In this document: positions 1-64,000 of the stretch, piece after piece
How positions within the stretch are numbered: position 1 is the stretch's first letter
How the letters are laid out: every line of letters begins with the position of its first letter
Assembly: GCA_002245135.1 (NCBI GenBank)
Contig: NGBS01001199.1
Span: forward strand, 1 to 64,000
Direction: 5' to 3'
Source: Proteromonas lacertae
Taxonomy: Eukaryota
DNA: 64,000 bases
The notes under the pieces: model-generated
The model's input: the letters and a program-made list of their open reading frames with translations, nothing else
The model's database searches: none
What the model was told of the DNA's origin: nothing
Position numbers and translations under genes: made by a program

Positions 1-3000
1 CATCTGTCCATACCATAAAGATAAAGAGTCTGTATCTGTCATTAATAAACGCAATCCTTGTTTATACTTTTGATATAATTGTCCATACCAAAACTTTGCC
101 ATAAGATACTTTGATTGCAAAGAATGGACATTCCAATATAGCTTGGCTTATCTATTGCACACTTGTATTTTTTAAACTTACACACTCCTCAAGTCACAAC
201 CATCAATTGAAACAAAAACCAGTAAAGTATGGATTGCTAACACATTTGAGGAATTGTCCTCATTATTAACTAGTCTACTTCTACATCTATTCTCAGTATT
301 CTCACATGTCTTACCATATGCACTATTCAGGATTAGTTTAAATGTATCAGCTTCTGCATCTCGATGAAACTTCTTTGGCATCTTTTCTTAATAGATGGCA
401 TTGCATAACAAATTCATACGCATAATCTGTTTCACAAAAACTAATTACTCTCCATACTTTGGTTACTTTATATCCTAACTTCACAGCATAGTTTAGATAT
501 TGATAATGAACAACATAAATGATACTTGTTGGATAAATCACATATTATTCTTGCTGTATTATTCTTCAATACTTCTTTGCCAGACTTTTTGTGACAGCTA
601 CTAATCCTAATTCTCTGGCCCATTGCTTCTGTGTTGGTGACAAATCTTCATATAATATTATCTTTCTTTCAGGAAATAAAGGATACTCTGAAAACTTGCC
701 ATTTGTATTATCTGGGAGGTTCTATATCAACTTCTAAAATATAACCTCTGCTCTCTGGATCCTTCCACAGCTTCTGATCTTCTACCATAAATGATCTTTT
801 TAAATCCTCATAAGGTTTTAATTTTGTTATAACATTATCATAAATTAATTGAGGATTTGGTTCCCATTGAAAGTCTTTATAGGGTAATTTCATTGATGCC
901 ATTGTAGAAGGATATAGAGAATTATAATCTACATACATAATATATGTTTCTTGTTTTGGGTGGATGAGAAGTATGATCTGAAAAGTATGGAGGATCCATG
1001 TAATGATTTTTAGCTTCTGCTTTTCTCGTAGATCCAATCATTGAAATTCCACAATAAGACCTTTTCTCATAAAGTCATACTTGTCTTGATCTGATATTAG
1101 TTCAATATCCACTTTGGATTTTTTAAGGAATATACTCCAGGCTAAACCAGGACATGATACATGCCAGCATGGATCTAATGTAAACGTTCTAAATACAACA
1201 TTCCTAAAGTGATCAAATACACTAGATAATGTAAGAACATCAATTGCTAAATAAAACATATTGTAATCCATCAAGTTTTTACATTTCAATAGAGTCCAGA
1301 GAGCTTGAGATGATTCATAATCATAATCAGAAATACATTCATTCTGTTTTAATTGAGACTTAAAATCTTCTTTTCTAGGTAATTTATCAGTAAGGTATAA
1401 CTTTTGAATACTATCTACGTATTCGTAGGGGAAATGACCTTTCTGTAAACCCCACTTAGCTATAAAATCATCTGCTGTCCAGTTTCTCTCTTTTAAACAA
1501 TCATTTATCTCTTTTGTTTGTGTTACATATTGATAAACTGGTTTAAAGAGTACTTTATGATTAGCATGTGCATCAGCTTCGACTTTCAATGACTTTACTA
1601 ATGAATCTAATGATGCTGGCATAAATTGACAACTATCTATAAAGTGTAACTTCATGAACTTGATAAGTAAAAACTTATTATCAGTTTTTAACAATACAGA
1701 TAGTTTTGAATGATATTTCTTCTTTCTAGGTGTTGGTTGTTGTTGTTCAGTTGTTGTTGTTGAATTAGGTTGTGAAACAATAATATTTCCCATCTCTTCT
1801 TCTAATCCAATATCTTCTGCTGTTCTTGGTGATATGTAATGATCTCTACTATGTAACATATAATACAACTCATTAAATGCTTCTTCATTTCCTGGATCAT
1901 TCTCATCAACTATTTCAATTGCATTTGGTGGTATTTCTGGTAATGGCAAATCAGAATCAGTATCTTCTTCTGTTTCTGCATCTTCTTCATCATCATTATC
2001 AACTGTTTTTGCTTCTTGTTCTTGTTTCTTTTCTTCTTCAATACCTCTATTGTATTCAGCTAATCTATCAGCAATTGGTTCAGGTTCAGGTTCAGGTTCA
2101 GGTATTGGTAATTGTATAATTTCATTATCTTCTTCATCATCATCATAATTATCATTTGGAATAGGAATATTATTATCATTGTACCATTTTGCTTCCATTT
2201 CTTTATCCAACTTTGATAATCCACGTATTATAAAGTTATTGTCATAGTTTTTACTGTTGTGTGCCAAACATGGTATAGGCATATGTTGTAAACTACAATG
2301 CCAATTACAGTTTGAACATAAGGTTGCAATATACTTACCAGTAAAATGGTCATGGTGTCTTGTTCGCCTTCTATTTCTGTCGTTTTCATTGAAAGGTGTA
2401 TTGCACCACATACATTTATCGATATTTTTATGAGCTGGAATATAAGTGCTTTCATCTAATGGTTTCAATTCACCACTTTTATAATCTTCATACTTCTTCA
2501 ATACATAATCTTGAATCTCGACAAACTTCTTTACTAGTTGCATCTCCAAATCTTGTGGATCTTGCTGCAATTCCAGTTTTCCGAAGAATGTTTCTTCGCT
2601 GATGATTTCAGGGTACCTGGAACTTAAGTGAATGCACCAACTGCTGAGGATATGTTTTTTAAACGCTCCTTTGGCTCCAGGTATTACTTCAGAAGGATCT
2701 ATTGGTACTTGTATAACTTCTGTATCCCAGTATAATACTACAGGAATCATTTGTTGGTATTTGAAATTATGAAACTTGATGAAAGTATCTGGAGGTGGAA
2801 ATTGACGAATGATTCCTTTTTGTAATTGACAATTCTCTTTCTGATGTTGAATTATCATATCAGCTGTTGATAAAGTACAGAAACAATACTGGCATCTGGT
2901 ATAATAATTATGACACCTTTTACCAGAAGGTGATAGGAAGGCTTCTAACTTTGTTATTACCATATAATGATCTTTGTATATTAACAGGTTCACATGAGGC

Positions 3001-4379
3001 CAGTGTTTTCTTTTATCTATGTTGGTAACGTATAAAGGTATTGGTTCATTCTGGTCAATTGTAAATATATTGATAGTAATATGATTCAGCTGTTCAAACT
3101 CATCAATTCTGTCACTATCATTAATTGCATCAACTGGAAATCTTAAACTGCTTACATCCATTAAATCTACATACTGTTTGTATTTCATTGCTCTGTTACG
3201 GTGGTCTTTGAACTCTACATAGTGTAAACCAGCAGCCACGCTGAATAAAAAGCACATATTCTTACATTCTTCACTATATCTTACCAAATTAATAACGCAC
3301 TTTCTATTGTTGAGGCTTGCTGGTAACTTTATGTTGTCATCTTCTGTAGATGATCCAGCAGCCATTGAACTTTTCATCAGTATCATCTCTACTTTCTTAA
3401 TATATCTGAACTTTAGTTCAGATCTTTCAGTGTTGAAAATTGAACCTAAATCTCGAATCATGGCATTGTTTAACTTTGAACCAATTGTACCTAACTCTTG
3501 AGAAGTTATAATTTCTGGCGCTGTTTCGAATGTTTTGTAACAACTTACTTGTGCATTGGCTGGTTCATCGGATCCTATATAACCTACTCTGAATCTGAAA
3601 TAAACTTTTATATAAGAAAATTTCTTCTCATTTATGTAGTTACGTATGGTAACCATAAAATCACTTGATGCATTGCAGATTTTTGTAAATAAATCCTCAG
3701 GTTTCTTTCCATCTTCTTCATTTATAATCTTCTCGTAGGTACGTTCATAGTCTCTACTACTTCTCTCTACAAGTTGTAACAAACTTACTCTTTCAGGATG
3801 TGACATTGTTTTCAACTGCTCTGGATGATTATCAACAACATCCAGAGCAATCATTTCTTCTTGTAGCTGCCTTCTTCTTTCAACATCTGTAGTTGATTGA
3901 GGATGTATTTCAGGAATTGGTCCATCATTAATTGGTGAAAGTGTTGGTGGATCTTCAGGAGGAGGTGTATCTGGTAATAAATCATCTGGGATTTCTGATA
4001 ATCGTTGTATTTTTGGAGGTGGAGGAGGTGGCTGATCAATTACAATTGAAGATGTTGTTCTTCTTCTTGGTGTTATGAAACTAGTTTCATTAGTACTTCT
4101 AGCAGTGTTTGATTGTTGTTGTTGTTGTTGCTGCTGCTGCTGCTGCTGAGGTTGTTGTTGTGCTCTTGCATTGAATGATCCAACATAATATGGTGGAGGA
4201 TAGTAATAGGATGGTGGTGGTGGGATAGCTGGAGTAAAATAAGGGTTCATCCAGGGATTAAAATAGCTTTGTGGCAACATTGGAACTTGATTTCTTTGGT
4301 TATTGTCTTGAATAGGCATAGAAGTACTTGGAGACTGGTAATACCACGGATTAAACCAAGGAGGATAGCTGGGATACAT
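1..4379 (-). pseudogene. polB: Protein-primed family B DNA polymerase (Polinton/Maverick/adintovirus type), frameshifted, runs off the window start
   Basis: ORF 1038-4379 has KCVINL..NMCFLFSV and KDHYMVI (vOTU-like), CQYC..HQKENC Zn finger, ExoI LYWDTE, endonuclease VII CMWC..HHDHFTG..LCSNCN, ExoII AHNSKNYD, FIDS, KGHFPYEY and ExoIII YLAIDV. Downstream frames give motif A YVDYNSLYPS (708-1037), GYILEVDIE, motif B KLILNSAYGK (178-381) and motif C MTDTDS (about 25-42). Confidence 0.93.
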
Positions 4380-4533
4380 TAGAACCTATAAAACGAGAAA
4401 GATATAAATATACCCAATAAAATAACTCCAAATGTATTAATATGATTTGCTAATTGAAATTCATTGATAATCAAGTGTGTTTTTTTGATAACTATACATA
4501 CAAAAAATTGTTTTTGTTTAAATATCTACTAAT

Positions 4534-5115
4534 ATGCGTCAAGCACCAGCAGTTTATGATATTACTCAAGTTGTTAGTAATATTCCTAACATTATTGACT
4601 TATTCAAGAAATTATTGGAGTGGATTAAGAATGATAATGTTGAATTCAGAAGTCCAGTTAATATAGGAGTGGTATCAGATATTACTGATCTCAATTTCAA
4701 ATTATTTATGTCATTTATTGATGAGTGCATTGATAAATTAGTTAATTTGGAATCAAATCTAAATATGGTCAACTTTAATATAGCAGACTCCTTAACTCTA
4801 TTTGAAAAAAGACTATTGATTAACAAAGTAATGAGCGAAATTAGAAATCAAATAGTAATGTGGTATAGTTTACTGAATATTTATGGAAAGCCTATATTAA
4901 ATGATAAATTAAATAATATAGGAGAAGAAGTTATTAAAAAGTATCAAGATATGGTGATTTCACAAATGGATTATGAAATTAAGAAAACTAATCCCACAAT
5001 GAAAGCAAGTGATTATGTAGTCAGTATGTCTATGAAAAGAAAGTACCGTGATCACCCAACTATATGTGATCCGAGAGTTAGGAAACTCATGCGATTAAGT
5101 AATGATTTACAATAA
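4534..5115 (+). CDS. Hypothetical protein (193 aa), probably a gene of the polB-bearing element
   Basis: Intact ATG-TAA ORF divergent from polB and inside the putative terminus; no recognised motif. Confidence 0.6.
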   Translation: MRQAPAVYDITQVVSNIPNIIDLFKKLLEWIKNDNVEFRSPVNIGVVSDITDLNFKLFMSFIDECIDKLVNLESNLNMVNFNIADSLTLFEKRLLINKVMSEIRNQIVMWYSLLNIYGKPILNDKLNNIGEEVIKKYQDMVISQMDYEIKKTNPTMKASDYVVSMSMKRKYRDHPTICDPRVRKLMRLSNDLQ

Positions 5116-5206
5116 ATTCAAAATATACTATTATTAATGATATATACTGATTGAAAGAAAGAAAAGTATTTATTTTTTAGGGTTTTTTTAAAAAATAACA
5201 TAATTA

Positions 5207-5329
5207 AATCCATAATCGTCCTTCTTTGCTTTGAAGTGTTTCACTGCTTAACTTAGTGAACTGAAGTCAATCATCTTCACTAAGCAAATCGGTGAAACAG
5301 TTCAAAGGAAAGAAAATCGATTATGGATT
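5207..5329. repeat. Imperfect palindrome (hairpin)
   Basis: Arms pair: AATCCATAATCG/CGATTATGGATT, TTCTTTGCTTTGAA/TTCAAAGGAAAGAA, GTTTCAC/GTGAAAC, CTTAGTGAA/TTCACTAAG. Confidence 0.85.
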
Positions 5330-5335
5330 AGGGAA

Positions 5336-5403
5336 AGGGAAAGTGAATAAAGGCTAGGGAAAGTGAATAAAGGCTAGGGAAAGTGAATAAAGGCTAGGGA
5401 AAG
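5336..5403 (+). repeat. 20-bp tandem repeat x3 (AGGGAAAGTGAATAAAGGCT) plus partial copies
   Basis: Directly visible. Confidence 0.95.
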
Positions 5404-5508
5404 GGAAAGTGAGTCTTAGGGAAAGTGAAAACGAGTCCTGTGGGGTTGCCTTGCCCTCCCTTGCCCTCCTTTAGCTCTAATAAACAAAATTCAAAATAAT
5501 TTAAAATG

Positions 5509-5589
5509 TACAACCGTTACACCGACGGTTACACGTCGGTTACATAACTGACATGTAACCGATGTGTAACAGCCGGTGTAACGGCTGTA
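5509..5589. repeat. Imperfect palindrome built from GTTACA/TGTAAC units
   Basis: TACAACCGTTACACCGACGGTTACACGTCGGTTACAT versus reverse complement of the right arm TACAGCCGTTACACCGGCTGTTACACATCGGTTACAT. Confidence 0.9.
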
Positions 5590-5649
5590 AAAACAAACGG
5601 TTATTGCAGAAATTTAAATTTTAAAAAATGAAACGAATATATGTATTTT

Positions 5650-5690
5650 AGCCTCGGGTCCAGCGTCAAGCCTCGTGGTCCAGCGTCAAG
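5650..5690 (+). repeat. About 20-bp tandem repeat x2 (AGCCTCG[T]GGTCCAGCGTCA)
   Basis: Directly visible. Confidence 0.9.
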
Positions 5691-5955
5691 TCATTTTGGG
5701 TCTGTAGCCCTTAATATATATTATTATAAGTTATTGTAATATATTCAAATCAGATAATGTATTATAGACTGTAGTAGCTACTGAAACATTTAAATAGAGA
5801 ATATACAAAAAAAAGCTTAATATTGATAATAGTTTAGTTCATAAACTAGTATATCATAAATGTAGGTCATATGACAAACTAACTGTATATTTGTTAAATA
5901 CTCATTATAACTAAGATAAAAATGATATTAGAAAAATAATTATATGATGAGAGCG

Positions 5956-6114
5956 TGTCGCGCGCGATAAAGAAATTATATTGTCTAATAAATTACTAGA
6001 ATATATTAACATATATATGTATAGCATAATGACATTAACAATAATATTATATTAGATCTAAATATAAACAATTACTTCCTCTATCGCGCAAATTTCTTTA
6101 TCGCGCGCACAACA
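5956..6114. mobile_element. Small MITE, TGTTGTG/CACAACA (Ginger-like) family
   Basis: Inverted ends TGTCGCGCGCGATAAAGAAATT and AATTTCTTTATCGCGCGCACAACA; no clear TSD. Confidence 0.6.
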
Positions 6115-6254
6115 AGATGATTCTTTTACGAATAGTAGATTTTGAATATAGTGTTATAGTAGGAAAATTTGTTTTAGAGTATAATTTGATCATAGAAAAT
6201 CGATAAATTAGAATTACTAACTAAATAATTTAGCTTGAAAGCATTTATAATACT

Positions 6255-6855
6255 TGTTGTGAGCCGTTGAGCTAAATGCTCCGTTGAGCGTTAAGAAGAC
6301 TTTTTTCAATTCTAATATCATAAACGTAACCTCTGGCCCTTCAATATTACTAATCAACACTTAGTTTTCCAAAATAGTTACGTTGGCCTAATATCGTATA
6401 GTCGTGTTTAAGTACCTGTACTGGAAACACTTTTTATTTTTATATTATTATAAATGCTTATAACAATAGTAGCCATCGGGATAAAGGTTTTAAATAGAAA
6501 AGGAATATCTACTTATTGCATTTACCTGCTTAAAATTATTTTGAAAAAATAGGCTTGAATGAGGCTTGAATAGATTTTTTATTCTTTCGTTTTTAAGTGT
6601 CTTAACATCTAAATATGTGTGATTTAATTGCTTAAACTAATGTATTTTTAACTCTAGTAGTGATTGAAGCAAATAAAATTAAAAATAAAATTATAATTGT
6701 TTTCAATATGTTGAGATAAAGTTCAAAATAATATATATCGCAGATGTAGCTTATATGACAGAGTAAGATTATATTTGCATATAACTCGCCATCAAACCAC
6801 ACACTATCATTTTAGAACTGAAAAAAGTCTTCTTAACGCTCAACAGCGCACAACA
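6255..6855. mobile_element. About 600-bp MITE with TGTTGTG...CACAACA termini
   Basis: TIR GTTGAGCGTTAAGAAGACTTTTTTCA at both ends; a second, inverted partial copy at 13756-14262. Confidence 0.8.
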
Positions 6856-7134
6856 AGGCTAATTTATTTTTATTTGATTCTAACATATTGTTTAAACTTG
6901 GTATTATTTCATTTAAATGTTTTTCTAATCTTCCCATTTGAATTGATGTTTGATATTCATCACTCTAATAATAATATGAATCAATTGTTATAAAGAATAT
7001 ATATAATTGTTTCAACAATAATATTAAATTATCTCATTCTATTGATCAGATAAGTCAATGTATAGAAATCTTTTGTAAAACAAACAATGTATGTTATTTC
7101 AAGATACAAATTTATTTGATGTTCAAAAAACAGT

Positions 7135-8496
7135 ATGAGAATATCAAATAAAAGTAGTAACACAATAATTGAAAATTTAATTCTAACTTTAGCTATAATC
7201 ATTATCATATATTATTATATATATTATATTAAGATTAAGGCAATTTACTGCATAAGAGATTATCCTAATTATAATCTGTTACTACCTGTAAGAAAAGAAT
7301 GTAAGTCTGATCCATTTTTATATTATTTATCTTATAATTACTCATCAAAATCTATACTAAATCTCGATTATATATTAGATTTAAAAAAGCAACATAGTGA
7401 AACTCTATTCTTTACAGTTATAGATGACAATAGTTTTAAATACATATTAAATTTATATAAAATATTTTTAATACCTTATAATATTAACAGTCTTGTTACA
7501 ATTGTATTTTATGAAAAAACATTAATAAAATGTATTAAAAACAAAATATTATGTGTATTCAGTGAATGGCCTCTATTTTTGAAGAATGATACAAAATTGA
7601 AAATGAAGCAGAAATTATGGTTTTTAAAATATTATTACTTTTATTATGTAATTACTTATGGAGTATCAATACTATTTATAGATAGCGATGTATTATTTAT
7701 TAATAACTGTTTAAATGATTTAATGAACAGAAAAGAAGATGTAGTTCTTCTTAAAAGTCAATTACCTAAAACTCTAACATTTGGAAATTCAGGCTTATCG
7801 TATAGCTGATTTATTTAATAATGTTTAGAAATATAAAATCAACCATTTCTACAATTAAAATGATTGAATATGGATTGAACTACATAAAACATTATATATT
7901 AAACGGAAAGAAATATTATTTAGGAGATCAAGAAGTTATATCAATTGCTTTAAATAAATATTCAAATATTTCAAAAGGACTATATACAATGCCATTATAT
8001 ACAGTTGGAATTCCTCCTGAGAATAAAATTAAATCATTGTGCATGATTCATCCAATTCATTGTGATAAAGAATTTTCACTTAAAGAAAGGTTACTATATT
8101 ATGTAGATAATAATAGTTATTATACTTCTCTAGAAAATAGATACATTATATTTACTAGATATATAATCCAAAATAATATTACTAAAGTAGTAGATATATG
8201 CAAGAAATATAAACTAATTTTAATTTTACCAGATCAATATTGTAAAATGCCTAACTGTTTATACGAAATGGAAAATAGTTTTGGTGACAAGATGATGATA
8301 AAACATTTAAGAGATATGAATATAAGAATTAGAGAATCAATATCTTTTTTTAATAATCATTATTTACCTTTATAATATAATCATTTCTAAGACATCCATT
8401 AGTTCCTAATACTATTAAGAACAGCATTATAATAACAATATTAAACAAGTTAAATAAAAGTATATTATACTCGTATAAAACTATTATTGTTAAATA
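7135..8496 (+). CDS. Nucleotide-diphospho-sugar transferase (GT77-like), signal-anchored, intron-containing
   Basis: N-terminal TM segment, LFIDSDVLF DxD motif, GNSG, GDQE. A GT-AG intron at 7800-7828 joins ORFs 7135 and 7821 in frame; a probable second intron at 8340-8380 gives RESSFLRHPLVP. Confidence 0.75.
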
Positions 8497-8520
8497 AAAA
8501 AATGTTTAGAATCTATTATA

Positions 8521-9351
8521 TTATGGTTTTCTAATCATCCATGTTTTGAAATTTTCTTCATTTGTAGTTACAATTTTCAATTTATATTTATATGCAAATT
8601 CATTTACAGCAGATTTTACTGCTTTCTTATTACTATAAACATTACCATTACTATCCATTTTCCATTCATTTCTATTTTCATCTTGATAGTCATGTCCTGC
8701 CAAAATACCTCCTGATTTTATAAAAGGATAATACAACATAATATCATTCTTTACACTTAAGTAATCATGTCTACCATCTAAATATATAAAATCATAATGT
8801 TTGTTTTTTAAAAATGTAATGGCTTTTTCACTTGTAGTTTTTAGAATAACAAAATCTATTTTATGGGAAAATAATTTAACAACATTCATTGAATTTTGAA
8901 AAATAGAATTCTGTATTGAATTATTAACATTAGCAGCATCATCATAATATTTCTGTTGTAGCCATGGATCTATCATTACGTATAATTTACATGAAATCCA
9001 TTGAGTTAATAAACTAGCAGCATAATATCCATTCTGAACACCTATTTCAATACCACTTTTGAATTTTTCTTTATTTAATAATTTGCCTATATAGTCTCTA
9101 TTTAGTAAATTATTAGGAATAGGTTTTGCATAGATATTTCTATTTTTAGATAAATCATTAAATAGAATAAAAAATAATAGAAGCAAAATAACATATAGAA
9201 ACATGATAGAATATGCTAAATAAATCTTCCATATAAATTCTTTGCTATATTTAAATTCAGTATGTAATATTTTATTATATAGTATAATAGATGAGTATAC
9301 ATTAGTAATATTTTTATGAAAAGAAAAATATATAAATTTGTTATTTGTCAC
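8521..9351 (-). CDS. Class I SAM-dependent methyltransferase (Methyltransf_24-like); likely start near 9204 with TM anchor
   Basis: GIEIGVQNG motif I, DFIYLDGRHDY, KSGGILAGHDY. Confidence 0.85.
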   Translation of the reverse strand: MTNNKFIYFSFHKNITNVYSSIILYNKILHTEFKYSKEFIWKIYLAYSIMFLYVILLLLFFILFNDLSKNRNIYAKPIPNNLLNRDYIGKLLNKEKFKSGIEIGVQNGYYAASLLTQWISCKLYVMIDPWLQQKYYDDAANVNNSIQNSIFQNSMNVVKLFSHKIDFVILKTTSEKAITFLKNKHYDFIYLDGRHDYLSVKNDIMLYYPFIKSGGILAGHDYQDENRNEWKMDSNGNVYSNKKAVKSAVNEFAYKYKLKIVTTNEENFKTWMIRKP

Positions 9352-9868
9352 TAGTGAGTAAATTCACAAGTATTATTAATATAAACTTGAAATCTTGAGT
9401 TTTATAGTGAGCAAAATATATTTAGTAGAATGATATCATCATACATTTTTCATGGCTTTTTGGACCAACTTATCCACTCTTTCAAAACATTTCCAAATGA
9501 ATCTTCTATAACAACAACATCAACAACTTTTTTGATTCCTTCAGCTGTCTTTTGAATAAGTTGTTTTGAAAGACTGGATTACCCATTAATTGAATTTGCA
9601 GGAGAATCATCATCTCCAAATTCTGGATTTAGGGTAATATTGACAGCTGAACATAATTATTCTTAAAAGTTTCTTGTATTCTTTAACTTGTGCTTATCTT
9701 GTCAATTTCAGTTGGTTAATTTTTTTACTAAAAAAATCCGTTACATTATTTTTGTTTAAAATTTTGAAATTTCTATCATTTTGACATTCCGAAGATGGAT
9801 CTAGTATGGAAGATTTTATTCCAGAGATGTAAAGAGCACAGTTCCTATGAGATAATGCTTCCAAGATA

Positions 9869-10167
9869 TTCGTACAAATAAGGTAAGAAAATTCAAGTTT
9901 TTAGTTACATTTTTTTATTTATATCAAAAACAGAAGTGAGTTGTAAGCTAATAATTTACATTATTCATGTACTTAATATGTATTAATAGATTATGTAAAT
10001 AAATATGTTAGTTAGACTAAATAAGTCATATCGTGACATGTCTATCATATACAAAATGTTAAAATAAAAGTAACAATTTTTCATTAAAAGAAGTGTAATT
10101 GTGTATTTAGTTTGTTTTGAAAGTGTCTGGTAGACATACGGCCAACTCTGACAAACGGCGCACAACA
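9869..10167 (-). mobile_element. Solo terminal segment of the Ginger-like transposon
   Basis: Diverged inverted copy of 34003-34301, ending GACAAACGGCGCACAACA. Confidence 0.8.
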
Positions 10168-10339
10168 ACCGTTACTTTTTACGAAAAAAGAGGATTTTTT
10201 GAAACACAAAAAAGGAACATTGAAAAAAATCATTACTTAGGATTTTAAAATTACTCTATAACATTTTCTAAATTGAATCAAAAAATTTTGACGGAGGATA
10301 GTGTTATCTTCCACTGCTTGTTCTATATGTCTTGTTTAT

Positions 10340-10818
10340 AGAGGATTATTCCTCTTTTTTATTTGTACTTCCCAAATTATGCTGAATTTCCTCATCTAAA
10401 GGATCATATAATAAATGAAGCTGATTGTTTAGAAAAATATAATAATCAGTTTAAAGATTTGAAGATTGAGGATTTCTATTGAAGATTTGAAAGATATTAG
10501 ATTCTACTAAAGTCTATGATAAGAATGATTCCTTTGAAACTACAGGAAATATGTTAGAAGTGGATATTGAACCTATTTCCTATTATAAGGAGTATTTAAG
10601 AGAATATCCTATTCTACCTTCAAGAAGGAAGATTAGCTATGATGAATTGTCAGATATACGAAAGGAAAAATAAGAAGTATTATACTCTCAAAAAGAGGAT
10701 GATCAGAAATATCCAGATGTTCATAAATATGTTTCCTCTGAAAAGTTAGTTACTGACTTATTGCCTAAGGAACATTATATCATCCATTATCAGAATCTCA
10801 AATTTGCAGTTGATCATT
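10340..10818 (+). pseudogene. polB: Degraded second pPolB fragment (palm region)
   Basis: Translates across stops and frameshifts to GNMLEVDIEP, EYPILPSRRKISYDELS and SEKLVTDLLPKEHYIIHYQNLKFAV, paralleling the polB segment at about 480-750. Confidence 0.8.
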
Positions 10819-13205
10819 TTATCATAGATTCTTTGTTGACCATGAGATGGAATTAATCCATTACATGGTGAAACACCAACTAAACCAGGTCGAGATACAT
10901 TATCAGTTGAAATTTTAAATGGAAAATCTACTGAACCTGTATTAAATATATGAAAATCTCTTTCTTTTACTTTCATATAAGGAATTCTACCAAAATCAAT
11001 ATTTTGTTTATCCAATCTATAAGATAAGATTGAACTTTCACCTTTCATTTTGATATTATAAACTGGTCCTCCATCTACATAACATTTACCCAATGCTCTT
11101 GATAATACATGTGGTATTCCAGAATATCTCAATTCCATTTCTTCACATTCACCTAGTTGTAAAATACTTTGAATTGGAGTGATTTCAAATACTTAATTGA
11201 TTGGAGATGTTTGATTTTTAGTTTCATCTATTTCTAATTCCCAATGATAAGGACAAGGAATTGTTCGACGATTTTCAGTTGAAAATAATAATGTTCTTTG
11301 AGAATTATTCAATATACAATCAAAATTGAAATCATTTTGAGATAACCATGGAATTGAATCTTTCTGAGGATGATCTTCATATCTTATATTCTAAATACCA
11401 TTTATTTCAAAGGATATTTTATCATCTTTATAATTTGGATCAAATTCTACTGTCACATTCATTGATTCATTTGGTTCTAAATGGAATTCATTCATACTCA
11501 ATAATAATGGAGCTGCTATACTTATTATCGCATCTAAACTCAATGTTGATATATTCTTAAATACAACTGTCTTACTTTGAACTTCGATTTTCTCTTCAGA
11601 ACATTGAATTAATGGATTCATAAAGTTCACTTTTACTTCGGTTTCTTTTGCTTCATTATTTCTTATTTCTCCATCAAATTTCCTCAAACAAGAAAACATT
11701 TCCATCACTTCACAGGGTTTTTCACAACTTCCAGATGTTACAAAATTTCAAGCAGTATTGGGTTTTAATTCGATTGCATTGGGAGTTATTGTAAATATAG
11801 CTTCATAAGGTTTGAATTCATTTCACTTTCCATCTTTGATTTATTGGCTTTAAAAGATTTTTCTTTTTCTACTGCAGTTAATTTATCCAAGTTAATCTTT
11901 GACTTCTTAAACCTCGATTTTCTAATAAAAAAATCTCTTTCGATTGTTCTGTTTGTGAATTGATCACCAAAATCAATTACATCTACTGGATCTTCTCAAA
12001 ATATTGTTGTTATTAAACATTTAGCTGTAACTGGAAGAATTGCGCTATCTCCTTCAGTTGCTGCTATGTATATTGTATCTTTATAAGCTAATACATCTTC
12101 CAACATGCAACTAACTACTATCTTTTGAGATTCTCCACTTTGTAATATACCATCAACTATATCAGTATTAAAATAAAATCCTCGTTCAAAATCTAATTTA
12201 TAAAAAGCTGGAATTGAAGTTGGATTAGTTATTGTAAATTCTTTTGTATGAGTATCTAAACAAGTTATATCACCAAATTTTATATGATTTAAATTTGATT
12301 TTATCACTGGTCCAAGTCCATTTGCTTCTAATACTAATGCTAATGGAGGATATTGACTGCCAATTATTTGAATATATAATGGAATTCTCATATCACCTAA
12401 TTTCTCAGGATTTAATTAAACTTTAATCATTTGAGTTGCCATTGGACAAATTACGCCTTTAACTGGATCAGGGAAATAACTACCAATTGATTTACTTCTT
12501 TCATCTTGTTCTGTTTTCAAATTGAGCATATAAATTGGATTTATTCTTTAATGTTAAAGTTCAATAATAAGTATATCTTAAATAACAATCTCCATATTTC
12601 AATGATTCTTCTAATAATTCTACTTCAGCTACTCGACATTCAGCACTTATTGGAATTGTTAATAAAGCTTCACCTACACTTTCAATATCAATTGCTAAAC
12701 AATAATCATATACTTTTATTGTTTGAGATATGAAATTGATTTTGATTTTCTCTTCTCCTTCTGGTAATACTGTTGCTAGTGCTTGAATTATTTCGAATTC
12801 TTTGTTTAAGTAATTACCATCTTGAGGAACTCGCAAATTGAATATAAATGGAACAGAGGAAGTATTTCTTAATATCAAATCAGTTGAGTTTAAAAACGCA
12901 TAACTTACAATACCAAAATCTAGTTTATTCTTATTAAAGAAGAATGTTGGACCAACTACATGTCCTTTTATTGTTAATACCACATTATTAGTTGCTCCTT
13001 TTAATGCAAATTCAAAATGATCACTAAATTCACCAAGAGTTGAACTTGTATAAGATACTTCGATTGTTACACTTTATTCTATATCTAATTCACCTTGGTG
13101 GAGTAAATATTACATTTGGTTTAATTGATCCTTCATTGGTAAGTGATACTTCATATCGATGTGTTGAATTAATAAATATATCACCAATATCTAATACATC
13201 ATAAA
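10819..13205 (-). pseudogene. HYDIN: Hydin-like fragment (ASH-domain region), frameshifted
   Basis: LTIKGHVVGPTFFFNKNKLDFGIVSY..NTSSVPFIFNLRVP, IKFGDITCL, GGPVYNIKMKGESS..IDFGRIPY; broken into several short ORFs. Confidence 0.8.
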
Positions 13206-13569
13206 ATGTTTGAGAGGTTTAAATTGATTTTTACTAAATTGATTTTTTAATAATAATAATAATAATATATATATAGTACTTACATTTTGATTTTCTGAAA
13301 TTAAAAAAAAACTGTCAAGTTTGACAAGCTTGATTTTTCTTTTTTAAATATCTTCTTATCTTGATAGAATTTTATAACATTCTTCAAAGTTGAAGAAAAT
13401 GAAATTTTATATTAAAAATGACGTCAGAAGGGTATAATTCTTAATTCCTGTGTAACTGACACTTCTCATTTAGACATTATATGTCAATAAAAACATAAAA
13501 TTTGGAATATACATAATTTCTAGAATATATTTTGATAGTTTTTATTCAATATTATGACTAGTTGATTGA

Positions 13570-13755
13570 AGTTAGGATCGGCTAATAAATATATGACTGA
13601 AGTGAACCTAAGAAGAAACCTTCAAAGTAACCTTCAAGGAATCGTAGAACCATCCTAGTCTTTACAATTGGTTTCCACGGTTTTGTAGATGAACTTTTCT
13701 TGGAAGAGTTCACTCGTAGAATACTCCTTGAAGGAATCCACTTAATAGATCATCC
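13570..13755 (+). repeat. Diverged copy of the subterminal region at 17261-17448, cut by the MITE at 13756
   Basis: Shared ATATATGACTGAAGTGAACCTAAGAAG..GTCTTTACAATTGGTTTCCACGG. Confidence 0.85.
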
Positions 13756-14262
13756 TGTTGTGCTCCGTTGAGCTAAATGCGCCGTTGAGCGTTAAGAAGA
13801 CTTTTTTCAATTCTAAAATGATAGTGTGTGGTTTGATGGCGAGTTATATGCAAATATAATCTTACTTTGTCTTATAAGCTACATCTGCGATATATATTAT
13901 TTTGAACTTTATCTCAACATATTGAAAACAATTATAATTTTATTTTTAATTTTATTTGCTTCAATCACTACTAGAGTTAAAAATACATTAGTTTAAGCAA
14001 TTAAATCACACATATTTAGATGTTAAGACACTTAAAAACGAAAGAATAAAAAATCTATTCAAGCCTCATTCAAGCCTATTTTTTCAAAATAAATTTTAAG
14101 TAGGTAAATGCAATAAGTAGATATTACTTTTCTATTTAAAACCTTTATCCCGATGGCTACTATTGTTATAAGCATTTATAATAATATAAAAATAAAAAGT
14201 GTTTCCAGTACATGAACCTAAACACGACTATACGATATTAGGCCAACGTAACCATTCTGGAA
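13756..14262. mobile_element. Partial copy of the 6255-6855 MITE (inverted)
   Basis: Starts TGTTGTGCTCCGTTGAGC; reverse complement of about 6368-6855. Confidence 0.85.
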
Positions 14263-14335
14263 CATCTACTCCATGTTTTTGTTCTTTTGGAATAGTTAAA
14301 GCCATAATAAACAAAGAACAAAGATAATAAGATTG

Positions 14336-14660
14336 TTATATTATAAATAAAATTATATCTACATTAAACTCAATATTATCTAAATTTGGTTCATAACCAT
14401 TTTGTTGAGTAATCTGTATTTGAATCTGACCGTTAGTATAAGTATTCTTGAACCATTTACTTGAGTTTAAAATATCATTGTTTTGGTAAGTGATGATGAA
14501 TTGTTCAAGATTTATAACAGGAATATTTTCTAATACATTTGAATCTTCCATAATGTTTACAATATCTATAATAGTCACGACTTTCAAGATAGGAGGTATT
14601 TATACTCTGATATTACATCATAATTTGACACAGAAAACATCGATATTTCATATAAATGCA
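14336..14660 (-). pseudogene. Possible C-terminal fragment of a Polinton-type minor capsid (penton) protein
   Basis: C-terminus IQIQITQQNGYEPNLDNIEFNVDIILFII resembles the penton I.I.I.DQNG...V.I.L pattern; upstream part broken. Confidence 0.4.
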
Positions 14661-14770
14661 GTAAAATAATACCATTAGATTATGAGTTAAAGAATTTAAA
14701 ACAAAAAGGTGATAAGAGTTGCGGTTATTATGTGAAACAAAAGTTTACTAATTGGAGTAATAGTTGATCA

Positions 14771-15444
14771 CCTATAAAACAGCCTTCAATCAACTCTTAG
14801 GCATTGCTCATCCTTACTACTACAACCAAGGGATCTCCATCGCTATCCTCAAGACAATCATTGTACTTAACTTTGATGATACCTTATTCCCAACCTCCTA
14901 TATGATGAAGAACTACTGAGAAGACTTCGATCAGAGATGTTCCCTTAACAACCTCGGGGTTGAAGATCATAGCATCATGCAGCAACTGGACTATACCATC
15001 GGTCAGCTCCTTATGCATTGTATGAGCCTATCTTCAAATCTACCGATAGTGATCCTTACCAATGCTACTCGAGATCATGTCTTTAACATCACTGAGAGAT
15101 TTTACACAGCCTATGTATATCAACTACTGCTCGATGAATATAACTTCTTCGTCCTCTCGGCAAAGGAACGATATGGACAATTGAGTTACAATAACAAGAT
15201 GTGGAAGGTGGAAGCACTTCAATGGATCATGAACTACTACTTCGATAGCCCGATAACAAACTCCTGGGAAGATGACTTTGCCGTCAATGTTCTATCAGTT
15301 CCAATCCTTAAGAAGGCGATTCAACTAGAAGTTGGCCAGGCTGCTGATGGTGAGAAGCTCATTGGTACCATAGAGAAGTTGAACCTCAACCTTACTTCCT
15401 TCTGTAGAGATCTCCGATCCTTCCACGTCCACTTAAAGAAGTAA
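14771..15444 (+). pseudogene. HAD-like protein, 5'-truncated copy with an in-frame TGA
   Basis: TIIVLNFDDTLFPTSY, VILTNA, VLSAKERY..WK; copy of 49965-50837. Confidence 0.65.
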
Positions 15445-15776
15445 TTACTTAGACTTTGTTTATTGTTTGTTGTCTTGGGGATTGCTTAAATAACACTAAG
15501 CGTCCCCGTAAATGATCTCCTCAAGACAACAAGGCAATGAACAATTGTAAAGACACTTCAAAGGAACCTCTAAGAACAACACCGAGATAGAATAGAACAA
15601 GAGATTATCAGGTTTAAGTAATGCTAGTTAGTCCTCACCTGAGGATTCAACATCCGTAGCTTCAGTAAGGTCAAGATCACTGAGAAGATATTCAGTAAGT
15701 ACTTAACCTTCAAGGTTGGCTGGAGGAAGTCCATGTACTGCTTCATCTTCTTACTAGCAGTAAGCTGCTCGATGTC

Positions 15777-16202
15777 TTAGCCAAGGAGATACTTCAAGGT
15801 TCTTAATGCACCAGAGTAGAGGATAAGTGGCATGTAATGGCCCAGTGGGATGTATCCATAGTCTTCTTCCTTGCTATTGTTGTATCTGATAAGCTTACAG
15901 CCTTTCTTCATCCTGGTCATGATATGTCTTGGACCTTTAAGTAAAGTCGTAGGAAGCAGATTGAGCTTCATAAGGTGACAATGGAACTTGGCAGAAAGGT
16001 TCTTAAAGTATACACAGTCATCATCAGGAGTAGGATCGGTATACCTGCTCATCACTCCGAGATTCCTTATCTGTTGCTTCATGGAGATGAGGTACATCTT
16101 GATGAACTCATCGGAAAGATCCTGGTTGTCATCCTTCTGGTTAAGGATCACGTACTTAGCGTCTTCATTCAAGGTGATCTCCTCCGACATGTTTATAATC
16201 AA
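15777..16202 (-). CDS. Hypothetical protein (141 aa), GC-richer element family
   Basis: Identical protein at 51170-51595. Confidence 0.55.
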   Translation of the reverse strand: MIINMSEEITLNEDAKYVILNQKDDNQDLSDEFIKMYLISMKQQIRNLGVMSRYTDPTPDDDCVYFKNLSAKFHCHLMKLNLLPTTLLKGPRHIMTRMKKGCKLIRYNNSKEEDYGYIPLGHYMPLILYSGALRTLKYLLG

Positions 16203-16226
16203 GGTAAGTTATCACAGACACTAGCT

Positions 16227-16511
16227 TTATCGGGTAGTGTCAGCTGTGAAGTCTCTTACCATGTCTATGATCTCAGCATTGAAAGGATCATCATCATCGT
16301 CTTCATCCTTGGAGTTAGTGATTGTAAGTGAAGATTTATGAGGTTTAGGAGGGAAAGGAGGAGGAACATCATCATCAACAGCAGCAGCCATCTTAGCCTT
16401 CAACTTCTTATACTCCGACTTAAGCTTAATTCTGAACACCTTAGTGTCTTTCTCATCGCTAGAAGATTCCTCTAAGGCATTGATAGGTCTGGTTCTCTTC
16501 ATGGTATTCAC
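16227..16511 (-). CDS. Hypothetical protein (94 aa), GC-richer element family
   Basis: Near-identical copy at 51620-51904; starts just inside a subterminal repeat. Confidence 0.55.
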   Translation of the reverse strand: MNTMKRTRPINALEESSSDEKDTKVFRIKLKSEYKKLKAKMAAAVDDDVPPPFPPKPHKSSLTITNSKDEDDDDDPFNAEIIDMVRDFTADTTR

Positions 16512-16539
16512 AGATCAGAAAAGACTCAATGGAGATTTT

Positions 16540-16720
16540 AACAATTGTAAAGTCCCTGTTCCACGATTCTATTAAAAGCCCTTACAAGGTCACTAGCGTA
16601 GCAAGGAGACTCTAGATCGTGATTAGATTCATTGTCTTTAGATGGCCAACACTTGTAGATAGCTTCCAAGAGTCCCTGTAGGAGATAATCCTGTAAAAGA
16701 TCATTCCGTAGGTAATCGTC
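16540..16720 (+). repeat. Diverged subterminal repeat of the TIR family
   Basis: ATTAAAAGCCCTTACAAGGTCAC.AGCGTAGCAAGGAGA shared with 46390-46429, 51964-52003 and 61002-61041. Confidence 0.85.
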
Positions 16721-16947
16721 ATGATTTTCTTAGGACTAAGGTTCAATGTCAAAGATTTCTAACGAGCTGACTTACTAGAGCTTCATCTCGATAATCAATA
16801 GACATGTTACTAGAGGATAGGTAAATTCAAGGAGTTGCAATATGAGAAGGTATATATAGACGATTTATCTTTATCATTTGATTTATCTTCAATCCAATAT
16901 AGACTTTCTTTGAATAAATCTGTCAATATTCTTTTATATAATTCTTG

Positions 16948-17277
16948 TCACACCATGGCTTCAACATAGAAGGCTACTTGATCTTGCTTAAGGAAGTAGC
17001 ACTTACCACAGATACTGAGCTGGGCTTTCTCAGGTTGTAATTGTCGTTGTTGTTGGGCAGATCCGGGAAATGCAAAGGAATTGGAAGGAGCCGATGGAGA
17101 CATCATCATCACTGGCTGGGATATCACGGGTTGGTTCATCATTGGTAAGACTGAAGCTGGATTGAAAGAAGGAGCTGTCATAGGAGCAGTCATTGCTGGG
17201 TAAGGAATTTGTAGCATAGCTGGTTGATTGAAAGAGTTCATTGGAAACGATAAGTAGTGAAAGTTAAGATCGGCCAA
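16948..17277 (-). CDS. Hypothetical low-complexity P/M/Q/S-rich protein ending in CxxC
   Basis: ORF starts next to the conserved TTTACAATTGGTTTCCACGG motif. Confidence 0.45.
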   Translation of the reverse strand: MADLNFHYLSFPMNSFNQPAMLQIPYPAMTAPMTAPSFNPASVLPMMNQPVISQPVMMMSPSAPSNSFAFPGSAQQQRQLQPEKAQLSICGKCYFLKQDQVAFYVEAMV

Positions 17278-17528
17278 TAAATATATGACTGAAGTGAACC
17301 TAAGAAGGAACCTTCAAAGTAACCTTCAAGGAATCGTAGAACCATCCTAGTCTTTACAATTGGTTTCCACGGTTCTATATATGAACTTTTCTTGGAAGAG
17401 TTCAGCTCGTAGAATACTCTTTGAAGGGATTCACTTAGTAGATCATCCCATAGGGAAGAAGACGTTGTAGGAAGAAGACCCCTTAGGAGGAATCCCGTAT
17501 AAACCATACGTAAATGGGACTATGGCAC
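17261..17528 (+). repeat. Variant terminal repeat of the TIR family
   Basis: Ends TTAGGAGGAATCCCGTA..ACGTAAATGGGACTATGG, as at 46612-46652 and 61223-61265. Confidence 0.85.
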
Positions 17529-17731
17529 TTTGTGTTGTAGTATGCTGCCATCCCCATCTCCTTATATGTTGTCCAAGAAGGAGTCAATGACCAGATGGCC
17601 TATGTCTTCCAGATCGCTATCAGTACCGTAGGAGATTAGTATGAACACGTAGAGTTCAACTACAACATTACAATTCCTCAAGGAGACTACAACGGCTATA
17701 AGCTCCTTGCAATGTTCATAAGTCCCTTTTG
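17529..17731 (+). pseudogene. N-terminal fragment of a minor capsid (penton) protein
   Basis: Frame from 17541 reads YAAIPISLYVVQEGVND..*..YNITIPQGDYNG, matching the A.IP.S.Y..N..ITIP.G.Y penton signature of virophages, PLVs and NCLDV; two in-frame TAG stops. Confidence 0.6.
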
Positions 17732-17952
17732 AGAAACTGCATTTAGAGTAAGAAGCAAGTAGTACTGAAAGCAAACTCCTTATGTTCCATCCATCAACAG
17801 CCTTTGGTAAGAAGAAATGCACGTCCTCTGATCATTACTTTCATAATGCTTGATATCTAGTATAAGTATAATGAAATTAAGCAACATGTTTGAATGTAAT
17901 TGAAAAACACTGTACTGGTATAGAATGGTTATAGTTGTATTTTTAAGAAATT

Positions 17953-19459
17953 ATGAATATACTAAATGCAACTGTTTATCAATATGTAATACTTGTAATT
18001 CTTTGTTTATTTATTAATAATTCTATTCCTTATGTTAAAGTAATATCAAAAACTAATACTTTATGCTATAGCTGGATTCCTCATAACAATTATAAACAGC
18101 AGTTAAAATTATGTAATATTAATTGTTCTTATGTAAGGACAATACCATTTCCTTTAAACTCTCCATTTTTATGTGGTGTAAATGAGTATAATTATTCATC
18201 TAAATGGAAAAGAAATATTTCATATAATATTTATTTATTCAATACATCTACTTATGGAATAACGGTAAAAAACTATAGATATTTTTATGGAACTTCTTAT
18301 GTATATGTAAAATGATATGAATTAGTTTATTAGTAACATATCAAATTATGAGATCCAATACTTTGAATCTAAGTACATCAAAGAAATTAGACTAATATTT
18401 CATCCTAACTTTTATTATAATAAAAACATCAATAGAATATCAGTCGCATTATTTTTGTTCGATGGATTATCAAGAGCGTCATTCAATAGTCAATTTAAAA
18501 GTACACAAAGTTATTTATTAAAACTTGCAAAAGACTATTACATATATGATATGCTAAGATATCATACAATTGGGACAAATTCCAGACCTAATTATGTTCC
18601 TCTATTTTATGGTATAAAATATAACAAAAAGCCTGTTACAGTATGTATAAATATTATTAATTATAGAAAAAATCTATATTTAATTACTTTCATGACAATA
18701 ATTATATTACAATATCACAATCAGGATTTTGTGATCTTAATATTAATAATTATGGAATTCCTGAAAAATTTGGTGTAGATCATAATATAAATTTAGCATG
18801 TCATCCGTTTATTGATAAGTATTAATATTATATACTTGTAGTTATAATAAAACTGGAGCATATGGAACTGGACCAAGATGCATTCATGGTAAAAGAATCT
18901 CATACATGTTTATTAATTATTTAAAAGAAGCTCAAATATATTATGCTGATCATAAAATAACGACATTTTCATTTACTTCTTTTTCAGAAACTCATGATGT
19001 AATAAGATGTTAGTATTATTATATAGGCTAATCAAAAATCTGTGTCTGGAATTGATGAAAAGTTGAGTGAGTATTTTAGTTTTTTAAATAGTATGTATTA
19101 ATACAAATATGATATAGAATCTAATACATTACAAAATTATATTACTATAATTACAGGAGATCATGGCATTCATTATGGTAAATATTATAATATATTTGAG
19201 AATACATTTCCTCCTTTAATCATAGTATTATTTATAATATTAGATATAGATAATTAGTAAAAATATACTTAGTAAAATTCAACACAATAATATTAAAATG
19301 AATCAAAATCGATTAATCACACCATATAATCTATTTTATACTTTAAAATATATATCAAATGGAATTAAAGGAAACATAAAATACACTTTATTTGATAGAA
19401 TTGATATTAGTAATAACTGTATAAAATCAAAAATTGAAGTAAATTGCAATTGTATATAA
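17953..19459 (+). CDS. DUF229-like alkaline phosphatase/sulfatase-superfamily protein with several introns
   Basis: FDGLSR, YHTIGTNSRPN, RCIHGK, ETHD, ITGDHG, NQNRLITPYNLFYTL. GT-AG introns at 18641-18666, 18819-18841, 18999-19026 and 19091-19117 restore the frame; the 3' part may be damaged. Confidence 0.8.
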
Positions 19460-19482
19460 ATGGTTCATTTTATACTTAACAC

Positions 19483-20322
19483 TTGTGTTTCTTAATTTTA
19501 ATTTCGATTATATCACTTTTTATAATATTTATTTTTCATTATTACTCTATAGAAAATAAACCAAAAATATACAAATGTTCTAAAGACAAAATAATTGAAG
19601 TAGAAAATCCAATAAAATTTAACTTTTCTATTGCAAAGCATAATTATCTCTTTTATAAATTCATATTCTTTATAGAATCATGTGTATATCACAATTTAAT
19701 TAGAAGAAGTATAATAAATAAGTGGGGGAAATTGTGTTTAAACAGTAGATGCCTTTTTTATTTTGTAATTGCCACTAAAGGAAAATTAAATGATATTACA
19801 AACGAAAATATCAACAATATTATAGGTGTTGATATTATAGATAATTATTATAATTTAACAATACTAACATTCAATATTTATAAGTATTTTATTAAATATA
19901 ATCTACATTCAGATTATATTATAAAAAATGATGATGATATAACTCCTAACATTCCTCTTATTTTAATTTATTTAAATATATATATTAATAAAAATAAGAT
20001 AAGTGGATTCTACTATCCTGAAATGAAAGTTTCAAGAAATATTAATTCATCTGTGTTTTTGTCAATAACAATTTATCCATTTAAGGTATTTCCTAAATTT
20101 GTAGCAGGAGGATTTGTAATTACACCGTCAAGGATGATATTTAATATATACAAAGAACTACTTAAAGAAAATAGAATAATATATAGAGAAGATATGCATA
20201 TGGCAATTATTTATAAAAACTTAAATATATCTTTTCAAAAATTAAATAAATATTATCATAGAAAAGAAAAGATAATAACTAAAAAAATGGTAGTGAATGA
20301 TATATGTTATCATAGATCGTGA
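19483..20322 (+). CDS. GT31 beta-1,3-galactosyltransferase-like
   Basis: TM anchor; DNYYNLT, IIKNDDDI, FPKFVAGG, REDMHM. Confidence 0.85.
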   Translation: MCFLILISIISLFIIFIFHYYSIENKPKIYKCSKDKIIEVENPIKFNFSIAKHNYLFYKFIFFIESCVYHNLIRRSIINKWGKLCLNSRCLFYFVIATKGKLNDITNENINNIIGVDIIDNYYNLTILTFNIYKYFIKYNLHSDYIIKNDDDITPNIPLILIYLNIYINKNKISGFYYPEMKVSRNINSSVFLSITIYPFKVFPKFVAGGFVITPSRMIFNIYKELLKENRIIYREDMHMAIIYKNLNISFQKLNKYYHRKEKIITKKMVVNDICYHRS

Positions 20323-20331
20323 GTAGCAACA

Positions 20332-21366
20332 ATGAATGATATATATCACAATAATATTATTGATGTTATATATATTTTTTGTAGTGTATTAACTATCTTG
20401 ATAATGGCTATTTTTATATTAGTTGTATTATTATTATTATTTCTATTTTACACAATTTATAATTACAATATAATCAAATTGTTATTCTTTGTTGCATCAT
20501 ATGGATCTAATCAATTAAATTTGTTATATATGCAAATAAAATACTTTCAAATTATATGTGAAAGTGGATATATTATAAAAATAATCATACATCACACACA
20601 AATATACAAAAATTCTTCTTTTAATCATTTTTATTGTTTTAAACAAAACAGTTACATAAATATAATGTTTATAAAAGTATCTTCAATTGTTTTACATATG
20701 TTGGTTAAAGAACACAGAAGATATATAATCGAAAATATTAAGGAAATAAATAATTATCATCATGTAGGGTTTTTTGAAAATGATATTGGGTTTAATTTAG
20801 GTAACTTAAACTATTACTTTCATACCCTTTCCTTGTTCAATAAATTAAATCTAAAAAATACTATTCCTGGGTTTAAAAGATTTGAATTATCGAAATGTAG
20901 TAATGGTGATGTGTGGAAGAGTTGTCAAGATCATATTGATAATATTACTTTTTATAATATTAAAAATGAAATATTTGTGAGAATTAAACAAGGGTTTTGT
21001 GCAATGTGGATTTTACCTATATATTTATTAAAAAAATATATTAAAGAAAAAGAATTTTTAGAAATACCTGATAATCAGCATAATGGATACAATGGAATTA
21101 AACCATATTATTCCTATTATTATTGGGAAAAACACTATATACCATTAATTCCTTTAAAAAGAATTGATGATTGTTTTGTTCATCATATGAGTAATAAATA
21201 TATACATTATTATGCTTCAATTCAATTAACCGAGCTTTATGATCAAATGAATATATGTAGGAGTAAAGATGGTTTAAAATATGTGGGAGAGAGAAATTAT
21301 AGAATAATATATATAAACAGAAGTAAAATTAGTAAAAATTGTATTCAATTAAATAAATGTTTATAA
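20332..21366 (+). CDS. Putative GT-A-fold glycosyltransferase
   Basis: TM anchor, GFFENDI DxD-like motif, VHHMSNKY; cluster context. Confidence 0.55.
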   Translation: MNDIYHNNIIDVIYIFCSVLTILIMAIFILVVLLLLFLFYTIYNYNIIKLLFFVASYGSNQLNLLYMQIKYFQIICESGYIIKIIIHHTQIYKNSSFNHFYCFKQNSYINIMFIKVSSIVLHMLVKEHRRYIIENIKEINNYHHVGFFENDIGFNLGNLNYYFHTLSLFNKLNLKNTIPGFKRFELSKCSNGDVWKSCQDHIDNITFYNIKNEIFVRIKQGFCAMWILPIYLLKKYIKEKEFLEIPDNQHNGYNGIKPYYSYYYWEKHYIPLIPLKRIDDCFVHHMSNKYIHYYASIQLTELYDQMNICRSKDGLKYVGERNYRIIYINRSKISKNCIQLNKCL

Positions 21367-21379
21367 GATACATGAATGA

Positions 21380-22429
21380 ATGAATGAAATAAGCCGTAAA
21401 ATATTATTATTATATATATATTTACTTCTTCTTTTATATTTATCCAATAAATATTATGTAACTAAGGTAATAAATTTGTTATTTGTATTTCCAGTTAATG
21501 GAAATCGAGGACCATCATCTTTAGCTAAGTCTTATATATATACCATAAATTATTTTTTAAATAATACCAATATAAACAAATACTTTCGATTTACAATTAA
21601 GAGTAAAATATCATTGAAAGATTATAAAGCTTACACCAAAATAAAGAATAATTTGATTTGGTTTTTATATGGAGATTTCTTCAATCAGCTAGCTTCTAAT
21701 TCAAACTCATTCTCTTATAAAAATACATTATACGGTCCAACTGTTAGTCCAATAAAATGGTTCAAATTTCCAATGAACAACACATATGAAGTTAAATGGA
21801 GTGAATGTATTAACAAAATATTTGCATATGTTGTTCAATCAGATAGAGTTAAAAATCATTTAATAGCTAAATCAAAACATATAACAAATATAGAAAAGAA
21901 GTATATAGTATCTCATGGCTGTATTATATCAAATTCATCATTAAACATATTATCATGGGATAATAGATATATCGATGTGTTGATTTATGCCAAATTTGCT
22001 GATGATAAAAAAGAAAAAGAATTACATCAGTTAATTGTAATGTTACAACAGAATTATGTTATAAAATTAATAAGATATGGAAATCACACAAGAGAATCAT
22101 TGCTAAACTTAGCATTAAACAGTAAAATATCTATATACTTTTCATTTTATGATTGTTGGCCATCCTCATTGATGGAAATATTAAGCGCTGGAGCGTATCC
22201 TATAGTACAGCAATGTGAATTAATAGAATATATAGGAGATTGCATAAAGTATTTTGAAAGAAGTTTAAACAAAATTAAAGATGTTGTTGAAAACCTTATA
22301 CTAAACAAATATAACTCAAAAGATATATCTGACTACTATAATAACAAAAATAATTGTTTAAAAATATTTAAATCTACATTAATAGAAATATATTTTAGAA
22401 AAACTAATAAAATGATACATAATATCTAA
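21380..22429 (+). CDS. Putative GT-B-fold glycosyltransferase
   Basis: TM anchor, GNRGPSSL, VVQS, DCWPSSLMEILSAG. Confidence 0.6.
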   Translation: MNEISRKILLLYIYLLLLLYLSNKYYVTKVINLLFVFPVNGNRGPSSLAKSYIYTINYFLNNTNINKYFRFTIKSKISLKDYKAYTKIKNNLIWFLYGDFFNQLASNSNSFSYKNTLYGPTVSPIKWFKFPMNNTYEVKWSECINKIFAYVVQSDRVKNHLIAKSKHITNIEKKYIVSHGCIISNSSLNILSWDNRYIDVLIYAKFADDKKEKELHQLIVMLQQNYVIKLIRYGNHTRESLLNLALNSKISIYFSFYDCWPSSLMEILSAGAYPIVQQCELIEYIGDCIKYFERSLNKIKDVVENLILNKYNSKDISDYYNNKNNCLKIFKSTLIEIYFRKTNKMIHNI

Positions 22430-22462
22430 TATAATATTATTATTAAGCTTAAATTAATGAAT

Positions 22463-23788
22463 TTAACTACAAACCATTTTTGATATATTAGTATTACATC
22501 CTAAAATATTTCTATTAGCAGTAGTATAATTATTAACTATTTGAATTAAATTATCTACATTATAACAATAAGGAAAATATATAAGCCTCTCAGCCCATAT
22601 GCCAACGCCCTTTTCTGTTGCCCAATCTGTTTCTTTTAATAATTTGTCCATTTCAGTGGGATAAGATGATGAAATGTTTTTAAATATTTCCCCTTCTATA
22701 TTCAAATTGCTAATATGCAATTGTTTAAATTTATTCCATTTTTGTAATATTAATATAGCTTTATCAATTATTTTTTTGATTTCTATTAAATTCAAACCAT
22801 ATATCCTCTTGTTAGATGGGTAATACAATGATATAAAATGCATTGATCCTTCTTGCACATATTGTTCCATAAAAAATGGGCATTTCCAAAATAATCCCCC
22901 TAAATTAATAATTATCCCTGGATCTGATATAAATGCAAAATTTAAAAGTCCAGTACCAGGACCTGATATATATATACTAGTGCAACTTAATATTTTTAAT
23001 TGATATTTGAAATCGCGAATTTTTCTCCAATCAATATACTTTATGTTAAATTTATATTTGTATATGTTGATTATTTTAAATAATATATTCTTTTCTTCTC
23101 TTGTATATCTTTTGTTATGTACTATAATAGCATATCTGTTTTTGCATTTTGTTATGTTATAGACATAATACATTCTTTTTCTCATCCACCATGTTGCTTT
23201 GTATTTTTTACCGCCAGGAATTGAATATTCTTTATTTGTACATCTTTGACACTGATGAGCTAATCCCACAACTAAAGTTTCTATAAGATATGAATTATTG
23301 TATAAATTACTTTCATATATAATTCTATTCATAGAAAAAGTTTCAAATATCTTAGTCTTCCAATTATTTTTCCAATTACTATTAGATTTAGATAATATAA
23401 TATGAAACTGATTCATATAAAATCTAAACTTTAACAATGATAAATACATTGAATATAAATCATCCCATAGTAAGTGGCCTATATTATTTTCATTAAATAA
23501 ACCTAAATAAAATGAAATACCTTTTATAATTTTATTGCTATTAATTTGGTAGTATTTGGTTGTAGGTTTGAAACATTCATTACTTTTTCTGCTATTTACT
23601 GAAACGCATTTAATATTTCTTTTTAAATTAATAACTATCCATTCACCTTTAACATAATAAACATTTCTATATATACATGTTCTATTATATGATGTTCCAA
23701 CACATCTTACTGATGATATACATTCAATATCTCTATAATAATATAATACTATTAGTATATAAAATAGTAAAATAAGCAAATTATACAT
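22463..23788 (-). CDS. GT61 (DUF563)-like glycosyltransferase
   Basis: TM anchor, CIYRNV, NIGHLLWDDL, QLKILSCTSIYISGPGTGLLN. Confidence 0.8.
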   Translation of the reverse strand: MYNLLILLFYILIVLYYYRDIECISSVRCVGTSYNRTCIYRNVYYVKGEWIVINLKRNIKCVSVNSRKSNECFKPTTKYYQINSNKIIKGISFYLGLFNENNIGHLLWDDLYSMYLSLLKFRFYMNQFHIILSKSNSNWKNNWKTKIFETFSMNRIIYESNLYNNSYLIETLVVGLAHQCQRCTNKEYSIPGGKKYKATWWMRKRMYYVYNITKCKNRYAIIVHNKRYTREEKNILFKIINIYKYKFNIKYIDWRKIRDFKYQLKILSCTSIYISGPGTGLLNFAFISDPGIIINLGGLFWKCPFFMEQYVQEGSMHFISLYYPSNKRIYGLNLIEIKKIIDKAILILQKWNKFKQLHISNLNIEGEIFKNISSSYPTEMDKLLKETDWATEKGVGIWAERLIYFPYCYNVDNLIQIVNNYTTANRNILGCNTNISKMVCS

Positions 23789-23818
23789 TCTTCTACTTAA
23801 TCATTAATTAAAACAAAA

Positions 23819-24640
23819 ATGAATATTATTACCTTTAGTTTTTTTATTTTATTTCTACTTTTTTTTGTTGAAATATTATTTAAAAAATATGTTCATGAAA
23901 CTGAAACAAATAATTGTATATCTTTAATTATACCTTCAACTGAGAAAGACTTCTTATATTGTTATAAACAATTTTTTCATTATACTAATAGTTTTTATAC
24001 TGCCAAGGAAATTATATTATCTATTAGTTCTGTTACAAACACATCATATATAATACACATAATTAAAAATTTAACAATAAGAAATAAAATAATTATTGGT
24101 TTGCGAAAATCTAGACATAATGCTGCATCAAATAGAAATTATGGATTTCTATTAAGTAGGTGTGGAATAGTCTCATTTTTTGATATGGATGATCTAATGA
24201 CTGTGAATAGATTATCAATACTATACAAATTTTTCACATATGATAGAACTACCGAATTTGTATTACATAAATATTCTTCTGAATGCAAAGGATTACTGAA
24301 TAGAAAATACTCAGATAATTTATGGCAACTTAAGTATAACTTGTCTTATGAATATATACATCAAATGTATAGTATAACATATTTAAAAGAAAAATCTAAC
24401 GATATGTGGTGTTGCAAACATATAAATGAATTAAAAAATGAAAAAATTCATAATGGTTGGGCAACAATGAGAAGATATATTCTAAAAGAGATAAAGTATA
24501 ATGCAAGCTATGAATGTGGAGAAGATTCTGATTTTAATACAAAAGCAATACTAAATCATTATAATACTACTATACTAAATATTAGTTTAGGGTATTATGT
24601 GAAGGATAATAAATGCAAAAATATTAATTATTGTATATAA
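23819..24640 (+). CDS. GT2 glycosyltransferase
   Basis: TM anchor, SLIIPS, NAASNRNYG, SFFDMDD, GEDSDF. Confidence 0.85.
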   Translation: MNIITFSFFILFLLFFVEILFKKYVHETETNNCISLIIPSTEKDFLYCYKQFFHYTNSFYTAKEIILSISSVTNTSYIIHIIKNLTIRNKIIIGLRKSRHNAASNRNYGFLLSRCGIVSFFDMDDLMTVNRLSILYKFFTYDRTTEFVLHKYSSECKGLLNRKYSDNLWQLKYNLSYEYIHQMYSITYLKEKSNDMWCCKHINELKNEKIHNGWATMRRYILKEIKYNASYECGEDSDFNTKAILNHYNTTILNISLGYYVKDNKCKNINYCI

Positions 24641-24675
24641 TTATTAAATTTGTATTATTTTAACTAAGAATAATT

Positions 24676-25728
24676 ATGCTTTATAGATTTAGCAATTTAT
24701 TACTAATATTATTAGGTATATATATTCTACTTTTATTATTATATTCATATATTAACATAGTATTATTAATTGACAATGCAAATGATTTATTTTTCTCAAA
24801 AGAAATGAAGATTTTTATACATGATACATCTATATATAATAATTTCTTAAAATGTCAAAACTTAACAGATTTATATATTATACGAAAGAAATGTATATAT
24901 AGAAAAAGAGGATATAGCGGTCATCCTAAGAAACACACTTTTTCATATCCTTTAGATAATAGAATTCAACTAATGCCATATAATATTATTTTTTATGTTG
25001 AATTATTGATCTTCATACATTGTAGACCAGATGAATTTTATGAAAGATTTCTGTTTAGAAAATATACGCATTATTTAAGTAACATATACATAATATTTCT
25101 AACATCTAAAAGTTTAAAGAAAGAAATTAATAAGAGAATAAAGCAAGAATCTTTACTTAATAATGATATTCTGCAATTTAATGAATTTTCATCCTATTTT
25201 AATTTAAGTATTCAAACTGTTCATATGTTAATTTGGTCTCAACATATAAAATTCAAATATCTATTGAAATCAGATATTGATGTATATATTAATATTCCTT
25301 TATTATTGAAAATAATAAGGAGTTTTAGAAGTAATGATGTTAATTTTGCAGCAGGACGTTTATCATATACATCTGTTTTAAGAAATAAAAAGTATAGCCA
25401 CTATGTTCCTATAAATGTAATAAAAGAAAAAATGTTTCCACCATATTTACAAGGAATGGGATATGTTATTCCCTATAATACTGTGAAATTAATGGTTAAA
25501 ACTATAAAATATGTAGAACCAAAAATTTGGATTGAAGATGTATTTCTAGGTTATTTATTTAGATATAATAACATTTCTTTAATAAATCTATCTAATTATA
25601 TATTAAGAGATATTCCTTTTAATTTGTGTATAGTAATGCATAATATAAACAGATATATATTCATTCATGGATTATATCCTATTGAAATATATATTATGAA
25701 AGGTATGAACATGACTATTGTTGATTAG
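24676..25728 (+). CDS. GT31 beta-1,3-galactosyltransferase-like
   Basis: SYFNLS, LLKSDIDVYIN, FPPYLQGMGY, WIEDVFLG. Confidence 0.9.
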   Translation: MLYRFSNLLLILLGIYILLLLLYSYINIVLLIDNANDLFFSKEMKIFIHDTSIYNNFLKCQNLTDLYIIRKKCIYRKRGYSGHPKKHTFSYPLDNRIQLMPYNIIFYVELLIFIHCRPDEFYERFLFRKYTHYLSNIYIIFLTSKSLKKEINKRIKQESLLNNDILQFNEFSSYFNLSIQTVHMLIWSQHIKFKYLLKSDIDVYINIPLLLKIIRSFRSNDVNFAAGRLSYTSVLRNKKYSHYVPINVIKEKMFPPYLQGMGYVIPYNTVKLMVKTIKYVEPKIWIEDVFLGYLFRYNNISLINLSNYILRDIPFNLCIVMHNINRYIFIHGLYPIEIYIMKGMNMTIVD

Positions 25729-25784
25729 ATATATATTTATTTAACAATATATGCATATTCAATGTAACTTTATGTTAGGAAAGA

Positions 25785-26841
25785 ATGTTTTCTATTATTA
25801 TATTAACATTATTACTTTTATATTTATACAATATTCATCTATCTAAGAATGTTAAGAAAGGGATTATATTTGGAATTGCATCAAATGATGGTCTAGGTAA
25901 TAGAATTGCAGGAATTCCTGGAACATTTCTATTATCTTTACTTTCTAATAGACATTTTCATAGTATTACTATAATATTAATAAATAGTTATTGGAAATAG
26001 TTTGGATAAATATTTTGATCTAAAAATTTTTGACAATTTAAATATTAAACAAACATTACAAATAAATATATCATTAACATTTTCATTTTATAGATATTGT
26101 ATTGATCAAACGGAGATGATTAATAGAATTATCAATTCACATATATATTCAATATCTATTAGAAGCATTCATGATTTAGTACCGACAATAATTAAAACAA
26201 GAAAATATTATTCAATATTACGCAAATTAAATTTTATTAAATGTTCAAAAATGAACAATATTTTAAATCAAATTCTTGAAGTGAATTATGTTCTATACAA
26301 TAGATATTTCTATTTTCATAAAAAACATGAAAATATTGGTCATAATATAATTAGAAACTATAATAATATTTTTAAAATAGGAATTCATGCCAGGCAGTTG
26401 GATGAATGTTTAGAATCGTGTATAGTAAATTATAAAGATGTTAGTTTAATAAAAAATATAACAACAAATATTTGCAATAATAAATGTTATATAATTTTAA
26501 GTTCAAATAGCAGGAATTTTACAGATTATTTTAAAAGAATAAATAATAATAATATATATATATATAAATCAAATATTGATGTTAAACATTCCTTTTTTTC
26601 AGAAAGAATAGAAAATGAAGATATTGAAAAAATAATGGTTGACATATATTTAATTAGCAGGTGTGATATATTAATATTGAGTGGAGGATCAACATTTTCT
26701 CTATTAATATTAAACATTGGATATTATAAAAACTATAATATATGTCAAAAAAAGCATTACTATTTTTGGAATAATTATGAAAAATATGATCATTTAGAAA
26801 AAGCAAGAATAAAATCTAATTGCATAAATATAAATATATAA
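25785..26841 (+). CDS. Fucosyltransferase-like (GT11/GT23/GT37 clan), one intron
   Basis: DGLGNR, IGIHAR, DIYLISRCDILILSGGSTFS; a GT-AG intron at 25963-25987 joins the two ORFs in frame. Confidence 0.8.
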
Positions 26842-26891
26842 ATATAAAGAGATATTTTAAAAAGAATATTTATATTGACTTTATAATTTAT

Positions 26892-28170
26892 ATGTTACTT
26901 TTTAAATTCTATATATTGTTTATATTTTTATTAGTTACTATATCATTTTTACATAATGTAGATAATGACACAATGATGATAGTGCCTGCCGATTTATATT
27001 ACTTTAATACAGTCAGAAATTTTTATGAATTGGTAGTTAAATATTTCGGAATAAAAAAATTTAGAGTAGTTGCTACATCAACTAAAATGTATTATAAATG
27101 CAAAGATTATAATATTCCTGTTGATATATCTCCTAAATTAATTGAAGAGGGAAAAGAAGGAAATAAAATCCATACTATAGGATTTGCTAAAAAGATGAGA
27201 TTAAAACATATAATATTTTTAAAATATTTAAAAATTACCAAATATTTAATTGCAATAGATGCAGATATATTTTTCTTTAAACATCCATATTCTTTGTTAG
27301 ATTATTTTAATTCATCAGTTGATATAGTCTTAGCTTGTGATAGTTCTTCGTGCAAAGTTTTGAACTATGGTTTAGTGTATATTTTATTAATATATTTTAA
27401 ATAATATTAGAGTTTTTAAAAATAGTAAATTCACTATTCATTACTTGAATGATTTAATTGAGATTGAAAAAAAATGTAAATCATATGAATGGAAATATTC
27501 AGAACAAAGTTTAGCAAATTTATATATGCAAAAAATAAATTATAGTCGTATAATATATTTAACTATAAATAAATTTATGGATGGATATAACCTTTTTAAT
27601 AGAATTGGATTTTTGTATAACAGGTCTTCCAACTATCTTAATTTAATAGGATTTCATAATGATTATACATTTGGAATTGTTTCAAAAACATATAGAATGA
27701 AAGAACTAGGAATGTATGTTATTGATGATGATGCATATTATTCATCGAAATTGAATAAATATGTGTATTTTAACAATAACATATTTTACACAAGTTCAAA
27801 AAATGTTACACTCATTTTATCTACTATCTTATTCATTAGCAATCTGTTAAATAGAATATTAATATTACCTCGTTTACCATGCAATAACAATAATCGCACA
27901 TGCACATTCGTTAGAATGTATAATTTGGAGTATTTCGAAAAAAAGTGTGGAAAGAATTATAGAGAAAATTCATTTTTGTATTCTAGCAAAATTCCTTCTT
28001 CTATACTTAGCAAATGTGTTATAACATCAATAAAAACAGAAAAAGATTTCAAAAATCTAAAACGAATTGATAATCAGCTAATTATAATAAATGATTTAGG
28101 ATTTTATAATTCATATTATATGTATTGCTTTAGAGACGATAATTATTGGCAAAGAAAATTTGAACTATAA
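26892..28170 (+). CDS. Nucleotide-diphospho-sugar transferase (GT77-like), one intron
   Basis: TM anchor, IAIDADIFF, LNYG, EQ, FHNDY, RENSFL; a GT-AG intron at 27377-27410 gives GLVVFKNSK. Confidence 0.8.
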
Positions 28171-28187
28171 CATTTAATATAAATCTA

Positions 28188-29195
28188 TTATTTTATTAAC
28201 ACTTTATTAATACTTATTAGTAAAATTTCTGCTGGCCTTAAACCATGAATGAAAGCCTTATTTCTAAGAAAATATAGATTTGTCTTTTCTATATATGACA
28301 TATCAGTGTATTTAGATATATCTAAATATTTTAAGTTACAAAATTTCATTATTTTACCAAATAAAGCATCTTCAATCCATATGAAGGATTTAATAATTCT
28401 AATGTAATTGTTAATACAACTTAATACAGTTGTTCTAAATAGAAATCCAGGACCATATGGATAAGGAGGATAAGGAATATAAGATCTTGACTTATCTTCA
28501 CAATAAATAGACCATTTCGCATGAGGAGAACATGGCAATTTGGGATATTGATGAATTGATCCAACAACAGATATATTTTTATTACAATTATTTATTATGT
28601 CAAATATCAAAGTTATATTAAAATATGTATCTATATCTAATTTTAAAATCCATTTAATATTTTTACAATTATTATACATATATTGGTAGAAGCAAATCAT
28701 AATTAATGAACAATTATAATATGTTGATTCAATGCTAAATAATATAATGTCATTATAAATATTTATTTCATTGTAAATTGAATTTTTCAAATTTTCTTTA
28801 TTTGAAAAACCTGTAATGAAAGAATATTTAATATTTTTCATCATTTTTAACACTCTTCTCATTATCATTCTTTCATACAATAATTCTGGACGACTAAGAA
28901 TGCCAATAAATATTATTGCATTTGAACAATCTATTTTGTTAAATTTATTACATAATATAGTCATAGACTGTGATATATATGAATTGTGTGAAGAAGTAGT
29001 TATTAATGGAAAATGATAATATGTTTTATTCCTACCGCATTTAAGATCATATATTAATCTCATACAATCTGAATATATTTTATATTCATAATCAATTCTT
29101 TTATTAATTTCATCAAATAATTTGTTTCTGTTATATATAATATCATGATATACAAATAATATAATAAATAAGTAAAAAGTAAATATTAACTTCAC
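28188..29195 (-). CDS. GT31 beta-1,3-galactosyltransferase-like
   Basis: STYYNCS, WILKLDIDTYFN, YPPYPYGPG, WIEDALFG. Confidence 0.9.
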   Translation of the reverse strand: MKLIFTFYLFIILFVYHDIIYNRNKLFDEINKRIDYEYKIYSDCMRLIYDLKCGRNKTYYHFPLITTSSHNSYISQSMTILCNKFNKIDCSNAIIFIGILSRPELLYERMIMRRVLKMMKNIKYSFITGFSNKENLKNSIYNEINIYNDIILFSIESTYYNCSLIMICFYQYMYNNCKNIKWILKLDIDTYFNITLIFDIINNCNKNISVVGSIHQYPKLPCSPHAKWSIYCEDKSRSYIPYPPYPYGPGFLFRTTVLSCINNYIRIIKSFIWIEDALFGKIMKFCNLKYLDISKYTDMSYIEKTNLYFLRNKAFIHGLRPAEILLISINKVLIK

Positions 29196-29426
29196 AGTCT
29201 CTTTTCTTCTAGATGAATTTAATTGGTATATTAAAGATGTTAATGTTTTAAAACTATCATTATACTTTGCCTATCATACTCGCCTAATAGAATGAACAGG
29301 TCACATTTCCATCACCTTCTATTTTAAAAATAAATCCATATATTATAAGTATCTATGCATGATGTCTATAAGAATCAAAATAAAATACATTTCTAATGTG
29401 ATTTAGTTTTAAGTACTTAATGATAA

Positions 29427-31229
29427 ATGTATTTTAATTATATTGAATTTTTAAGAGGATTATCATGTTTATTGATTGTGTTTTATCATATTAATCCACA
29501 AATAATTCCAAATGGATTTTTGGGAGTAGATCAGTTCTTTATAATATCTGGATATCTAATTACTTTTTCAAATCAACATAGCAGATATTATACTTCATTG
29601 AACTTTTTACATAAGCGTGTGAAGAGAATAATTCCATTAAAAGGTGTAATATTATTTTTTGTTAATTTTATGAATAAAATTTATCTAAAAGAATCTATTA
29701 TTAATTTAGAATATGATACTATTAATGCGCTTTTATTTATTTTAAATGTTAAACTTATTCATGATAATAACAATTATTTTTCCTCATTAAGTGTAAATTT
29801 AATTCTTAATTTTTGGTCATTATCAGTTGAGGAGCAATACTATATATTTATTTCCATTATATCTTATGTAACTATCAAATTTTCTTTTAACGCTTCAATT
29901 ATATATCATCTATCTTTAATTATTTTATCTTTCGAATTCTTTAGGTATTACTATCATAGTTATTTTGTTATGTCATTTTATAGTTTTTTTTCGAGATTTT
30001 GGGAATTTAGTTGTGGCTCATTAATTAATTTTAATTCATATAAAACTTCAAATCAAATACTTATTTGTCTAGTTGTTTTTATCCAATTATCATTAATGTT
30101 TTCTGATTTAAAAGGTATTTTCTGTTTTATTATGATTAATTTTGTAAGTATTTATAACATAATTTATTCTAGGAACAATAAAAATAGTATTATATCTTGT
30201 GGAATAATCAATTATATTGGTAGAATATCATATTCAGTTTATCTTTCACACTATTCTATTGTTATAATATTTAGTAAAGGAAATGCTCTGATAATCACTG
30301 TATTTATTAGTATTATTTCCTATTATTTCATTGAACAAATATTTAGAAAATATGTTTCAGGGTGTGTTATATTGTTTATCTATTCTATATTTATATTCTG
30401 GAATTATAAATTGTATATTAGAGATTATAGAATGTCAATAATAAAATCTATAAATAAGAACTTCATAAAAGATATGTGTTCATATGATATTGTTGATAAT
30501 TTAATAGTATCAGCATGGAAAATATTATTATTAGGTGATTCACATGTTATTCATTATATAAGAGCATTTTATAATAATAAAATTGACATAATCTTATATC
30601 ATTCATATTATAATGATGTAGATTTATATAATAGTAATTACCATGAGATTAATTATTTGTTCAAATATCACTTTGATATAATAATCATGGGATTCTGGGA
30701 ACAGTTGAACAGAAGAAATGCATCTTACAAATATAAAATATATTTGTTAATTTTATACATAAAAAATTTAACAAATAATATTTTAGTTATATCAGATAAC
30801 CCCATGGTAAGTATTAATCCAAATAATTGTTTATTATCAAAGAAATGTAGTTATGCCATTATAAACATAAATTGTACATATATTCTTCCTCAAAAATTGT
30901 CAACTTATCAATACCCTCAAAATATGAAAGTATATGATTACAATACTAATAAATATACATTAAAAGGAAATAAATGTCTTTTAGATTTTAATGAAATTCC
31001 GATATATAGAGATGAGCATCACTATAGTGGATTATTCGTTGAAAAAATATTGATGAGTGATATTCATTCTGTATTAAATACAATATTACATAAGAATTTT
31101 TATAAGAAAAATTCAATTGTAGATTTAAAATTTCACTGTTTAGAAAAAGATCATAATATATATGGAGGAATATGTCAAGCAAATAGATATAAAATTTCTA
31201 AAATACATATAAATAATTATAAGAAATAG
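29427..31229 (+). CDS. Acyltransferase-3 plus SGNH fusion (OafA/OatA-like O-acetyltransferase)
   Basis: LRGL..VFYH, GFLGVDQFFIISGYLI, FWSLSVEEQYY, LLGDSH, YRDEHH. Confidence 0.9.
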   Translation: MYFNYIEFLRGLSCLLIVFYHINPQIIPNGFLGVDQFFIISGYLITFSNQHSRYYTSLNFLHKRVKRIIPLKGVILFFVNFMNKIYLKESIINLEYDTINALLFILNVKLIHDNNNYFSSLSVNLILNFWSLSVEEQYYIFISIISYVTIKFSFNASIIYHLSLIILSFEFFRYYYHSYFVMSFYSFFSRFWEFSCGSLINFNSYKTSNQILICLVVFIQLSLMFSDLKGIFCFIMINFVSIYNIIYSRNNKNSIISCGIINYIGRISYSVYLSHYSIVIIFSKGNALIITVFISIISYYFIEQIFRKYVSGCVILFIYSIFIFWNYKLYIRDYRMSIIKSINKNFIKDMCSYDIVDNLIVSAWKILLLGDSHVIHYIRAFYNNKIDIILYHSYYNDVDLYNSNYHEINYLFKYHFDIIIMGFWEQLNRRNASYKYKIYLLILYIKNLTNNILVISDNPMVSINPNNCLLSKKCSYAIININCTYILPQKLSTYQYPQNMKVYDYNTNKYTLKGNKCLLDFNEIPIYRDEHHYSGLFVEKILMSDIHSVLNTILHKNFYKKNSIVDLKFHCLEKDHNIYGGICQANRYKISKIHINNYKK

Positions 31230-31262
31230 CTATTGCATGGAGGTAGTTTCTGTAAAAATATA

Positions 31263-33074
31263 CTAAAAAGCATAGAATGTAGGATATTCAGCAAAACCAA
31301 ATTGATTGTATTTTGCTTCTTTTATTGTGCTTAAATTGTATTTTATATAATATAAATAATTAGATTTTGTATATGTTGATAAAATAAAACTTTTACATAT
31401 AATAGTTTTATTTTTTGCCTTTTGTAGATATATTCCAAGCACTTTATTTAGTGTATTATAAATAAAATCTGATTTACATATAAACAACTTGCTTAAGTGA
31501 TGCATATCACTATATATTTCTCTGTTATAAATATTATCTATGCAACTTGAATTTCCTTTACAATAAATGTTAAAATAGTCGATATATTTTATCTTTTTAT
31601 GTATAATTATAGGTAGCAAATGCTGTTTACATATTTTATCATTTAGTCTAATTCTATGAGGATTATCTTGAATTATAATTATTCCTTTAGCTATTGACAG
31701 TATGGTTTTTATTAAAATAGTAAAACAATTTTCAAATCTACTTTTATTTGTATGGAGAAACAAATAATCCACATATAAAGATATAATAGATATAGATATT
31801 CTTTTCATATCTAGAATAAAACTTGTTAAAGGTATACAATTCTTTTCTATGTTAATTATCCATGAATGAATGAATAGAACAATATCAACATCATAATTTC
31901 TAAGTGAAGTAATTAATACTGATAAGTATTGCATAAGATGTGAATCGCCTATTAGCGTTACAGTCTTTTTGTTAATTTCATTTTTAAAATTTTGGCATTT
32001 TATACCATACAAACAATAATTATTGTTAGTATTTAGAATAGTTTTTTGTATATCATTATTAACTATAATTGATTTTCTTAAACGCAAAAGAAATATAACT
32101 AACATCAATAAGCATATTGTACATATTACTTCATTATTTTTGATATTCCTAATAGGTAGTTCAATAAACTTGACAATATTGAATGATATACAGAATAACT
32201 TAATTAAAATGATATTAATTGATGGGTTGTTTTGAATAATCGGATAATGAAATAAATACAAAACATAAGACATATTTCCTATCACATTTAGCAATACACT
32301 ATCATATATATAATTATTTCTTTGAAGCAATAGAGCAATAGTTAGTGAAGTAGGTAAAAATGCAATGAATCCTGGAAATTGTATTGATGAATATAAACCA
32401 ATGAAATAAGATGATAATATAAGGCAGAACACAATAAAGATAGGATTCATATTAATATTTCTGCTACAATTTATAACAGCACATCCTTGTAGCAATTCCC
32501 AAGCTCTATTTTGTAGTAGATAATAAGAGGAGGAATTATTACTTATACTGAAAATAATACAACTAATATAACTACAAGCAACTATTATTAAGTATATGAA
32601 AATGTTGTGCTTAATTCTATAAAAAAATATTGGGTAAATGAAATAGAATTGTTCTTCTAATGATAAAGACCAATAGTTTAAAATAATAGACTTATTTTTG
32701 CTTTGAAAATAGCTCTTTGTAATTTTATTAAATCTAATATTTGACATACATAGTAACGCTGATATTATATCATAATACAATTGATTTTCATCACTAATTG
32801 ATTTATTTATTGTTGGATGATAATTATAGTAACATATAAGGCATATAATACTAGATGGAAATAGTCTTTTTATTCTTCTTGTATAAAACAAAACTATGTT
32901 GTAATAATTGTTATCATCACTGCATGAAGACTTTGTAATGATATATCCAGATATAACAAAAAAAATATCTACTCCTATAAATCCACCAGGTGCAAAATTT
33001 GTATTTAAATGATAAGCAAATACTAATAAAAATGCAATAGATCTTAATTCTTGAACATCATATCTATATTCCAT
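31263..33074 (-). CDS. Acyltransferase-3 plus SGNH fusion (OafA/OatA-like O-acetyltransferase)
   Basis: YRYDVQELR, GGFIGVDIFFVISGYII, YWSLSLEEQFY, LIGDSH, YSDMHHL. Confidence 0.9.
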   Translation of the reverse strand: MEYRYDVQELRSIAFLLVFAYHLNTNFAPGGFIGVDIFFVISGYIITKSSCSDDNNYYNIVLFYTRRIKRLFPSSIICLICYYNYHPTINKSISDENQLYYDIISALLCMSNIRFNKITKSYFQSKNKSIILNYWSLSLEEQFYFIYPIFFYRIKHNIFIYLIIVACSYISCIIFSISNNSSSYYLLQNRAWELLQGCAVINCSRNINMNPIFIVFCLILSSYFIGLYSSIQFPGFIAFLPTSLTIALLLQRNNYIYDSVLLNVIGNMSYVLYLFHYPIIQNNPSINIILIKLFCISFNIVKFIELPIRNIKNNEVICTICLLMLVIFLLRLRKSIIVNNDIQKTILNTNNNYCLYGIKCQNFKNEINKKTVTLIGDSHLMQYLSVLITSLRNYDVDIVLFIHSWIINIEKNCIPLTSFILDMKRISISIISLYVDYLFLHTNKSRFENCFTILIKTILSIAKGIIIIQDNPHRIRLNDKICKQHLLPIIIHKKIKYIDYFNIYCKGNSSCIDNIYNREIYSDMHHLSKLFICKSDFIYNTLNKVLGIYLQKAKNKTIICKSFILSTYTKSNYLYYIKYNLSTIKEAKYNQFGFAEYPTFYAF

Positions 33075-34643
33075 GGTTGGATTTATCTATGATAACAAAT
33101 TAGAATGTTTGATATTTGCTATATTTTCTATTTTATTACCTATGATAAATGTCTTGTATATCTAGTATAAGCAGTTGAAAAATCATGTAACCATAAAGCT
33201 TCAATCATAGATGGTATTATTATGTATTTTGAGCATGTTGTTATAATCACTGATGCTATACAGCTCAAAATACTTTATGGTATTATACTTGTATTAAATG
33301 CTTTTAGTAGATTAATGTAATCTTTATATGTTTCTTTTCTTCCATACTAATTATGATAGATAATTTCAATTCATCTTTGGTATAGCTTATTCATCAATAT
33401 CAACATTTATAATATAATCTGAATTGTATTCTAATATTAAAATAAGACTCTACTATACCTAATTTTTGAAATTGTTTAAGTTAGTTTTTGATTGTTATAC
33501 TAGCATCAAAAATATTTAGTTATTCCATCATTATTATTTTTTAAAGATGTTAAACACTAAGTTTATTTTTTTATTGGATATTGCCATATTTCAATATGAA
33601 TAATATTATTCATTCATTTATCATACACAATAATTTCATTATTCATTTCATTCATATTTTCATTTCTTATCATAGCGAATTGTAAGATATTAACTCTCAC
33701 ATAACTATTGTATATCCCTATAATTGAATTTTATAGAATAAATGTATTATACTTGTATAGTTAGTCAATTATAAATGTATTTTATAGATTCATATATTTA
33801 TTAATTTGTTACTATGAATGTAAAAGGAATATTTGATCATACATTTTCTATAAATTCATTTTTGTATTTGTTATAAAATATTTTTATGATATGGAGAATG
33901 TTTAGTCTTCCTCCGCATAAATTCATAATTTAGAATTTATATTCCTAATTCCTTAAGTAAATACAAATTATTATACATTAAAGAAATTATATTCATCAGG
34001 TATGTTGTGCGTCATTTGTCAGAGTTGGCCGTTTGCCTACCAGACACTTTCAAAACAAACTAAATACATATTCTTACTTGTCTTGATGAAAAATTGTTAC
34101 TTTTATTTTAACATTTTGTATATGATAGACATGTCACGATATGACTTAATTAGTCTATGTAACAAATTTATTTACATAATCTATTAATACATTTTAAGTA
34201 CATGAATAATATAATATATTATCATACAACTCACTTCTGTTGTTGATATAATTAAAAAAATGTAACTAAAAACTTGAATTTTCTTCCCTTATTTGTACGA
34301 AAATTAATATTTTGATATAAACACTTGTTTTATGTGCACATGTTTTTCATCTAAATCTATAATTTTAGTTACAAAGTTAATATCTACAATATAAACAGAA
34401 ATACAATCTTTAATCGACATGATTCTCAAAGCTACAACAAATTAATGTATTTCATATTTCAATGCCTTCTATAAAAATCATTCATTTCAGTGTGTAGCCA
34501 ATTACAATAGATTTTTAACACTTAGCTTCTTTTGTATAAATTACAAAGTTATAATTTATGTGTTGTTTTTTGTTTTATATAATAGTATCAATGATTATGA
34601 AATGATACACATAAGTCACAGAAGAAAATTGAGAAGTGAAAAA

Positions 34644-34701
34644 TGTCTCCTAGACAAACGGCGTATTTCTAAATCTTCTCACGCCGTTTGTCTAGGAGAC
34701 A
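34644..34701. repeat. Perfect 21-bp inverted repeat with a 16-nt spacer
   Basis: TGTCTCCTAGACAAACGGCGT / ACGCCGTTTGTCTAGGAGACA. Confidence 0.95.
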
Positions 34702-34907
34702 CTTTTGATTTCTCATATTTCATATATGAGATAATCATAATATATTATTAACAAATATAACAAAATTGAAATCAGAAAATAAGTTGAAACAACATTCAAC
34801 TCAAATCTTTTTCCAAAATTGGTTTTTATGTTATGTGGATGTGTTTACCTAACAAACACATTGTAATTATATAAAGATACTTTTTAGAATTTTTAAAGAA
34901 AATGAAA

Positions 34908-36259
34908 TTATTTAAATCTATAAATGTTTCTTTTGTTGTAAATGTAAAATAAATTAGCTTTTTCTTCGTTATTTAAACTTTCAATACCTTCAATTAAATC
35001 ATCAATGAAGTATTTTATATTAAAACTTTCTATATTTTGAATCTTTGTTATTTCCAAATTATTCAATCTTGCTCCAAGAAAGAATAAACAGTAATATCCA
35101 CAAGTTACAACATCTGTTTGATGAACTTTTGTATCTACTATTTCATATGATTCTAATTCACGATTGCAAGAATGAAAGAGTTGTTTAATATTCTTTATTA
35201 CTATATTTCTTGGTTCTTTGCTCATATAAATTGCTAAACTGTCATATATTCTAAACATCATATAATCATTAGGAACATAATCTACTTCCCATAAACTCCA
35301 ATGACTTTGATTTGGATCACATACTGGAAAATAATAAATTCCTTTTTCACTTATCTTTTTTTTATTATCCTTTTGCTTTTCATTTAAAAATACAACACCA
35401 GGATCAATAACATTCTTATTGTTGTTGGAAATATAATGTAATAAAAACAGGAATTCATCACCTTTTAGTTGATTGTTAATATTTAAATGACTCACCAATT
35501 CTTTGCAATTTGCTTCATATTTCGGTTGTTGATGTTGTCCATAGAATCTTACATGACCAATATCATTATATCCTTTAATTTTCTTTACAAACAACAAACT
35601 ATCATGAGTGTGATCATCATATGTAATTGATGCAACACTAGTATCTTTTCTATTTACCATTTTACATGCATATTTTAAAGTCATTGAATTACGCTCTATC
35701 AAAAGGTGTATATAGGTTTTGAATAGATCAATCATGAGAATAATATCAACATCGCTTATATATGGATGATCTTCAGACATCTTTATCATTAGCATTACAG
35801 CAGCCAATATTTCTGTTGCTTCAGGAAAGTTAGTATTAACATTAGTCTTGACAATCTTATATTGAGATATTATTTCACCTACACTTCTATCATATCTACC
35901 AATACGACGAATACCTTCTGCATAATCATCTTCACCAAATGAATCTATAACTTCGATTGTTTTATTATCATGATGAACGATAACAATGTAATAATTGTAC
36001 TATCTTTAGCTCTAATTATGAATGCTTCCATCTCTTTATTCATTATCATTTGTTTATCTTTACATACGTAATAATGTTGATTTAAATTGTATAATTCCAA
36101 TATGAAATGAATTTCATTTAATCCAAGTTGAATTTTTCCAATACTTTTTATAAATCTTTCAACAAATTCCAACTGATCATTAGTTAATGGATCCTTAATA
36201 TCTTCTTCAGAAGTTCTAATACCAAATATATCATACACTGCATTCTTCTTTGGATTCAT
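34908..36259 (-). CDS. Ulp1-like (C48) cysteine protease region, probably the C-terminal part of the transposase gene; frameshifted
   Basis: Catalytic H/D/C motifs SHWSLW, IYDSL and HQTDVVTCGYYC in ORF 34908-35807. Confidence 0.8.
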
Positions 36260-36457
36260 TACTATTTGCTGAAGTCTTTTTTCATAGGTGTTAATATCCT
36301 TTTTTTAGGATTAGGATGAATCTATTTAATATAAATTATCATCAAATATACTAGTATTTTGTCTGCTGTTTTCTTCATATTCTCTAATAATTCTGATGAA
36401 ACTTCAAGCTTTATTAAAGGTGTAGATGATACTAATGGAATTTGCATGTTTTCATTT

Positions 36458-38034
36458 CTATTCATTAGATAGTAATAATTTAATAATATACACTAAATAT
36501 TGCTTTTTATTAACTTTATCATCTCTAACTAATGCTAGACTCTTTTCATCTTGGCACATCTTTCTTTTCACAGCTGTAATAACCACATCTCCATGTTCTG
36601 GATTAACTAGTTTATTTCCTAATTTCTTAATGGAATCATCTCTCATTTTGTTATTATAATTGAAGTTTCTTTCGTTTATATAATCTTGAAACTGTTCTAT
36701 GATATTTCCATTTTGTGTTATATCTTTTTTGATTCTATCTTTATAATCTTCTTCTTCCATTATTGTTACTTCACCATTACCACTATTGCCACCATCATCA
36801 CTATTATCGCTATCATTACCATCTTCATCTACATCTATAACATGATCAGAACCACCATTATTGCCATTAACGCCATTAGCACCTTCTTCTTCTTCATATT
36901 CACTGTCTGCTTTAACTTCTTCGCCATCACTGTCATCATTACCATCATTATTATCACCTTCTATATTAGTATAATCTGGTTTAAACTTCTTATTCTGAAT
37001 CATCAACTCTTTCATGTCCATAAAGAATAAGGATCTTCCTTTACAATTTGTTCTTCTGCATCTATGATTATTAATTATTTCTGTTATTCTTTCCAAGCAT
37101 TCAGTCCAATAAACATCAGGATTATCAACCTTCATAGCTGCTATCTTTTCTTTAATGAATCTATTATATCTCTCCACTTTACCATTGCACTGTGGGTGTC
37201 TTGGCTTGCTATGCGCGATTATAATACCATATTTACTAAGCATATCTTTCATTAAAGCATTTTTGAATTCTTTACCATTATCCATCTGCATAATTTCAGG
37301 AGGGCCAAAGATTCTTATAAAAGATTGTACATTTTTCACTGTTTCTTTATCTGTTTTGCGTTTCTGGGCATATAACATGATAAAATTAGAGTAATGGTCG
37401 ATGACAGTTAAGATATAATGGTAGAGATCTTCTTCTTTTATGTTCGTGTAATCTTCATTACAATTGTCCATTTCTACAAGATCAATCAAAACTCTTTCTC
37501 TAGGTCTTGTAACAACAATAGGATGTGTTGGTTGTACTCTTTTAGCCTCTTTAAGTTTAATACAATCATAGCAGGTTGTCAAATAAGCTCTAATCATCTT
37601 TCTGTTAATACCATAATAACCATGAACTATATCATTAATTACATCTCTTAAAGATGATTCTTTACAATGGGCATTATCTCTATGTAACTTGTCTAAGAAG
37701 TCGAATGAATCTTCCAATTTAATGACTTCTCTTCCTTTAAAATACAGTTTACCTGTAGATTCATCGCAAGTGTAATAGCCTCTATTGGCTGAAGTTCCAG
37801 CTAAATCATGAAAGAACTTGTACTTATTCTTATCAAAAGCTGCACAATCACGAGTCTTTTTATTGTTCTTTCCCTTCGGCTTTACCACCTTCTCTGGTTG
37901 GTCATTTTTTGCCAGTAGCACCTTTATCTTCTCATAATAAAGAGTTTTATGATCGCTCTTTATGACGCTTTCTAGATTTAGAATGTCAGACCTATGATAG
38001 AGATTATAATAGGAATAGATAGAATGATATACAT
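36458..38034 (-). CDS. Retroviral-type (rve) DD35E integrase/transposase with HHCC Zn finger
   Basis: LHRDNAH..CYDC, LIDLVEM, LTVIDHYS, QMDNGKEF, HPQCNGKVER (35 residues between D and E). A GT-AG intron at 37992-38032 splits the ATG and extends the ORF in frame. Confidence 0.92.
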
Positions 38035-38769
38035 TTATAGAAATTATAGTAGTAGAATAGCTTTTATAGATATTTTACTGTGTTATTTTATAATACTCTT
38101 ACCCCCCCAAAAAAAAAATGATTCATTATTTAAGATGTAAGTGTAACAATATATATAAAAATATATCTTCTTTTTTCTTTTCTTTTGACTATTTTAAATT
38201 ATACCAATGTAATAATTTACCAATCATTCATTACAATTGTTATATGTGTTGTATTATTATAGTAATCATTCAATACAATTTACCAATAATTCTTTTTATT
38301 TATATAAATTCTGATTATTGAAAATGTATTTTTCATCAATTTGGTAATAATATTTCTAGAAGAAGAAAGAATAATTATCATCTTATTCTACTATAATTCT
38401 TCTAAAACCATTATCAACACTATTCCACTTTCATTTTTTTATTTGTATTTTTCATTTAATTTCTTTTCTTTCTCATATCATATTTTCAATCTTTGCTTCA
38501 TCTTGGGCACCAAATACTATCTCATCATATTGATCTTCAAATCTTGCTAAATTCATTATAAAGATATTATCTAATGTAAATGTCTTGGTTATTGCAATTA
38601 TCTTTAAAGTTTTGAATTAATATTAAACTCTCTTTGAAATTATCAATCACTTCATAATATACTAGAATTTTCATAAACATTGTCTCTTATACGTTTATAA
38701 ATTGTATAAATATGGGATATGGAGTAATGGGTAGTTTGAATAACATCTCAGTATTTAAAAATTCTTTTA

Positions 38770-40810
38770 TCTTTTCATTCAACTTTTGTTTATTGAATAT
38801 TTTCTACTGCAAATGCCACAGTATCTACTGTTTGAGTTTCACCTGCTTCAATATCGATTTGGGTTGGTTCTATTGTGAATATTCCATCATTATTTTTCAT
38901 TGACAAATCAACTGTTGTAGAAAATATTCCATTATTACTGAATTGAATTGTTTCACAATTACTAGCTTTTAAAGATGGATTGTTTTCTCTCATATTTATG
39001 TTTTTGCCTATTAATAACTGACCAAATTCATAATATCCTTTGTTCTTAATTTATCTCTTACTTATTATTTGTTGTTCATTCTTTTGTTTTATTGATTTCA
39101 TAAATATATCTTTCGGATTTTGATTAATTTTTGGATAATCACAAATACCACTGATTAGAACTTCATACGTTTTATCTTTATTAACTACCTCAAAGTGGAA
39201 ACAATAGTTTAATTTACCAGTTTCTAATTATTCAAATGTCACTTTCAATGGCAATTCTTTATCAGGTTCTAATTTCCATCTTGTGGCATTATTTTCATCT
39301 ATTAATTTATAATTACTTGTTGGTATTAAGGGTTTTCTTGGAATTTGCTTCTTAACTAATTGGAATACTACTGGAGGTGGAACTTTCCAATCTCCATATG
39401 TATTAAACAATGGAACTGTTTCTTTGATTTCTTGAATCATTATATCAATATCACTTTCACCATTGTTATTGATTATATCACATAATAAACCAACTCCAAA
39501 TGGTGGAGGTGGTGGTGGTTTTTCTTTTTTACCTTTCTATGAGTTTTTATCTCCTTTCTTATCAATTGATTTACTTCTTTTTCCTCCTTTCTTTGGATCA
39601 GATAAAGCTGATCTTTCTTCTACTACTGGTTCTGGTTCTTCAGGTGGTGGTAATTCCACTGCCAATTTATCACCTACATTTCTTACTTCAGTTTGAATTA
39701 CATTATAATCTTTATATTATACAATAAGTTATTCCTCCTTGTACTTTGATTGGAATTGCTAAATCATATCTTCCATAAGGTAAATCAGATTTCGCTGTAA
39801 TACTAGCTGTAAATGTCACTGTTGAACTTTCTAGTAATCTTTTCACTTCATCTGGAGTTAATGTATATCCACTCTCTTTTAAAGTTCTTCTTTCTATTCC
39901 GAAATTCACTGGTAAATTACCTATGTTAGTTATTGTAAATGTCTTCATCTTACTATCAATTCGAACTACATTACCAAAATCTACTACAACCTAAATGTAA
40001 ATTAGATATTTTCTTATTCGCCATTTTTGTTGTTTTGCCTGTTTTATTACTGATATTTGTTAAACCAGTTTCAGGTGTTTTTGTGGTTTTATCAACTACT
40101 CCTTCACTTTTTGAACCATTTACAGATGTTCCATTTAATTCTTTCTCTTTTCGAGCTAAACATAAATCAGCAGGATTTTGATTGTTTATTTCATCTAATA
40201 ATAAATCAATATAATATAATCTTAATGCTTCAAATTCTCTATCAACTGTGATTTATAATCCTGTTGTATTCTTTCCTGAAGGTAATTTGCTCGTATTTGT
40301 TCGTATTTATCATTCTGTTGTGAATTCTTACTTCTGACAGAAACTGATTTTTGACTATTTACTCTTGCAGATTACTGTTTCTTGTTTTCATCTTTTTCTT
40401 TTTCTTTACATTTTTCTTCTTCTGCATTTGTATTTGCTATTGTTGGTTCTTCACTATGTGGTGCTAATTCTCCTTCTAGTTTTGGTTCTGGTGGTAATTC
40501 TTTTAACCATGTGTTGGTGAATTAACTGGAACTCCATCTACAATTATTGGCTTTTCAGCTTCAACTGGTTTTTCTTTTTCTTCTTCTGTTGATGGTTGTT
40601 CTGGTTTTTGTTGTTGTGTTTCTTCTCCTTCAGTATTTACTGTATTATTATTACTTTCATCTATTGAAGATTCTACTACTTCAGGTAAAGATAGTTGGTG
40701 TTTGATTGGTGATGGTAAAGCTGGAAATGATAATGGATGTTCTGTATTGGATAATTCAATCAATCTATCAGCTTCTTCTAAGTAATATTCCCAATTATCT
40801 GGTATTCAGC
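38770..40810 (-). pseudogene. HYDIN: Second Hydin-like fragment, frameshifted and internally deleted
   Basis: VDFGN, FTITNIGNLPVNF..IPIKVQGG, VPPPVVFQLVK, RWKLEP, GICDYPKI, YEFGQLLIGK. Confidence 0.7.
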
Positions 40811-41010
40811 ATCATTCGCTTTGATATTTGCATAAATACCTGTTATATAAAGTAGAAAATCTATTGGAACTTAATGAGCTATTTCTATTACTAATTTCTC
40901 TATTACTGAATCTGGAATTCCTACTCTCATTTTAACATAGATTCTTTGTTGACTGTTACAAGGATAAGGTAATCACTCAGCTATGGAAACTCAACGATCT
41001 TGATAAGGAG

Positions 41011-41313
41011 GTGGAAGCCCTTACTGACTTTATCATCCAGCACGTCACCGACTTTGAGAACGTCGTAAGCAATCGCATAGGGATGATGACTAGAGCTAAC
41101 TTCAGAACCCTTTGCCGTGACTACTCCAAGATATATGATGAGCTGATATCCATTCTCAAGTACCCAGTCTTACAACTCCAGGACAATCTCTACGTACCAT
41201 TAGACTGGGACTCTTTCAAGAGCCTTAAGAAGTTCCATGATCAAGTTGATGATCTCAAGCAGTCCATAGCTAAGATTCAAACGATTGCTAACTCCTTCTT
41301 AAGCTTATTCTAA
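41011..41313 (+). CDS. Hypothetical protein (ORFan), GC-richer module
   Basis: Intact ORF in a compact intronless cluster. Confidence 0.5.
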   Translation: MEALTDFIIQHVTDFENVVSNRIGMMTRANFRTLCRDYSKIYDELISILKYPVLQLQDNLYVPLDWDSFKSLKKFHDQVDDLKQSIAKIQTIANSFLSLF

Positions 41314-41450
41314 TTTCCTTTACTTTGCTTACTCTCGTTATTGTTTCTGGGAATCCCTAAGCACTAGTTTTATAATAAAAAATACTGTTTAAGTAAAGCT
41401 TCAATGTTCTTGCTCCCACCAGTTGAGAAGGTGCTCCTCGGAGTCGATGA

Positions 41451-42530
41451 TCAGCTGGGAGACGTACTTCCTAGTCTCAATAAGAGCTCCTTGAAGGTGT
41501 AAGATGTAATCGATCCTTGACTCTTGATAGTACCATCTCGTTTCTTTGCTTTACGACTCTTACTATTACTCAAGACACTTGCGTAAGTGATTGCTTTAGT
41601 AACTTCTTCCTGGTCCTTGTGCTTCACTTGAGGAGCTTCTTGCGGTGTCTCCTTCTTGAACATCATCAACCAACAGTAAGTATGGAGTAGACACTCCTCC
41701 ATAATCTGGACGATCTCCTTGAACTTCTCTTGAAGCTTAACGATATCATCTTCATAGTAGTACAGTTCAGTAATGACTTTACTATCTAGTCTATCGCACT
41801 TCTCCTTCATAATATAGAACTGCTCTAGCAAGTGATCGACCTCATTGTCGGAGATGTTAACATCTCTCAAGAGGCTTCTTGTTAACTCTCGATCAGCAAA
41901 GTAGTTCTCCTCCACAGCATTAAAGTAAGTGTTGATCTGGCAGGCTCCGTTCTTGATAGTACTGATGTACTCACAGTGCTTACCAAAGAGATTGTAAGGG
42001 TCCAGGCAGGTTGTCATCCACGAGACTGCATTAACCATCAAGCAATGGAACTTAAGTCTTAGACTAGCAGCTTTCTTATAGACTGGATAGTAGATCTCAG
42101 ACTTACACTTTCCCATCGTGTACTCTGCTGATATCATTCCTTCCATGGAGTATAGGAATAGACATGCCCGGCTCTGGTAAATGCTCTTCTCTACGATCTC
42201 ATGATCCTTCAACTCACAGTCGGTAATGCGATGTAGGCAAGTCCTTAACACTTCCTTAGCTTTGATCACTGACTGATGAACTACCTTGAGTAACATCCTT
42301 ATTGAGCTGTGAACTTCCAAGTCACTCTCAGTGATTCCTTTGTTAGCATTGTCGATCATGATAAAGTGCGTATCCAGAGCTAATTGTTCACACTCCGATA
42401 ACTTCTCTTGAGCTTCCTTGACTAGAAGAGTCCATTCATTACCTTCTTGGATTCCACGATCGGCCTTAAGAATACACACTCTCGGGTAGATTGGTAAGAG
42501 TCTCTTATCTGGTTGATGAATTGAGATCAT
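41451..42530 (-). CDS. Hypothetical helical protein (359 aa)
   Basis: Long intact ORF; no recognised motif. Confidence 0.7.
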   Translation of the reverse strand: MISIHQPDKRLLPIYPRVCILKADRGIQEGNEWTLLVKEAQEKLSECEQLALDTHFIMIDNANKGITESDLEVHSSIRMLLKVVHQSVIKAKEVLRTCLHRITDCELKDHEIVEKSIYQSRACLFLYSMEGMISAEYTMGKCKSEIYYPVYKKAASLRLKFHCLMVNAVSWMTTCLDPYNLFGKHCEYISTIKNGACQINTYFNAVEENYFADRELTRSLLRDVNISDNEVDHLLEQFYIMKEKCDRLDSKVITELYYYEDDIVKLQEKFKEIVQIMEECLLHTYCWLMMFKKETPQEAPQVKHKDQEEVTKAITYASVLSNSKSRKAKKRDGTIKSQGSITSYTFKELLLRLGSTSPS

Positions 42531-42570
42531 GTTTCTGGAGTAGGCAAGAAATTTGATAATAGCTTATCGG

Positions 42571-43155
42571 CTATGAGCTCTTCCTCTGAGGGTGTCGATG
42601 ATGATGATGATGATGACTTCTTCGATCCGATGAATCTACAGCCTGATGCTTTACGTACTTTCTCTTGACCCTGAATGTGAGCTGACGACATCTCTTGAGT
42701 TCTTCTCGTTGATCAGGAGTAAGTCGATGAGCTTCTCGGTTAAAGATCTCCTCGGGACTTAGAGTTCTTTCAGTCATGCTCCCATCCTTGTTAAACTTAA
42801 AGATCATTATCGTGGCGTCCAGATCGATAGTGCAATACTTACACTTCCTATGAGAGTCTTGGTCATTGTCAGAGTCACTTCCATCCATAGAGTTGTATTC
42901 CACTCCTTGATAAATTACCTTACTGTACTTTTGCTTACCACTGATAAACAAGTCCTCGGAGGATTCATTGAGTGCCTCAATGCTTCTTCGGGACTTCTCT
43001 ATCTCCTTTAAATCTTGATCCAACTTCATTTGAATCTTGCTCCTTGTTCTCTCATCCACCTTCTTCACATTCACGTGGACGTGTTTATTCCTTTGCTTAC
43101 TCTCACTTACTTCATCGATGAGTTCCCAGACTTTCTCGGGATAGATGATCATCAA
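42571..43155 (-). CDS. Hypothetical protein (194 aa) with a His-rich tail
   Basis: Intact ORF, co-oriented with its neighbours. Confidence 0.6.
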   Translation of the reverse strand: MMIIYPEKVWELIDEVSESKQRNKHVHVNVKKVDERTRSKIQMKLDQDLKEIEKSRRSIEALNESSEDLFISGKQKYSKVIYQGVEYNSMDGSDSDNDQDSHRKCKYCTIDLDATIMIFKFNKDGSMTERTLSPEEIFNREAHRLTPDQREELKRCRQLTFRVKRKYVKHQAVDSSDRRSHHHHHHRHPQRKSS

Positions 43156-43192
43156 GTCTCCATCCTTCCAATAGCCCGAGGTAAGCGATTGC

Positions 43193-43708
43193 TTATAAAC
43201 CGATCGATAGCTTATAGCGATCAGTGTACTTAGGATTCACTGTTGAAGTCTTGAGCTCTCCGGTCTCAGTAAAGAACTTTGCTTTCAATGAACCTAGTTG
43301 ACTTCTACTATCCTTCATCAAGAGATAGAACGGGTGCTGACGATCGCAACCTGCTGGAACATCCAGGTAGATTCCATCACTCACAGTCTCATTGAACTTC
43401 CTTGAGTTGAATACTTCTACTTCGATCTTGAGGTCCCATAAGAATCGTAAAGCATAACCTTTGTGCAGATCTCGGTACTCGAATATAGATGGGTAGTCGT
43501 ACCTCCGAAGCTTCGTTGAATCTCTGCATCCACAAACGAAAGGAGTGCATCGATAGATTGGAGGAGTAAGGACTGGGTAATGTTGATAGTCGATAGCTAA
43601 GTCCTTGGAGATCTCAGGTAATGTCTTCTCCGAGGATTGCATGGTAGGGACTGTCATCTTTATCGATGAGCTATTGATGGGAATCATGCTCTTCAGGAAT
43701 TCATTCAA
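43193..43708 (-). CDS. Hypothetical protein (171 aa)
   Basis: Intact ORF, co-oriented with its neighbours. Confidence 0.6.
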   Translation of the reverse strand: MNEFLKSMIPINSSSIKMTVPTMQSSEKTLPEISKDLAIDYQHYPVLTPPIYRCTPFVCGCRDSTKLRRYDYPSIFEYRDLHKGYALRFLWDLKIEVEVFNSRKFNETVSDGIYLDVPAGCDRQHPFYLLMKDSRSQLGSLKAKFFTETGELKTSTVNPKYTDRYKLSIGL

Positions 43709-43757
43709 TGAAGGGAGTAGTTCAACTTTTCCTATTGAAATAACCCAAGTGCTTACA

Positions 43758-44111
43758 ATGCCTAAGAAACTTACCCAGGAGAGTGATGAAGAGATCTACG
43801 AGGTTGATGATCCCTTTAACAATGAACCTGACGATGACTCCTTGAAAGCAATTCACTTGAATCTTCCATGGATCCAGATTGCAGGCTTTGCAAGTGATCT
43901 CCAGAACTACTACCATCAAAGGGTAGCTAACAACATTAACTATTCTGAATCAGGTCCTGATAGCTTCATCCTCCTAGATGATCTTCATCGTCTATACGCA
44001 GAAGCCAAGTGGTTAGCAAGAGATCTAAAAGCTGATCTGATGGATGCTGAAGGTACCTTGGAGGAACGCGTTGTTTCAAAGTCCAAGGGTGGTAAGAGAC
44101 GAAGACTCTAA
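43758..44111 (+). CDS. Hypothetical protein with a basic C-terminus (NLS-like KGGKRRRL)
   Basis: ATG at 43758 chosen to avoid overlap with 43193-43708. Confidence 0.5.
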   Translation: MPKKLTQESDEEIYEVDDPFNNEPDDDSLKAIHLNLPWIQIAGFASDLQNYYHQRVANNINYSESGPDSFILLDDLHRLYAEAKWLARDLKADLMDAEGTLEERVVSKSKGGKRRRL

Positions 44112-44265
44112 CTAGCTTAACAACACCCCGAGATAATTCACTTGCTTTATCATCACCTTCTATCTTATTGGGATCAATTTTACATGAGTAAAATCATTTA
44201 TACATGATTGCTTAAGACCGAGAATTCATCTAGTTACAATTTTCCAAACGATCCCGACAAAGTCT

Positions 44266-45042
44266 ATGAGTCCCAGGAAGTCATCACGCAGATCATCATC
44301 ATCAACCAACTCTAGCATTGATAAGTCATCCAAGGAGGGTAAGAAGCTCCGAGTAAAGAAACAAGGAGCTAGTAGTAGAACCATAAGGATGTCATCACCT
44401 ATGATTACGGAGCAAGGTAAAGCAACACTCCGGGAAGAACTCATTAAAGCCATTGTGGATAACTTAAGCTTATTAGCAACCATTGCTCCAGACTACGTTA
44501 ACGATGAACCTTTAAGTACACCACCATCTACTCCTAAGAGACTTACAAGGAAGAACACAGCCCGAGGAAGTAAACAACAACAACAACAACCAAGGAAGAT
44601 GAGCCCAATTAAAGTACCGAGGACATTAGTAGCTACTCGTAAGGCCGGGAATAAACGAGATGTTAGAGTTCATCCAGGATGCGATCGTAAGATACCTTTA
44701 AAGTCCAAGGATGAAGTTAAGCTTATCAAGACTTCTTGTAATGAGACTGGAGGACACGATGCTATCCAGGTAAAGGATCTCGCTTCTTGTAATGGCACGG
44801 TGATACTAGTTAGTCTAGATGGACAGATGATTATGGAGATGGATCCAGACCACAACCAGATAAGACTTCATTTGGATCCTGACTTTAACCTAGCAAAGGA
44901 ATCCATGGAGGTATGGGACAATGCATTCTACGTTCCTTATAATGATACTAAGAACTTCTTCCGAGTCTGTGATGATGCTTTAACCTTGTTGAACCTCCCG
45001 AGAATGGCATCTACCTTCAAGAAGATGGTGAACCACAAGTAG
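44266..45042 (+). CDS. Hypothetical protein with a basic S/R/K-rich N-terminus
   Basis: Intact 258-aa ORF. Confidence 0.65.
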   Translation: MSPRKSSRRSSSSTNSSIDKSSKEGKKLRVKKQGASSRTIRMSSPMITEQGKATLREELIKAIVDNLSLLATIAPDYVNDEPLSTPPSTPKRLTRKNTARGSKQQQQQPRKMSPIKVPRTLVATRKAGNKRDVRVHPGCDRKIPLKSKDEVKLIKTSCNETGGHDAIQVKDLASCNGTVILVSLDGQMIMEMDPDHNQIRLHLDPDFNLAKESMEVWDNAFYVPYNDTKNFFRVCDDALTLLNLPRMASTFKKMVNHK

Positions 45043-45369
45043 TTACCTTATAAGCTTAGTTCATGTACTTACGACAGCTGTCTTGTCTTGGGATGATAAA
45101 CCTTTTCCTTTACCTTGATGAACTTTAATATCAGCTGATGAAGACCTCGGTAATGCTCTTATTGTTGATTGATAAGAACCCTCTTAGCAAAACAATACCG
45201 TAAAGACAAGGGATAAGTAATTACTTTAAGGAACATCAAGAGCTGTAAGCTTATTGATAACATCACCTGTCTTGTATAGTAGCTCCTCCAACTGCTTATC
45301 ATCAGGAGTATAAACAACGACCAACTTGTTGATGATCTTCAAGTAGCTCTGATTCAACGATCGGATACT

Positions 45370-46296
45370 TTACTTCTGTTCATCATCGTGATACTTGAGT
45401 TCTTTCATCAGCTTTAGGCACTTTACAAGATGACCTTGAATGTATACTGACTCCTTCTTCTTAAGAGTTGATGATATTCCCATGGAGTTGCAATAACTTT
45501 TCTTGGACTCCTTAGTTAAGCAGGTGAGTTGGATGTGATCATTAATGGAACCTAGGTACTTCTTAAGGCAGTAAGGACAGAGACCACAGGAAATGTTCTT
45601 ATCGGTGACTCTAGCAGCAGTAATCACGGGATTATCAACATCGATCACGTCCATTGGATTAGCAATCACGGTATAATGATATTGAACTTGATCATCCTCC
45701 TCGGCTTCTAGGTAAAGTAAGTAAACAAAACGATCAGGAGAAGTCATCGGTAAAGTACAGCTACTGCGTCTGGCTAATCGTAAATGCGATCCCTTCAATT
45801 GATAGATGTGAACACCCACGTTATTGTTCTCTTCAAAGGAGTCGATGAGTCTGGAAGATGATATTGGATTTGCTATAGGGTGTTGGTAGTTAATGATGTA
45901 CTTGCTTAAGTACTTGGAGTACATCTCGGGATTCTCAATGGCTGCGTTCTTACTGAGTTGATGATGATGAAGAGCTGCGATTGCGGAGTAAGCAAAGCTG
46001 AACATAGCAATACGTACATTTATAATACTGCTAGGATCAATCACTTCCTTGGGCACCTCCAGCAGTGCTTCGATGAAATAAACTTTGTTGACCCGTGACT
46101 TCTTAGCTGGATGATCCTCAGTTGCCTTATGAAGTTCCTTATGTGATCTCTTGACCTTACCTTCGGAGGATGATTCTACCAGTGGTGTGTTGTTGCTTAC
46201 CTGGGATAGTTGAGAAGCTAAATTGAAGTCCCTGGAGGAGTCTTGTTCTGTGACTACTTTATCATTCAATGGAGATGTTGCTTGGGTTGGATCCAT
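45370..46296 (-). CDS. Stand-alone vOTU-like plus Zn-finger domain homologous to the pPolB N-terminal region
   Basis: IINV..MFSFAYSAIAALH..FEENNNVGVHIY..VYLLY..HYTVI..CPYC..HIQLTC aligns by eye to polB VINL..MCFLFSVAAGLH..FEQLNHITINIF..VNLLI..HYMVI..CQYC..HQKENC. Confidence 0.75.
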   Translation of the reverse strand: MDPTQATSPLNDKVVTEQDSSRDFNLASQLSQVSNNTPLVESSSEGKVKRSHKELHKATEDHPAKKSRVNKVYFIEALLEVPKEVIDPSSIINVRIAMFSFAYSAIAALHHHQLSKNAAIENPEMYSKYLSKYIINYQHPIANPISSSRLIDSFEENNNVGVHIYQLKGSHLRLARRSSCTLPMTSPDRFVYLLYLEAEEDDQVQYHYTVIANPMDVIDVDNPVITAARVTDKNISCGLCPYCLKKYLGSINDHIQLTCLTKESKKSYCNSMGISSTLKKKESVYIQGHLVKCLKLMKELKYHDDEQK

Positions 46297-46347
46297 TTAT
46301 ACTTCACTAGGTAAATGATTTCAACTATTCAAGGCTATCGAAGTTAC

Positions 46348-46716
46348 CAATTGTAAACTCCCGGTTCCACGATTGGTTTCCACGGTTCAATTAAAAGCCC
46401 TTACAAGGTCACCAGCGTAGCAAGGAGAGTCAAGAGCATGATTAGAATCATCACCTCGAGGTAACCAACACTTCTAGATAGCTTCCAGGAGCACCCGTAG
46501 GAGATCGTCTCATAGATAGGTATAGGTAGGTATAGGAAGGTATTGATAGGTATAGAAATAGCTTAGAGGAGTCCCCGTAGGAAGTAGACTCTGTTGAGAA
46601 GTAGACCCTGTTAGGAGGAATCCCGTAGGAACCTTACGTAAATGGGACTATGGTACATTATGCCAGAGTTCTAACGAGTTTTCTAGGAGTCCGTCCCCTT
46701 CTAGATTCAGAGTTGA
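46348..46716 (+). repeat. Near-identical direct copy of the right terminal repeat 60960-61328, truncated inside the hairpin
   Basis: Constant offset of 14612. Confidence 0.95.
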
Positions 46717-48176
46717 ATACTTTAAGCAGCCAGCTGTTTACTTCAACTACGAGAAGATCCGAGACAAGGGAAAGGTACTTAAAGTATTCGGAGGAGTTGC
46801 TAGTGGGGCAACTCCTCTGAAGGAGCTTCATCACTCTATCCGACTAGTCCAGGATGATCTCATCGGTAAGCCCATATCAACAAGAGCAATCGTGGACTTA
46901 GGAAACCTCATCGGTAGATGCATAGTCAGTGGTAATGTCCGAAGATCCGCAGAGATAGCCTTTGGAGAACATCACGATGAAGAGTTCCTTAACCTCAAGG
47001 ACTATGATCTCAACCCAGACAGAAGCTCCTTTGGATGGGCATCCAACAACAGTGTCTTTGCAATCAAAGGAATGGACTATAGCAATATAACTGAACGCAT
47101 ACGGAAGAATGGAGAGCCTGGTATCTGCTGGTTGAAGAACATGCAAGAGTATGGACGGCTAGGCGATCCAAAGAATAAGAAGGATCGAAGAGTTCTCGGT
47201 GGTAATCCTTGCCTAGAGCAATCGCTGGAGTCTTATGAGATGTGTTGTCTGGTAGAGACGTTTCCTTATCGTCATCATAATCTAGGAGAGTTCTTAAGGA
47301 CATTGAAGTTTGCTTACCTATATGCCAAGACTGTGACTCTGGGGATGACTCACTGGCCAGAGACCAACAGAGTGATGTTAAGGAATAGAAGGATCGGATG
47401 CAGTATCAGTGGATAGCGCAGTTCATTGATAAGTACGGAGTTGATATTCTCAAGACTTGGATGGAAGAAGGCTATTCAACTATCCAACACTGGGATAGGA
47501 TCTACTCCGAGTGGTTCTGCATTCCACGATCAATCAAGACAACATCGGTAAAGCCAAGTGGTACAGTCAGTCTACTTGCTGGAGCAACTCCAGGGATTCA
47601 CTTCCTCAGAGCAACTACTACGTTAGAAGGATTAGGATAGATAAGAATAGTCCATTAATTAGAGTCTTGAAGCATGCAAAGTATCCGATTGAAGATGACT
47701 TCTATTGCCCAGAGACAACCTCGGTGATCTCCTTCCCAGTCGAAGTAAAAGGAGTTAGAACTATCAAGGAGGTACCGATGTATGAGCAGCTGATGTTGCT
47801 AGCCTTCGTTCAGAAGTACTGGGCTGACAATCAAGTGTCCTGTACGATTACCTTTGATCCGAAACTAGAAGGGCCCCATATTCAACACGCACTAGACTAC
47901 TTCCAATATCAACTCAAGGGAGTATTATTCTTACCTTCAATTGCCACTGACCAGATGAAAACAACCTACCCACAGATGCCTTATGAAGAGATCTCCAAGG
48001 AGGAGTATTACCGACTCCTACAACAAGTATCAGAACCTGACTTTATCAGAAGCTCCTCAAGGGATTATAAGATCGATCTAAGTCCCGAGGAAGTTCAAGG
48101 AAATGAACTAGATGGAGACTACAATCAACCATTCCCGATTGAAGTAAGCTATTGTGATGGTGATCATTGCCTTTAA
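46717..48176 (+). pseudogene. nrdJ: Class II (adenosylcobalamin-dependent) monomeric ribonucleoside-triphosphate reductase, 5'-truncated, two 1-nt frameshifts
   Basis: FGGVASG, VSGNVRRSAE, GEPG, NPCLEQ, RNRRIG, TSVKPSGTVSLLAG, WADNQVS, YPQMPYEEI, C-terminal YCDGDHC. Confidence 0.93.
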
Positions 48177-48353
48177 GTAAATTACCTAAGTGATCTTAAA
48201 GGTTTTATGTAGGGATGGACAATAATCAAAGTAGATATCATCGGATAGGAGATGATAAGGGACGTGATAATAAGCATCTCCGATAGATCCTAGACGATGA
48301 TTGCAGTAGCCCGTAAACAACTCAAGGTTATTAACAATAAGTGATTAAGGAAC

Positions 48354-49433
48354 TTAGAAGTATCTGGATAAGGTCGGTATTTGTTGGGCCTGTTGCTGAT
48401 AGACTCCTCCGAATGATGGGACGTAAGCAGCATAAGGATTGTAGTTAGAGTAGTAGTTCATTGATGCTGGAGGAGTAGGAAAGGATGATTTTGTAGATCT
48501 CTTACCTTTAACAGTCTTAGTAGTTTTCAAAGGAGCCTGAATAGGAACCTGCATGGGAACTTGTAAAGGAATTGATGGGGAAGTACTTGCTGGTGTTGCT
48601 AGTCCAGAGGTTGTTGGATTGCCAGACAAGGAACTTACTATCGGTGAATTGAAGTAAGTGTATGAGGGTGTAGAACTGGATGATTGATTCTCTTGCTTTA
48701 CCTTAAAGCTATCGGTAGTTACTTGAATATCATCTTTGGGAATAGATGTTGGGGTTGGTAATGAAGTAGGAACTGATGTAGCTGACACTGATGAATCAGA
48801 TACAGAAGCTAGTTTAAGATCGTCAAGGATCTTATGAATGTAAGTGTCCTGACTCTTAACTTCATCGTTGAGGAGGTTGCTAGAGTGCTTTATAGTTTCC
48901 AAGATCTTGTCCACGATCTCTGATGATAGACGTACTTCCTCGGGAGTGAGCTTATCAGCTTTTGCTTTAGTCTCTTGAAGTAGTTGATAGTAGGAACGAA
49001 GATGTTTTCGTAAGTCAGCGTATATGGCTACATAGTCAATGATCTTGTCCTTGCTGCGGATGGACTTCAAGGTCTTGGTTAAGTTCTTGATAGTGACATC
49101 TTTGGATGACTGTGCCGAGGAAGTTGTCTTGCCTCTGAGGAGCTTCTTCTTAAGTGTAGTGCTAGCAACAGTAGGAGATGCCTTCGATGATTTAGATATT
49201 ACTGGTGCCTTGAGTGCTAAGTGCTTATTAAGCTTACGCTTCTTGGAGTCATTGGAATTGGTGGATGACTTCATAGCCTTACTACGCTTAGCAATTGAAC
49301 GTGAATTCTTTACCTTTACGGGAGTGATGATAAGTACCTTGGACTTCTTATGAGTAGAAGTAGCCATAGGCTCACACTGTTGTAATTCAAGGCTAGAAGA
49401 AGTACGGGTAGATAATGCTTGTTGAGTATTCAT
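48354..49433 (-). CDS. Hypothetical K/S/T-rich protein (359 aa) with a Y/Q-rich tail
   Basis: Long intact ORF, low complexity. Confidence 0.65.
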   Translation of the reverse strand: MNTQQALSTRTSSSLELQQCEPMATSTHKKSKVLIITPVKVKNSRSIAKRSKAMKSSTNSNDSKKRKLNKHLALKAPVISKSSKASPTVASTTLKKKLLRGKTTSSAQSSKDVTIKNLTKTLKSIRSKDKIIDYVAIYADLRKHLRSYYQLLQETKAKADKLTPEEVRLSSEIVDKILETIKHSSNLLNDEVKSQDTYIHKILDDLKLASVSDSSVSATSVPTSLPTPTSIPKDDIQVTTDSFKVKQENQSSSSTPSYTYFNSPIVSSLSGNPTTSGLATPASTSPSIPLQVPMQVPIQAPLKTTKTVKGKRSTKSSFPTPPASMNYYSNYNPYAAYVPSFGGVYQQQAQQIPTLSRYF

Positions 49434-49964
49434 AAGGCAAAGTCTCTCTAGGAGGATCAGAAAAAGTTAAATACAGAGATGCCTGTTAAGATAAGTTCAT
49501 CCCAAGAACAACGCCTGGTAAAAGTTAATCAAAGAGTATTTATCGATAGAAGAAGTTACTTAAGGTATAGAGTTCATAGCAACCCAAAGAGCTATCAGCA
49601 TCATCATTAGAAGGATGGTAATCAAGATACTTCGGATCAATCTACAACAACTACTATGCTCAATAGCTGGGTGATCTTCAAAAAACATCTGGACATTTAA
49701 GATAAGGAGGATTCAAAGGACGCTTACCAGCACTTCGTCATGACAGAAGAACTCACGGAAGCTATAAGTCCAGGAACGACAACTTCTTTCAGCTATAAGC
49801 ACTAAGCGATCAAAGTCAAAATCCATTGCTCGGTAAGATCCAAGGAAATGAACGATTAAGTAAATTGGTAACTCCCGCCGGAAGAAGTTCTGAAGTGTTA
49901 ACAATTCCGAAGTGAGTTATGAATCGACATTCCCGGCATTGATCAATTTCCTTGCCTTTCAATC

Positions 49965-50837
49965 ATGGTCATCTCAACTACTACTAGATCGATTGCTCCT
50001 TACCGTCCTCCTTTACTTATCGGTGAATCTACTCCCGAGAATGATCAACCTCAAATAGCCTCCATCAAAGCAATGCCTTATGAACACACTCACATGGAGT
50101 ATAGCAACAGCCCGCAATTCGTCAATGGATTACCAGGACTCACCAGTCAAAAGAATCGATCTTCCTATAAAACAGCCTTCAATCAACTCTTAGGCATTGC
50201 TCATCCTTACTACTACAACCAGGGGATCTCCATCGCTATCCTCAAGACAATCATTGTACTTAACTTTGATGATACCTTATTCCCAACCTCCTATATGATG
50301 AAGAACTACTGAGAAGACTTCGATCAGAGATGTTCCCTTAACAACCTCGGGGTTGAAGATCATAGCATCATGCAGCAACTGGACTATACCATCGGTCAGC
50401 TCCTTATGCATTGTATGAGCCTATCTTCAAATCTACCGATAGTGATCCTTACCAATGCTACTCGAGATCATGTCTTTAACATCACTGAGAGATTTTACCC
50501 AGCCTATGTATATCAACTACTGCTCGATGAATATAACTTCTTCGTCCTCTCGGCAAAGGAACGATATGGACAATTGAGTTACAATAACAAGATGTGGAAG
50601 GTGGAAGCACTTCAATGGATCATGAACTACTACTTCGATGGTCCGATAACAAACTCCTGGGAAGATGACTTTGCCGTCAATGTTCTATCAGTTCCAATCC
50701 TTAAGAAGGCGATTCAACTAGAAGTTGGCCAGGCTGCTGATGGTAAGAAGCTCATTGGTACCATAGAGAAGTTGAACCTCAACCTTACTTCCTTCTGTAG
50801 AGATCTCCGATCCTTCCACGTCCACTTAAAGAAGTAA
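49965..50837 (+). pseudogene. HAD-superfamily-like protein with an in-frame TGA (50310-50312)
   Basis: TIIVLNFDDTLFPTSY motif-I-like (first Asp is Asn), VILTNA, LSAKERY..WK; the frame continues into ORF 50370. Confidence 0.65.
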
Positions 50838-51169
50838 TTACTTAGACTTTGTTTATTGTTTGTTGTCTTGGGGATTGCTTAAATAACACTAAGCGTCCCC
50901 GTAAATGATCTCCTCAAGACAACAAGGCAATGAACAATTGTAAAGACACTTCAAAGGAACCTCTAAGAACAACACCGAGATAGAATAGAACAAGAGATTA
51001 TCAGGTTTAAGTAATGCTAGTTAGTCCTCACCTGAGGATTCAACATCCGTAGCTTCAGTAAGGTCAAGATCACTGAGAAGATATTCAGTAAGTACTTAAC
51101 CTTCAAGGTTGGCTGGAGGAAGTCCATGTACTGCTTCATCTTCTTACTAGCAGTAAGCTGCTCGATGTC

Positions 51170-51595
51170 TTAGCCAAGGAGATACTTCAAGGTTCTTAAT
51201 GCACCAGAGTAGAGGATAAGTGGCATGTAATGGCCCAGTGGGATGTATCCATAGTCTTCTTCCTTGCTATTGTTGTATCTGATAAGCTTACAGCCTTTCT
51301 TCATCCTGGTCATGATATGTCTTGGACCTTTAAGTAAAGTCGTAGGAAGCAGATTGAGCTTCATAAGGTGACAATGGAACTTGGCAGAAAGGTTCTTAAA
51401 GTATACACAGTCATCATCAGGAGTAGGATCGGTATACCTGCTCATCACTCCGAGATTCCTTATCTGTTGCTTCATGGAGATGAGGTACATCTTGATGAAC
51501 TCATCGGAAAGATCCTGGTTGTCATCCTTCTGGTTAAGGATCACGTACTTAGCGTCTTCATTCAAGGTGATCTCCTCCGACATGTTTATAATCAA
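51170..51595 (-). CDS. Hypothetical protein (141 aa), duplicate of 15777-16202
   Basis: Identical translation. Confidence 0.55.
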   Translation of the reverse strand: MIINMSEEITLNEDAKYVILNQKDDNQDLSDEFIKMYLISMKQQIRNLGVMSRYTDPTPDDDCVYFKNLSAKFHCHLMKLNLLPTTLLKGPRHIMTRMKKGCKLIRYNNSKEEDYGYIPLGHYMPLILYSGALRTLKYLLG

Positions 51596-51619
51596 GGTAA
51601 GTTATCACAGACACTAGCT

Positions 51620-51904
51620 TTATCGGGTATTGTCAGCTATGAAGTCTCTTACCATGTCTATGATCTCAGCATTGAAAGGATCATCATCATCGTCTTCATC
51701 CTTGGAGTTAGTGATTGTAAGTGAAGATTTATGAGGTTTAGGAGGGAAAGGAGGAGGAACATCATCATCAACAGCAACAGCCATCTCAGCCTTCAACTTC
51801 TTATACTCCGACTTAAGCTTAATTCTGAACACCTTAGTGTCTTTCTCATCGCTAGAAGATTCCTCTAAGGCATTGATAGGTCTGGTTCTCTTCATGATAT
51901 TCAC
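51620..51904 (-). CDS. Hypothetical protein (94 aa), duplicate of 16227-16511
   Basis: Near-identical translation. Confidence 0.55.
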   Translation of the reverse strand: MNIMKRTRPINALEESSSDEKDTKVFRIKLKSEYKKLKAEMAVAVDDDVPPPFPPKPHKSSLTITNSKDEDDDDDPFNAEIIDMVRDFIADNTR

Positions 51905-52359
51905 AGATCAGAAAAGACTCAATGGAGATTTTAACAATTGTAAAGTCCCTGTTCCACGATTCTATTAAAAGCCCTTACAAGGTCACTAGCGTAGCAAGGA
52001 GACTCTAGATCGTGATTAGATTCATTGTCTTTAGATGGCCAACACTTGTAGATAGCTTCCAAGAGTCCCTGTAGGAGATAATCCTGTAAAAGATCATCCC
52101 GTAGGAAATCGTCCCGTAGGGAAGAAGACCTACAATTGATTAATTAATCGATGTTATTACTTCATGGCATATTTGATGAAAATCATCCGCCATTTAATGC
52201 TGAGAAGGATAAATCCTATGAAATTTTGTGTACTTGCTACACATTATATGATCTGCTTAAATTAACAATAATATTTAATAAACTGAAAAAATTACATGTC
52301 TTAATAAAGATTTAAATAAGATTTTCTGATAAAAAAATCGATTGATCACCAAAACAACC

Positions 52360-54058
52360 ATGTGAAGTCACTGTCAAGAATATTGTTGTTACAGAGTCTG
52401 AAGAAGAGAAAATTAGAGCGCTGGTAAATCAATCTTGTAGTATTGGAGAAATTGCCTTAAAAATGGCAAGAACCAAGAGTAGTATTTGGAAGTACTTACA
52501 AATTATGGGGTTGAAGACAACCAAAGCCAAATCAAGTATTTCACCACCTAAGGTTAGAAGAGGGAGAAAGCCAATTATTTTAAACTGTATCATTAGTGGG
52601 CAAGCTGTTAGAGATTATATCTTGAGAAGTCAAGATAATGGCATTACAATTCAATCTGCCAAAGCACTCAGAAATGTGCTACTGAAGAACAGCTTAATCC
52701 CCTTATCAGTATCATTAAGTACAATTCGTCGTTACTGTAAATTATGGAAGATCTATTTTGGAAATAGTGGAGTTTGTCCAAGCTTGACCGAAAAGAACGT
52801 TGAAGAAAGATTAATGACAATATCTCAAAACATATTCTTGGATAATAAGACGATTATGTTCTCAGATGAGTCGATGATTAGACTTGAAATGTTAAAAGTG
52901 TTGGATTAATTATCACTGAAAATGTTATTAAGTATGGGAATATATTCAAAGATAACGTAACTAAGGGAATAAATTCAGTTAGATATTGTCGATTTTTAAA
53001 GAAAACTTTACCGCCTCTAATTAAACAGCATCCATTAGTAAATCATCAGAGACAATGTTATTTCTTACAAGACAATGTCAGCATACATAAAAGTAGTTAT
53101 ACCACAGAATATCTTCTGTGCCATTTGTCATAGTTGGCCATTTGTCTACCAGACACTTTTAAAACAAACTAAATGTATATTCTTACTTGTCTTGATGAAA
53201 AATTGTTACTTTTATACTTACTTTGTTATATGACCTACCTCTGCAGTAAACTTTTTTGTTAATATAAATAGTTTAAATATTTGCGCCATTTGTTTTCTAG
53301 AAATTTTTGAATCAAACTAAATGCATATTTAGCTAATATAGACTAAAATCCATTAGCTGAAATGATTAGAATATAATAATTATTAAATCTTTCTATATAA
53401 AAAAGAAATGTAAAAAATAGGCTTGAGTGAGGCTTGATTCTATATTTTCTATTTTCATTTTAAATGTCTTATGATCAACATTAAGTTGTTCTAATCATTT
53501 CAGCTAATGGATTTTAGTCTATATTAGCTAAATATGCATTTAGTTTGATTCAAAAATTTCTAGAAAACAAATGGCGCAAATATTTAAACTATTTATATTA
53601 ACAAAAAAGTTTACTGCAGAGGTAGGTCATATAACAAAGTAAGTATAAAAGTAACAATTTTTCATCAAGACAAGTAAGAATATACATTTAGTTTGTTTTA
53701 AAAGTGTCTGGTAGACAAATGGCCAACTATGACAAATGGCGCACAACATCTTCAAAGGAACGGTTGAAAACCTATCAGACATCCACCGTTTTCTCCAGAC
53801 TTAAATCCTATTGAAAAGGTCTGGGCAACTCTAAAACACAAGATTAGTGAAGATGAAAACAATTTCAAAGACTTAGATAGCCTAGAAGAAGCTGCAAAAA
53901 GAATTTGGAATGAAATAATGTCAAGCCAAGCCACCAGACATAAATATGCTTTTAGATATCGTGAAGTATGTATGGCATGTCTTTACAAACAGGGTGACTT
54001 CGTTCTAGACAATGACATTAAACGAATTAGAAAGATAACAAACATCCCAGAAGAGTAA
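52360..54058 (+). pseudogene. IS630/Tc1-like DD34E transposase, disrupted
   Basis: HTH SIGEIALKMARTKSSIWKYL, IMFSDES, LQDNVSIH, PFSPDLNPIEKVW; interrupted at 53117-53748. Confidence 0.88.
53117..53748. mobile_element. Foldback MITE of the Ginger-like family with 5-bp TSD TCTTC
   Basis: About 255-bp near-perfect inverted arms, right end GGCGCACAACA, TCTTC at 53112-53116 and 53749-53753. Confidence 0.92.
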
Positions 54059-54847
54059 TTAGCCTAAAAGAAGGTTTTATATAATTTTTGTAGGGGATTT
54101 TCATTTGATTTTATGTTGGCCAAAATTAATACATATAATATAGTAGCCATTTAAAATATTAAATCAAAAGAATTTCAACTAGTTAGCGTTTAAAATAATT
54201 CGAAGAATATATAGTATATAAATGGGACTCTGGCATATTGTACCATAGTCCCATTTACGTAAGGTTCCTACGGGATTCCTCCTAACAGGGTCTACTTCTC
54301 AACAGAGTCTACTTCCCTACGGGAACTCCTCTAAGCTATTTCTATATCTATCTATGAGACGATCTCCTACGGGTACTCCTGGAAGCTATCTAGAAGTGTT
54401 GGTTACCACGAGGTGATGGTAATGAAGAAGCAGTGATCTCTTTCGGAGTATGGGTAAGAACGTCTCAGAGGAAGCTTCCTTACCAAGGACGATGTTGCGG
54501 AGCAATATCGGACTTGGATAGGAAGGTTCCGTCGTAGACGTTCTTGTCCATGCCCGGAAGAAGAACTGCTTTCTTCATTACCAGGATCATTGAGAAGGTA
54601 CTTTCATTTGATCATCATCCAGGGTTGTTGAATCTCTTGGAGTTGTTGCTGCCCAACAAAGCAAGGTAAACTATTTGCACCATGGTTGGGCAGCTCCGAA
54701 GGTGGTCACTGACTATAGTTATCCTCTTGCTTAGACTTCCTCTATCTATCTATTACTTTCTCATAATAACAGTCTAGGTATCGGCTTCTCCTGTAATGTT
54801 TTTGATCAATCCCAAGACAGAACCTTATCAGGTAAAGCTTACTATCA

Positions 54848-57322
54848 TTAGCTGAATAAGGAAGTACAAATGAATGTTGTAGTAGCTGTAAATGAAACAG
54901 AACCATTGTGATTGTTGGTGTAGTTGAAGTTATCATAGCCATTATAAACGAAGTAGTGCCAGTATGCTGTTGAGTCTGTACGTTTTATCTTATAAGTCCA
55001 GTAAGTGTTTCTCTTATCGAAATGGAAGACCTTTCGGAACTCAACGAATTCTTTCTTATCAGGGTCGGTGAATGCAATGCCGGCATAGGCATTAACATCC
55101 ACTGATCTTCCGCTAGTCGTTGTCATGGTAAGCTCAATTCTATTTGGATAAGCAGTTAAAGTTCCCTTCATAGGCCCACCATAGCCATACTGTAAAACAT
55201 CCATATCAATATTGATCGCCCTAGCGATTACCAGATCTTGACTCTCAAGGACATACTTCCACATTGAAGTCAAGGTCTCATTTATCTGATTAGCTACCGT
55301 GGTAATCTCCGATGATCCATCTCCTTGAGATGCCAGGCTTTCTACTGATGTCTTCAACTCCGTTAACTTCTTCTGGACGTCCTGAACATTGCTATCGACT
55401 GAGTTGATCTTACTTAATTGAGCTGCACTGGTAAAGTTGTTTACTTGAGTCACAGCCAGGTTGTTTAGGTTGTTGACTTTGCCTTGGACTTCAATGACTC
55501 TTGTCTGGCAGTCTCCTATCTTTGAATGTACTTCATTGACCTTGGTTAATTGAGCTGGTGAACAGAAGCTATTGACATTCCCGGTATTGAATCCATCGAT
55601 CTTGGTTCTGATAGCAGCTGCATTGTTGATAGCTGTATCGATCAGTCCTTTACGAGTATTGTTAAAGAAGCCATCCAAGTTCCTTCGTAGGTTGTCTTCT
55701 TCAGTCCTTCTAGCCACGCCGCAGGTTGCATTCACATCATTGATACTTAGAGAATCCACCTTGATCTTGATTGCATCGGTGTTGGCCTTAGTTGTATCAA
55801 TGAAGTTACCACGACCTTCAGTACAGAACTGGTTAATACTCTCCTTGTTGAGGTCATGGACACGTTCATAACACTTATCTATCTTCTCCGATCGATCCGA
55901 AGTACAGAAGTGCTTCACAGCAGTGTTGGTCTCATCGATAGCAGCACTTCTCGGGATAGTACAAAACTCCTTGATCGCGTTGTCAGCATCGTCGATCTCC
56001 TTAGTTCTCTTATCGGTAATGAATCCTTTGATCAGTTCCTCAATGCTCTTGACAATGGTAAGTCTCTCCAAGGAGCAGTAGTTGTTAATGTCTTCGATGG
56101 CTATGCCGGTGATCAGCTCATGGACTTTATCAATCTTCTCCTTCTGTGAGCTACTACAATACTGGTTGATATCATCGATATCTATCTTACTTACAATATC
56201 CTTGGTCTTGTCAATAGCGGTAGCTCTCTCCTCAGTGCAGAAGGTATTCGTCTTGTCAGCTTCTCCATTCAACCCGGCGATCTCTTCCTCCATAGCATTC
56301 ATCTGGTTCTTAAAGTCCTTGTTGTAACCATTGGCAATCTCAATCTCTTGTAAGACCTCCTTGAACTTAATCATGTTGTTGTTAATCACAGTATTGATTG
56401 CCTTGTACTCCTCGTAGTTGTTCTTCATCTTGATCAACTCCTCAGAATCTACTTTGATCTGCTTCTCTAAGTCAGTGAGCTTCGTAAGGCTCTTATCATC
56501 CACCGTAGTGATGTACTTGATCATATCATAGACGTTAACATCCCCGATGTTGAGACTCTCACATAATGACTTCAACAAGGTACTGAGACGATCCAATTTC
56601 TCATCCTCTGATCCCTTCAATTGATCGATTGAAGTATTGGTGGATTCAAGGGCATTGCTTACATCCTCCATGCTCTTATACAACTCTGGTAATTGCTTCT
56701 CCGTGTACTGCTTAAGTTCATTGCTGCAAGTAGCAATATTGCTCAAGGTTGTAATAGTCGTATCTCCGAAGTCTTTAGGGATCTTGTTGTTAAGTAAAGT
56801 ACCTAGGTTCTTAACTTCCTGGAGCTTCTGATCGATACCTTCAATCTTATCAGTCTCATCTAGCACTTCCTTTAAGGTCGATTGAATAGCTTTATGATCT
56901 GGTTGTAAGGTACCTTGAAGGTACTCATGGAGTTGTTGATGATCAGTCTCTAGCTTAGCCAACTTCGTAGATGACTCCTCCGAGTGATCATCCAACTTTC
57001 TCTTGATAGCTGTTGTGGATGAGGTTACTTCTTCTTGTTGCTTCTGATTGATACTGACGGGTGTTCCTCGGAGGACTTCTTGGATAGTGCTTACCAATGG
57101 AGGATTGATCTTATCATAGTCTATCACGGCCTTGAGTTCACCAGAACCCAAGGCCTTTTGAATCACTTCCTGGGAGTCTTGAAACAACATGTCCTTATCA
57201 TACTTAGCAACAACCTTCCCATCTATCTTTTGCTTCACATCGTAAGTAGTCTTGTCGATAGTATTAAGTAACCTTAACATCTCCTCATCGTTCTCCCGTA
57301 AGTTGTTCCCGGTGTTGAACAT
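54848..57322 (-). CDS. Fibre/spike-like coiled-coil protein (824 aa) with Cys-containing repeats and a beta-rich C-terminus
   Basis: Heptad-rich body, about 9 repeats of [IV]NxFC[ST]xxxxxxID, aromatic beta-rich last about 120 aa. The CDS is secure; the function is inferred. Confidence 0.7.
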   Translation of the reverse strand: MFNTGNNLRENDEEMLRLLNTIDKTTYDVKQKIDGKVVAKYDKDMLFQDSQEVIQKALGSGELKAVIDYDKINPPLVSTIQEVLRGTPVSINQKQQEEVTSSTTAIKRKLDDHSEESSTKLAKLETDHQQLHEYLQGTLQPDHKAIQSTLKEVLDETDKIEGIDQKLQEVKNLGTLLNNKIPKDFGDTTITTLSNIATCSNELKQYTEKQLPELYKSMEDVSNALESTNTSIDQLKGSEDEKLDRLSTLLKSLCESLNIGDVNVYDMIKYITTVDDKSLTKLTDLEKQIKVDSEELIKMKNNYEEYKAINTVINNNMIKFKEVLQEIEIANGYNKDFKNQMNAMEEEIAGLNGEADKTNTFCTEERATAIDKTKDIVSKIDIDDINQYCSSSQKEKIDKVHELITGIAIEDINNYCSLERLTIVKSIEELIKGFITDKRTKEIDDADNAIKEFCTIPRSAAIDETNTAVKHFCTSDRSEKIDKCYERVHDLNKESINQFCTEGRGNFIDTTKANTDAIKIKVDSLSINDVNATCGVARRTEEDNLRRNLDGFFNNTRKGLIDTAINNAAAIRTKIDGFNTGNVNSFCSPAQLTKVNEVHSKIGDCQTRVIEVQGKVNNLNNLAVTQVNNFTSAAQLSKINSVDSNVQDVQKKLTELKTSVESLASQGDGSSEITTVANQINETLTSMWKYVLESQDLVIARAINIDMDVLQYGYGGPMKGTLTAYPNRIELTMTTTSGRSVDVNAYAGIAFTDPDKKEFVEFRKVFHFDKRNTYWTYKIKRTDSTAYWHYFVYNGYDNFNYTNNHNGSVSFTATTTFICTSLFS

Positions 57323-58537
57323 TGCCTAGGTAATGATTCCAAATCAGAACTTTACTTATAGATCCAGGAGCTACTTTACTAATATGACTTCTCAGGTATC
57401 TGTTATATCATAACATGCCCTGGCCTTCAACAGCTTTGCCTACCTCCCGAGAAGTACCTTGTTAACTCTATCCACACGATGAACTTCAACTCCTTACGAT
57501 TACTAGCTGATGGATGTAGATGACTTTATCGGTCTTTGTAATGAGTTGCGTGATCTCTATGCTGTGAACTTCATAGTCTCGATCATCATCTACCATCTTA
57601 ACTTACAATGCTTCTATTCGGATAAGACTTATACGATAGTCAGAAGCCTCCTTTGTAGTTCAACTACTCTCCGTAGACTTCATTTGCACCTTTGACTTCC
57701 AAGGATCTACTAATCGTCTCTCTATTCCAGATGCTCCTTTACCTTCTTGGACTTCTCGGACGTGATAGACATTGCCTATGAAGTACTTTGTCTTCACTCT
57801 TGGTTCTAGCAGTCTATGATCCACTGCTATGGTAAGTACCTTGAGACTGATTGCTGAAGTTAGAGTTGATCTCATCCTTAACATCTCTTGAAGAACTACT
57901 TGTGATCTTTACCGATACATATCTCTTGAACTGATGGTAACCCTTCAAGTGACAATTCCTTCTAGTTCTAGTTCATCGAAGTTGTTGATCCTCAGTAATG
58001 TACTAGCCTTCAGTCTGATCACTACTAGTCTCGGTATTGTTGAAGTCAGTGTCTTTACCTATCTACTATTAATCACCTTACGATCGATAGCTTATAGACT
58101 CTTGGACATCAATGCCAGTGTTGCTACTTGAGGAGTATACGATATCTCTGCTCTACTTACTTGCTTACTAGTAATGATTCCTAGCATCACAAGTAAGGAC
58201 TACTTAGGTAAAGGATTATCCATCACACTTCCTATAGTCTGCAATTGTAACTCTTTATGTACCTACAACTACTTCATGATCTTCAGAGTCATTGATCCAA
58301 GGATGTTATCTTGGGGGTTGTTGATGTCCTTACTATCATTGACTTATCCGAGACTCCTTTAGTTTATTTAATTGATTACTTACCATGTCCTTGAGTTGCT
58401 CATCTCCGTAAGGCTCCTTGAATTGATTATTTCTATTGTCCTCGGTCATACCCAAGGTAACATTTTACTAAGTACCAACAATGTTAATCACGTTCCTTAT
58501 CAGGAGATGCGTTTACTACTACTACTACTTGTGGAAG

Positions 58538-59326
58538 TTATGATGACTTTGCCTGGTAAGGAGTTGCTTCAGAAGCTAGCTTCAGATGCTTCGCTGGAGG
58601 ATCACTTGAAGCAGCTCGCGATGGTACTGAGGGTGTTGTTATTGGTCTCTTCTTCGGAGGATTACTAAGCTGTTTTTGTCTCCTCATTGATTCTATCCTG
58701 AGTCGGAGATGATCTTCATATTGTCTTAAGCGATGATACAGACTCAAGAGACAGCACATCGGAAGTGACTTTACCTTTAGATCTACGTGAAAGTTGATGT
58801 GTCCATCTTTGATAGATAAAACTATCTTGGCCTGGCAAGACTTCTCTTTGAGGTGAGCAGCATCACATAGAAATGAAATAATCTTATCGAACATCCCATC
58901 ATGGTCGATTAGATCATTGTTGTCCTTGATTGTCTTAAGAATCTCATGTATACTGTGTTGCATAAGCTGATTAATTATATCCCTTGTTTTATCACTGGAG
59001 TTGATGGAGATTCCTGGTTGTTGATTCTTAGTAGGTTTCCCAGATCTACATCTTGGACAACATCGATAGTAGTCTCCATTGGGCTTTAACATCATCGATG
59101 AAGCGAAGTGCATATGGCATCTACTGCAGGACATAGTCTTGGCTATGAGTTCACTGTTCTCTTCCAAGGCTTTACGTTCCTCATGGCATCGGGCTATTGT
59201 CTTCTGCTTTGCCTTTCGCAAGAGAGCTCTACAAGAACTACAACAGCTGTATGCTCTTCCATCAGCTTCAGATTGGAACTCCTTCTTACATCGACTACAT
59301 TTGACGATGGATTGCATGGTTACCAA
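58538..59326 (-). CDS. Protein with two CxxC..CxxCR zinc-ribbon repeats
   Basis: KCSRCKKEF..YSCCSSCR and SCSRCHMHF..YRCCPRCR. Confidence 0.7.
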   Translation of the reverse strand: MVTMQSIVKCSRCKKEFQSEADGRAYSCCSSCRALLRKAKQKTIARCHEERKALEENSELIAKTMSCSRCHMHFASSMMLKPNGDYYRCCPRCRSGKPTKNQQPGISINSSDKTRDIINQLMQHSIHEILKTIKDNNDLIDHDGMFDKIISFLCDAAHLKEKSCQAKIVLSIKDGHINFHVDLKVKSLPMCCLLSLYHRLRQYEDHLRLRIESMRRQKQLSNPPKKRPITTPSVPSRAASSDPPAKHLKLASEATPYQAKSS

Positions 59327-59874
59327 TTAAGTATAAAAATAACTAGAAATATCTTAATGCCTTGAGTGACTGTAATAATAGACTGGTTACTACATATTGA
59401 TCTCATGGTTATTAGGTACTTGTTTATTAGCTTTACTTCTATGAGTACTTATTCATATCTATGAATGATGCTTAGTAGATAGTCTGTAACTTGGTTACTA
59501 CATACTGATCACTTAGATAAGCTATTGGAATTTAGCAACTAAGTGCAGGATCTATTTTCTATGTCCCTATTTTTAAACCTTATTTACGATGTCCTTATGT
59601 CCGGTCAGTTCAATTTTTCTTGGCCTTATCAGAGTTGTGAATGCACCTCCAACTCCTAGGCTTCTTGTAGTAGGGGTCACTCAATGCTTCCTAAGCTCCT
59701 GCTGTTGATCTCATTCCAGTGTTAGGGTATCTAGTACTGTACTTTATAGTGAACTGTTGATTACAGATTCATCTCTATTCAATTTTTTCTTTGCAGTTTG
59801 GATCTCTAATGTGGTTGATGATGGTTTTGATAGATACTAGAAGGCCATGTAGGCTGTGGTATGGATTTTATGCA

Positions 59875-59948
59875 GTATCAGCGGTGGGGTTCGAACCCGG
59901 AGGGGATGGGATGTTGGTACCTGGTCTGCCCACTAGGGCATCTTGAAC
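59875..59948 (-). ncRNA. tRNA-derived Pol III A/B-box element (Leu-tRNA-like ends, no intact cloverleaf)
   Basis: Minus strand reads GATGCCCTAGTGG (A-box-like) ... GGGTTCGAACCCCACCGCTGA (B box and T arm). Confidence 0.5.
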
Positions 59949-60189
59949 TTGCTTATGGATTGCTGATCCTAGTATATGTATTGTTCAGCTACAGTATTTA
60001 GTGAATAGCTTCAGAATGATTCCTATTCAATCTCCATTGGACAGATGATGGGGAATTGACCTTAAGAAATTGCTCATTAGCTTACCTCCAGTAACATCTC
60101 TAACAAGTGCTCAGGTAAGTTCCTACTTATCCTAGGCTTCCCAATCACGGTATCCACGTTTCTACGATTGCTTAGATGATGATGCTGTC

Positions 60190-60960
60190 CTCGGGAATGA
60201 ACTTTACCTTCAGGAATAAATAAACTAAACTGGTATGTAAGGAGCTTCCTAGTAGATGACTTACAAGGTCAATGGAAGATAGCTACAGAACCCTCCCGAG
60301 ATTGTTTATCACGATCTTCAAGGCCTTTGAGAAATTCAGAACTAGCTGGAGCCTCTTGAATTCAAGTCTTAGAAGGACAATGAAACTTACCTAGGCAATG
60401 ATCCTGTGGATGTTCCTTGACTTTGTAATGAAGTCTCTCTTGATGGAAGTTCCATGGCTTTGACGGGAGGTTCCTCCTTGAGTTACAACTCAAGGAGGAA
60501 CATCCCTTCCTTGCTAGATGATAGTTGAATGTTACCTAGTTGAATTATAAGGCCATTGTAACTTACCTCTAGGAAGCTCCCGAGAATGCTTACAATAATC
60601 TTCAAGGCCTTGAGAAAATCCAGTACTAACCAGAACCTCCAGTTGTAAAGTCACTGATTAATAGAAGAACCATCAAGACCTTCCCAGATACGTCCAGCCG
60701 TGCATGACTGCGTCAGGGAATCTCCCATCGTGGGAGATTCCCTTCCTTGCCAACACGGCTGTTCTTCTCGGGAAGATCTTGGATGAACTTACCTAGGAGA
60801 GTTATAAGGATGATAAAACATACCTTCAGAAGCCTTCCGAGATTGCTAATCATTATCTTCAAGGGCCTTGAGAAATCCACAACTAGCTAGAACCTCCCGA
60901 GTTACCATTTGGTAACTTGTTAACAATTGTTAACTTGTTAACAATTGGTAACAAGTTAAC
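60190..60960. repeat. Degenerate tandem array (three units roughly 260-285 bp apart) with embedded palindromes
   Basis: Core CCGAGA.TG...ATCTTCAAGGCCTTGAGAAA at about 60295, 60579 and 60835; perfect hairpins at 60470-60501 and 60715-60743; GTTAAC/CAATTG cluster at 60901-60966. Confidence 0.8.
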
Positions 60961-61250
60961 AATTGTAAACTCCCGGTTCCACGATTGGTTTCCACGGTTC
61001 AATTAAAAGCCCTTACAAGGTCACCAGCGTAGCAAGGAGAGTCAAGAGCATGATTAGAATCATCACCTCGAGGTAACCAACACTTCTAGATAGCTTCCAG
61101 GAGTACCTGTAGGAGATCGTCTCATAGATAGGTATAGGTAGGTATAGGAAGGTATTGATAGGTATAGAAATAGCTTAGAGGAGTCCCCGTAGGAAGTAGA
61201 CTCTGTTGAGAAGTAGACCCTGTTAGGAGGAATCCCGTAGGAACCTTACG

Positions 61251-61453
61251 TAAATGGGACTATGGTACATTATGCCAGAGTTCTAACGAGTTTTCTAGGA
61301 GTCCGTCCCCTTCTAGATTCAGAGTTGACCTTTACGGGAGCTTCATCGATGCAATCGATGAAGCTCCCGTAAAAGTCAACTCTGAATCTAGAAAGGGACG
61401 GACCCCTAGAAAACTCGTTAGGACTCTGGCATAATGTGCCAGAGTCCCATTTA
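61251..61453. repeat. 203-nt terminal hairpin (100-bp arms, 6 mismatches, GCA loop)
   Basis: Arms 61251-61350 and 61354-61453 compared base by base. Confidence 0.95.
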
Positions 61454-61816
61454 TATACTATATAGAAGAAGGATTTGGATTTTAGGCTCGAGCTTGACTT
61501 AATTTATTTTGTTAAATAGAAAGAGATATGTAATCTTATATTTTCAAAATTATATATTATGATGTTTTTATTTATGATATATTAGAAAAATCAAATAAAA
61601 AACAAAAGAAAGTTAAAAAAAATGAATCGAAAGGGTTTTTTGAAACTACTATTTTGCTTTATGAAATGAACGCATAGAATTACTGAGGAGTTTTGGTGAG
61701 TGAAAAGCACAACGAAAGTCACAAAACACGAAAGTGACGTGTTTTTCCTAACCCAGAAAAATACACTAAATATGTATGATATTATTAATAACATAAAATA
61801 ACTATGAAAATATATA

Positions 61817-64000
61817 TTAACCTATGAAAGACTTTCTACTTGAAGAAAAGGATGTTCTTGATTTTCTTCTTCCAGCTGGAGATATTGTTGACATTGACAT
61901 TCTTCTTTGAGTATCTTTCAATGTTGCTTCTATACTCAATTCTATACTTGCTGCATCTAAATCTGTGTTAAAAGTACTTCGAATTGAACGATAAGCATTT
62001 GATAATTCACAAGATAATTCTTCAAATTTATTTCGAACATCATTTACATATAAATCCATTTCACTATCCTCAAATCGATTCTTTATTATTGCTTTTCCTT
62101 CTTCATCAATTATCTTTATTTCTTTCGATGATAAAGAGAATATTGTCTCTAAATTGGATGTGGCATTCAATATTCGATATAAATATTCTTTCGATGTCAA
62201 ACCATTCTCTCCTTTTATATGATTTACTGCATCATATAAATCAAAATAGGCATTTAATAAATTGTACGAAACTGTAAAAGCTTTCGAATATTGACTTATT
62301 TCTTCAGCTTTATATTGTCGAAGTTCATGTCGAATTAATTCTATTGTTTCTTTCTCATCTTCATTTTTCTCATCTAATACATCATATTTCACCATTGAAT
62401 TTACAAATTGATAATCAATATAAGTTCTTAAACTATTCCAAGAATCTTTTTCTGGAACTTTTATATCTGTTCCTTCATAAGTTAAACCATTTATAAATTG
62501 AGCTTTTGTTAAATAACCTAATAAATAGAAACATCCCATTAATATTCTCATTGGATTATGTGGTGGTGGTTGATCATATTTTCGAATCTCAGCATAAGAG
62601 GCTTTTGCACTCATTACAGCTTGACGAGCCAATCCTACACATCTTTTTAATTCAGCGATTTCAGGAGTTTCATATACTTCAGGCTTCTTTAATACTTTCT
62701 TCATTTTCTGAATTTCTTTATATAAATTATCATACAATTCTTTTTGATGAATTCTTTCTTCTTCTTTTCTTTGACAATCTTCTTCTAATTCACTTACTTT
62801 ACTTTTTAATTCATTTATTTCATTCAATAATTTCTTTGTATTTTCTTTACAACATTTCCAACCACTATCATATTCATCTCTTTCTAATTTTATCTTTTCT
62901 AACTCTTCTGCTAATTCTTTTATCCTCTTTTTCATTTCTTCTATTTCTTCACTCATATCTTTATTATTATTCTCTAATTCTTCTTTCTTTTCTTTCATTT
63001 CTTCGAATTTTTCATTTTTCTCTTTCAATACTATCACTTCTTTCTTCAAACTATTTAAATCATTTATATAACTTTCATCTAACATCTTATGGACTGTATC
63101 TAAATGATTTCGAATATTTAATGTTTTTAAGGATAAATCATTCATTCCTTTCATTGTTGCACTTGTCTTTTTACTATTCAAATCTAATTCGTTCAATTCT
63201 TTTACATTATTCTTATTATCTTCAATTTCTTGTTTTATTTTCAAAGAATTGATTTTTATTCGTTTTACTATGGCTTTATTACATTCTTCATTCTTTTCTA
63301 ATTCTTCTATTGTTTTCATTATTTCTAATATTGAATTTTCATTTAATTCTTCTTCTTTATTTATTAATTTCTTTAATCGACCCAATTCTTTTATCTCATT
63401 TTTACTATCCATTTTATTACCATAGTCTTTTAGATTTTCATTTAAACTGTTTAGTTTATTATTACAATCTTTACTGTTCTCTTTTAATTCATTCATACTT
63501 TTACGAATCTCATTCAATTCATTTACATCTATTTCTTCATCTCCTTCTTCCATTCTTTTAATTCTTTCTTCAATTTCTTTCTTTAACTTCTTATTATTTG
63601 ATATTCTCTCTTCTAAGTCATTTATCTCATTTCTATATTTATTTATCTCATTTTCATCAGGATTTTCACTTTCTTCTAATTCTTTTAATTTCTCTTTCAA
63701 TCCTTTCAATCTTTCTTCCATTTCATCATTCTCATTGTCAATTTCATTTAATTCATTCTTTAAACTATTTAGTTCATTCATCCTATTCTCTTTACTCTCT
63801 TTTACTTTTTCATTTAACTCATTTATTTCATTTATAAATACATTATTATGGCTTATATTACATAACTTGTTTAATATCTTTTCTCTCATTTCTTTTCCTT
63901 TCTTTTCACTTTCTAATATATTCTTTCGGATTTCTTCTAAGTTTTGACTATTTTCAGATGTATCTAATAAATAATCTTCTATATCATTCTTTTCTTTCTT
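61817..64000 (-). CDS. Host E/K/N-rich coiled-coil protein with a dynein-stalk microtubule-binding-domain-like region; 5' end beyond the window
   Basis: Frame is open to the window edge; AEIRKYDQPP..ILMGCFYLLG..WNSLR..FVNSMVKYD..EEISQYSKA. Confidence 0.7.
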   Translation of the reverse strand, partial: KKEKNDIEDYLLDTSENSQNLEEIRKNILESEKKGKEMREKILNKLCNISHNNVFINEINELNEKVKESKENRMNELNSLKNELNEIDNENDEMEERLKGLKEKLKELEESENPDENEINKYRNEINDLEERISNNKKLKKEIEERIKRMEEGDEEIDVNELNEIRKSMNELKENSKDCNNKLNSLNENLKDYGNKMDSKNEIKELGRLKKLINKEEELNENSILEIMKTIEELEKNEECNKAIVKRIKINSLKIKQEIEDNKNNVKELNELDLNSKKTSATMKGMNDLSLKTLNIRNHLDTVHKMLDESYINDLNSLKKEVIVLKEKNEKFEEMKEKKEELENNNKDMSEEIEEMKKRIKELAEELEKIKLERDEYDSGWKCCKENTKKLLNEINELKSKVSELEEDCQRKEEERIHQKELYDNLYKEIQKMKKVLKKPEVYETPEIAELKRCVGLARQAVMSAKASYAEIRKYDQPPPHNPMRILMGCFYLLGYLTKAQFINGLTYEGTDIKVPEKDSWNSLRTYIDYQFVNSMVKYDVLDEKNEDEKETIELIRHELRQYKAEEISQYSKAFTVSYNLLNAYFDLYDAVNHIKGENGLTSKEYLYRILNATSNLETIFSLSSKEIKIIDEEGKAIIKNRFEDSEMDLYVNDVRNKFEELSCELSNAYRSIRSTFNTDLDAASIELSIEATLKDTQRRMSMSTISPAGRRKSRTSFSSSRKSFIG

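Follow-up and report, generated by a model that had tools for sequence, protein, structure and literature searches.

A dense cluster of predicted glycan-modifying enzyme genes in transposon-rich DNA of Proteromonas lacertae

Introduction

Eukaryotic Golgi glycosyltransferases are usually scattered across the genome. Bacterial capsule and O-antigen loci combine dense, diverse glycosyltransferases with OafA-type AT3-SGNH O-acetyltransferases, and giant-virus glycosylation clusters are dense and AT-rich, carry sugar-synthesis genes and are not known to contain spliceosomal introns. In Leishmania, the SCG/SCA lipophosphoglycan side-chain arrays consist of linked Golgi enzymes, of one or two families, that vary a surface glycan. 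To our knowledge, little has been established about how the coats of opalinatan gut protists (the Blastocystis group) are built chemically. The galactosaminogalactan (GAG) cluster of fungi is conserved across genera and has a self-contained synthase system. Two reports describe it as five genes that make and modify one surface polysaccharide (PMC8224951, PMC7229062).

By analogy, the closest known system appears to be the glycosyltransferase-rich outlier chromosomes (SOCs) of Mamiellales, such as chr19 of Bathycoccus and chr19 of Ostreococcus tauri. An SOC is a whole chromosome of 146 to 215 kb with 18 to 24% sugar-metabolism genes and a GC content below that of its own genome; it also carries epimerases and transporters, and a link with virus resistance was shown (PMC3491373, PMC5082852). 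A first-pass annotation of the DNA described here held that such clusters are typical of bacteria and giant viruses; these chromosomes and the fungal GAG cluster are eukaryotic precedents showing that it is not limited to those two groups (PMC3491373, PMC5082852, PMC8224951). For Blastocystis, the likely sister lineage, the coat repertoire comprises GT2, GT4, GT31, GT61 and GT77 (PMC5608401, PMC12129017).

Results

Twelve consecutive genes account for 97% of a 15-kb block (17,953-33,074) in the window, that is, the whole 64,000-nucleotide stretch of P. lacertae DNA that was analysed (Table 1). Eight of the genes were assigned by family match and four as likely only, on weak evidence, one of the four being matchless; the earlier description of twelve neighbouring genes that are glycan-related or plausibly so therefore stands. 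We counted nine families, where at least eight unrelated ones had been claimed, and five of these reach the Pfam gathering score and together cover 8 of the 12 genes (GT31, three genes; GT2, GT77 and DUF229, one each; AT3-SGNH, two).

Table 1. Positions of the features discussed, in window coordinates.
Feature	Position	Strand	Basis
Second small island of like composition	7135..9204		GT77-like gene and Methyltransf_24 gene
GT77-like gene of small island	at 7135; 29-nt intron 7800-7828	+	Splice model
Methyltransf_24 gene	within 7135..9204	-	Pfam
27-nt direct repeat, left copy, at end of hydin N-terminal half	10814..10840
Hydin pseudogene, N-terminal half	10814..13203	-	PF22544; PDB hydin E 2e-40; tblastn
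GC-rich (40%) repeat, left flank	14771..17840		14771-16720 99.4% identical to 50164-52113
DUF229 type II membrane protein, 450 aa	17953..19459	+	PF02995, 29.4 bits on exon 2
DUF229 introns (six)	18301-18325, 18641-18666, 18819-18841, 18999-19026, 19091-19117, 19225-19249	+	Splice model, controls
GT31 beta-glycosyltransferase a	19460..20322	+	PF01762 E 3e-13; catalytic motifs retained
Anchored 344-aa protein with ExD motif, no family	20332..21366	+	Anchor by hydrophobicity
GT4-like (GT-B) glycosyltransferase, 349 aa	21380..22429	+	ESM Atlas 0.97 to PF00534/PF13692 clusters
GT61-like glycosyltransferase, 441 aa	22463..23788	-	ESM Atlas top score 0.97; motifs
GT2 glycosyltransferase, 273 aa	23819..24640	+	PF00535, 26.6 bits; DxD motif
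GT31 beta-glycosyltransferase b, 350 aa	24676..25728	+	PF01762 E 2e-22
Fucosyltransferase-like GT-B protein, 343 aa	25785..26841	+	Splice model, motifs, weak XG_FTase match
Its intron, 25 nt	25963-25987	+	Splice model
GT77 nucleotide-diphospho-sugar transferase, 414 aa	26892..28170	+	PF03407, 26.3 bits
Its intron, 34 nt	27377-27410	+	Motif and phase identical to intron of paralogue at 7135
GT31 beta-glycosyltransferase c	28188..29270	-	PF01762 E 6e-19
AT3-SGNH fused O-acyltransferase a, 600 aa, intronless	29427..31229	+	PF01757 and PF19040
AT3-SGNH fused O-acyltransferase b, 603 aa, intronless	31263..33074	-	PF01757 and PF19040
Candidate decayed 13th gene, GT92-like fragments	33100..33560	-	Motif resemblance by eye only
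MITE-like repeat, right flank	33973..34304		Further copies 9866-10167, 53083-53753
Mobile element: rve integrase and adjacent Ulp1-like protease frame	34908..38074	-	PF00665 E 2e-13 (integrase)
Hydin pseudogene, continuation (C-terminal half)	38830..40953	-	Pfam, tblastn
27-nt direct repeat, right copy, at start of hydin C-terminal half	40927..40953

The intergenic spacers, two of the 11 measured between stop-to-stop frames, are in island order 20, 9, 13, 33, 30, 35, 56, 50, 17, 156 and 33 bp; 10 of them (9-56 bp) agree with the spacing of mostly 10 to 60 bp first noted. Three of the 12 genes lie on the minus strand, with five strand switches along the block (the GT61-like and GT2 genes are head-to-head, 30 bp apart), and the word "operon", which had been applied to the block, merely describes its density. 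The frames measure 273 to 603 aa, against a longest stop-free frame of 125 aa in 100 resampled islands; the six-intron DUF229 model reaches 450 aa, whereas 60 Markov controls gave at most 106 and the opposite strand gave 40. A ciliate-type genetic code was rejected, since 600-codon frames are open under the standard code.

Each of the three GT31 genes has a Galactosyl_T domain, DxD-type and ED catalytic motifs and a type II anchor, and GT31b matches B3GALT5/B3GNT2 in the PDB (E 1e-18). Both AT3-SGNH genes fuse an AT3 membrane domain to SGNH, with GDS and DxxH. Weak colinear Pfam matches extend to later exons of the DUF229 gene, whose family belongs to the alkaline-phosphatase superfamily. The GT4-like and GT61-like labels rest on language-model features (ESM Atlas): a Pfam search with the GT4-like gene gave no informative match, and all 30 ESM Atlas matches listed for the GT61-like gene carry PF04577. 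The fucosyltransferase-like gene has a weak match to XG_FTase (E 0.24) and contains DGLGNR, HxR and D-x-S motifs, by which its product resembles fucosyltransferases; a single-sequence AlphaFold model of its exon was unusable (pLDDT 31.1), and a PDB search returned chance matches only. The gene at 20,332-21,366, whose product may be GT-A-like, gave no informative match in Pfam, NCBIfam or PHROG, and its single-sequence model (pLDDT 41.7) was unusable for fold. A Pfam search with the X-containing read-through of the GT92-like relic gave no glycosyltransferase match.

The tiny introns and N-terminal signal anchors of the first-pass annotation were both recovered. There are eight introns of 23 to 34 nt, every one of the form GTA..TAG and confined to three genes. 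Of the 10 non-AT3 genes, 8 begin with a hydrophobic segment that exceeds the threshold, and in two the hydrophobic stretch is shorter. Together, these features point to eukaryotic secretory-pathway genes and support the prediction that the encoded enzymes are of the eukaryotic Golgi type. The extreme AT content also stands (GC, 0.216), but it is not peculiar to the island and gives no support to a foreign origin: hydin and a coiled-coil gene have a total GC content of 0.25 to 0.29, but GC3 is alike in all three (island, 0.12-0.19; hydin, 0.07-0.14; coiled-coil gene, 0.165), so that the low GC is probably a property of the host itself. The composition outliers are instead the GC-rich flanks (GC3, 0.39-0.50).

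These data bear on whether the block was captured from a giant virus or bacterium, as its gene density and AT richness might suggest. Some of the ESM Atlas clusters closest to the GT4-like and GT61-like genes are viral or bacterial, and the named AT3-SGNH matches beyond close relatives are bacterial, so that old transfers of individual genes are plausible. Capture of the entire block, however, is very improbable and already largely refuted by the eight spliceosomal-type introns, the signal anchors, the eukaryote-type GT31, GT77 and DUF229 genes and the host-like GC3; no viral hallmark gene and no bacterial marker gene was found within the island, which, with the introns, also speaks against an endogenous giant virus.

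The clustering would be unremarkable if glycan genes were similarly dense throughout the genome. At the P. lacertae genome density of 206 in 23,189 (0.9%), however, the chance of finding 8 in 12 is 4e-10, and at an assumed density of 5% it is 4e-4; the block, with its nine families, thus contains at least three adjacent non-homologous enzyme genes beyond chance. Nor is clustering general to likely relatives, since the 99 annotated glycosyltransferases of Blastocystis ST1 are not clustered by locus number.

As the first-pass annotation had proposed, the island is embedded in mobile DNA, with repeats and an integrase on its flanks. The protease frame beside the integrase, for which Pfam gave no match, is presumably Ulp1-like on the basis of motifs; a pPolB-like fragment spotted by eye at 10.2 to 10.8 kb was not recovered by tblastn. 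CpG values are 0.37 in the island, 0.24 to 0.41 in the adjoining mobile DNA and 0.76 in the coiled-coil gene; the equal depletion of the island and its mobile neighbours fits a silenced compartment, which counts against the reading favoured below. A comparative study gives, for P. lacertae models, 140 hydin, 172 pPolB, 79 Ulp1, 54 integrase, 32 Tc1 and 11 class II RNR, together with 20 DUF229, 59 GT31, 48 GT92, 29 GT61, 19 GT77 and 6 AT3, and zero for both AT3 and hydin across all 8 Blastocystis genomes (PMC12129017). The families in the window (hydin fragments, Polinton-type polymerase, integrase, Ulp1, DUF229 and AT3) fit the counts for P. lacertae and not those for Blastocystis.

A new observation is that a 27-nt direct repeat delimits a 30-kb segment containing both the island and a decayed hydin copy. 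The two halves of this hydin copy have changed places, the C-terminal one now being upstream of the other. The copies of the repeat differ by one mismatch and are the only two in the window when up to five mismatches are allowed. The segment shows a signature of rearrangement, and it is this larger segment, rather than the ends of the island, that the repeat delimits; there is no transposase within the island, and there are no terminal repeats at 17.9 or 33.1 kb. The swapped halves, the repeat-rich window and a 1,950-bp duplicate at 99.4% identity could be read as signs of an assembly artefact that united unrelated pieces. Such an artefact is extremely unlikely, as the stretch that holds the 12 genes is unbroken and unique, its spacers are very short, the two repeat copies differ by one base, and misjoins could touch the flanks but not the clustering.

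Largely intact frames had also been reported amid decayed surroundings. The hydin halves contain at least seven (N-terminal) and at least six (C-terminal) disruptions, and the contrast with the island is marked: 14,644 bp of island sequence contain 2 defects, whereas 4,514 bp of hydin contain at least 13, a rate at which about 42 would be expected in the island. The decay of hydin may, however, predate its association with the island, so that the contrast alone is no proof of selection. The two defects affect the 5' ends of GT31a, where the ATG at 19460 does not share the main reading frame (19480-20322), and GT31c, where an in-frame ATG before the anchor can be reached only via an atypical 51-nt intron. 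All of the catalytic motifs that were checked are retained, and a repeat comparison found no inserted repeats in the 15 kb. Identities between paralogues are low (24-31% for GT31, 29% for AT3-SGNH a and b, and 25% for GT77), and, on this evidence, the paralogues are old and not recent tandem copies.

It is against this background that a passive nursery or junkyard must be judged, in which unexpressed recent duplicates of dispensable families pile up in TE-rich DNA and have no joint function. Passive accumulation would not select solely glycan enzymes of nine families, and the short spacers, the interior free of inserted repeats, the retained motifs and the age of the paralogues also argue against it. 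We consider it improbable, even though the setting is TE-rich and CpG depleted, two 5' ends are defective, a 13th gene may have decayed, and hydin, an unrelated host gene, has been amplified likewise.

In a GT31 tree, all three island genes fall within one clade of 37 of the 120 sequences (support, 0.998); of its 34 other members, 20 were checked, and every one came from Logan assemblies. GT31b has 11 relatives at 51 to 55% identity, the twelve sequences being 48 to 70% identical to one another, and GT31c is 49% identical to a relative, P0181. Shared AT-rich composition could be a partial cause of the GT31 and AT3 clades. Searches in which only close relatives were detectable recovered no locus, whether with GT31 against JGI metagenomes, IMG/VR and GTDB, with the GT4-like gene and pPolB against IMG/VR, or with two island genes against phages.

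The divergence among the GT31b sequences may be taken to favour a serotype-like variable cassette, one of perhaps 10 to 20 interchangeable islands whose content is shuffled, which move by segmental transposition and which are switched on or off so that the coat varies in the face of viruses, predators or host immunity. The P. lacertae family sizes (DUF229, GT31 and GT92) would fill many islands, a second small island is present in the same window, the 30-kb segment is permuted, CpG is depleted, and the Mamiellales precedent is linked to virus resistance (PMC5082852). Set against this, the Logan sequences could simply be orthologues in other species, and mobility genes are lacking in the island itself; we regard such a cassette as unlikely.

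Discussion

The reading that we favour, and consider probable, is that the block is a native protist cluster of glycan enzymes that act in the Golgi lumen to extend and cap surface glycans, and that it has been kept by selection and moved within the 30-kb segment. The twelve genes would then likely form a cell-surface decoration kit, in which the GT31, GT2, GT77, GT61-like, GT4-like and fucosyltransferase-like enzymes would build side chains, AT3-SGNH would O-acetylate them, and DUF229 might add a phospho- or sulfo-linked group, so that glycans would be capped with sugars, O-acyl groups and possibly phospho-substituents, while genes elsewhere would supply nucleotide sugars and transporters. 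The likely sources of the genes are families that diverged long ago and expanded within the lineage, and the block has probably been kept together, separately transcribed and under purifying selection, and moved or copied inside the 30-kb segment by way of an intermediate that was circular or permuted. It is a bolder and rather doubtful proposal that P. lacertae has a library of compact mixed-family Golgi cassettes, copied and moved as 30-kb circles that leave permuted hydin relics and epigenetically switched, as a coat-varying counterpart of bacterial serotype loci.

As a native cluster, the twelve-enzyme block would be a candidate coat-glycan pathway that can be expressed and assayed as a unit, and the permuted hydin suggests an amplification route both for such blocks and for the 140 hydin models of P. 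lacertae.

Like bacterial capsule and O-antigen loci, the island has dense mixed glycosyltransferases and AT3-SGNH; unlike them, it has introns and signal anchors and lacks operon polarity and wzx/wzy/wzm/wzt. Family searches of the 12 genes found no nucleotide-sugar synthesis, transporter, polymerase or flippase/ABC export genes, and the sequence gives no support for an operon or a self-contained capsule locus. Giant-virus clusters are likewise dense and AT-rich, but the island bears introns and has no sugar synthesis genes; the Leishmania arrays differ in drawing on one or two families rather than nine. The fungal GAG cluster resembles the island in being eukaryotic and made up of unrelated genes with a polysaccharide synthesis or modification theme (predicted for the island), whereas the island holds twelve genes for anchored transferases, and neither a synthase nor an export gene was seen in it. 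Blastocystis shares the GT2, GT4, GT31, GT61 and GT77 palette, but AT3 is absent and DUF229 is nearly absent (PMC12129017), and the ST1 glycosyltransferases are dispersed by locus number.

The likeness to the Mamiellales SOCs lies in unrelated glycosyltransferases accompanied by methyltransferases (represented here by Methyltransf_24 of the small island), a low number of introns, genes restricted to one species, nearby transposons and a surface-glycan role that is only proposed. Unlike an SOC, the island is a 15-kb block in a TE mosaic rather than a separate chromosome, consists almost entirely of glycan enzymes, includes AT3-SGNH and DUF229 but no supply genes, and has host-like GC3. In the way it works, the island may nevertheless be closer to the glycosyltransferase blocks on these outlier chromosomes than to a capsule operon of bacteria, and would thereby carry the Mamiellales outlier-chromosome idea over to an anaerobic gut lineage.

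RESULTS

The block between 17,953 and 33,074, here called the island, is a real cluster of Golgi-type glycan enzymes from mixed families. It is unusually pure in content and lies in a protist genome segment that is rearranged and rich in TEs. The first-pass annotation had described 12 consecutive genes with short spacers, and both features were recovered: twelve genes fill 97% of the interval, and 10 of the 11 intergenic spacers measure 9 to 56 bp. Its view that all 12 genes are glycan related, or plausibly so, held for the eight that reached Pfam gathering scores and more weakly for the GT4-like, GT61-like, and fucosyltransferase-like genes; the remaining gene had no informative match. The fucosyltransferase label relies in part on motifs that we take to be those of the family. 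All of the catalytic motifs sought in the island proteins were present, with their presumed meanings. Frames extend for 273 to 603 aa, whereas none exceeded 125 aa when the island was resampled 100 times. It is scarcely credible that the island is an assembly artefact.

Features of the island and of the surrounding window
Feature	Coordinates	Strand	Remark
Gene 1, DUF229		+	
Gene 2, GT31a	19460..20322	+	
Gene 3, anchored protein		+	No informative match in family searches
Gene 4, GT4-like		+	ESM Atlas feature score 0.97
Gene 5, GT61-like		-	ESM Atlas feature score 0.97
Gene 6, GT2		+	
Gene 7, GT31b	24676..25728	+	
Gene 8, fucosyltransferase-like		+	Weak match (E 0.24) plus family motifs
Gene 9, GT77		+	
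Gene 10, GT31c	28188..29270	-	
Gene 11, AT3-SGNH a (fused O-acyltransferase)	29427..31229	+	
Gene 12, AT3-SGNH b	31263..33074	-	
Broken Polinton/Maverick-type protein-primed DNA polymerase	1-4385		With endonuclease VII-like domain
Small second island	7135-9204		GT77-like and Methyltransf_24, convergent, between MITE-like repeats; shares composition and intron style with main island
Possible second polymerase fragment	10.2-10.8 kb	+	By eye only
hydin, N-terminal half	13,203 to 10,814		
hydin, continuation	40,953 to ~38,830		
Direct repeat, 27 nt	10814-10840; 40927-40953		
Shared short repeats	16538-16686; 46341-46716; 54227-54418; 60953-61453		
GC-rich segments	40936-53050; 54200-61450		Many ORFs without family, one encoding an 824-aa coiled-coil protein
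Broken class II (B12) ribonucleoside-triphosphate reductase	46598-48176		In 40%-GC segment; 18 IMG/VR relatives, 52-65% identity
Tc1/IS630-type transposase	52346-54058		Interrupted by 650-bp palindromic insert (53107-53753) related to MITE-like copies beside island
Coiled-coil gene, 690 aa	61817-63889		Intact; without family assignment; CpG retention (0.76) above rest of window

This clustering is not ordinary. P. lacertae has 206 models from ten glycan families in a total of 23,189 genes. At this density, and conditional on the likely Proteromonas-type host, the expected number of runs with 8 such genes in 12 is 4e-10; under that condition, the proposal that glycosyltransferases might be equally dense genome-wide is not supported. 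The expectation is 4e-4 at 5% density and 0.08 at 10%. In Blastocystis ST1, the 99 annotated glycosyltransferases reached at most three per 12 locus numbers (P 0.63, assuming that numbering follows position).

The island genes are eukaryotic. Three models require introns: DUF229 has six of 23 to 28 nt, the fucosyltransferase-like gene a single 25-nt intron, and GT77 a single 34-nt intron. Each starts with GTA and ends with TAG; the same splice search reached no more than 106 aa in 60 Markov controls and 40 aa when applied to the reverse strand. A GT77 paralogue, located at 7,135, shares only 25% identity with the island protein, yet the two introns agree in motif and phase. N-terminal hydrophobic segments exceeded the threshold in eight of the ten non-AT3 proteins, so that the tiny introns (23 to 34 nt) and N-terminal anchors described earlier are both present. 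ATG-to-stop models are clean in ten genes; the 5' defects of GT31a and GT31c could reflect indels introduced in assembly, pseudogenisation, or an unusual choice of start. Both defects (19460-19480 and 29254-29277), the only ones in the island's coding DNA, affect the opening codons of GT31 genes, close to short homopolymers, and could represent assembly error or slippage-type switching.

In Table S5 of PMC12129017, P. lacertae has 27% GC and 23,189 genes, including 140 hydin, 172 pPolB, 79 Ulp1, 54 integrase, 32 Tc1, and 11 class II RNR models as well as 20 DUF229, 59 GT31, 48 GT92, 29 GT61, 19 GT77, and 6 AT3 models; there, all eight Blastocystis genomes have 0 hydin and 0 AT3, and one has a single DUF229. 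Set beside the families found in the flanks, this profile makes a Proteromonas-type opalinatan host likely. Among the first 22 P. lacertae gene models, introns are mostly 24 to 46 nt and 10 of 21 spacers are 54 to 131 bp. Tiny introns and short spacers are the ordinary style of this likely host, and the island is tighter still.

Island GC is ~21%, a drop from ~40%. Extreme AT content had been described for the island; its third-position GC (0.12 to 0.19) matches that of hydin (0.07 to 0.14) and a coiled-coil gene (0.165), and it is the 40%-GC flanks (0.39 to 0.50) that deviate and look foreign. Together with the spliceosomal-type tiny introns, this agreement with hydin makes a foreign origin of the island very improbable. 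The GC-rich segments could represent large elements, mobile or viral, of an undescribed family.

The claim that the island is embedded in mobile DNA stands: a GC-rich repeat lies on one side and a MITE-like copy on the other, and the flanks hold hydin fragments, a Polinton-type polymerase, an rve integrase, a Tc1/IS630 transposase, and a broken class II ribonucleotide reductase. A search within the island found no transposase or terminal repeat of its own. The N-terminal half of the decayed hydin pseudogene lies downstream of its continuation, and each half has at one end a copy of a 27-nt sequence; the two copies, the only ones in the window, differ at one position. The swapped halves and terminal direct repeat of this 30.1-kb segment suggest either a circle that was opened within hydin or a single unit excised from a tandem array. 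In the published table (PMC12129017), the 140 hydin models are labelled "transposon," so this flagellar gene seems to have been amplified as cargo.

Even when introns are allowed freely, the hydin sequence (4,514 bp) needs 13 or more disruptions, whereas the island (14,644 bp) has 2. This contrast bears out the report of intact frames amid decay and argues that the island either is maintained by selection or has occupied this site for less time. Passive accumulation of genes is a quite improbable account. CpG depletion in the island (0.37) and mobile DNA (0.24 to 0.41; coiled-coil gene 0.76, with only 20 CpG), along with the one C5 methyltransferase model in P. lacertae, hints at a methylated compartment. 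A library of switchable, serotype-like cassettes is unlikely, and it is doubtful that glycan cassettes moved as 30-kb circles and were epigenetically switched, varying the cell coat.

Among 12 GT31b matches from 1,537 candidates, all in Logan assemblies, 11 were relatives at 51 to 55% identity. The best 120 of 3,857 AT3a matches comprised five at 48 to 50%, three at 34 to 36%, and then mostly 20 to 33%, where named members were bacterial. In a midpoint-rooted FastTree analysis of 120 sequences (the window three plus 117 of 161 others kept by length), a single clade of 37 sequences held all three GT31 proteins (support, 0.998); the 20 checked of its 34 other members were Logan-only. Both AT3 proteins grouped with six AT-rich relatives (support, 0.948; 114 sequences). 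Compositional similarity may exaggerate both clades. Paralogues within the window are only 24 to 31% identical; therefore, the island is not a young tandem array.

DISCUSSION

We consider the island to be probably a decoration kit for a surface glycoconjugate, with candidate roles drawn from family knowledge. Side chains of the glycoconjugate would be lengthened by lumenal transferases and O-acetylated by the AT3-SGNH enzymes. DUF229, for whose function no account was found in the literature searched, would attach a group through a phospho or sulfo linkage. Sugar donors would come from genes outside the island; P. lacertae has eight nucleotide-sugar transporter models. Although the locus had been called operon-dense, its mixed strands, and the spacer of 30 bp between two head-to-head genes, point to short transcripts made separately from shared regulatory DNA and not to an operon.

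Such clusters had been regarded as a bacterial or giant-virus trait, but the reports cited here describe eukaryotic cases. Mamiellales small outlier chromosomes (SOCs) carry 14 to 17 sugar-metabolism genes among 72 to 80 and lack synteny (PMC3491373, PMC5082852), with expression of the O. tauri SOC switching with virus resistance (PMC5082852); the fungal galactosaminogalactan cluster has five genes (PMC8224951, PMC7229062). In the literature searched, which did not include the P. lacertae genome paper, no description of a comparable island in Proteromonas or Blastocystis was found. The island is not a member of the bacterial capsule loci; it would work like both the Mamiellales SOC and the galactosaminogalactan cluster, yet is a member of neither.

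Follow-up and report, generated by a model that had tools for sequence, protein, structure and literature searches.

Within the window, by which we mean the whole stretch of 64,000 nucleotides of Proteromonas lacertae DNA that was analysed, four types of cargo, one of them in a complete unit, end in copies or variants of one terminal sequence, an arrangement that we compared with that of Bidnavirus or Vesanto virus. Our preferred explanation, which we put forward tentatively, is that the blocks concerned are integrated, helper-dependent linear units (segments or satellites, predicted to measure ~6-7 kb) of a single Polinton-related lineage.

A complete unit and its truncated relatives

The complete element, unit U (54208..61464; 7,257 bp), is non-autonomous and is flanked on both sides by a 6-bp target-site duplication, GAAGAA (chance of this 6-mer ~7e-4). 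Its termini are TA..TA, and its terminal inverted repeats (TIRs) of ~220 bp are 97.4% identical (186/191 ungapped columns, left versus right), with a further terminal 44 bp. The left end (54208..54418, minus strand) has a short terminal hairpin and lacks two features of the right end, a 30-bp insert and the long palindrome. The right-end module (60953..61464, plus strand; 512 bp) runs from 105 bp of right-specific sequence into the TIR, which starts at 61061, then through the palindrome to an 11-nt tail. This imperfect palindrome (61251-61453) comprises 203 nt with 100-bp arms and 6 mismatches, and its hairpin has a folding energy of -111.5 kcal/mol (z -25.7). The terminal 18-mer occurs in the window at positions 54208 and 61447 only. 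U carries two intact ORFans, both on the minus strand. One (54848..57322; 824 aa) has a coiled-coil-like body, seven [FY]C[TS] repeats and a beta-rich C-terminus, suggesting a fibre-like protein, and homologue searches with it returned none; the other (58538..59317; 259 aa) has N-terminal CxxC clusters that are probably Zn-finger-like. No DDE transposase was found in U. Between the genes and the right end lies a non-coding sub-terminal region (60235..60952) with three degenerate ~130-bp repeats (mean column identity 69%), followed by an 18-bp near-palindrome repeated 3.6 times.

Block A (40950..46716) is a left-truncated unit adjoining a HYDIN-like host gene. It contains a partial ORF at its left edge, ORFans of 359, 193, 164, 156 and 258 aa, and a vOTU-like gene (45370..46296, minus strand; 308 aa) that encodes a stand-alone domain of the pPolB N-terminal type and a Zn finger. 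This domain is homologous to the Polinton vOTU, but it is not fused to pPolB and has Ser in place of the catalytic Cys; direct BLASTP of the protein against the PolB of the window gave no significant match. The gene ties the element family to pPolB elements. The right end of A (46341..46716, plus strand) is 99.2% identical to that of U (373/376 positions against 60953-61328) and is cut within the first hairpin arm.

Block B (46717..52130) is joined directly to A and extends from a partial RNR gene, through a 359-aa S/T/K-rich ORFan, a HAD-like gene and ORFans of 137 and 91 aa, to a variant end, type B (51931..52130, plus strand), which is 87% identical to U in its inner part and truncated before the hairpin. 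The RNR (46717..48176, plus strand) is a class II (B12-dependent) ribonucleoside-triphosphate reductase (TIGR02505, E 6e-32), broken by two frameshifts and missing ~204 N-terminal residues. If it was the first gene, full-length B would have measured ~6.5 kb, near the 7.26 kb of U. In a tree of 29 rows, picked out of 120 proteins and 98 loci after an earlier one of 47 rows, the window sequence is sister to the Blastocystis-containing clade with support of only 74/34; the gene may or may not have been captured from the host. The scans for related RNR loci returned 18 and 80 loci, and none of these 98, compared with 174 frames, carried another element gene or the end. One RNR relative lies on a contig, L001, with giant-virus-like genes as judged from its ORFs. 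The HAD-like gene (49965..50837, plus strand), listed as HAD in the sequence-only reading, is so called from motif resemblance only; there was no HAD-family match in Pfam, PHROGs, NCBIfam or PDB.

Block C (14771..16720) is a 99.4% duplicate of 50164-52113. The two copies differ at 12 scattered sites, with one synonymous and seven non-synonymous codon changes, and have in common the premature stop of the HAD-like gene, an in-frame TGA; C is a genomic copy of B under neutral evolution. Reading TGA as Trp to account for the in-frame stops was rejected because, by inspection, the standard code already gives Trp where the RNR motifs have it. Block D (16721..17528) combines a 97-aa ORF with a third end variant, 85% identical to U in its outer part and cut at the first hairpin arm. 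Fragment E (13569..13755, plus strand) reproduces the inner part of the D end at 94% identity. Fragment F (17529..17830, plus strand), fused to D, is a decayed GC-rich coding piece with a short motif that we presume to be reminiscent of minor-capsid proteins; searches for homologues and related loci gave no match to it.

Shared ends, a fixed inner boundary and unrelated cargo

The end matches of all blocks to U lie in one common orientation. B (51931-52079) and C (16538-16686) match U 60956-61117 in 129/149 ungapped columns with a score of 167, against 28 for the best of 200 shuffles; D (17454-17534) matches U 61192-61274 in 69/81 columns with a score of 88, against shuffles of at most 27. The blocks had been described as each ending in a copy or variant of the TIR, and both the significance and the orientation of the matches bear this out, but it is specifically the right end of U that A, B and C have in common: the match includes ~105 bp internal to the TIR proper, and in B and C it covers the inner part only. 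The ends of B and D are 13-15% divergent from those of U and A, while copies within one lineage differ by no more than 1%, giving at least three end lineages in the window. The derivation of all blocks from one consensus element by simple deletions, which the sequence-only reading had allowed for, is therefore excluded.

A, B/C and U all pass from the shared end to unrelated cargo at the same place, U 60953-60956, a near-palindrome. Inward-facing ORFs start 45 bp inside the end module of A (the vOTU-like gene), 36 bp inside that of B (the 91-aa ORF) and 20 bp inside that of D (the 97-aa ORF); among cargo positions generally, such a start lies within 50 bp for 427 of 17,133 (2.5%). The boundary motif, GTTAMCAATT, has an exact match at nine places in the element DNA (19.5 kb) and at none in the other 42.5 kb. 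It stands upstream of 4 of the 13 element genes examined, interior ones included, and so motif-guided deletion could likewise produce a fixed boundary with genes adjoining it.

No homology was detected among the cargos of A, B, D and U although the ends are 99% and 87% identical. All-against-all BLASTP of 459 stop-to-stop frames found no match between them except the C/B duplication, upholding the claim that, this aside, the cargo is unrelated. For comparison, two anole Polintons 11.65% apart are described as keeping eight ORFs in both (PMC3014272). The composition of the blocks is uniform: they had been noted as GC-richer at these coordinates, and indeed have 39-44% GC against 20-30% in the flanks. 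The trinucleotide signature correlates with that of U at 0.93 for A, 0.95 for the RNR, 0.98 for the rest of B and 0.88 for D, compared with 0.29-0.67 for seven other window regions, the local Polinton included, and at most 0.71 among 88 fetched loci. Marks of this signature are a GC content of ~41%, an AAAA o/e ratio below 0.35 and a GATC o/e ratio above 2.

Blocks A, B and C begin within a reading frame, A-D all stop within the end module, and the joins between fused blocks are non-homologous. A-D have no left end, terminal tail or TSD, the terminal 18-mer being confined to the two ends of U; U is the one complete unit among four distinct ones.

In line with the reported lack of polymerase and integrase in the blocks, scans of U and A-D gave no match to pPolB or rve, while the same scans picked up PolB and rve in other parts of the window. 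No core gene was matched in ~18 kb of unique cargo. In the units there was no library match to MCP, minor capsid or packaging ATPase, a result to be read in the knowledge that divergent MCPs can escape detection and that divergent capsid genes are described as easily overlooked (PMC10120064). Neither a protease nor any Nucleocytoviricota hallmark (MCP, A32, family B polymerase, RNA polymerase, VLTF3) was detected in the units; only an RNR was found, which may or may not be of such origin. No pPolB-encoding segment or capsid gene was found in the window units, nor in the window a helper with the composition of the elements. The local pPolB element (1-5700), whose PolB is frameshifted, and the local rve element (rve gene 36458-38074) were each rejected as direct parent, for both composition and ends differ; the latter has nothing in common with the ends of U beyond 11-12 bp. 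Further afield, end-motif scans gave no matches in viral or in metagenome contigs, and neither IMG/VR nor the metagenome contigs yielded a relative. When the HAD-like gene, the PolB vOTU region, P0121 and fragment F were used to look for related loci, no confirmed one emerged, 0/20 proteins looked for were present in a collection of 15 billion, a fold search returned nothing at E<=0.001, and Rfam gave no match. Single-sequence folds had pLDDT values of 34 and 43, too low for use.

Origin of the blocks

We favour helper-dependence because U is complete yet no gene for replication, integration or capsid could be detected in it, and a reading in terms of shared-end modules because of the fixed inner boundary, the ORF starts inside the ends, the unrelated cargo and the common composition. 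The unit ends would then act in cis as signals for replication (hairpin- or protein-primed), inward transcription and integration. Polymerase, capsid and an rve-type integrase, the last of which would generate the 6-bp TSD, would come in trans from a helper unit outside the window. After insertion, the hairpins may have served as break points, with end-joining and local duplication producing the fused, truncated patchworks A-B and C-D-F. The sequence-only reading had gone as far as a multipartite virus or a set of satellites; the fixed boundary and unrelated cargo agree with this, but U is the sole TIR-to-TIR unit and A-D are fragments, so that to call these four 'segments' is interpretation. 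We regard it as possible, if rather unlikely, that they represent a multipartite linear DNA virus of a protist, Polinton-derived, whose ~6-7-kb hairpin-ended segments carry different genes and integrate singly, new cargo perhaps being swapped at the fixed palindrome inside the right end. Its segments would include a fibre segment, a vOTU/ORFan segment and a B12-dependent RNR segment.

Almost as likely as helper-dependent segments, and likewise short of an even chance, is an origin of the blocks as fragments from the ends of larger endogenous viruses, monopartite and related to one another, at least three in number and variable in their terminal genes; these would be PLV- or virophage-like, or a bigger kind of linear DNA virus. 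U would have arisen by internal deletion, with the join at the repeated palindromic motif, and would have been inserted again in trans. A and U could then both stem from a single larger parent, and B and D be ends of sister viruses. All four of A-D are left-truncated and, with one distinct unit in four complete, A, B and D could be the ends of long genomes; the join motif recurs within cargo and is tandemly repeated at the join in U. Dense small ORFans together with an RNR, as in A and B, resemble the accessory regions of large viruses, and the relatives of this class II RNR include the contig with giant-virus-like genes. Halocafeteria virophages and PLVs, moreover, are reported to show palindromic TIRs beside TSDs, nesting and core-less fragments. 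Against this, ~18 kb sampled from four positions contain no core gene, while in those same elements replication and integration genes are described as often near an end (10.64898/2026.07.28.741278); ends that are 87-99% identical come without any common gene; and the strong degeneration of the sub-terminal repeats of U points to an arrangement of long standing and not to a recent join.

Two further explanations seem to us less probable. A non-viral DNA transposon family whose non-autonomous copies captured viral DNA, in the manner of Pack-MULEs, is improbable, even though TA..TA termini with a 6-bp TSD are given as the signature of IS3EU/GingerRoot (PMC10045372) and an rve gene is present in the window. 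The local rve element does not have the ends of U, the end motif also precedes interior cargo genes, gene starts sit just inside the ends, and all the captured DNA would need a single source. We give very little credence to the idea that the A-B and C-D-F fusions, and hence the impression of modules, are assembly chimeras at shared repeats or hairpins. Such artefacts have been reported for protist EVEs, the joins are in or near hairpin arms, and the frameshifts in RNR and the local PolB could be read errors; but the non-homologous joins, the scattered sites that separate C from B, and end-to-cargo boundaries that lie within blocks and differ in sequence between lineages all speak against it.

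Comparison with known systems

If the multipartite reading is true, a Polinton-type genome can split into segments with shared ends, gain large-virus genes such as RNR and persist latent in pieces, and EVE surveys centred on MCP overlook most of such a virus; if the blocks are ends of larger viruses, they still represent an unsampled lineage, nearly all ORFan. A segmented, integrating Polinton-like virus of a protist was not found in the open-access papers searched. Polintons/Mavericks resemble U in TIRs of hundreds of bp, the 6-bp TSD and the pPolB-type vOTU domain, but measure 15-30 kb against 7.3 kb, and here pPolB, rve, ATPase, protease and MCP were not detected and the vOTU is stand-alone and without its catalytic Cys. 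IS3EU/GingerRoot elements share the termini and TSD length as described (PMC10045372), whereas U has virus-like cargo and hairpin ends and lacks a transposase.

In Halocafeteria seosinensis, core-less virophage/PLV fragments are reported to retain TIR and TSD (10.64898/2026.07.28.741278), and the palindromes in TIRs beside TSDs, the GC contrast with the host, the nesting and the core-less fragments are all paralleled here. Those elements, however, are described as monopartite, with MCP, mCP and ATPase, and the palindrome shown for them is 52 nt long against 203 nt here, where no core gene was detected. Fungal virus-like element constellations likewise comprise many co-resident linear DNAs with TIRs, different cargo, and helper and dependent types, but are presented as free plasmids, of which most encode a DNA polymerase themselves, where ours are integrated and polymerase-less (PMC13348850).

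Among DNA viruses with pPolB ancestry, the one with multiple segments that the open-access papers searched brought up is Vesanto virus, which is associated with insects, together with the related bidnaviruses; up to 12 bidna-like segments of 3.3-5.8 kb, some encoding PolB, are reported from Drosophila samples (PMC8363768). The elements described here differ in that they sit, with a TSD, in the genome of a microbial eukaryote, that they carry RNR, and that no polymerase was found. In both, the units may be segments or satellites. The two would also have in common several kb-sized linear units (one of them complete here) that differ in their genes but resemble one another in their terminal inverted repeats, and genes derived from pPolB, some highly divergent.

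Conserved ends on unrelated cargo

The complete unit at 54208-61464 (U), in which no core gene was detected, is integrated with a 6-bp TSD: an identical inverted 25-mer lies at both termini (TA..TA), and both sides are flanked by GAAGAA, a coincidence with a chance of about 7e-4. Its two ends have some 220 bp in common, with 186/191 ungapped positions identical and one 30-bp indel. The right end (module 60953-61464) contains an imperfect palindrome of 203 nt, with arms of 100 bp and six mismatches (five being transitions), for which folding gives -111.5 kcal/mol (z -25.7); its left-end counterpart is short (z -4.3) and, by inspection, is the long form minus the stretch between two short direct repeats. 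U encodes two intact ORFans of 824 aa and 259 aa, the remainder including long decayed or non-coding stretches; the longest ORFs in 200 Markov simulations were 164-188 aa, none as long as either ORFan.

These conserved, asymmetric ends are reused on unrelated cargo, in three end lineages. The right end of block A (40950-46716) matches that of U at 373/376 positions, is cut within a hairpin arm and is then fused to block B (46717-52130); because A and U do not differ in the first arm, the arm mismatches are older than both insertions. At its start B lacks about the first 204 residues of a class II RNR, which has two frameshifts; like its duplicate C (14771-16720), B carries a terminal variant at 87%, while block D (16721-17528) and fragment E (13569-13755), a copy of D's inner end, carry a third variant. 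Departures from the shared module in A, B/C and U lie at most 3 bp apart, at a near-palindrome. An inward-facing ORF begins 20-45 bp past the boundary in A, B and D (D's boundary is placed by the D/E match), a property that holds at 2.5% of cargo positions. Neither a left end nor a TSD was found in any of the four blocks A-D.

C differs from B at 12/1,950 sites, with one synonymous and seven non-synonymous codon changes, and shares B's premature stop, a pattern that makes it likely to be a neutral genomic duplicate. The sequence-only reading held the remaining cargo to be unrelated, and the 459 frames compared show no cross-homology; the common orientation that it also noted is present, but carries little weight with C a likely duplicate of B.

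Composition and protein affinities

GC content is 39-44% in all blocks, the eukaryotic DNA of the window being AT-rich (20-30% GC); AAAA occurs at 0.11-0.31 of expectation, and GATC exceeds it 2.2-2.7x in A, B and U and 1.4x in D. Against U's interior, A, the RNR, the remainder of B and D reach trinucleotide correlations of 0.88-0.98; seven other regions of the window give 0.29-0.67, and 88 fetched loci, each of at least 2 kb, do not exceed 0.71. The short piece F (17529-17830), fused to D, reaches 0.72 and the end module itself only 0.64. The motif GTTAMCAATT has nine copies in element DNA and none elsewhere (0.8 expected), and at one mismatch precedes 4/13 gene starts. Across 40950-52130 and 54208-61464, GCGC is seen once and CGCG three times (34 expected for each), and GATC is enriched (165 against 68).

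A's stand-alone vOTU-like gene (45370-46296, minus strand) encodes a 308-aa protein with two matches in total among 1.84 billion representatives, the best being P0121, a database protein (E 4e-4). A profile of P0121 and the N-terminal region of the window's pPolB scores it at 41 bits, 1,000 shuffles reaching at most 8 bits, in a test that is partly circular, P0121 itself having been found with the 308-aa protein; direct BLASTP against the pPolB gave only E 0.11. The conserved-helix Cys position is aligned to Ser in the 308-aa protein. Krupovic et al. (10.1101/2024.03.18.585575) describe a vOTU domain in this pPolB region that is active in polintons but has been inactivated in bidnaviruses and adenoviruses. 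Motif and position make the aligned N-terminal stretch a putative vOTU.

For the RNR, identity is 68-72% to proteins that are either named as Blastocystis or unnamed, and 65% to its counterpart on a contig with giant-virus-like genes (L001); trees give it a long branch of uncertain placement. On this viral contig (L001, 1-10482) an RNR of the same class II type has neighbours that, from ORFs read by eye, we take to resemble a giant-virus capping enzyme and transcription factor. For the labels 'HAD', 'fibre' and 'minor capsid motif', which express tentative resemblances, no tool gave support.

Surrounding DNA

A separate, AT-richer, broken Polinton-like element occupies 1-5700 (pPolB part 1-4379), with an N-terminal ORF of 1113 aa carried on across frameshifts, a 193-aa ORF, and an end region of palindromes (5207-5329 and 5509-5589) and 20-bp tandem repeats. 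An rve integrase gene (36458-38074) lies within 34600-38100, around which no TIR/TSD pair was found and which contains a 114-bp palindrome (34616-34729); the adjoining 295-aa ORF has a Ulp1-like appearance, but no corresponding Pfam match. Next to block A lies a HYDIN-like gene, matched by Pfam PF22544 (E 1e-12) and split into two separated minus-strand parts (38793-40805 and 10758-13073); single in-frame TAA/TAG/TGA stops break up its otherwise unbroken frames, and may mean that the ciliary gene is decaying, that its introns are very short or that the sequence contains errors. The gene suggests a protist host that is, or once was, a flagellate. The Tc1/mariner remnant at 52346-54055 has an inserted foldback element of 647 bp (53107-53753; 274-bp arms at 97%), with related ends at 9866-10167 and 34003-34304. 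At 17900-33100, about 15 tightly packed, very AT-rich ORFs resemble glycosyltransferases, with two acyltransferase-like genes among them, one matching Pfam Acyl_transf_3 and, weakly, SGNH. A methyltransferase lies at 8521-9204, and a host repeat of about 500 bp has inverted copies at 6255-6850 and 13756-14262 (97.5%), one fused to E.

Origin of the family and known systems

That different cargo shares its ends, as the sequence-only reading proposed, is a real, non-random feature; the units make up a Polinton-related family of foreign origin, rich in ORFans. Integration would be the work of an rve-type integrase acting in trans, a 6-bp TSD being typical of both Polintons and IS3EU/GingerRoot (PMC10045372). 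Replication may be primed at unit ends, much as terminal palindromes are proposed as primers in Halocafeteria virophages/PLVs (10.64898/2026.07.28.741278), and promoters may be located there too. After insertion, hairpins would break and be followed by end-joining.

All readings of the blocks draw on the window sequence and on negative database searches. We tentatively favour helper-dependent segments or satellites; a true multipartite virus is less probable. The divergence of their ends rules out, for B and D, one parent that gave rise to the blocks through simple deletions. Only slightly less probable than the favoured reading is a rival in which several larger viruses left the blocks as end fragments, U being a deletion derivative, because U is the sole complete unit and because interior genes too are preceded by the boundary motif; motif-guided deletions could thus mimic fixed modules.

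Among known systems, the units do not join the Polintons, as neither pPolB nor rve was detected in them, nor the bidna-like viruses, as no polymerase or capsid unit was seen within the window; fungal VLE constellations (PMC13348850) are unlike them in having polymerases of their own. Among the top literature matches listed there is no Polinton-like virus of a protist that is both segmented and integrating, the passages of 10.64898/2026.10.13.758929 do not use the word 'segment', and the comparison also drew on PMC12129017, PMC12747079, 10.1101/2024.03.23.586382, PMC10120064 and PMC3014272. In end anatomy the units are like the palindromic-TIR virophages/PLVs (10.64898/2026.07.28.741278), and their working would resemble that of the Drosophila Vesanto virus, which has as many as 12 segments, 3.3-5.8 kb long and similar in their ITRs (PMC8363768).

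Follow-up and report, generated by a model that had tools for sequence, protein, structure and literature searches.

The termini of Polintons/Mavericks read 5′-AG...CT-3′. A 6-bp target-site duplication (TSD) is the usual mark of an rve integrase (PMC12220804), and together with long TIRs it is described for Polintons/Mavericks and for PLVs with an rve integrase, Polintons and PLVs being reported as 14-40 kb in size (PMC12220804, PMC11071308). Protist virophages and PLVs already provide examples of hairpin ends next to a TSD: those described from Halocafeteria seosinensis carry palindromes in TIRs adjoining the TSDs, for which hairpin-primed replication is proposed, and fragmented copies retaining TIRs and TSDs are also described (10.64898/2026.07.28.741278). 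Transpovirons of Mimiviridae are presented as helper-dependent units of about 7 kb that have TIRs of 380-520 nt, carry a zinc-finger gene and contain a tandem repeat between genes (PMC7031253). The bidnavirus units VD1 and VD2, each 6-6.5 kb, have ITRs with a common terminal sequence, and the coding content of one segment is described as limited to a small non-structural gene and a large minor structural protein (PMC6521256). No description of a segmented, integrating, Polinton-related DNA virus was found in literature searches.

The element described here lies in the window, that is the whole 64,000-nucleotide stretch of Proteromonas lacertae DNA analysed, and is bordered as follows.

54208-61464: complete element, 7,257 nt
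54202-54207, + strand: left TSD, GAAGAA
61465-61470, + strand: right TSD, GAAGAA

The initial annotation had described a complete 7.3-kb element with a perfect TSD. Both claims hold, the ends being intact and the 6 bp exact on both sides (chance about 6e-4, computed from flank composition), while its details of TIRs, hairpins, a tRNA and decayed ORFs are corrected below; the description as a whole was thus confirmed in part. The terminal 21-mer occurs twice within the window, once at either end of the element (0 expected, 100 shuffles). The preferred boundary starts with TA; with the alternative AG...CT boundary, 5 nt inward, the flanks agree at 5/6 positions. The GC content of the element is 41%, as against 20-28% for host-like blocks of the window.

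Only two long ORFs were found in the element, both intact and both directed from the right end toward the left end.

54848-57322, − strand: 824-aa orphan ORF
58538-59317, − strand: orphan ORF of 259 aa, with CxxC at 7, 26, 64, 87 and predicted to form two Cys4 zinc fingers

The 824-aa protein is predicted to be mostly helical with heptads. A heptad coiled coil at 95-350 is followed by Cys-punctuated repeats of 27 aa, about eight in number (350-645), and by a beta-rich C-terminal domain (about 700-824). By this architecture it is a candidate fibre or spike; of the fibre-like gene claimed earlier, the intact coiled-coil/Cys-repeat ORF is certain, and the fibre role is suggested by the architecture alone. 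The claimed Zn-ribbon gene was borne out as an intact ORF with four CxxC pairs. No match to the 824-aa protein was obtained among 7,992 scored candidates or among 1.84 billion representatives, no relative was found in PDB sequences or phage genomes, the Atlas gave no usable match, and NCBIfam gave sub-threshold coiled-coil matches only. As its single-sequence structure models were poor (pLDDT 37 and 39), fold searches with these models were uninformative (best E 0.05, best Z 4.4). The 259-aa protein was assigned to no family in profile searches and had no relative among viral contigs. None of 10 window proteins was present in the exact-match protein collection.

The non-coding interior contains the following features.

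57330-58537: stretch of 1.2 kb without a long ORF
59887-59898: match to the RNA polymerase III B-box, palindromic and without a tRNA fold (0.04 expected)
60253-60362, 60537-60646 and 60794-60903, + strand: three 110-nt repeats, 68-75% identical to the first
60462-60509 and 60715-60743: short hairpins separating the 110-nt repeats

The tRNA-like element of the initial annotation was rejected: ARAGORN predicted no gene, leaving the B-box match only, the 7 Rfam matches were all far under the gathering score and included no tRNA, and the folding z (+0.5 to +0.6) gave no tRNA fold. Decayed ORFs were likewise not recovered, 16-51 stops per 403 codons being counted across the six frames of 57330-58540; the coding score there is patchy, and a search for decayed genes in 12 read-through frames gave no Pfam match above cut-off. 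The repeat array is real, and two further tandem arrays (18-nt x3.6 and 10-nt x4.5) accompany it. The signal of a conserved RNA fold in the 110-nt repeats is weak, with double changes at 2/28 and 2/16 pairs.

Replication and integration genes had been stated to be lacking, and indeed neither long ORF matches a polymerase or integrase. Pfam rve was not detected in the ORFs or read-through frames of the element by a scan which did detect rve at 36458-37597; no Walker A motif was found in its pieces of at least 60 aa, and no helicase family was found. Insertion of integrase type, by a unit without its own integrase or polymerase, is supported by three observations together: the 6-bp duplication is exact, the ends are intact and core genes are missing.

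The initial account left out about 14 kb of further DNA of the same family elsewhere in the window, which holds about 19 kb of family DNA in all.

40950-46716: block A (left border approximate), with an end as the focal right end, broken within the hairpin arm
45370-46296, − strand: 308-aa stand-alone homolog of the N-terminal region of the Polinton protein-primed polymerase (predicted vOTU-type), in block A
46717-52132: block B, containing a reductase, further orphans and a variant end that shares 80% identity with the focal right end
46718-48176: class II ribonucleotide reductase in block B, 5′-truncated and frameshifted
14771-16720: block B2, a 99.4% copy of 50164-52113
16721-17860: block C, holding a 97-aa ORF and, at about 17340-17545, a third variant of the end
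13569-13755: block D, which copies the inner portion of the C end at 94%

Blocks A-C and the element form one family with the same composition, related ends and other genes. Right-type ends continue into four different sequences (the focal element, A, B and C), and four broken ends in the window lead into three other gene sets, those of A (308, 258, 164, 193 and 359 aa) differing from the element's genes. The A end (46341-46716) is 99.2% identical to the right end (60953-61328) over 376 nt, and the C end is 83-85% identical to it over about 85 nt. Tetranucleotide correlation with the element is 0.75 for A, 0.70 for B, 0.65 for B2 and 0.46 for C, compared with 0.14-0.33 for blocks of host DNA and for the low-GC mobile elements in the window. 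The two focal genes have GC3 values of 0.51 and 0.40; the value is 0.46 in A/B and 0.16-0.24 in host and Maverick. The motif TTRCCT lies upstream of 7/13 family genes (background 5%), a lead only, as it was chosen by eye from the same data. The region is rich in broken, rearranged pieces, comprising blocks A, B, B2, C and D and hydin fragments.

TIRs, a short TSD and unrelated cargo make up the anatomy of non-autonomous cut-and-paste transposons, and the window also holds an rve integrase gene and a Tc1-like transposase. It is nevertheless very improbable that the element is such a transposon, of an integrase-like family and with captured virus-like genes, rather than a virus derivative: cargo, ends and siblings carry one compositional signature, distinct from that of the window's transposases, the genes in A and B are long, closely packed and without introns, and long subterminal palindromes would be unneeded. 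An ordinary Maverick as parent does not fit, the window's own Maverick (1-5783) being unlike the element in GC, codon use and terminus. Neither this Maverick nor a 9-kb low-GC block holding the rve gene has DNA in common with the element, and both are unlikely partners.

Polymerase, integrase and capsid genes were not recognised in the 19 kb of family DNA; tblastn for polymerase, integrase and protease gave no match there, being insensitive enough to miss the 308-aa homolog as well. This homolog tops 420 six-frame pieces at 17.5 bits with a two-sequence profile, and 0/1000 shuffles exceed 9.8; one of the supporting searches is weak alone. The link to Polintons would thus run through a single domain and a profile of two sequences. 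No relatives of the 308- and 155-aa proteins, or of the N-terminal part of the Maverick polymerase, were found in viral contigs, and the end patterns of the element had 0 matches in metagenome and viral contigs. In a tree of 32 rows, the window's reductase stands on a long branch without firm placement; such an accessory gene is expected of a larger replicon.

The element has no recognisable genes for its own copying or insertion, and related ends occur on other genes nearby, so that dependence on a helper, and membership of an undescribed family of integrating DNA viruses, are likely. We tentatively favour, at a little under even probability, the more specific reading that it is a defective or recombinant, end-intact derivative of a larger undescribed Polinton-related virus family, inserted by an integrase acting in trans. 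The structure of its ends bears on how it arose.

54208-54418, + strand: left end, short TIR form, with an 11-nt terminus, a 39-nt hairpin and then 191 nt matching the right end
54219-54257: left subterminal imperfect hairpin, 39 nt (fold z −4.3)
54417-54583: imperfect hairpin, 167 nt, separating the left end from the 3′ terminus of the 824-aa gene
60899-60972: palindrome, 74 nt, built from units of 18 nt, where the right end borders the interior
60953-61464, − strand: right end, long form, about 510 nt
61251-61453: subterminal palindrome of the right end, 203 nt, with 100-nt arms (94/100 pairs)

At either end the palindromes begin 11 nt inside the terminus, and the outermost 29 nt agree at 28/29 positions. 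The TIR claim is therefore valid for the outer part; a single continuous match does not exist, since the left end is shorter, lacking about 164 nt of the palindrome and one 30-nt block, and the imperfect match ceases at 54418/61061 (about 210 nt on the left vs about 400 nt on the right). Similarly, "hairpin-ended" applies to the right end, with its 203-nt palindrome, and the left end has the 39-nt hairpin only. A fold-back assembly artefact was ruled out for the right palindrome: 6 positions distinguish its two arms, the outer of which matches the left terminus and the inner of which is found again in block A.

The 164-nt segment missing from the left end is bounded by 9-nt direct repeats flanking a palindrome, as in a classic slippage deletion. 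Internal deletions leave the TSD and ends, and the region is full of rearranged pieces. These points agree with a full-length family virus that integrated with its own integrase and later lost its interior by at least one deletion at the locus. We consider this unlikely. Left and right ends differ by 5 substitutions and 2 indels over 191 nt, and A and the right end by 3 substitutions over 371 nt; the contrast is borderline (Fisher p 0.049, with 2/371 after one edge mismatch was dropped). The left end also has a sequence state common to the distant B and C ends and absent in A and the right end. As it diverges from the right end more than A does and has this state, the left end apparently did not arise by simple ageing of a copy of the right end. 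Furthermore, had the end differences arisen after insertion, both ORFs would have stayed open with a probability of 0.23 (substitutions only), or near 0 when a 1-nt indel is counted; they are intact, whereas B has 3 breaks in 2,332 nt. A unique post-integration deletion, which the initial annotation had set against its own proposal, is thereby disfavoured. No internal deletion junction was located in the element. The left end ceases about 100 nt before an inner block retained in the right, A and B ends, which is consistent with a deletion junction; as this left junction lies at a hairpin downstream of a complete gene, a natural end may fit equally well. Block C was dropped as proof of a short-hairpin ancestor, since it breaks off too early.

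Because the left-right differences look older than the insertion, mobilisation in trans, as proposed in the initial annotation, is the likelier reading. That proposal cast the element as a segment or satellite, and it gains support from the window's other end-bearing gene sets, although the same data fit a larger virus whose genome became defective or recombinant. On this proposal a multipartite DNA virus that integrates would have the element as one of its true segments, or the element would be a transpoviron-like satellite; every unit would consist of a long promoter-bearing right end, a short left end and few genes, with replication, packaging and integration provided by another segment or a helper virus. 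We regard this as possible but rather unlikely. The near-identical A and focal ends on different genes agree with it, as does the inward-pointing gene beginning 49, 35 and 111 nt inside the A, B and C ends, respectively, and the absence of a recognised core gene from the whole 19 kb. Both focal genes end before the 167-nt hairpin (65/84 columns paired), whose RNA would fold at −108.6 kcal/mol on the + strand vs −83.7 on the − strand, and whose mismatches (7 transitions/8 transversions) are unlike neutral decay (25/7; p 0.046). Size, TIR length, tandem repeat and zinc-finger gene resemble those reported for transpovirons (PMC7031253), and common termini are reported for bidnavirus segments (PMC6521256). 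However, A and the focal right arm may be two arms of one parent, with B and C as other subtypes; the window holds a single complete unit and a single left end, and no polymerase-bearing partner segment was found within it; a satellite of this type would lack its helicase; and a large virus is also expected to have variable, orphan-rich terminal regions without core genes. It is doubtful that several units of 5-10 kb, with a common hairpin-promoter end and their own gene sets, were each inserted separately into the genome of the protist host by one shared integrase, and the same doubt attaches to the division of these sets into fibre plus zinc finger, polymerase N-terminal domain and ribonucleotide reductase.

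For the favoured helper-dependent derivative, the unit would have been assembled before insertion, by deletion or by end exchange among family members, and an rve-type integrase supplied in trans would insert it, with the terminal 11 nt as the putative attachment site. The subterminal palindromes may prime or direct replication by helper enzymes, and the inner part of the right end may hold a promoter driving genes inward.

Since surveys of integrated viruses in protists rely on capsid genes, end-intact units without a capsid are overlooked. The element reveals an unsampled family in which nearly all genes are orphans, the hairpin ends are unequal and a ribonucleotide reductase occurs. Should the units be defective genomes, they offer a natural test of the hairpin-primed replication proposed for such viruses; should they be segments, the family would represent an integrating DNA virus that is segmented and related to Polintons.

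Compared with known systems, the element shares the 6-bp TSD and long TIRs with Polintons/Mavericks and rve-integrase PLVs, and a homolog of the N-terminal region of pPolB occurs in sibling block A; the element differs in its smaller size, its probable TA instead of AG terminus, its unequal ends and the lack of pPolB and integrase, and from PLVs and virophages in lacking recognisable genes for a double jelly-roll capsid and a packaging ATPase. As in the elements described from H. seosinensis, a palindrome lies within a TIR, TIRs extend over several hundred bp and GC contrasts with the host. Those elements are reported to be about 24 kb long on average and to have genes for capsid, ATPase, replication and integrase, the palindrome figured being 52 nt, whereas here 7.3 kb carry no core genes and a 203-nt palindrome at one end only, and siblings include a ribonucleotide reductase. 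Transpovirons are approached in length (7,257 nt), in the right end of about 510 nt (the left being shorter) and in the repeats at 60253-60972; no sequence similarity to them was detected, the zinc-finger gene being likened by CxxC pairs only, and the element lacks the helicase that is a transpoviron core gene, is integrated with a TSD in a eukaryote genome and has hairpin ends. Bidnaviruses differ as insect ssDNA viruses described as non-integrating (PMC6521256). The likeness to multipartite viruses is that units differing in their genes have a terminal sequence in common, as seen in A, B, C and the focal element.

The focal element (54208-61464) is 7,257 nt long and is flanked on each side by an exact GAAGAA hexamer. 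From the composition of the flanks, such identity is expected by chance at about 6e-4, and the clean insertion with a perfect TSD claimed in the initial annotation was confirmed by these hexamers. Placing the boundary 5 nt further inside, at AG...CT, leaves flanks agreeing at 5/6 positions and is less parsimonious than the GAAGAA-flanked one. The first 21 nt were present in the window at the two ends of the element only, and its GC content is 41%, against 20-28% in host-like blocks. On the left it is flanked by the 3' portion of a Tc1-like transposase gene that is itself broken. This gene (52132-54060) is split by a 647-nt element (53107-53753) with 274-nt inverted arms (97%); ends related to those of the 647-nt element lie at 9866-10167 and 33973-34304. 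Elsewhere, AT-rich host DNA carries minus-strand pieces of hydin/CFAP65-type genes (10760-13200, with stops and frameshifts, and 38300-40900), whose order seems disturbed; from these pieces, the host is probably a protist with flagella or cilia. About 15 kb of 18-24% GC (18000-33100) is dense with long glycosyltransferase and acyltransferase ORFs, including Galactosyl_T and two Acyl_transf_3-like genes (one of the two tested).

Hairpin-ended TIRs were also proposed. Both ends do carry a hairpin, but the two are unequal:

61251-61453, right-end palindrome of 203 nt, 94/100 pairs, beginning 11 nt inside the terminus
left end, position equivalent to the right palindrome, hairpin of 39 nt only

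Relative to the right end, the left end lacks about 164 nt, which lie between two 9-nt direct repeats. Past this gap the ends can be aligned for 191 nt (5 substitutions and two indels, of 1 nt and 30 nt), until the match ceases at 54418, where a separate 167-nt imperfect hairpin starts. The mismatches of this hairpin are 7 transitions and 8 transversions, compared with 25 and 7 pooled from three repeat-copy pairs in the window (p 0.046); the same comparison for three internal hairpins together gave p 0.002. As its mismatch spectrum differs from that of repeat copies, the 167-nt hairpin is suggested to be a maintained structure, not decay.

DNA of the same family totals about 21.7 kb in the 64-kb window, or about 19 kb once redundancy is removed, at 39-42% GC and with a single compositional signature. 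The sibling fragments, with ends related to the focal right end, are as follows:

about 40950-46716, block A, ending in a 376-nt copy of the focal right end (99.2%), broken inside a hairpin arm
46717-52132, block B, end 80% identical to the focal right end
block B2, a 99.4% partial copy of block B carrying the block B type end
blocks C and D, with a third end variant

Blocks A, B and C each have an inward-pointing gene, whose start lies 49, 35 or 111 nt (respectively) interior to the end sequence. Behind its near-identical end, block A carries genes different from those of the focal element; block A may be one arm of a parent whose other arm is the focal right arm, or each may be a separate segment. 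Block B encodes a class II ribonucleotide reductase, truncated and frameshifted, of which the best matches are unnamed proteins (72% identical) and Blastocystis proteins (68-69%); a 32-row tree did not settle its placement. The gene at 49965-50837 has one internal stop, identical in the B2 copy, and gave no match in Pfam, PDB or viral contigs; its motifs resemble those of HAD-like hydrolases from protists and giant viruses. At 46716/46717 and 16720/16721 family fragments adjoin each other, not host DNA, with breaks inside end sequences, which could reflect recombination between end sequences or joins made by the assembly. Two copies (6255-6850 and 13756-14262; 97.5% identical) of a non-coding element of 485 nt, bounded by short inverted ends, are also present, one of them abutting block D.

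One sequence state is common to the left end and the distant B and C ends, and absent from A and the right end. Divergence from the right end is 5/191 for the left end versus 3/371 for A (p 0.049 with one edge mismatch dropped). If the left-right differences arose after insertion, the probability of both ORFs staying open, roughly estimated from few events, is 0.23 for substitutions and about 0 counting the 1-nt indel. From these three lines, the unequal ends are probably older than the insertion, and the inserted unit was probably already much like the present element. Fragmented elements retaining TIRs and TSDs are reported in 10.64898/2026.07.28.741278. A deletion made in place, after insertion, is unlikely here. 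Derivation of the unit from a larger virus, via deletion or end exchange, comes close to an even chance.

Two intact ORFs, both on the minus strand, make up 45% of the focal element:

54848-57322, minus strand, 824-aa ORF
58538-59317, minus strand, 259-aa ORF

The 824-aa protein shows a hydrophobic periodicity of 3.5 residues (residues 95-350), a run of 27-aa Cys-punctuated repeats (7/7 tested outscore all 300 shuffles, leave-one-out) and a C-terminal tail predicted to be beta-rich in low-confidence models. Such an architecture would suit a fibre or spike protein, as the initial annotation supposed; no homolog was found in sequence searches (including 1.84 billion representatives, PDB sequences and phage genomes), and fold searches with the low-confidence models gave no informative match. 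The 259-aa protein carries four CxxC pairs, with no family assigned and no relative in viral contigs. The predicted array was confirmed as three 110-nt repeats, for which a shared fold was sought and none was convincing. Within 60275-60892 each repeat translates on the plus strand into a similar 20-residue peptide, and opens with a motif resembling one upstream of several family genes; the repeats may be small genes or promoter repeats. The tRNA-like element proved to be a lone B box and not a tRNA; as tRNAs occur in PLVs (PMC12220804), a tRNA would not have been novel. Decayed ORFs were not demonstrated in the focal element. That the focal element is a cargo-carrying transposon is very improbable.

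Searches of the family DNA (about 19 kb non-redundant) recognised no polymerase core, integrase, protease or packaging ATPase. The tblastn used also missed the homolog encoded by the first gene of block A (45370-46296, minus strand), and therefore the siblings may still hold divergent core genes. This 308-aa protein matches the N-terminal region of protein-primed polymerase: weakly against the window's Maverick polymerase in pairwise BLAST (E 0.11), and first of 420 pieces (17.5 bits; best of 1000 shuffles, 9.8) with a profile of two sequences only, that polymerase and P0121 (DNA_pol_B_2 positive). By motif reading, the region may be the vOTU domain described in PMC11071308. Other mobile-element genes lie apart:

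1-5783, one terminal part of a Maverick of low GC (32%), apparent terminus near 5783
1038-4379, minus strand, its protein-primed polymerase ORF, stop-interrupted, sharing 44% identity with P0121 across residues 330-720
34908-37990, 24-33% GC, with an rve integrase ORF (36458-37597; 379 aa, Pfam 1.5e-13) and, beside it, a 295-aa ORF, by eye similar to a Ulp1-type protease, with no Pfam match

The Maverick and the rve gene have no DNA in common with the focal element and differ in composition.

rve integrases are described as producing 6-bp duplications (PMC12220804). An autonomous relative might have supplied the integrase, with the terminal 11 nt as its substrate; the palindromes might function in replication, a role put forward in 10.64898/2026.07.28.741278 for the palindromic TIRs of virophages and PLVs. 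We regard the focal element as a real, recent-looking and probably helper-dependent insertion from a Polinton-related, so far unsampled family whose hairpin ends are unequal. Of the earlier proposal of a unit mobilised in trans, the clean 6-bp TSD and the absence of core genes stand; a true segment or satellite is a rival reading, less probable than derivation from a larger virus.

In titles and abstract openings of the literature, no segmented or satellite integrating system of such kind was found described. Bidnavirus segments have a 53-nt terminus in common (PMC6521256). Transpovirons are similar in size and TIR length and likewise have a tandem repeat and a zinc-finger gene; unlike the focal element, they encode a helicase and are episomes, according to PMC7031253. 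The focal element falls outside the core-gene definitions of Polintons, PLVs and transpovirons, and behaves like a non-autonomous relative.

Follow-up and report, generated by a model that had tools for sequence, protein, structure and literature searches.

The right end of a 7,257-bp virus-like element carries an imperfect hairpin of 203 nt. We consider the chances about even that this hairpin is inherited and likely acts as a fixed-orientation replication origin of an element of 7.3 kb that would have been inserted by an integrase from elsewhere. The element lies in a 64-kb window (the whole stretch of DNA that was analysed), and all copy counts of the hairpin and of its end module refer to this window.

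A repeat finder and direct arm comparison place the hairpin at 61251-61453, with 100-nt arms (61251-61350 and 61354-61453) around a 3-nt loop. The arms mismatch at six positions: 61262/61442 (A.G), 61266/61438 (T.G), 61282/61422 (T.G), 61300/61404 (A.C), 61310/61394 (C.A), and 61330/61374 (C.A), which represent five transitions and one transversion. The predicted DNA fold has an energy of -108.6 kcal/mol compared to -21.5 +/- 3.2 kcal/mol for shuffled sequences (z = -27; 0 of 200 shuffles equally stable), and the hairpin folds equally well from either strand. It is by far the strongest of the seven short-loop palindromes in the window and the only intact long hairpin there. A perfect 11-bp hairpin is nested within the outer arm at 61421-61447; the inner copy is a 9-5-9 stem at 61259-61281 with mismatches at 61262 and 61266. 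The arm comparison and the fold thus bear out the sequence-only reading, which had described a 203-nt hairpin with 100-bp arms, six mismatches, and a nested hairpin. That reading had run the feature from 61251 to 61464; 61251-61453 stands as the hairpin while the last 11 nt (61454-61464, plus strand) are an unpaired TA-rich tail outside it, with an exact mirror at the left end of the element.

The long hairpin is seen in a single instance, as could be the case for a fold-back artefact of assembly or library preparation. However, the outer arm leads into the exact terminus and the target duplication, both of which are also found 7.2 kb away, and the left end repeats the outer alleles at two positions. 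A fold-back copy is also expected to be near-perfect, yet the arms differ at six places. We therefore regard an artefact as highly improbable.

The element is bounded by terminal inverted repeats (TIRs), spans 54208-61464, and has 41% GC in host DNA of about 22% GC. It is flanked by a perfect 6-bp target-site duplication (54202-54207 and 61465-61470, plus strand), the hexamer of which makes up 0.14% of flank positions. The 18-nt terminus has two exact occurrences, inverted, at 54208 and 61464; a third match has three mismatches. Only orphan genes are present. The larger, an ORF of 824 aa (54848-57322, minus strand), is predicted to be mostly helical with a beta-rich C-terminus and is fibre-like by resemblance only (single-sequence fold, pLDDT 37), and the other, of 259 aa (58538-59317, minus strand), has CxxC pairs. 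The 824-aa ORF had no match among 1.84 billion representative proteins. Neither ORF gave a useful match in Pfam, PHROGs, the same representatives, viral contigs, or the atlas, where scores were all under 0.9, and no related loci were found among the viral contigs.

With the general profiles of Pfam and PHROG and a motif scan, no pPolB or other replicase, no rve or tyrosine integrase, no double jelly-roll capsid gene, and no packaging ATPase was recognised in the complete 7.3-kb unit. In the family DNA as a whole (about 21 kb), no initiator, nickase, polymerase, integrase, ATPase, or capsid gene was recognised in a scan of the long ORFs and 37 of the 54 listed shorter frames, the remaining frames having been scanned before or lying mostly opposite long ORFs. 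As to an HUH-SF3 initiator, the scan gave just two HUH motifs of the kind expected by chance, and nothing matched Rep. No autonomous partner for the hairpin family lies within the 64-kb window. One host gene in the window matches HYDIN and thereby suggests a flagellated eukaryote with an AT-rich genome, likely a protist.

The hairpin belongs to an end module of about 510 bp (60953-61464, plus strand) that contains CCYGTARRA repeats and occurs next to four different interiors. Four tandem 16-bp palindromic boxes with an 18-bp period (60901-60970) lie at its inner border. Three direct repeats of about 100 nt, 73-78% identical, lie at 60253-60897 (plus strand), with hairpins at 60465-60506 and 60715-60743. 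Two GC-rich blocks elsewhere in the window, 14771-17850 and 40950-52130, share the tetranucleotide signature of the element (r 0.55-0.68), whereas comparison with the host block (18-33.5 kb) gives r of -0.06 to 0.12. Both hold related right-end modules joined to three other interiors, which makes four with the element's own, and for three of the four the homology starts at the palindromic box. All seven window matches to the boxes fall inside end modules (1.55 expected; 1 of 100 shuffles reached seven), as do 14 of the 15 CCYGTARRA motifs (2.43 expected; 0 of 100 shuffles).

The closest copy (46341-46716, plus strand; 99.2% identity) differs from 60953-61328 at 3 of 376 bases. It has a different interior, breaks off with 22 nt of the inner arm still to come, lacks the outer arm, and is joined to a 5'-truncated class II ribonucleotide reductase (RNR) gene. 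Divergent end modules lie at 51931-52130 and 16538-16799 (both plus strand), the latter with a gapped inner-arm relic up to the apex, and a divergent end copy at 17454-17541 (plus strand; about 83% identity) terminates with a fully paired 9-5-9 stem. The relic (16733-16799), absent from the earlier reading, scored highest among 264 tiles, at 44.9 versus at most 44.7 in 60 simulations, none of which attained its value, with gap penalties that were picked after inspecting the relic.

The blocks at 40950-52130 and 14771-17850 are head-to-tail chains of broken 41% GC units with all right ends on the plus strand, and no duplication was noticed at the block edges. The stretch 50164-52113 is duplicated at 14771-16720 with 12 differences in 1,950. 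Within the GC-rich family, the class II RNR gene at 46717-48176 is 5'-truncated and frame-broken. Its product is about 70% identical to Blastocystis-type proteins, and in a tree of this RNR and 30 sequences hand-picked from the top matches it groups with Cantina and Blastocystis (99/96), on a long branch that makes the placement unsure. A HAD-like frame at 50200-50837 and its copy near 14810-15444 have a DxDxT-like motif by eye and the same in-frame stop; a protein search with a 49-aa piece matched 0 of 5 candidates. A 308-aa ORF at 45370-46296, in the 41-46 kb block, loosely resembles the N-terminal region of a Polinton-type pPolB, although weakly (pairwise E 0.11; atlas 0.86 or lower), and its protein search matched 0 of 657 candidates. 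A miniature element with TGT...ACA ends occurs at 6255-6850 and 13756-14262, and one of its copies adjoins a subterminal fragment of the family at 13569-13755.

For three of the four broken right ends the break lies within the inner arm or at its apex (46716, 17541, and about 16799), and the fourth (52130) stops about 30 nt before the arm; the outer arm is kept in none of them. Under a null of 100 of 512 nt, this clustering has p = 0.025. As a TGT-ended repeat begins at 13755, the main count excludes this junction; with it included (3 of 5), p = 0.054. The earlier suggestion that the hairpin is a breakage hotspot thus finds modest support (p about 0.03). The 17.5-kb copy, for which it gave an endpoint at 17528, more likely ends at 17541, where the nested 9-5-9 stem is completed in register. 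The breaks fit cleavage of a cruciform in the chromosome and capture of opened hairpin ends equally well.

The left TIR (54208-54418, minus strand) corresponds to the right end without 164 nt of hairpin core and 30 nt of microsatellite-like sequence, with a few substitutions. Deletion of the 164 nt between direct repeats at 61273 and 61437 yields the left end with one difference in the last 61 nt. This agrees with the earlier claim that the left TIR consists of the outer and inner halves without the centre, as expected from a deletion between direct repeats; slippage across a hairpin between such repeats is described as a known process in the available text of PMC4134008. We favour collapse over expansion because the long form occurs on two other right ends. 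What is left is a short hairpin of 39 nt (54219-54257) in which two of the mismatches still have both partners. Beyond the 164 nt, the left TIR departs from the right by gaps of 30 nt and 1 nt and by about four substitutions that are not private to the right end (p = 0.08, substitutions alone), and the right end is nearer to the right end of another unit than to the element's own left end. From this pattern of divergence, this insertion is probably younger than the short left form, and the asymmetry may be native to the active element, both judged from a single left end.

The six mismatches are likely older than the insertion as well, and inherited. Two local drift rates are available, 3/376 between the 46-kb copy and the right end and 12/1950 in the local duplication, and at least six mismatches per 100 pairs have probabilities of 1.6e-4 and 4e-5, respectively, at these rates; if hairpin DNA mutates at 2%, p = 0.015. 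Since six mismatches exceed the drift expected at the two local rates (p about 2e-4), the arms likely differed before insertion, and the earlier view of the mismatches as inherited is probably correct. CpG deamination was ruled out as their source as none of the six is in a CpG.

The sequence-only reading had also called the mismatches conserved. The 46-kb copy reads the inner allele at five of the six positions, the sixth being beyond its end, and to this extent the claim holds, although the copy is near-identical and single-armed. In the inner-arm relic at 16733-16799 the first three mismatch positions carry the inner allele, and the left end shows both partners for only two of the six mismatches, the first two. 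The divergent 17.5-kb end, on the other hand, weakens the claim: the inner allele is kept at the first mismatch position and not at the second, and both positions that correspond to stem mismatches are Watson-Crick paired. In the 3' half-stem of this end four of nine bases have changed while all nine are still paired (six Watson-Crick, three G.T), a degree of pairing reached by 6 of 39,630 family 9-mers. As far as these copies allow a judgement, what is conserved across the family is the stem and not the mismatch. A check for flip/flop isomers revealed no flop form, the inner allele at 61262 being present in all four other inner-position copies, one of which is not independent. Nothing in these sequences indicates that the mismatches are needed.

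In the origin model, an initiator would bind the palindromic boxes and the CCYGTARRA repeats, and a nick at the base of the hairpin would free a paired 3' end to prime copying. The nick is invoked because the 11-nt tail would otherwise block priming. The TA-rich tail would likely be the attachment end for the integrase, and the enzymes, integrase included, would be supplied in trans. Once chromosomal, the long palindrome would be unstable, which likely accounts for the collapsed left end and for the copies broken in the inner arm. The fold stability of the hairpin, the perfect 6-bp duplication, the excess of mismatches over drift, the age of the inner arm as documented by the relic, the pairing kept at the 17.5-kb end, and the concentration of boxes and CCYGTARRA motifs in end modules speak for this model, and the same model has been proposed for palindromes adjacent to target-site duplications in virophages as well as Polinton-like viruses (PLVs) of Halocafeteria, as set out in the available text of 10.64898/2026.07.28.741278. 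Against it, the window has one intact long hairpin and searches outside it gave no second copy, no gene for an initiator, nickase, polymerase, integrase, or capsid was recognised in the family DNA, and no flip/flop isomer was seen. Furthermore, the left end inserted or persisted with a 39-nt hairpin, such that the long form may not be required. Finally, the TA-repeat terminus also fits protein priming, and for this a hairpin is unnecessary.

This last point leads to a different reading, one that we consider possible though rather unlikely: the palindrome would be a passive fold-back that was fixed once in an ancestor, the element a non-autonomous unit of Polinton/PLV type that is copied by protein priming from its TA-repeat ends, and the mismatches a measure of the age of the fold-back. 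The 11-nt tail at both 3' ends prevents direct self-priming, and a panhandle of the TIRs is predicted at -325 kcal/mol versus about -148 kcal/mol for the ends folded separately. A pPolB gene of another element at 708-4385 and the absence of an outer arm from the 16.7-kb relic also favour a passive fold-back. Short terminal repeats serve slide-back initiation, and Kapitonov and Jurka reportedly put forward a terminal-repeat model in 2006. The Halocafeteria authors themselves, in the text available, name accidental annealing as the alternative (10.64898/2026.07.28.741278). However, palindromes with 100-bp arms collapse or break readily, as at the left end and in three of the four broken copies, yet here the arms reached 6% divergence. 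Maintenance of the long stem to this point suggests selection, and the 17.5-kb end retains its stem despite sequence change.

Another possibility is that the units come from a multipartite linear DNA virus whose segments, each several kb long with the same end module, integrate singly or are captured as broken chains. Four interiors adjoin related right-end modules, two of which share 373 of 376 bases; one tetranucleotide signature extends across all the blocks; and the cargo consists of orphan genes and class II RNR, for which we know of no precedent as cargo of such an element. However, no capsid, ATPase, or replicase is found in about 21 kb, only a single unit is complete, and known truncated virophages with regenerated TIRs look alike, as described in the available text of PMC8547959. 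We doubt that the units belong to such a virus. We attach the same low probability to its specific form, a segmented, hairpin-ended virus of an anaerobic protist, whose segments would carry different orphan genes (for a fibre-like protein, class II RNR, and others), would have in common an end module with palindromic boxes, repeats, the long hairpin with its nested stem, and a tail for the integrase, would be primed from the hairpin in fixed orientation, and would integrate one by one with 6-bp duplications. An Egovirus origin was also considered and rejected as no feature supports it.

The choice among these readings matters as hairpin priming in integrase-inserted, Polinton-like DNA is so far a proposal, according to the accessible portion of 10.64898/2026.07.28.741278. 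The hairpin end described here is four times longer than the published example and asymmetric, with six traceable mismatches and divergent relatives, and these properties mean that the hairpin-priming idea can be put to the test through covariation and the mapping of free DNA ends. Should the shared module be the mark of segments belonging to one virus, such a genome design would be new for eukaryotic DNA viruses; with a passive palindrome, the data would merely document palindrome decay in a non-autonomous element.

Several other features were observed in the window. At 708-5720 a pPolB gene (31% GC) that includes an endonuclease VII-like domain is followed by imperfect hairpins at 5207-5329 and 5509-5589 (z -11.8) and by 20-bp repeats; this is a second, unrelated element, possibly with hairpin-rich ends as well. 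The region 34908-38074 is Ginger- or Maverick-like, with one ORF for an rve integrase and another, judged by eye, for a probable cysteine protease; the rve ORF is a possible source of the integrase. A 647-bp palindromic repeat at 53107-53753 (274-nt arms, 97%) splits a Tc1/mariner transposase and is related to repeats at 9866-10167 and 34003-34304. Dense, very AT-rich genes, glycosyltransferase- and acyltransferase-like by eye, occupy 18000-33100.

In a literature search that covered mostly papers available without subscription, neither this family nor any long, nested, asymmetric hairpin on an element of this kind was found described, and the same holds for a protist DNA virus that is segmented and integrates. 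The available texts of PMC11296320, PMC12129017, 10.1101/2024.03.23.586382, and 10.64898/2026.10.13.758929 contain no closer case. Matches to the end pattern at 26 and 25 viral-contig loci and at 5 metagenome-contig loci were rejected as chance, as they were 26 nt long at most and all fell short of E 1e-3 when compared with the window. A scan of prokaryote genomes for the pattern gave 0 loci, phage records contained no match, and Rfam returned six generic miRNA-hairpin matches, all far below the gathering score.

Among known systems, Helitrons and Helentrons have no target duplication and a short 3' hairpin, and they were ruled out by the 6-bp duplication and the TIRs. In its unequal left and right ends the element resembles heterotelomeric parvoviruses. 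An imperfect terminal hairpin with a nested palindrome is shared with poxvirus and parvovirus ends. In parvoviruses and AAV the palindrome runs to the genome end, whereas here 11 nt separate it from the terminus, and there is no Rep match. Unlike a poxvirus or asfarvirus telomere, which is a covalently closed end with flip and flop isomers, the hairpin is subterminal, the unpaired tail and the duplication lie outside it, and the flop allele at 61262 occurs in 0 of 4 inner-position copies, which are few and integrated. Vaccinia mismatches are needed for assembly and packaging, and not for DNA synthesis or telomere resolution, in the available text of PMC8956199; because they serve packaging there, the analogy lends no support to an origin role for mismatches here.

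A TIR of about 210 bp with its terminus and a perfect 6-bp duplication are ends of the Maverick/Polinton/PLV/virophage kind. In the text available for PMC8547959, mavirus and Maverick/Polinton elements have target duplications of 5-6 bp, and among EMALEs there are short derivatives bounded by TIRs. TIRs of a few hundred bp, a duplication of 5-6 bp, and a GC contrast to the host are likewise shared with Maverick/Polinton elements and mavirus-like EMALEs, as far as the available parts of PMC6431247 and PMC8547959 describe them. Unlike in Polintons, as their gene content is given in the accessible text of PMC6431247, no pPolB, rve integrase, ATPase, protease, or capsid was recognised. Also unlike in EMALEs, the cargo includes a class II RNR, and the word hairpin does not occur in the available text of the EMALE paper (PMC8547959). 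We do not file the element as Polinton, PLV, poxvirus-type, or parvovirus-type, as the defining genes or end features of these groups were looked for and not recognised.

The sequence-only reading had considered a hairpin end unusual for an integrase-inserted element; this is contradicted by the virophages and PLVs of Halocafeteria seosinensis, which already have such ends. There, according to the available text of 10.64898/2026.07.28.741278, palindromes lie in the TIRs next to the target duplications in all complete members of virophage subtypes 1, 2, 5, and 6 and of PLV subtype 4, and they are tied to particular rve integrases and to non-pPolB replicases, with hairpin priming proposed. In the same text, the palindrome measures 52 nt (subtype 5) and the elements encode capsids and are about 24 kb long. 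In contrast, the element described here bears hairpins of 203 nt and 39 nt at its two ends, with nesting and an offset through the 11-nt tail; the unit measures 7.3 kb, no core gene is recognisable in it, and four interiors have the end in common. On the other hand, the palindrome lies in the TIR in both systems (here 11 nt from the target duplication at both ends), both are integrated in the genomes of protists (here a likely one), and fragments with TIRs that lack core genes are described from Halocafeteria too, in the text available. By analogy, the working mode of the element would be most like that of these palindrome-ended integrating elements.
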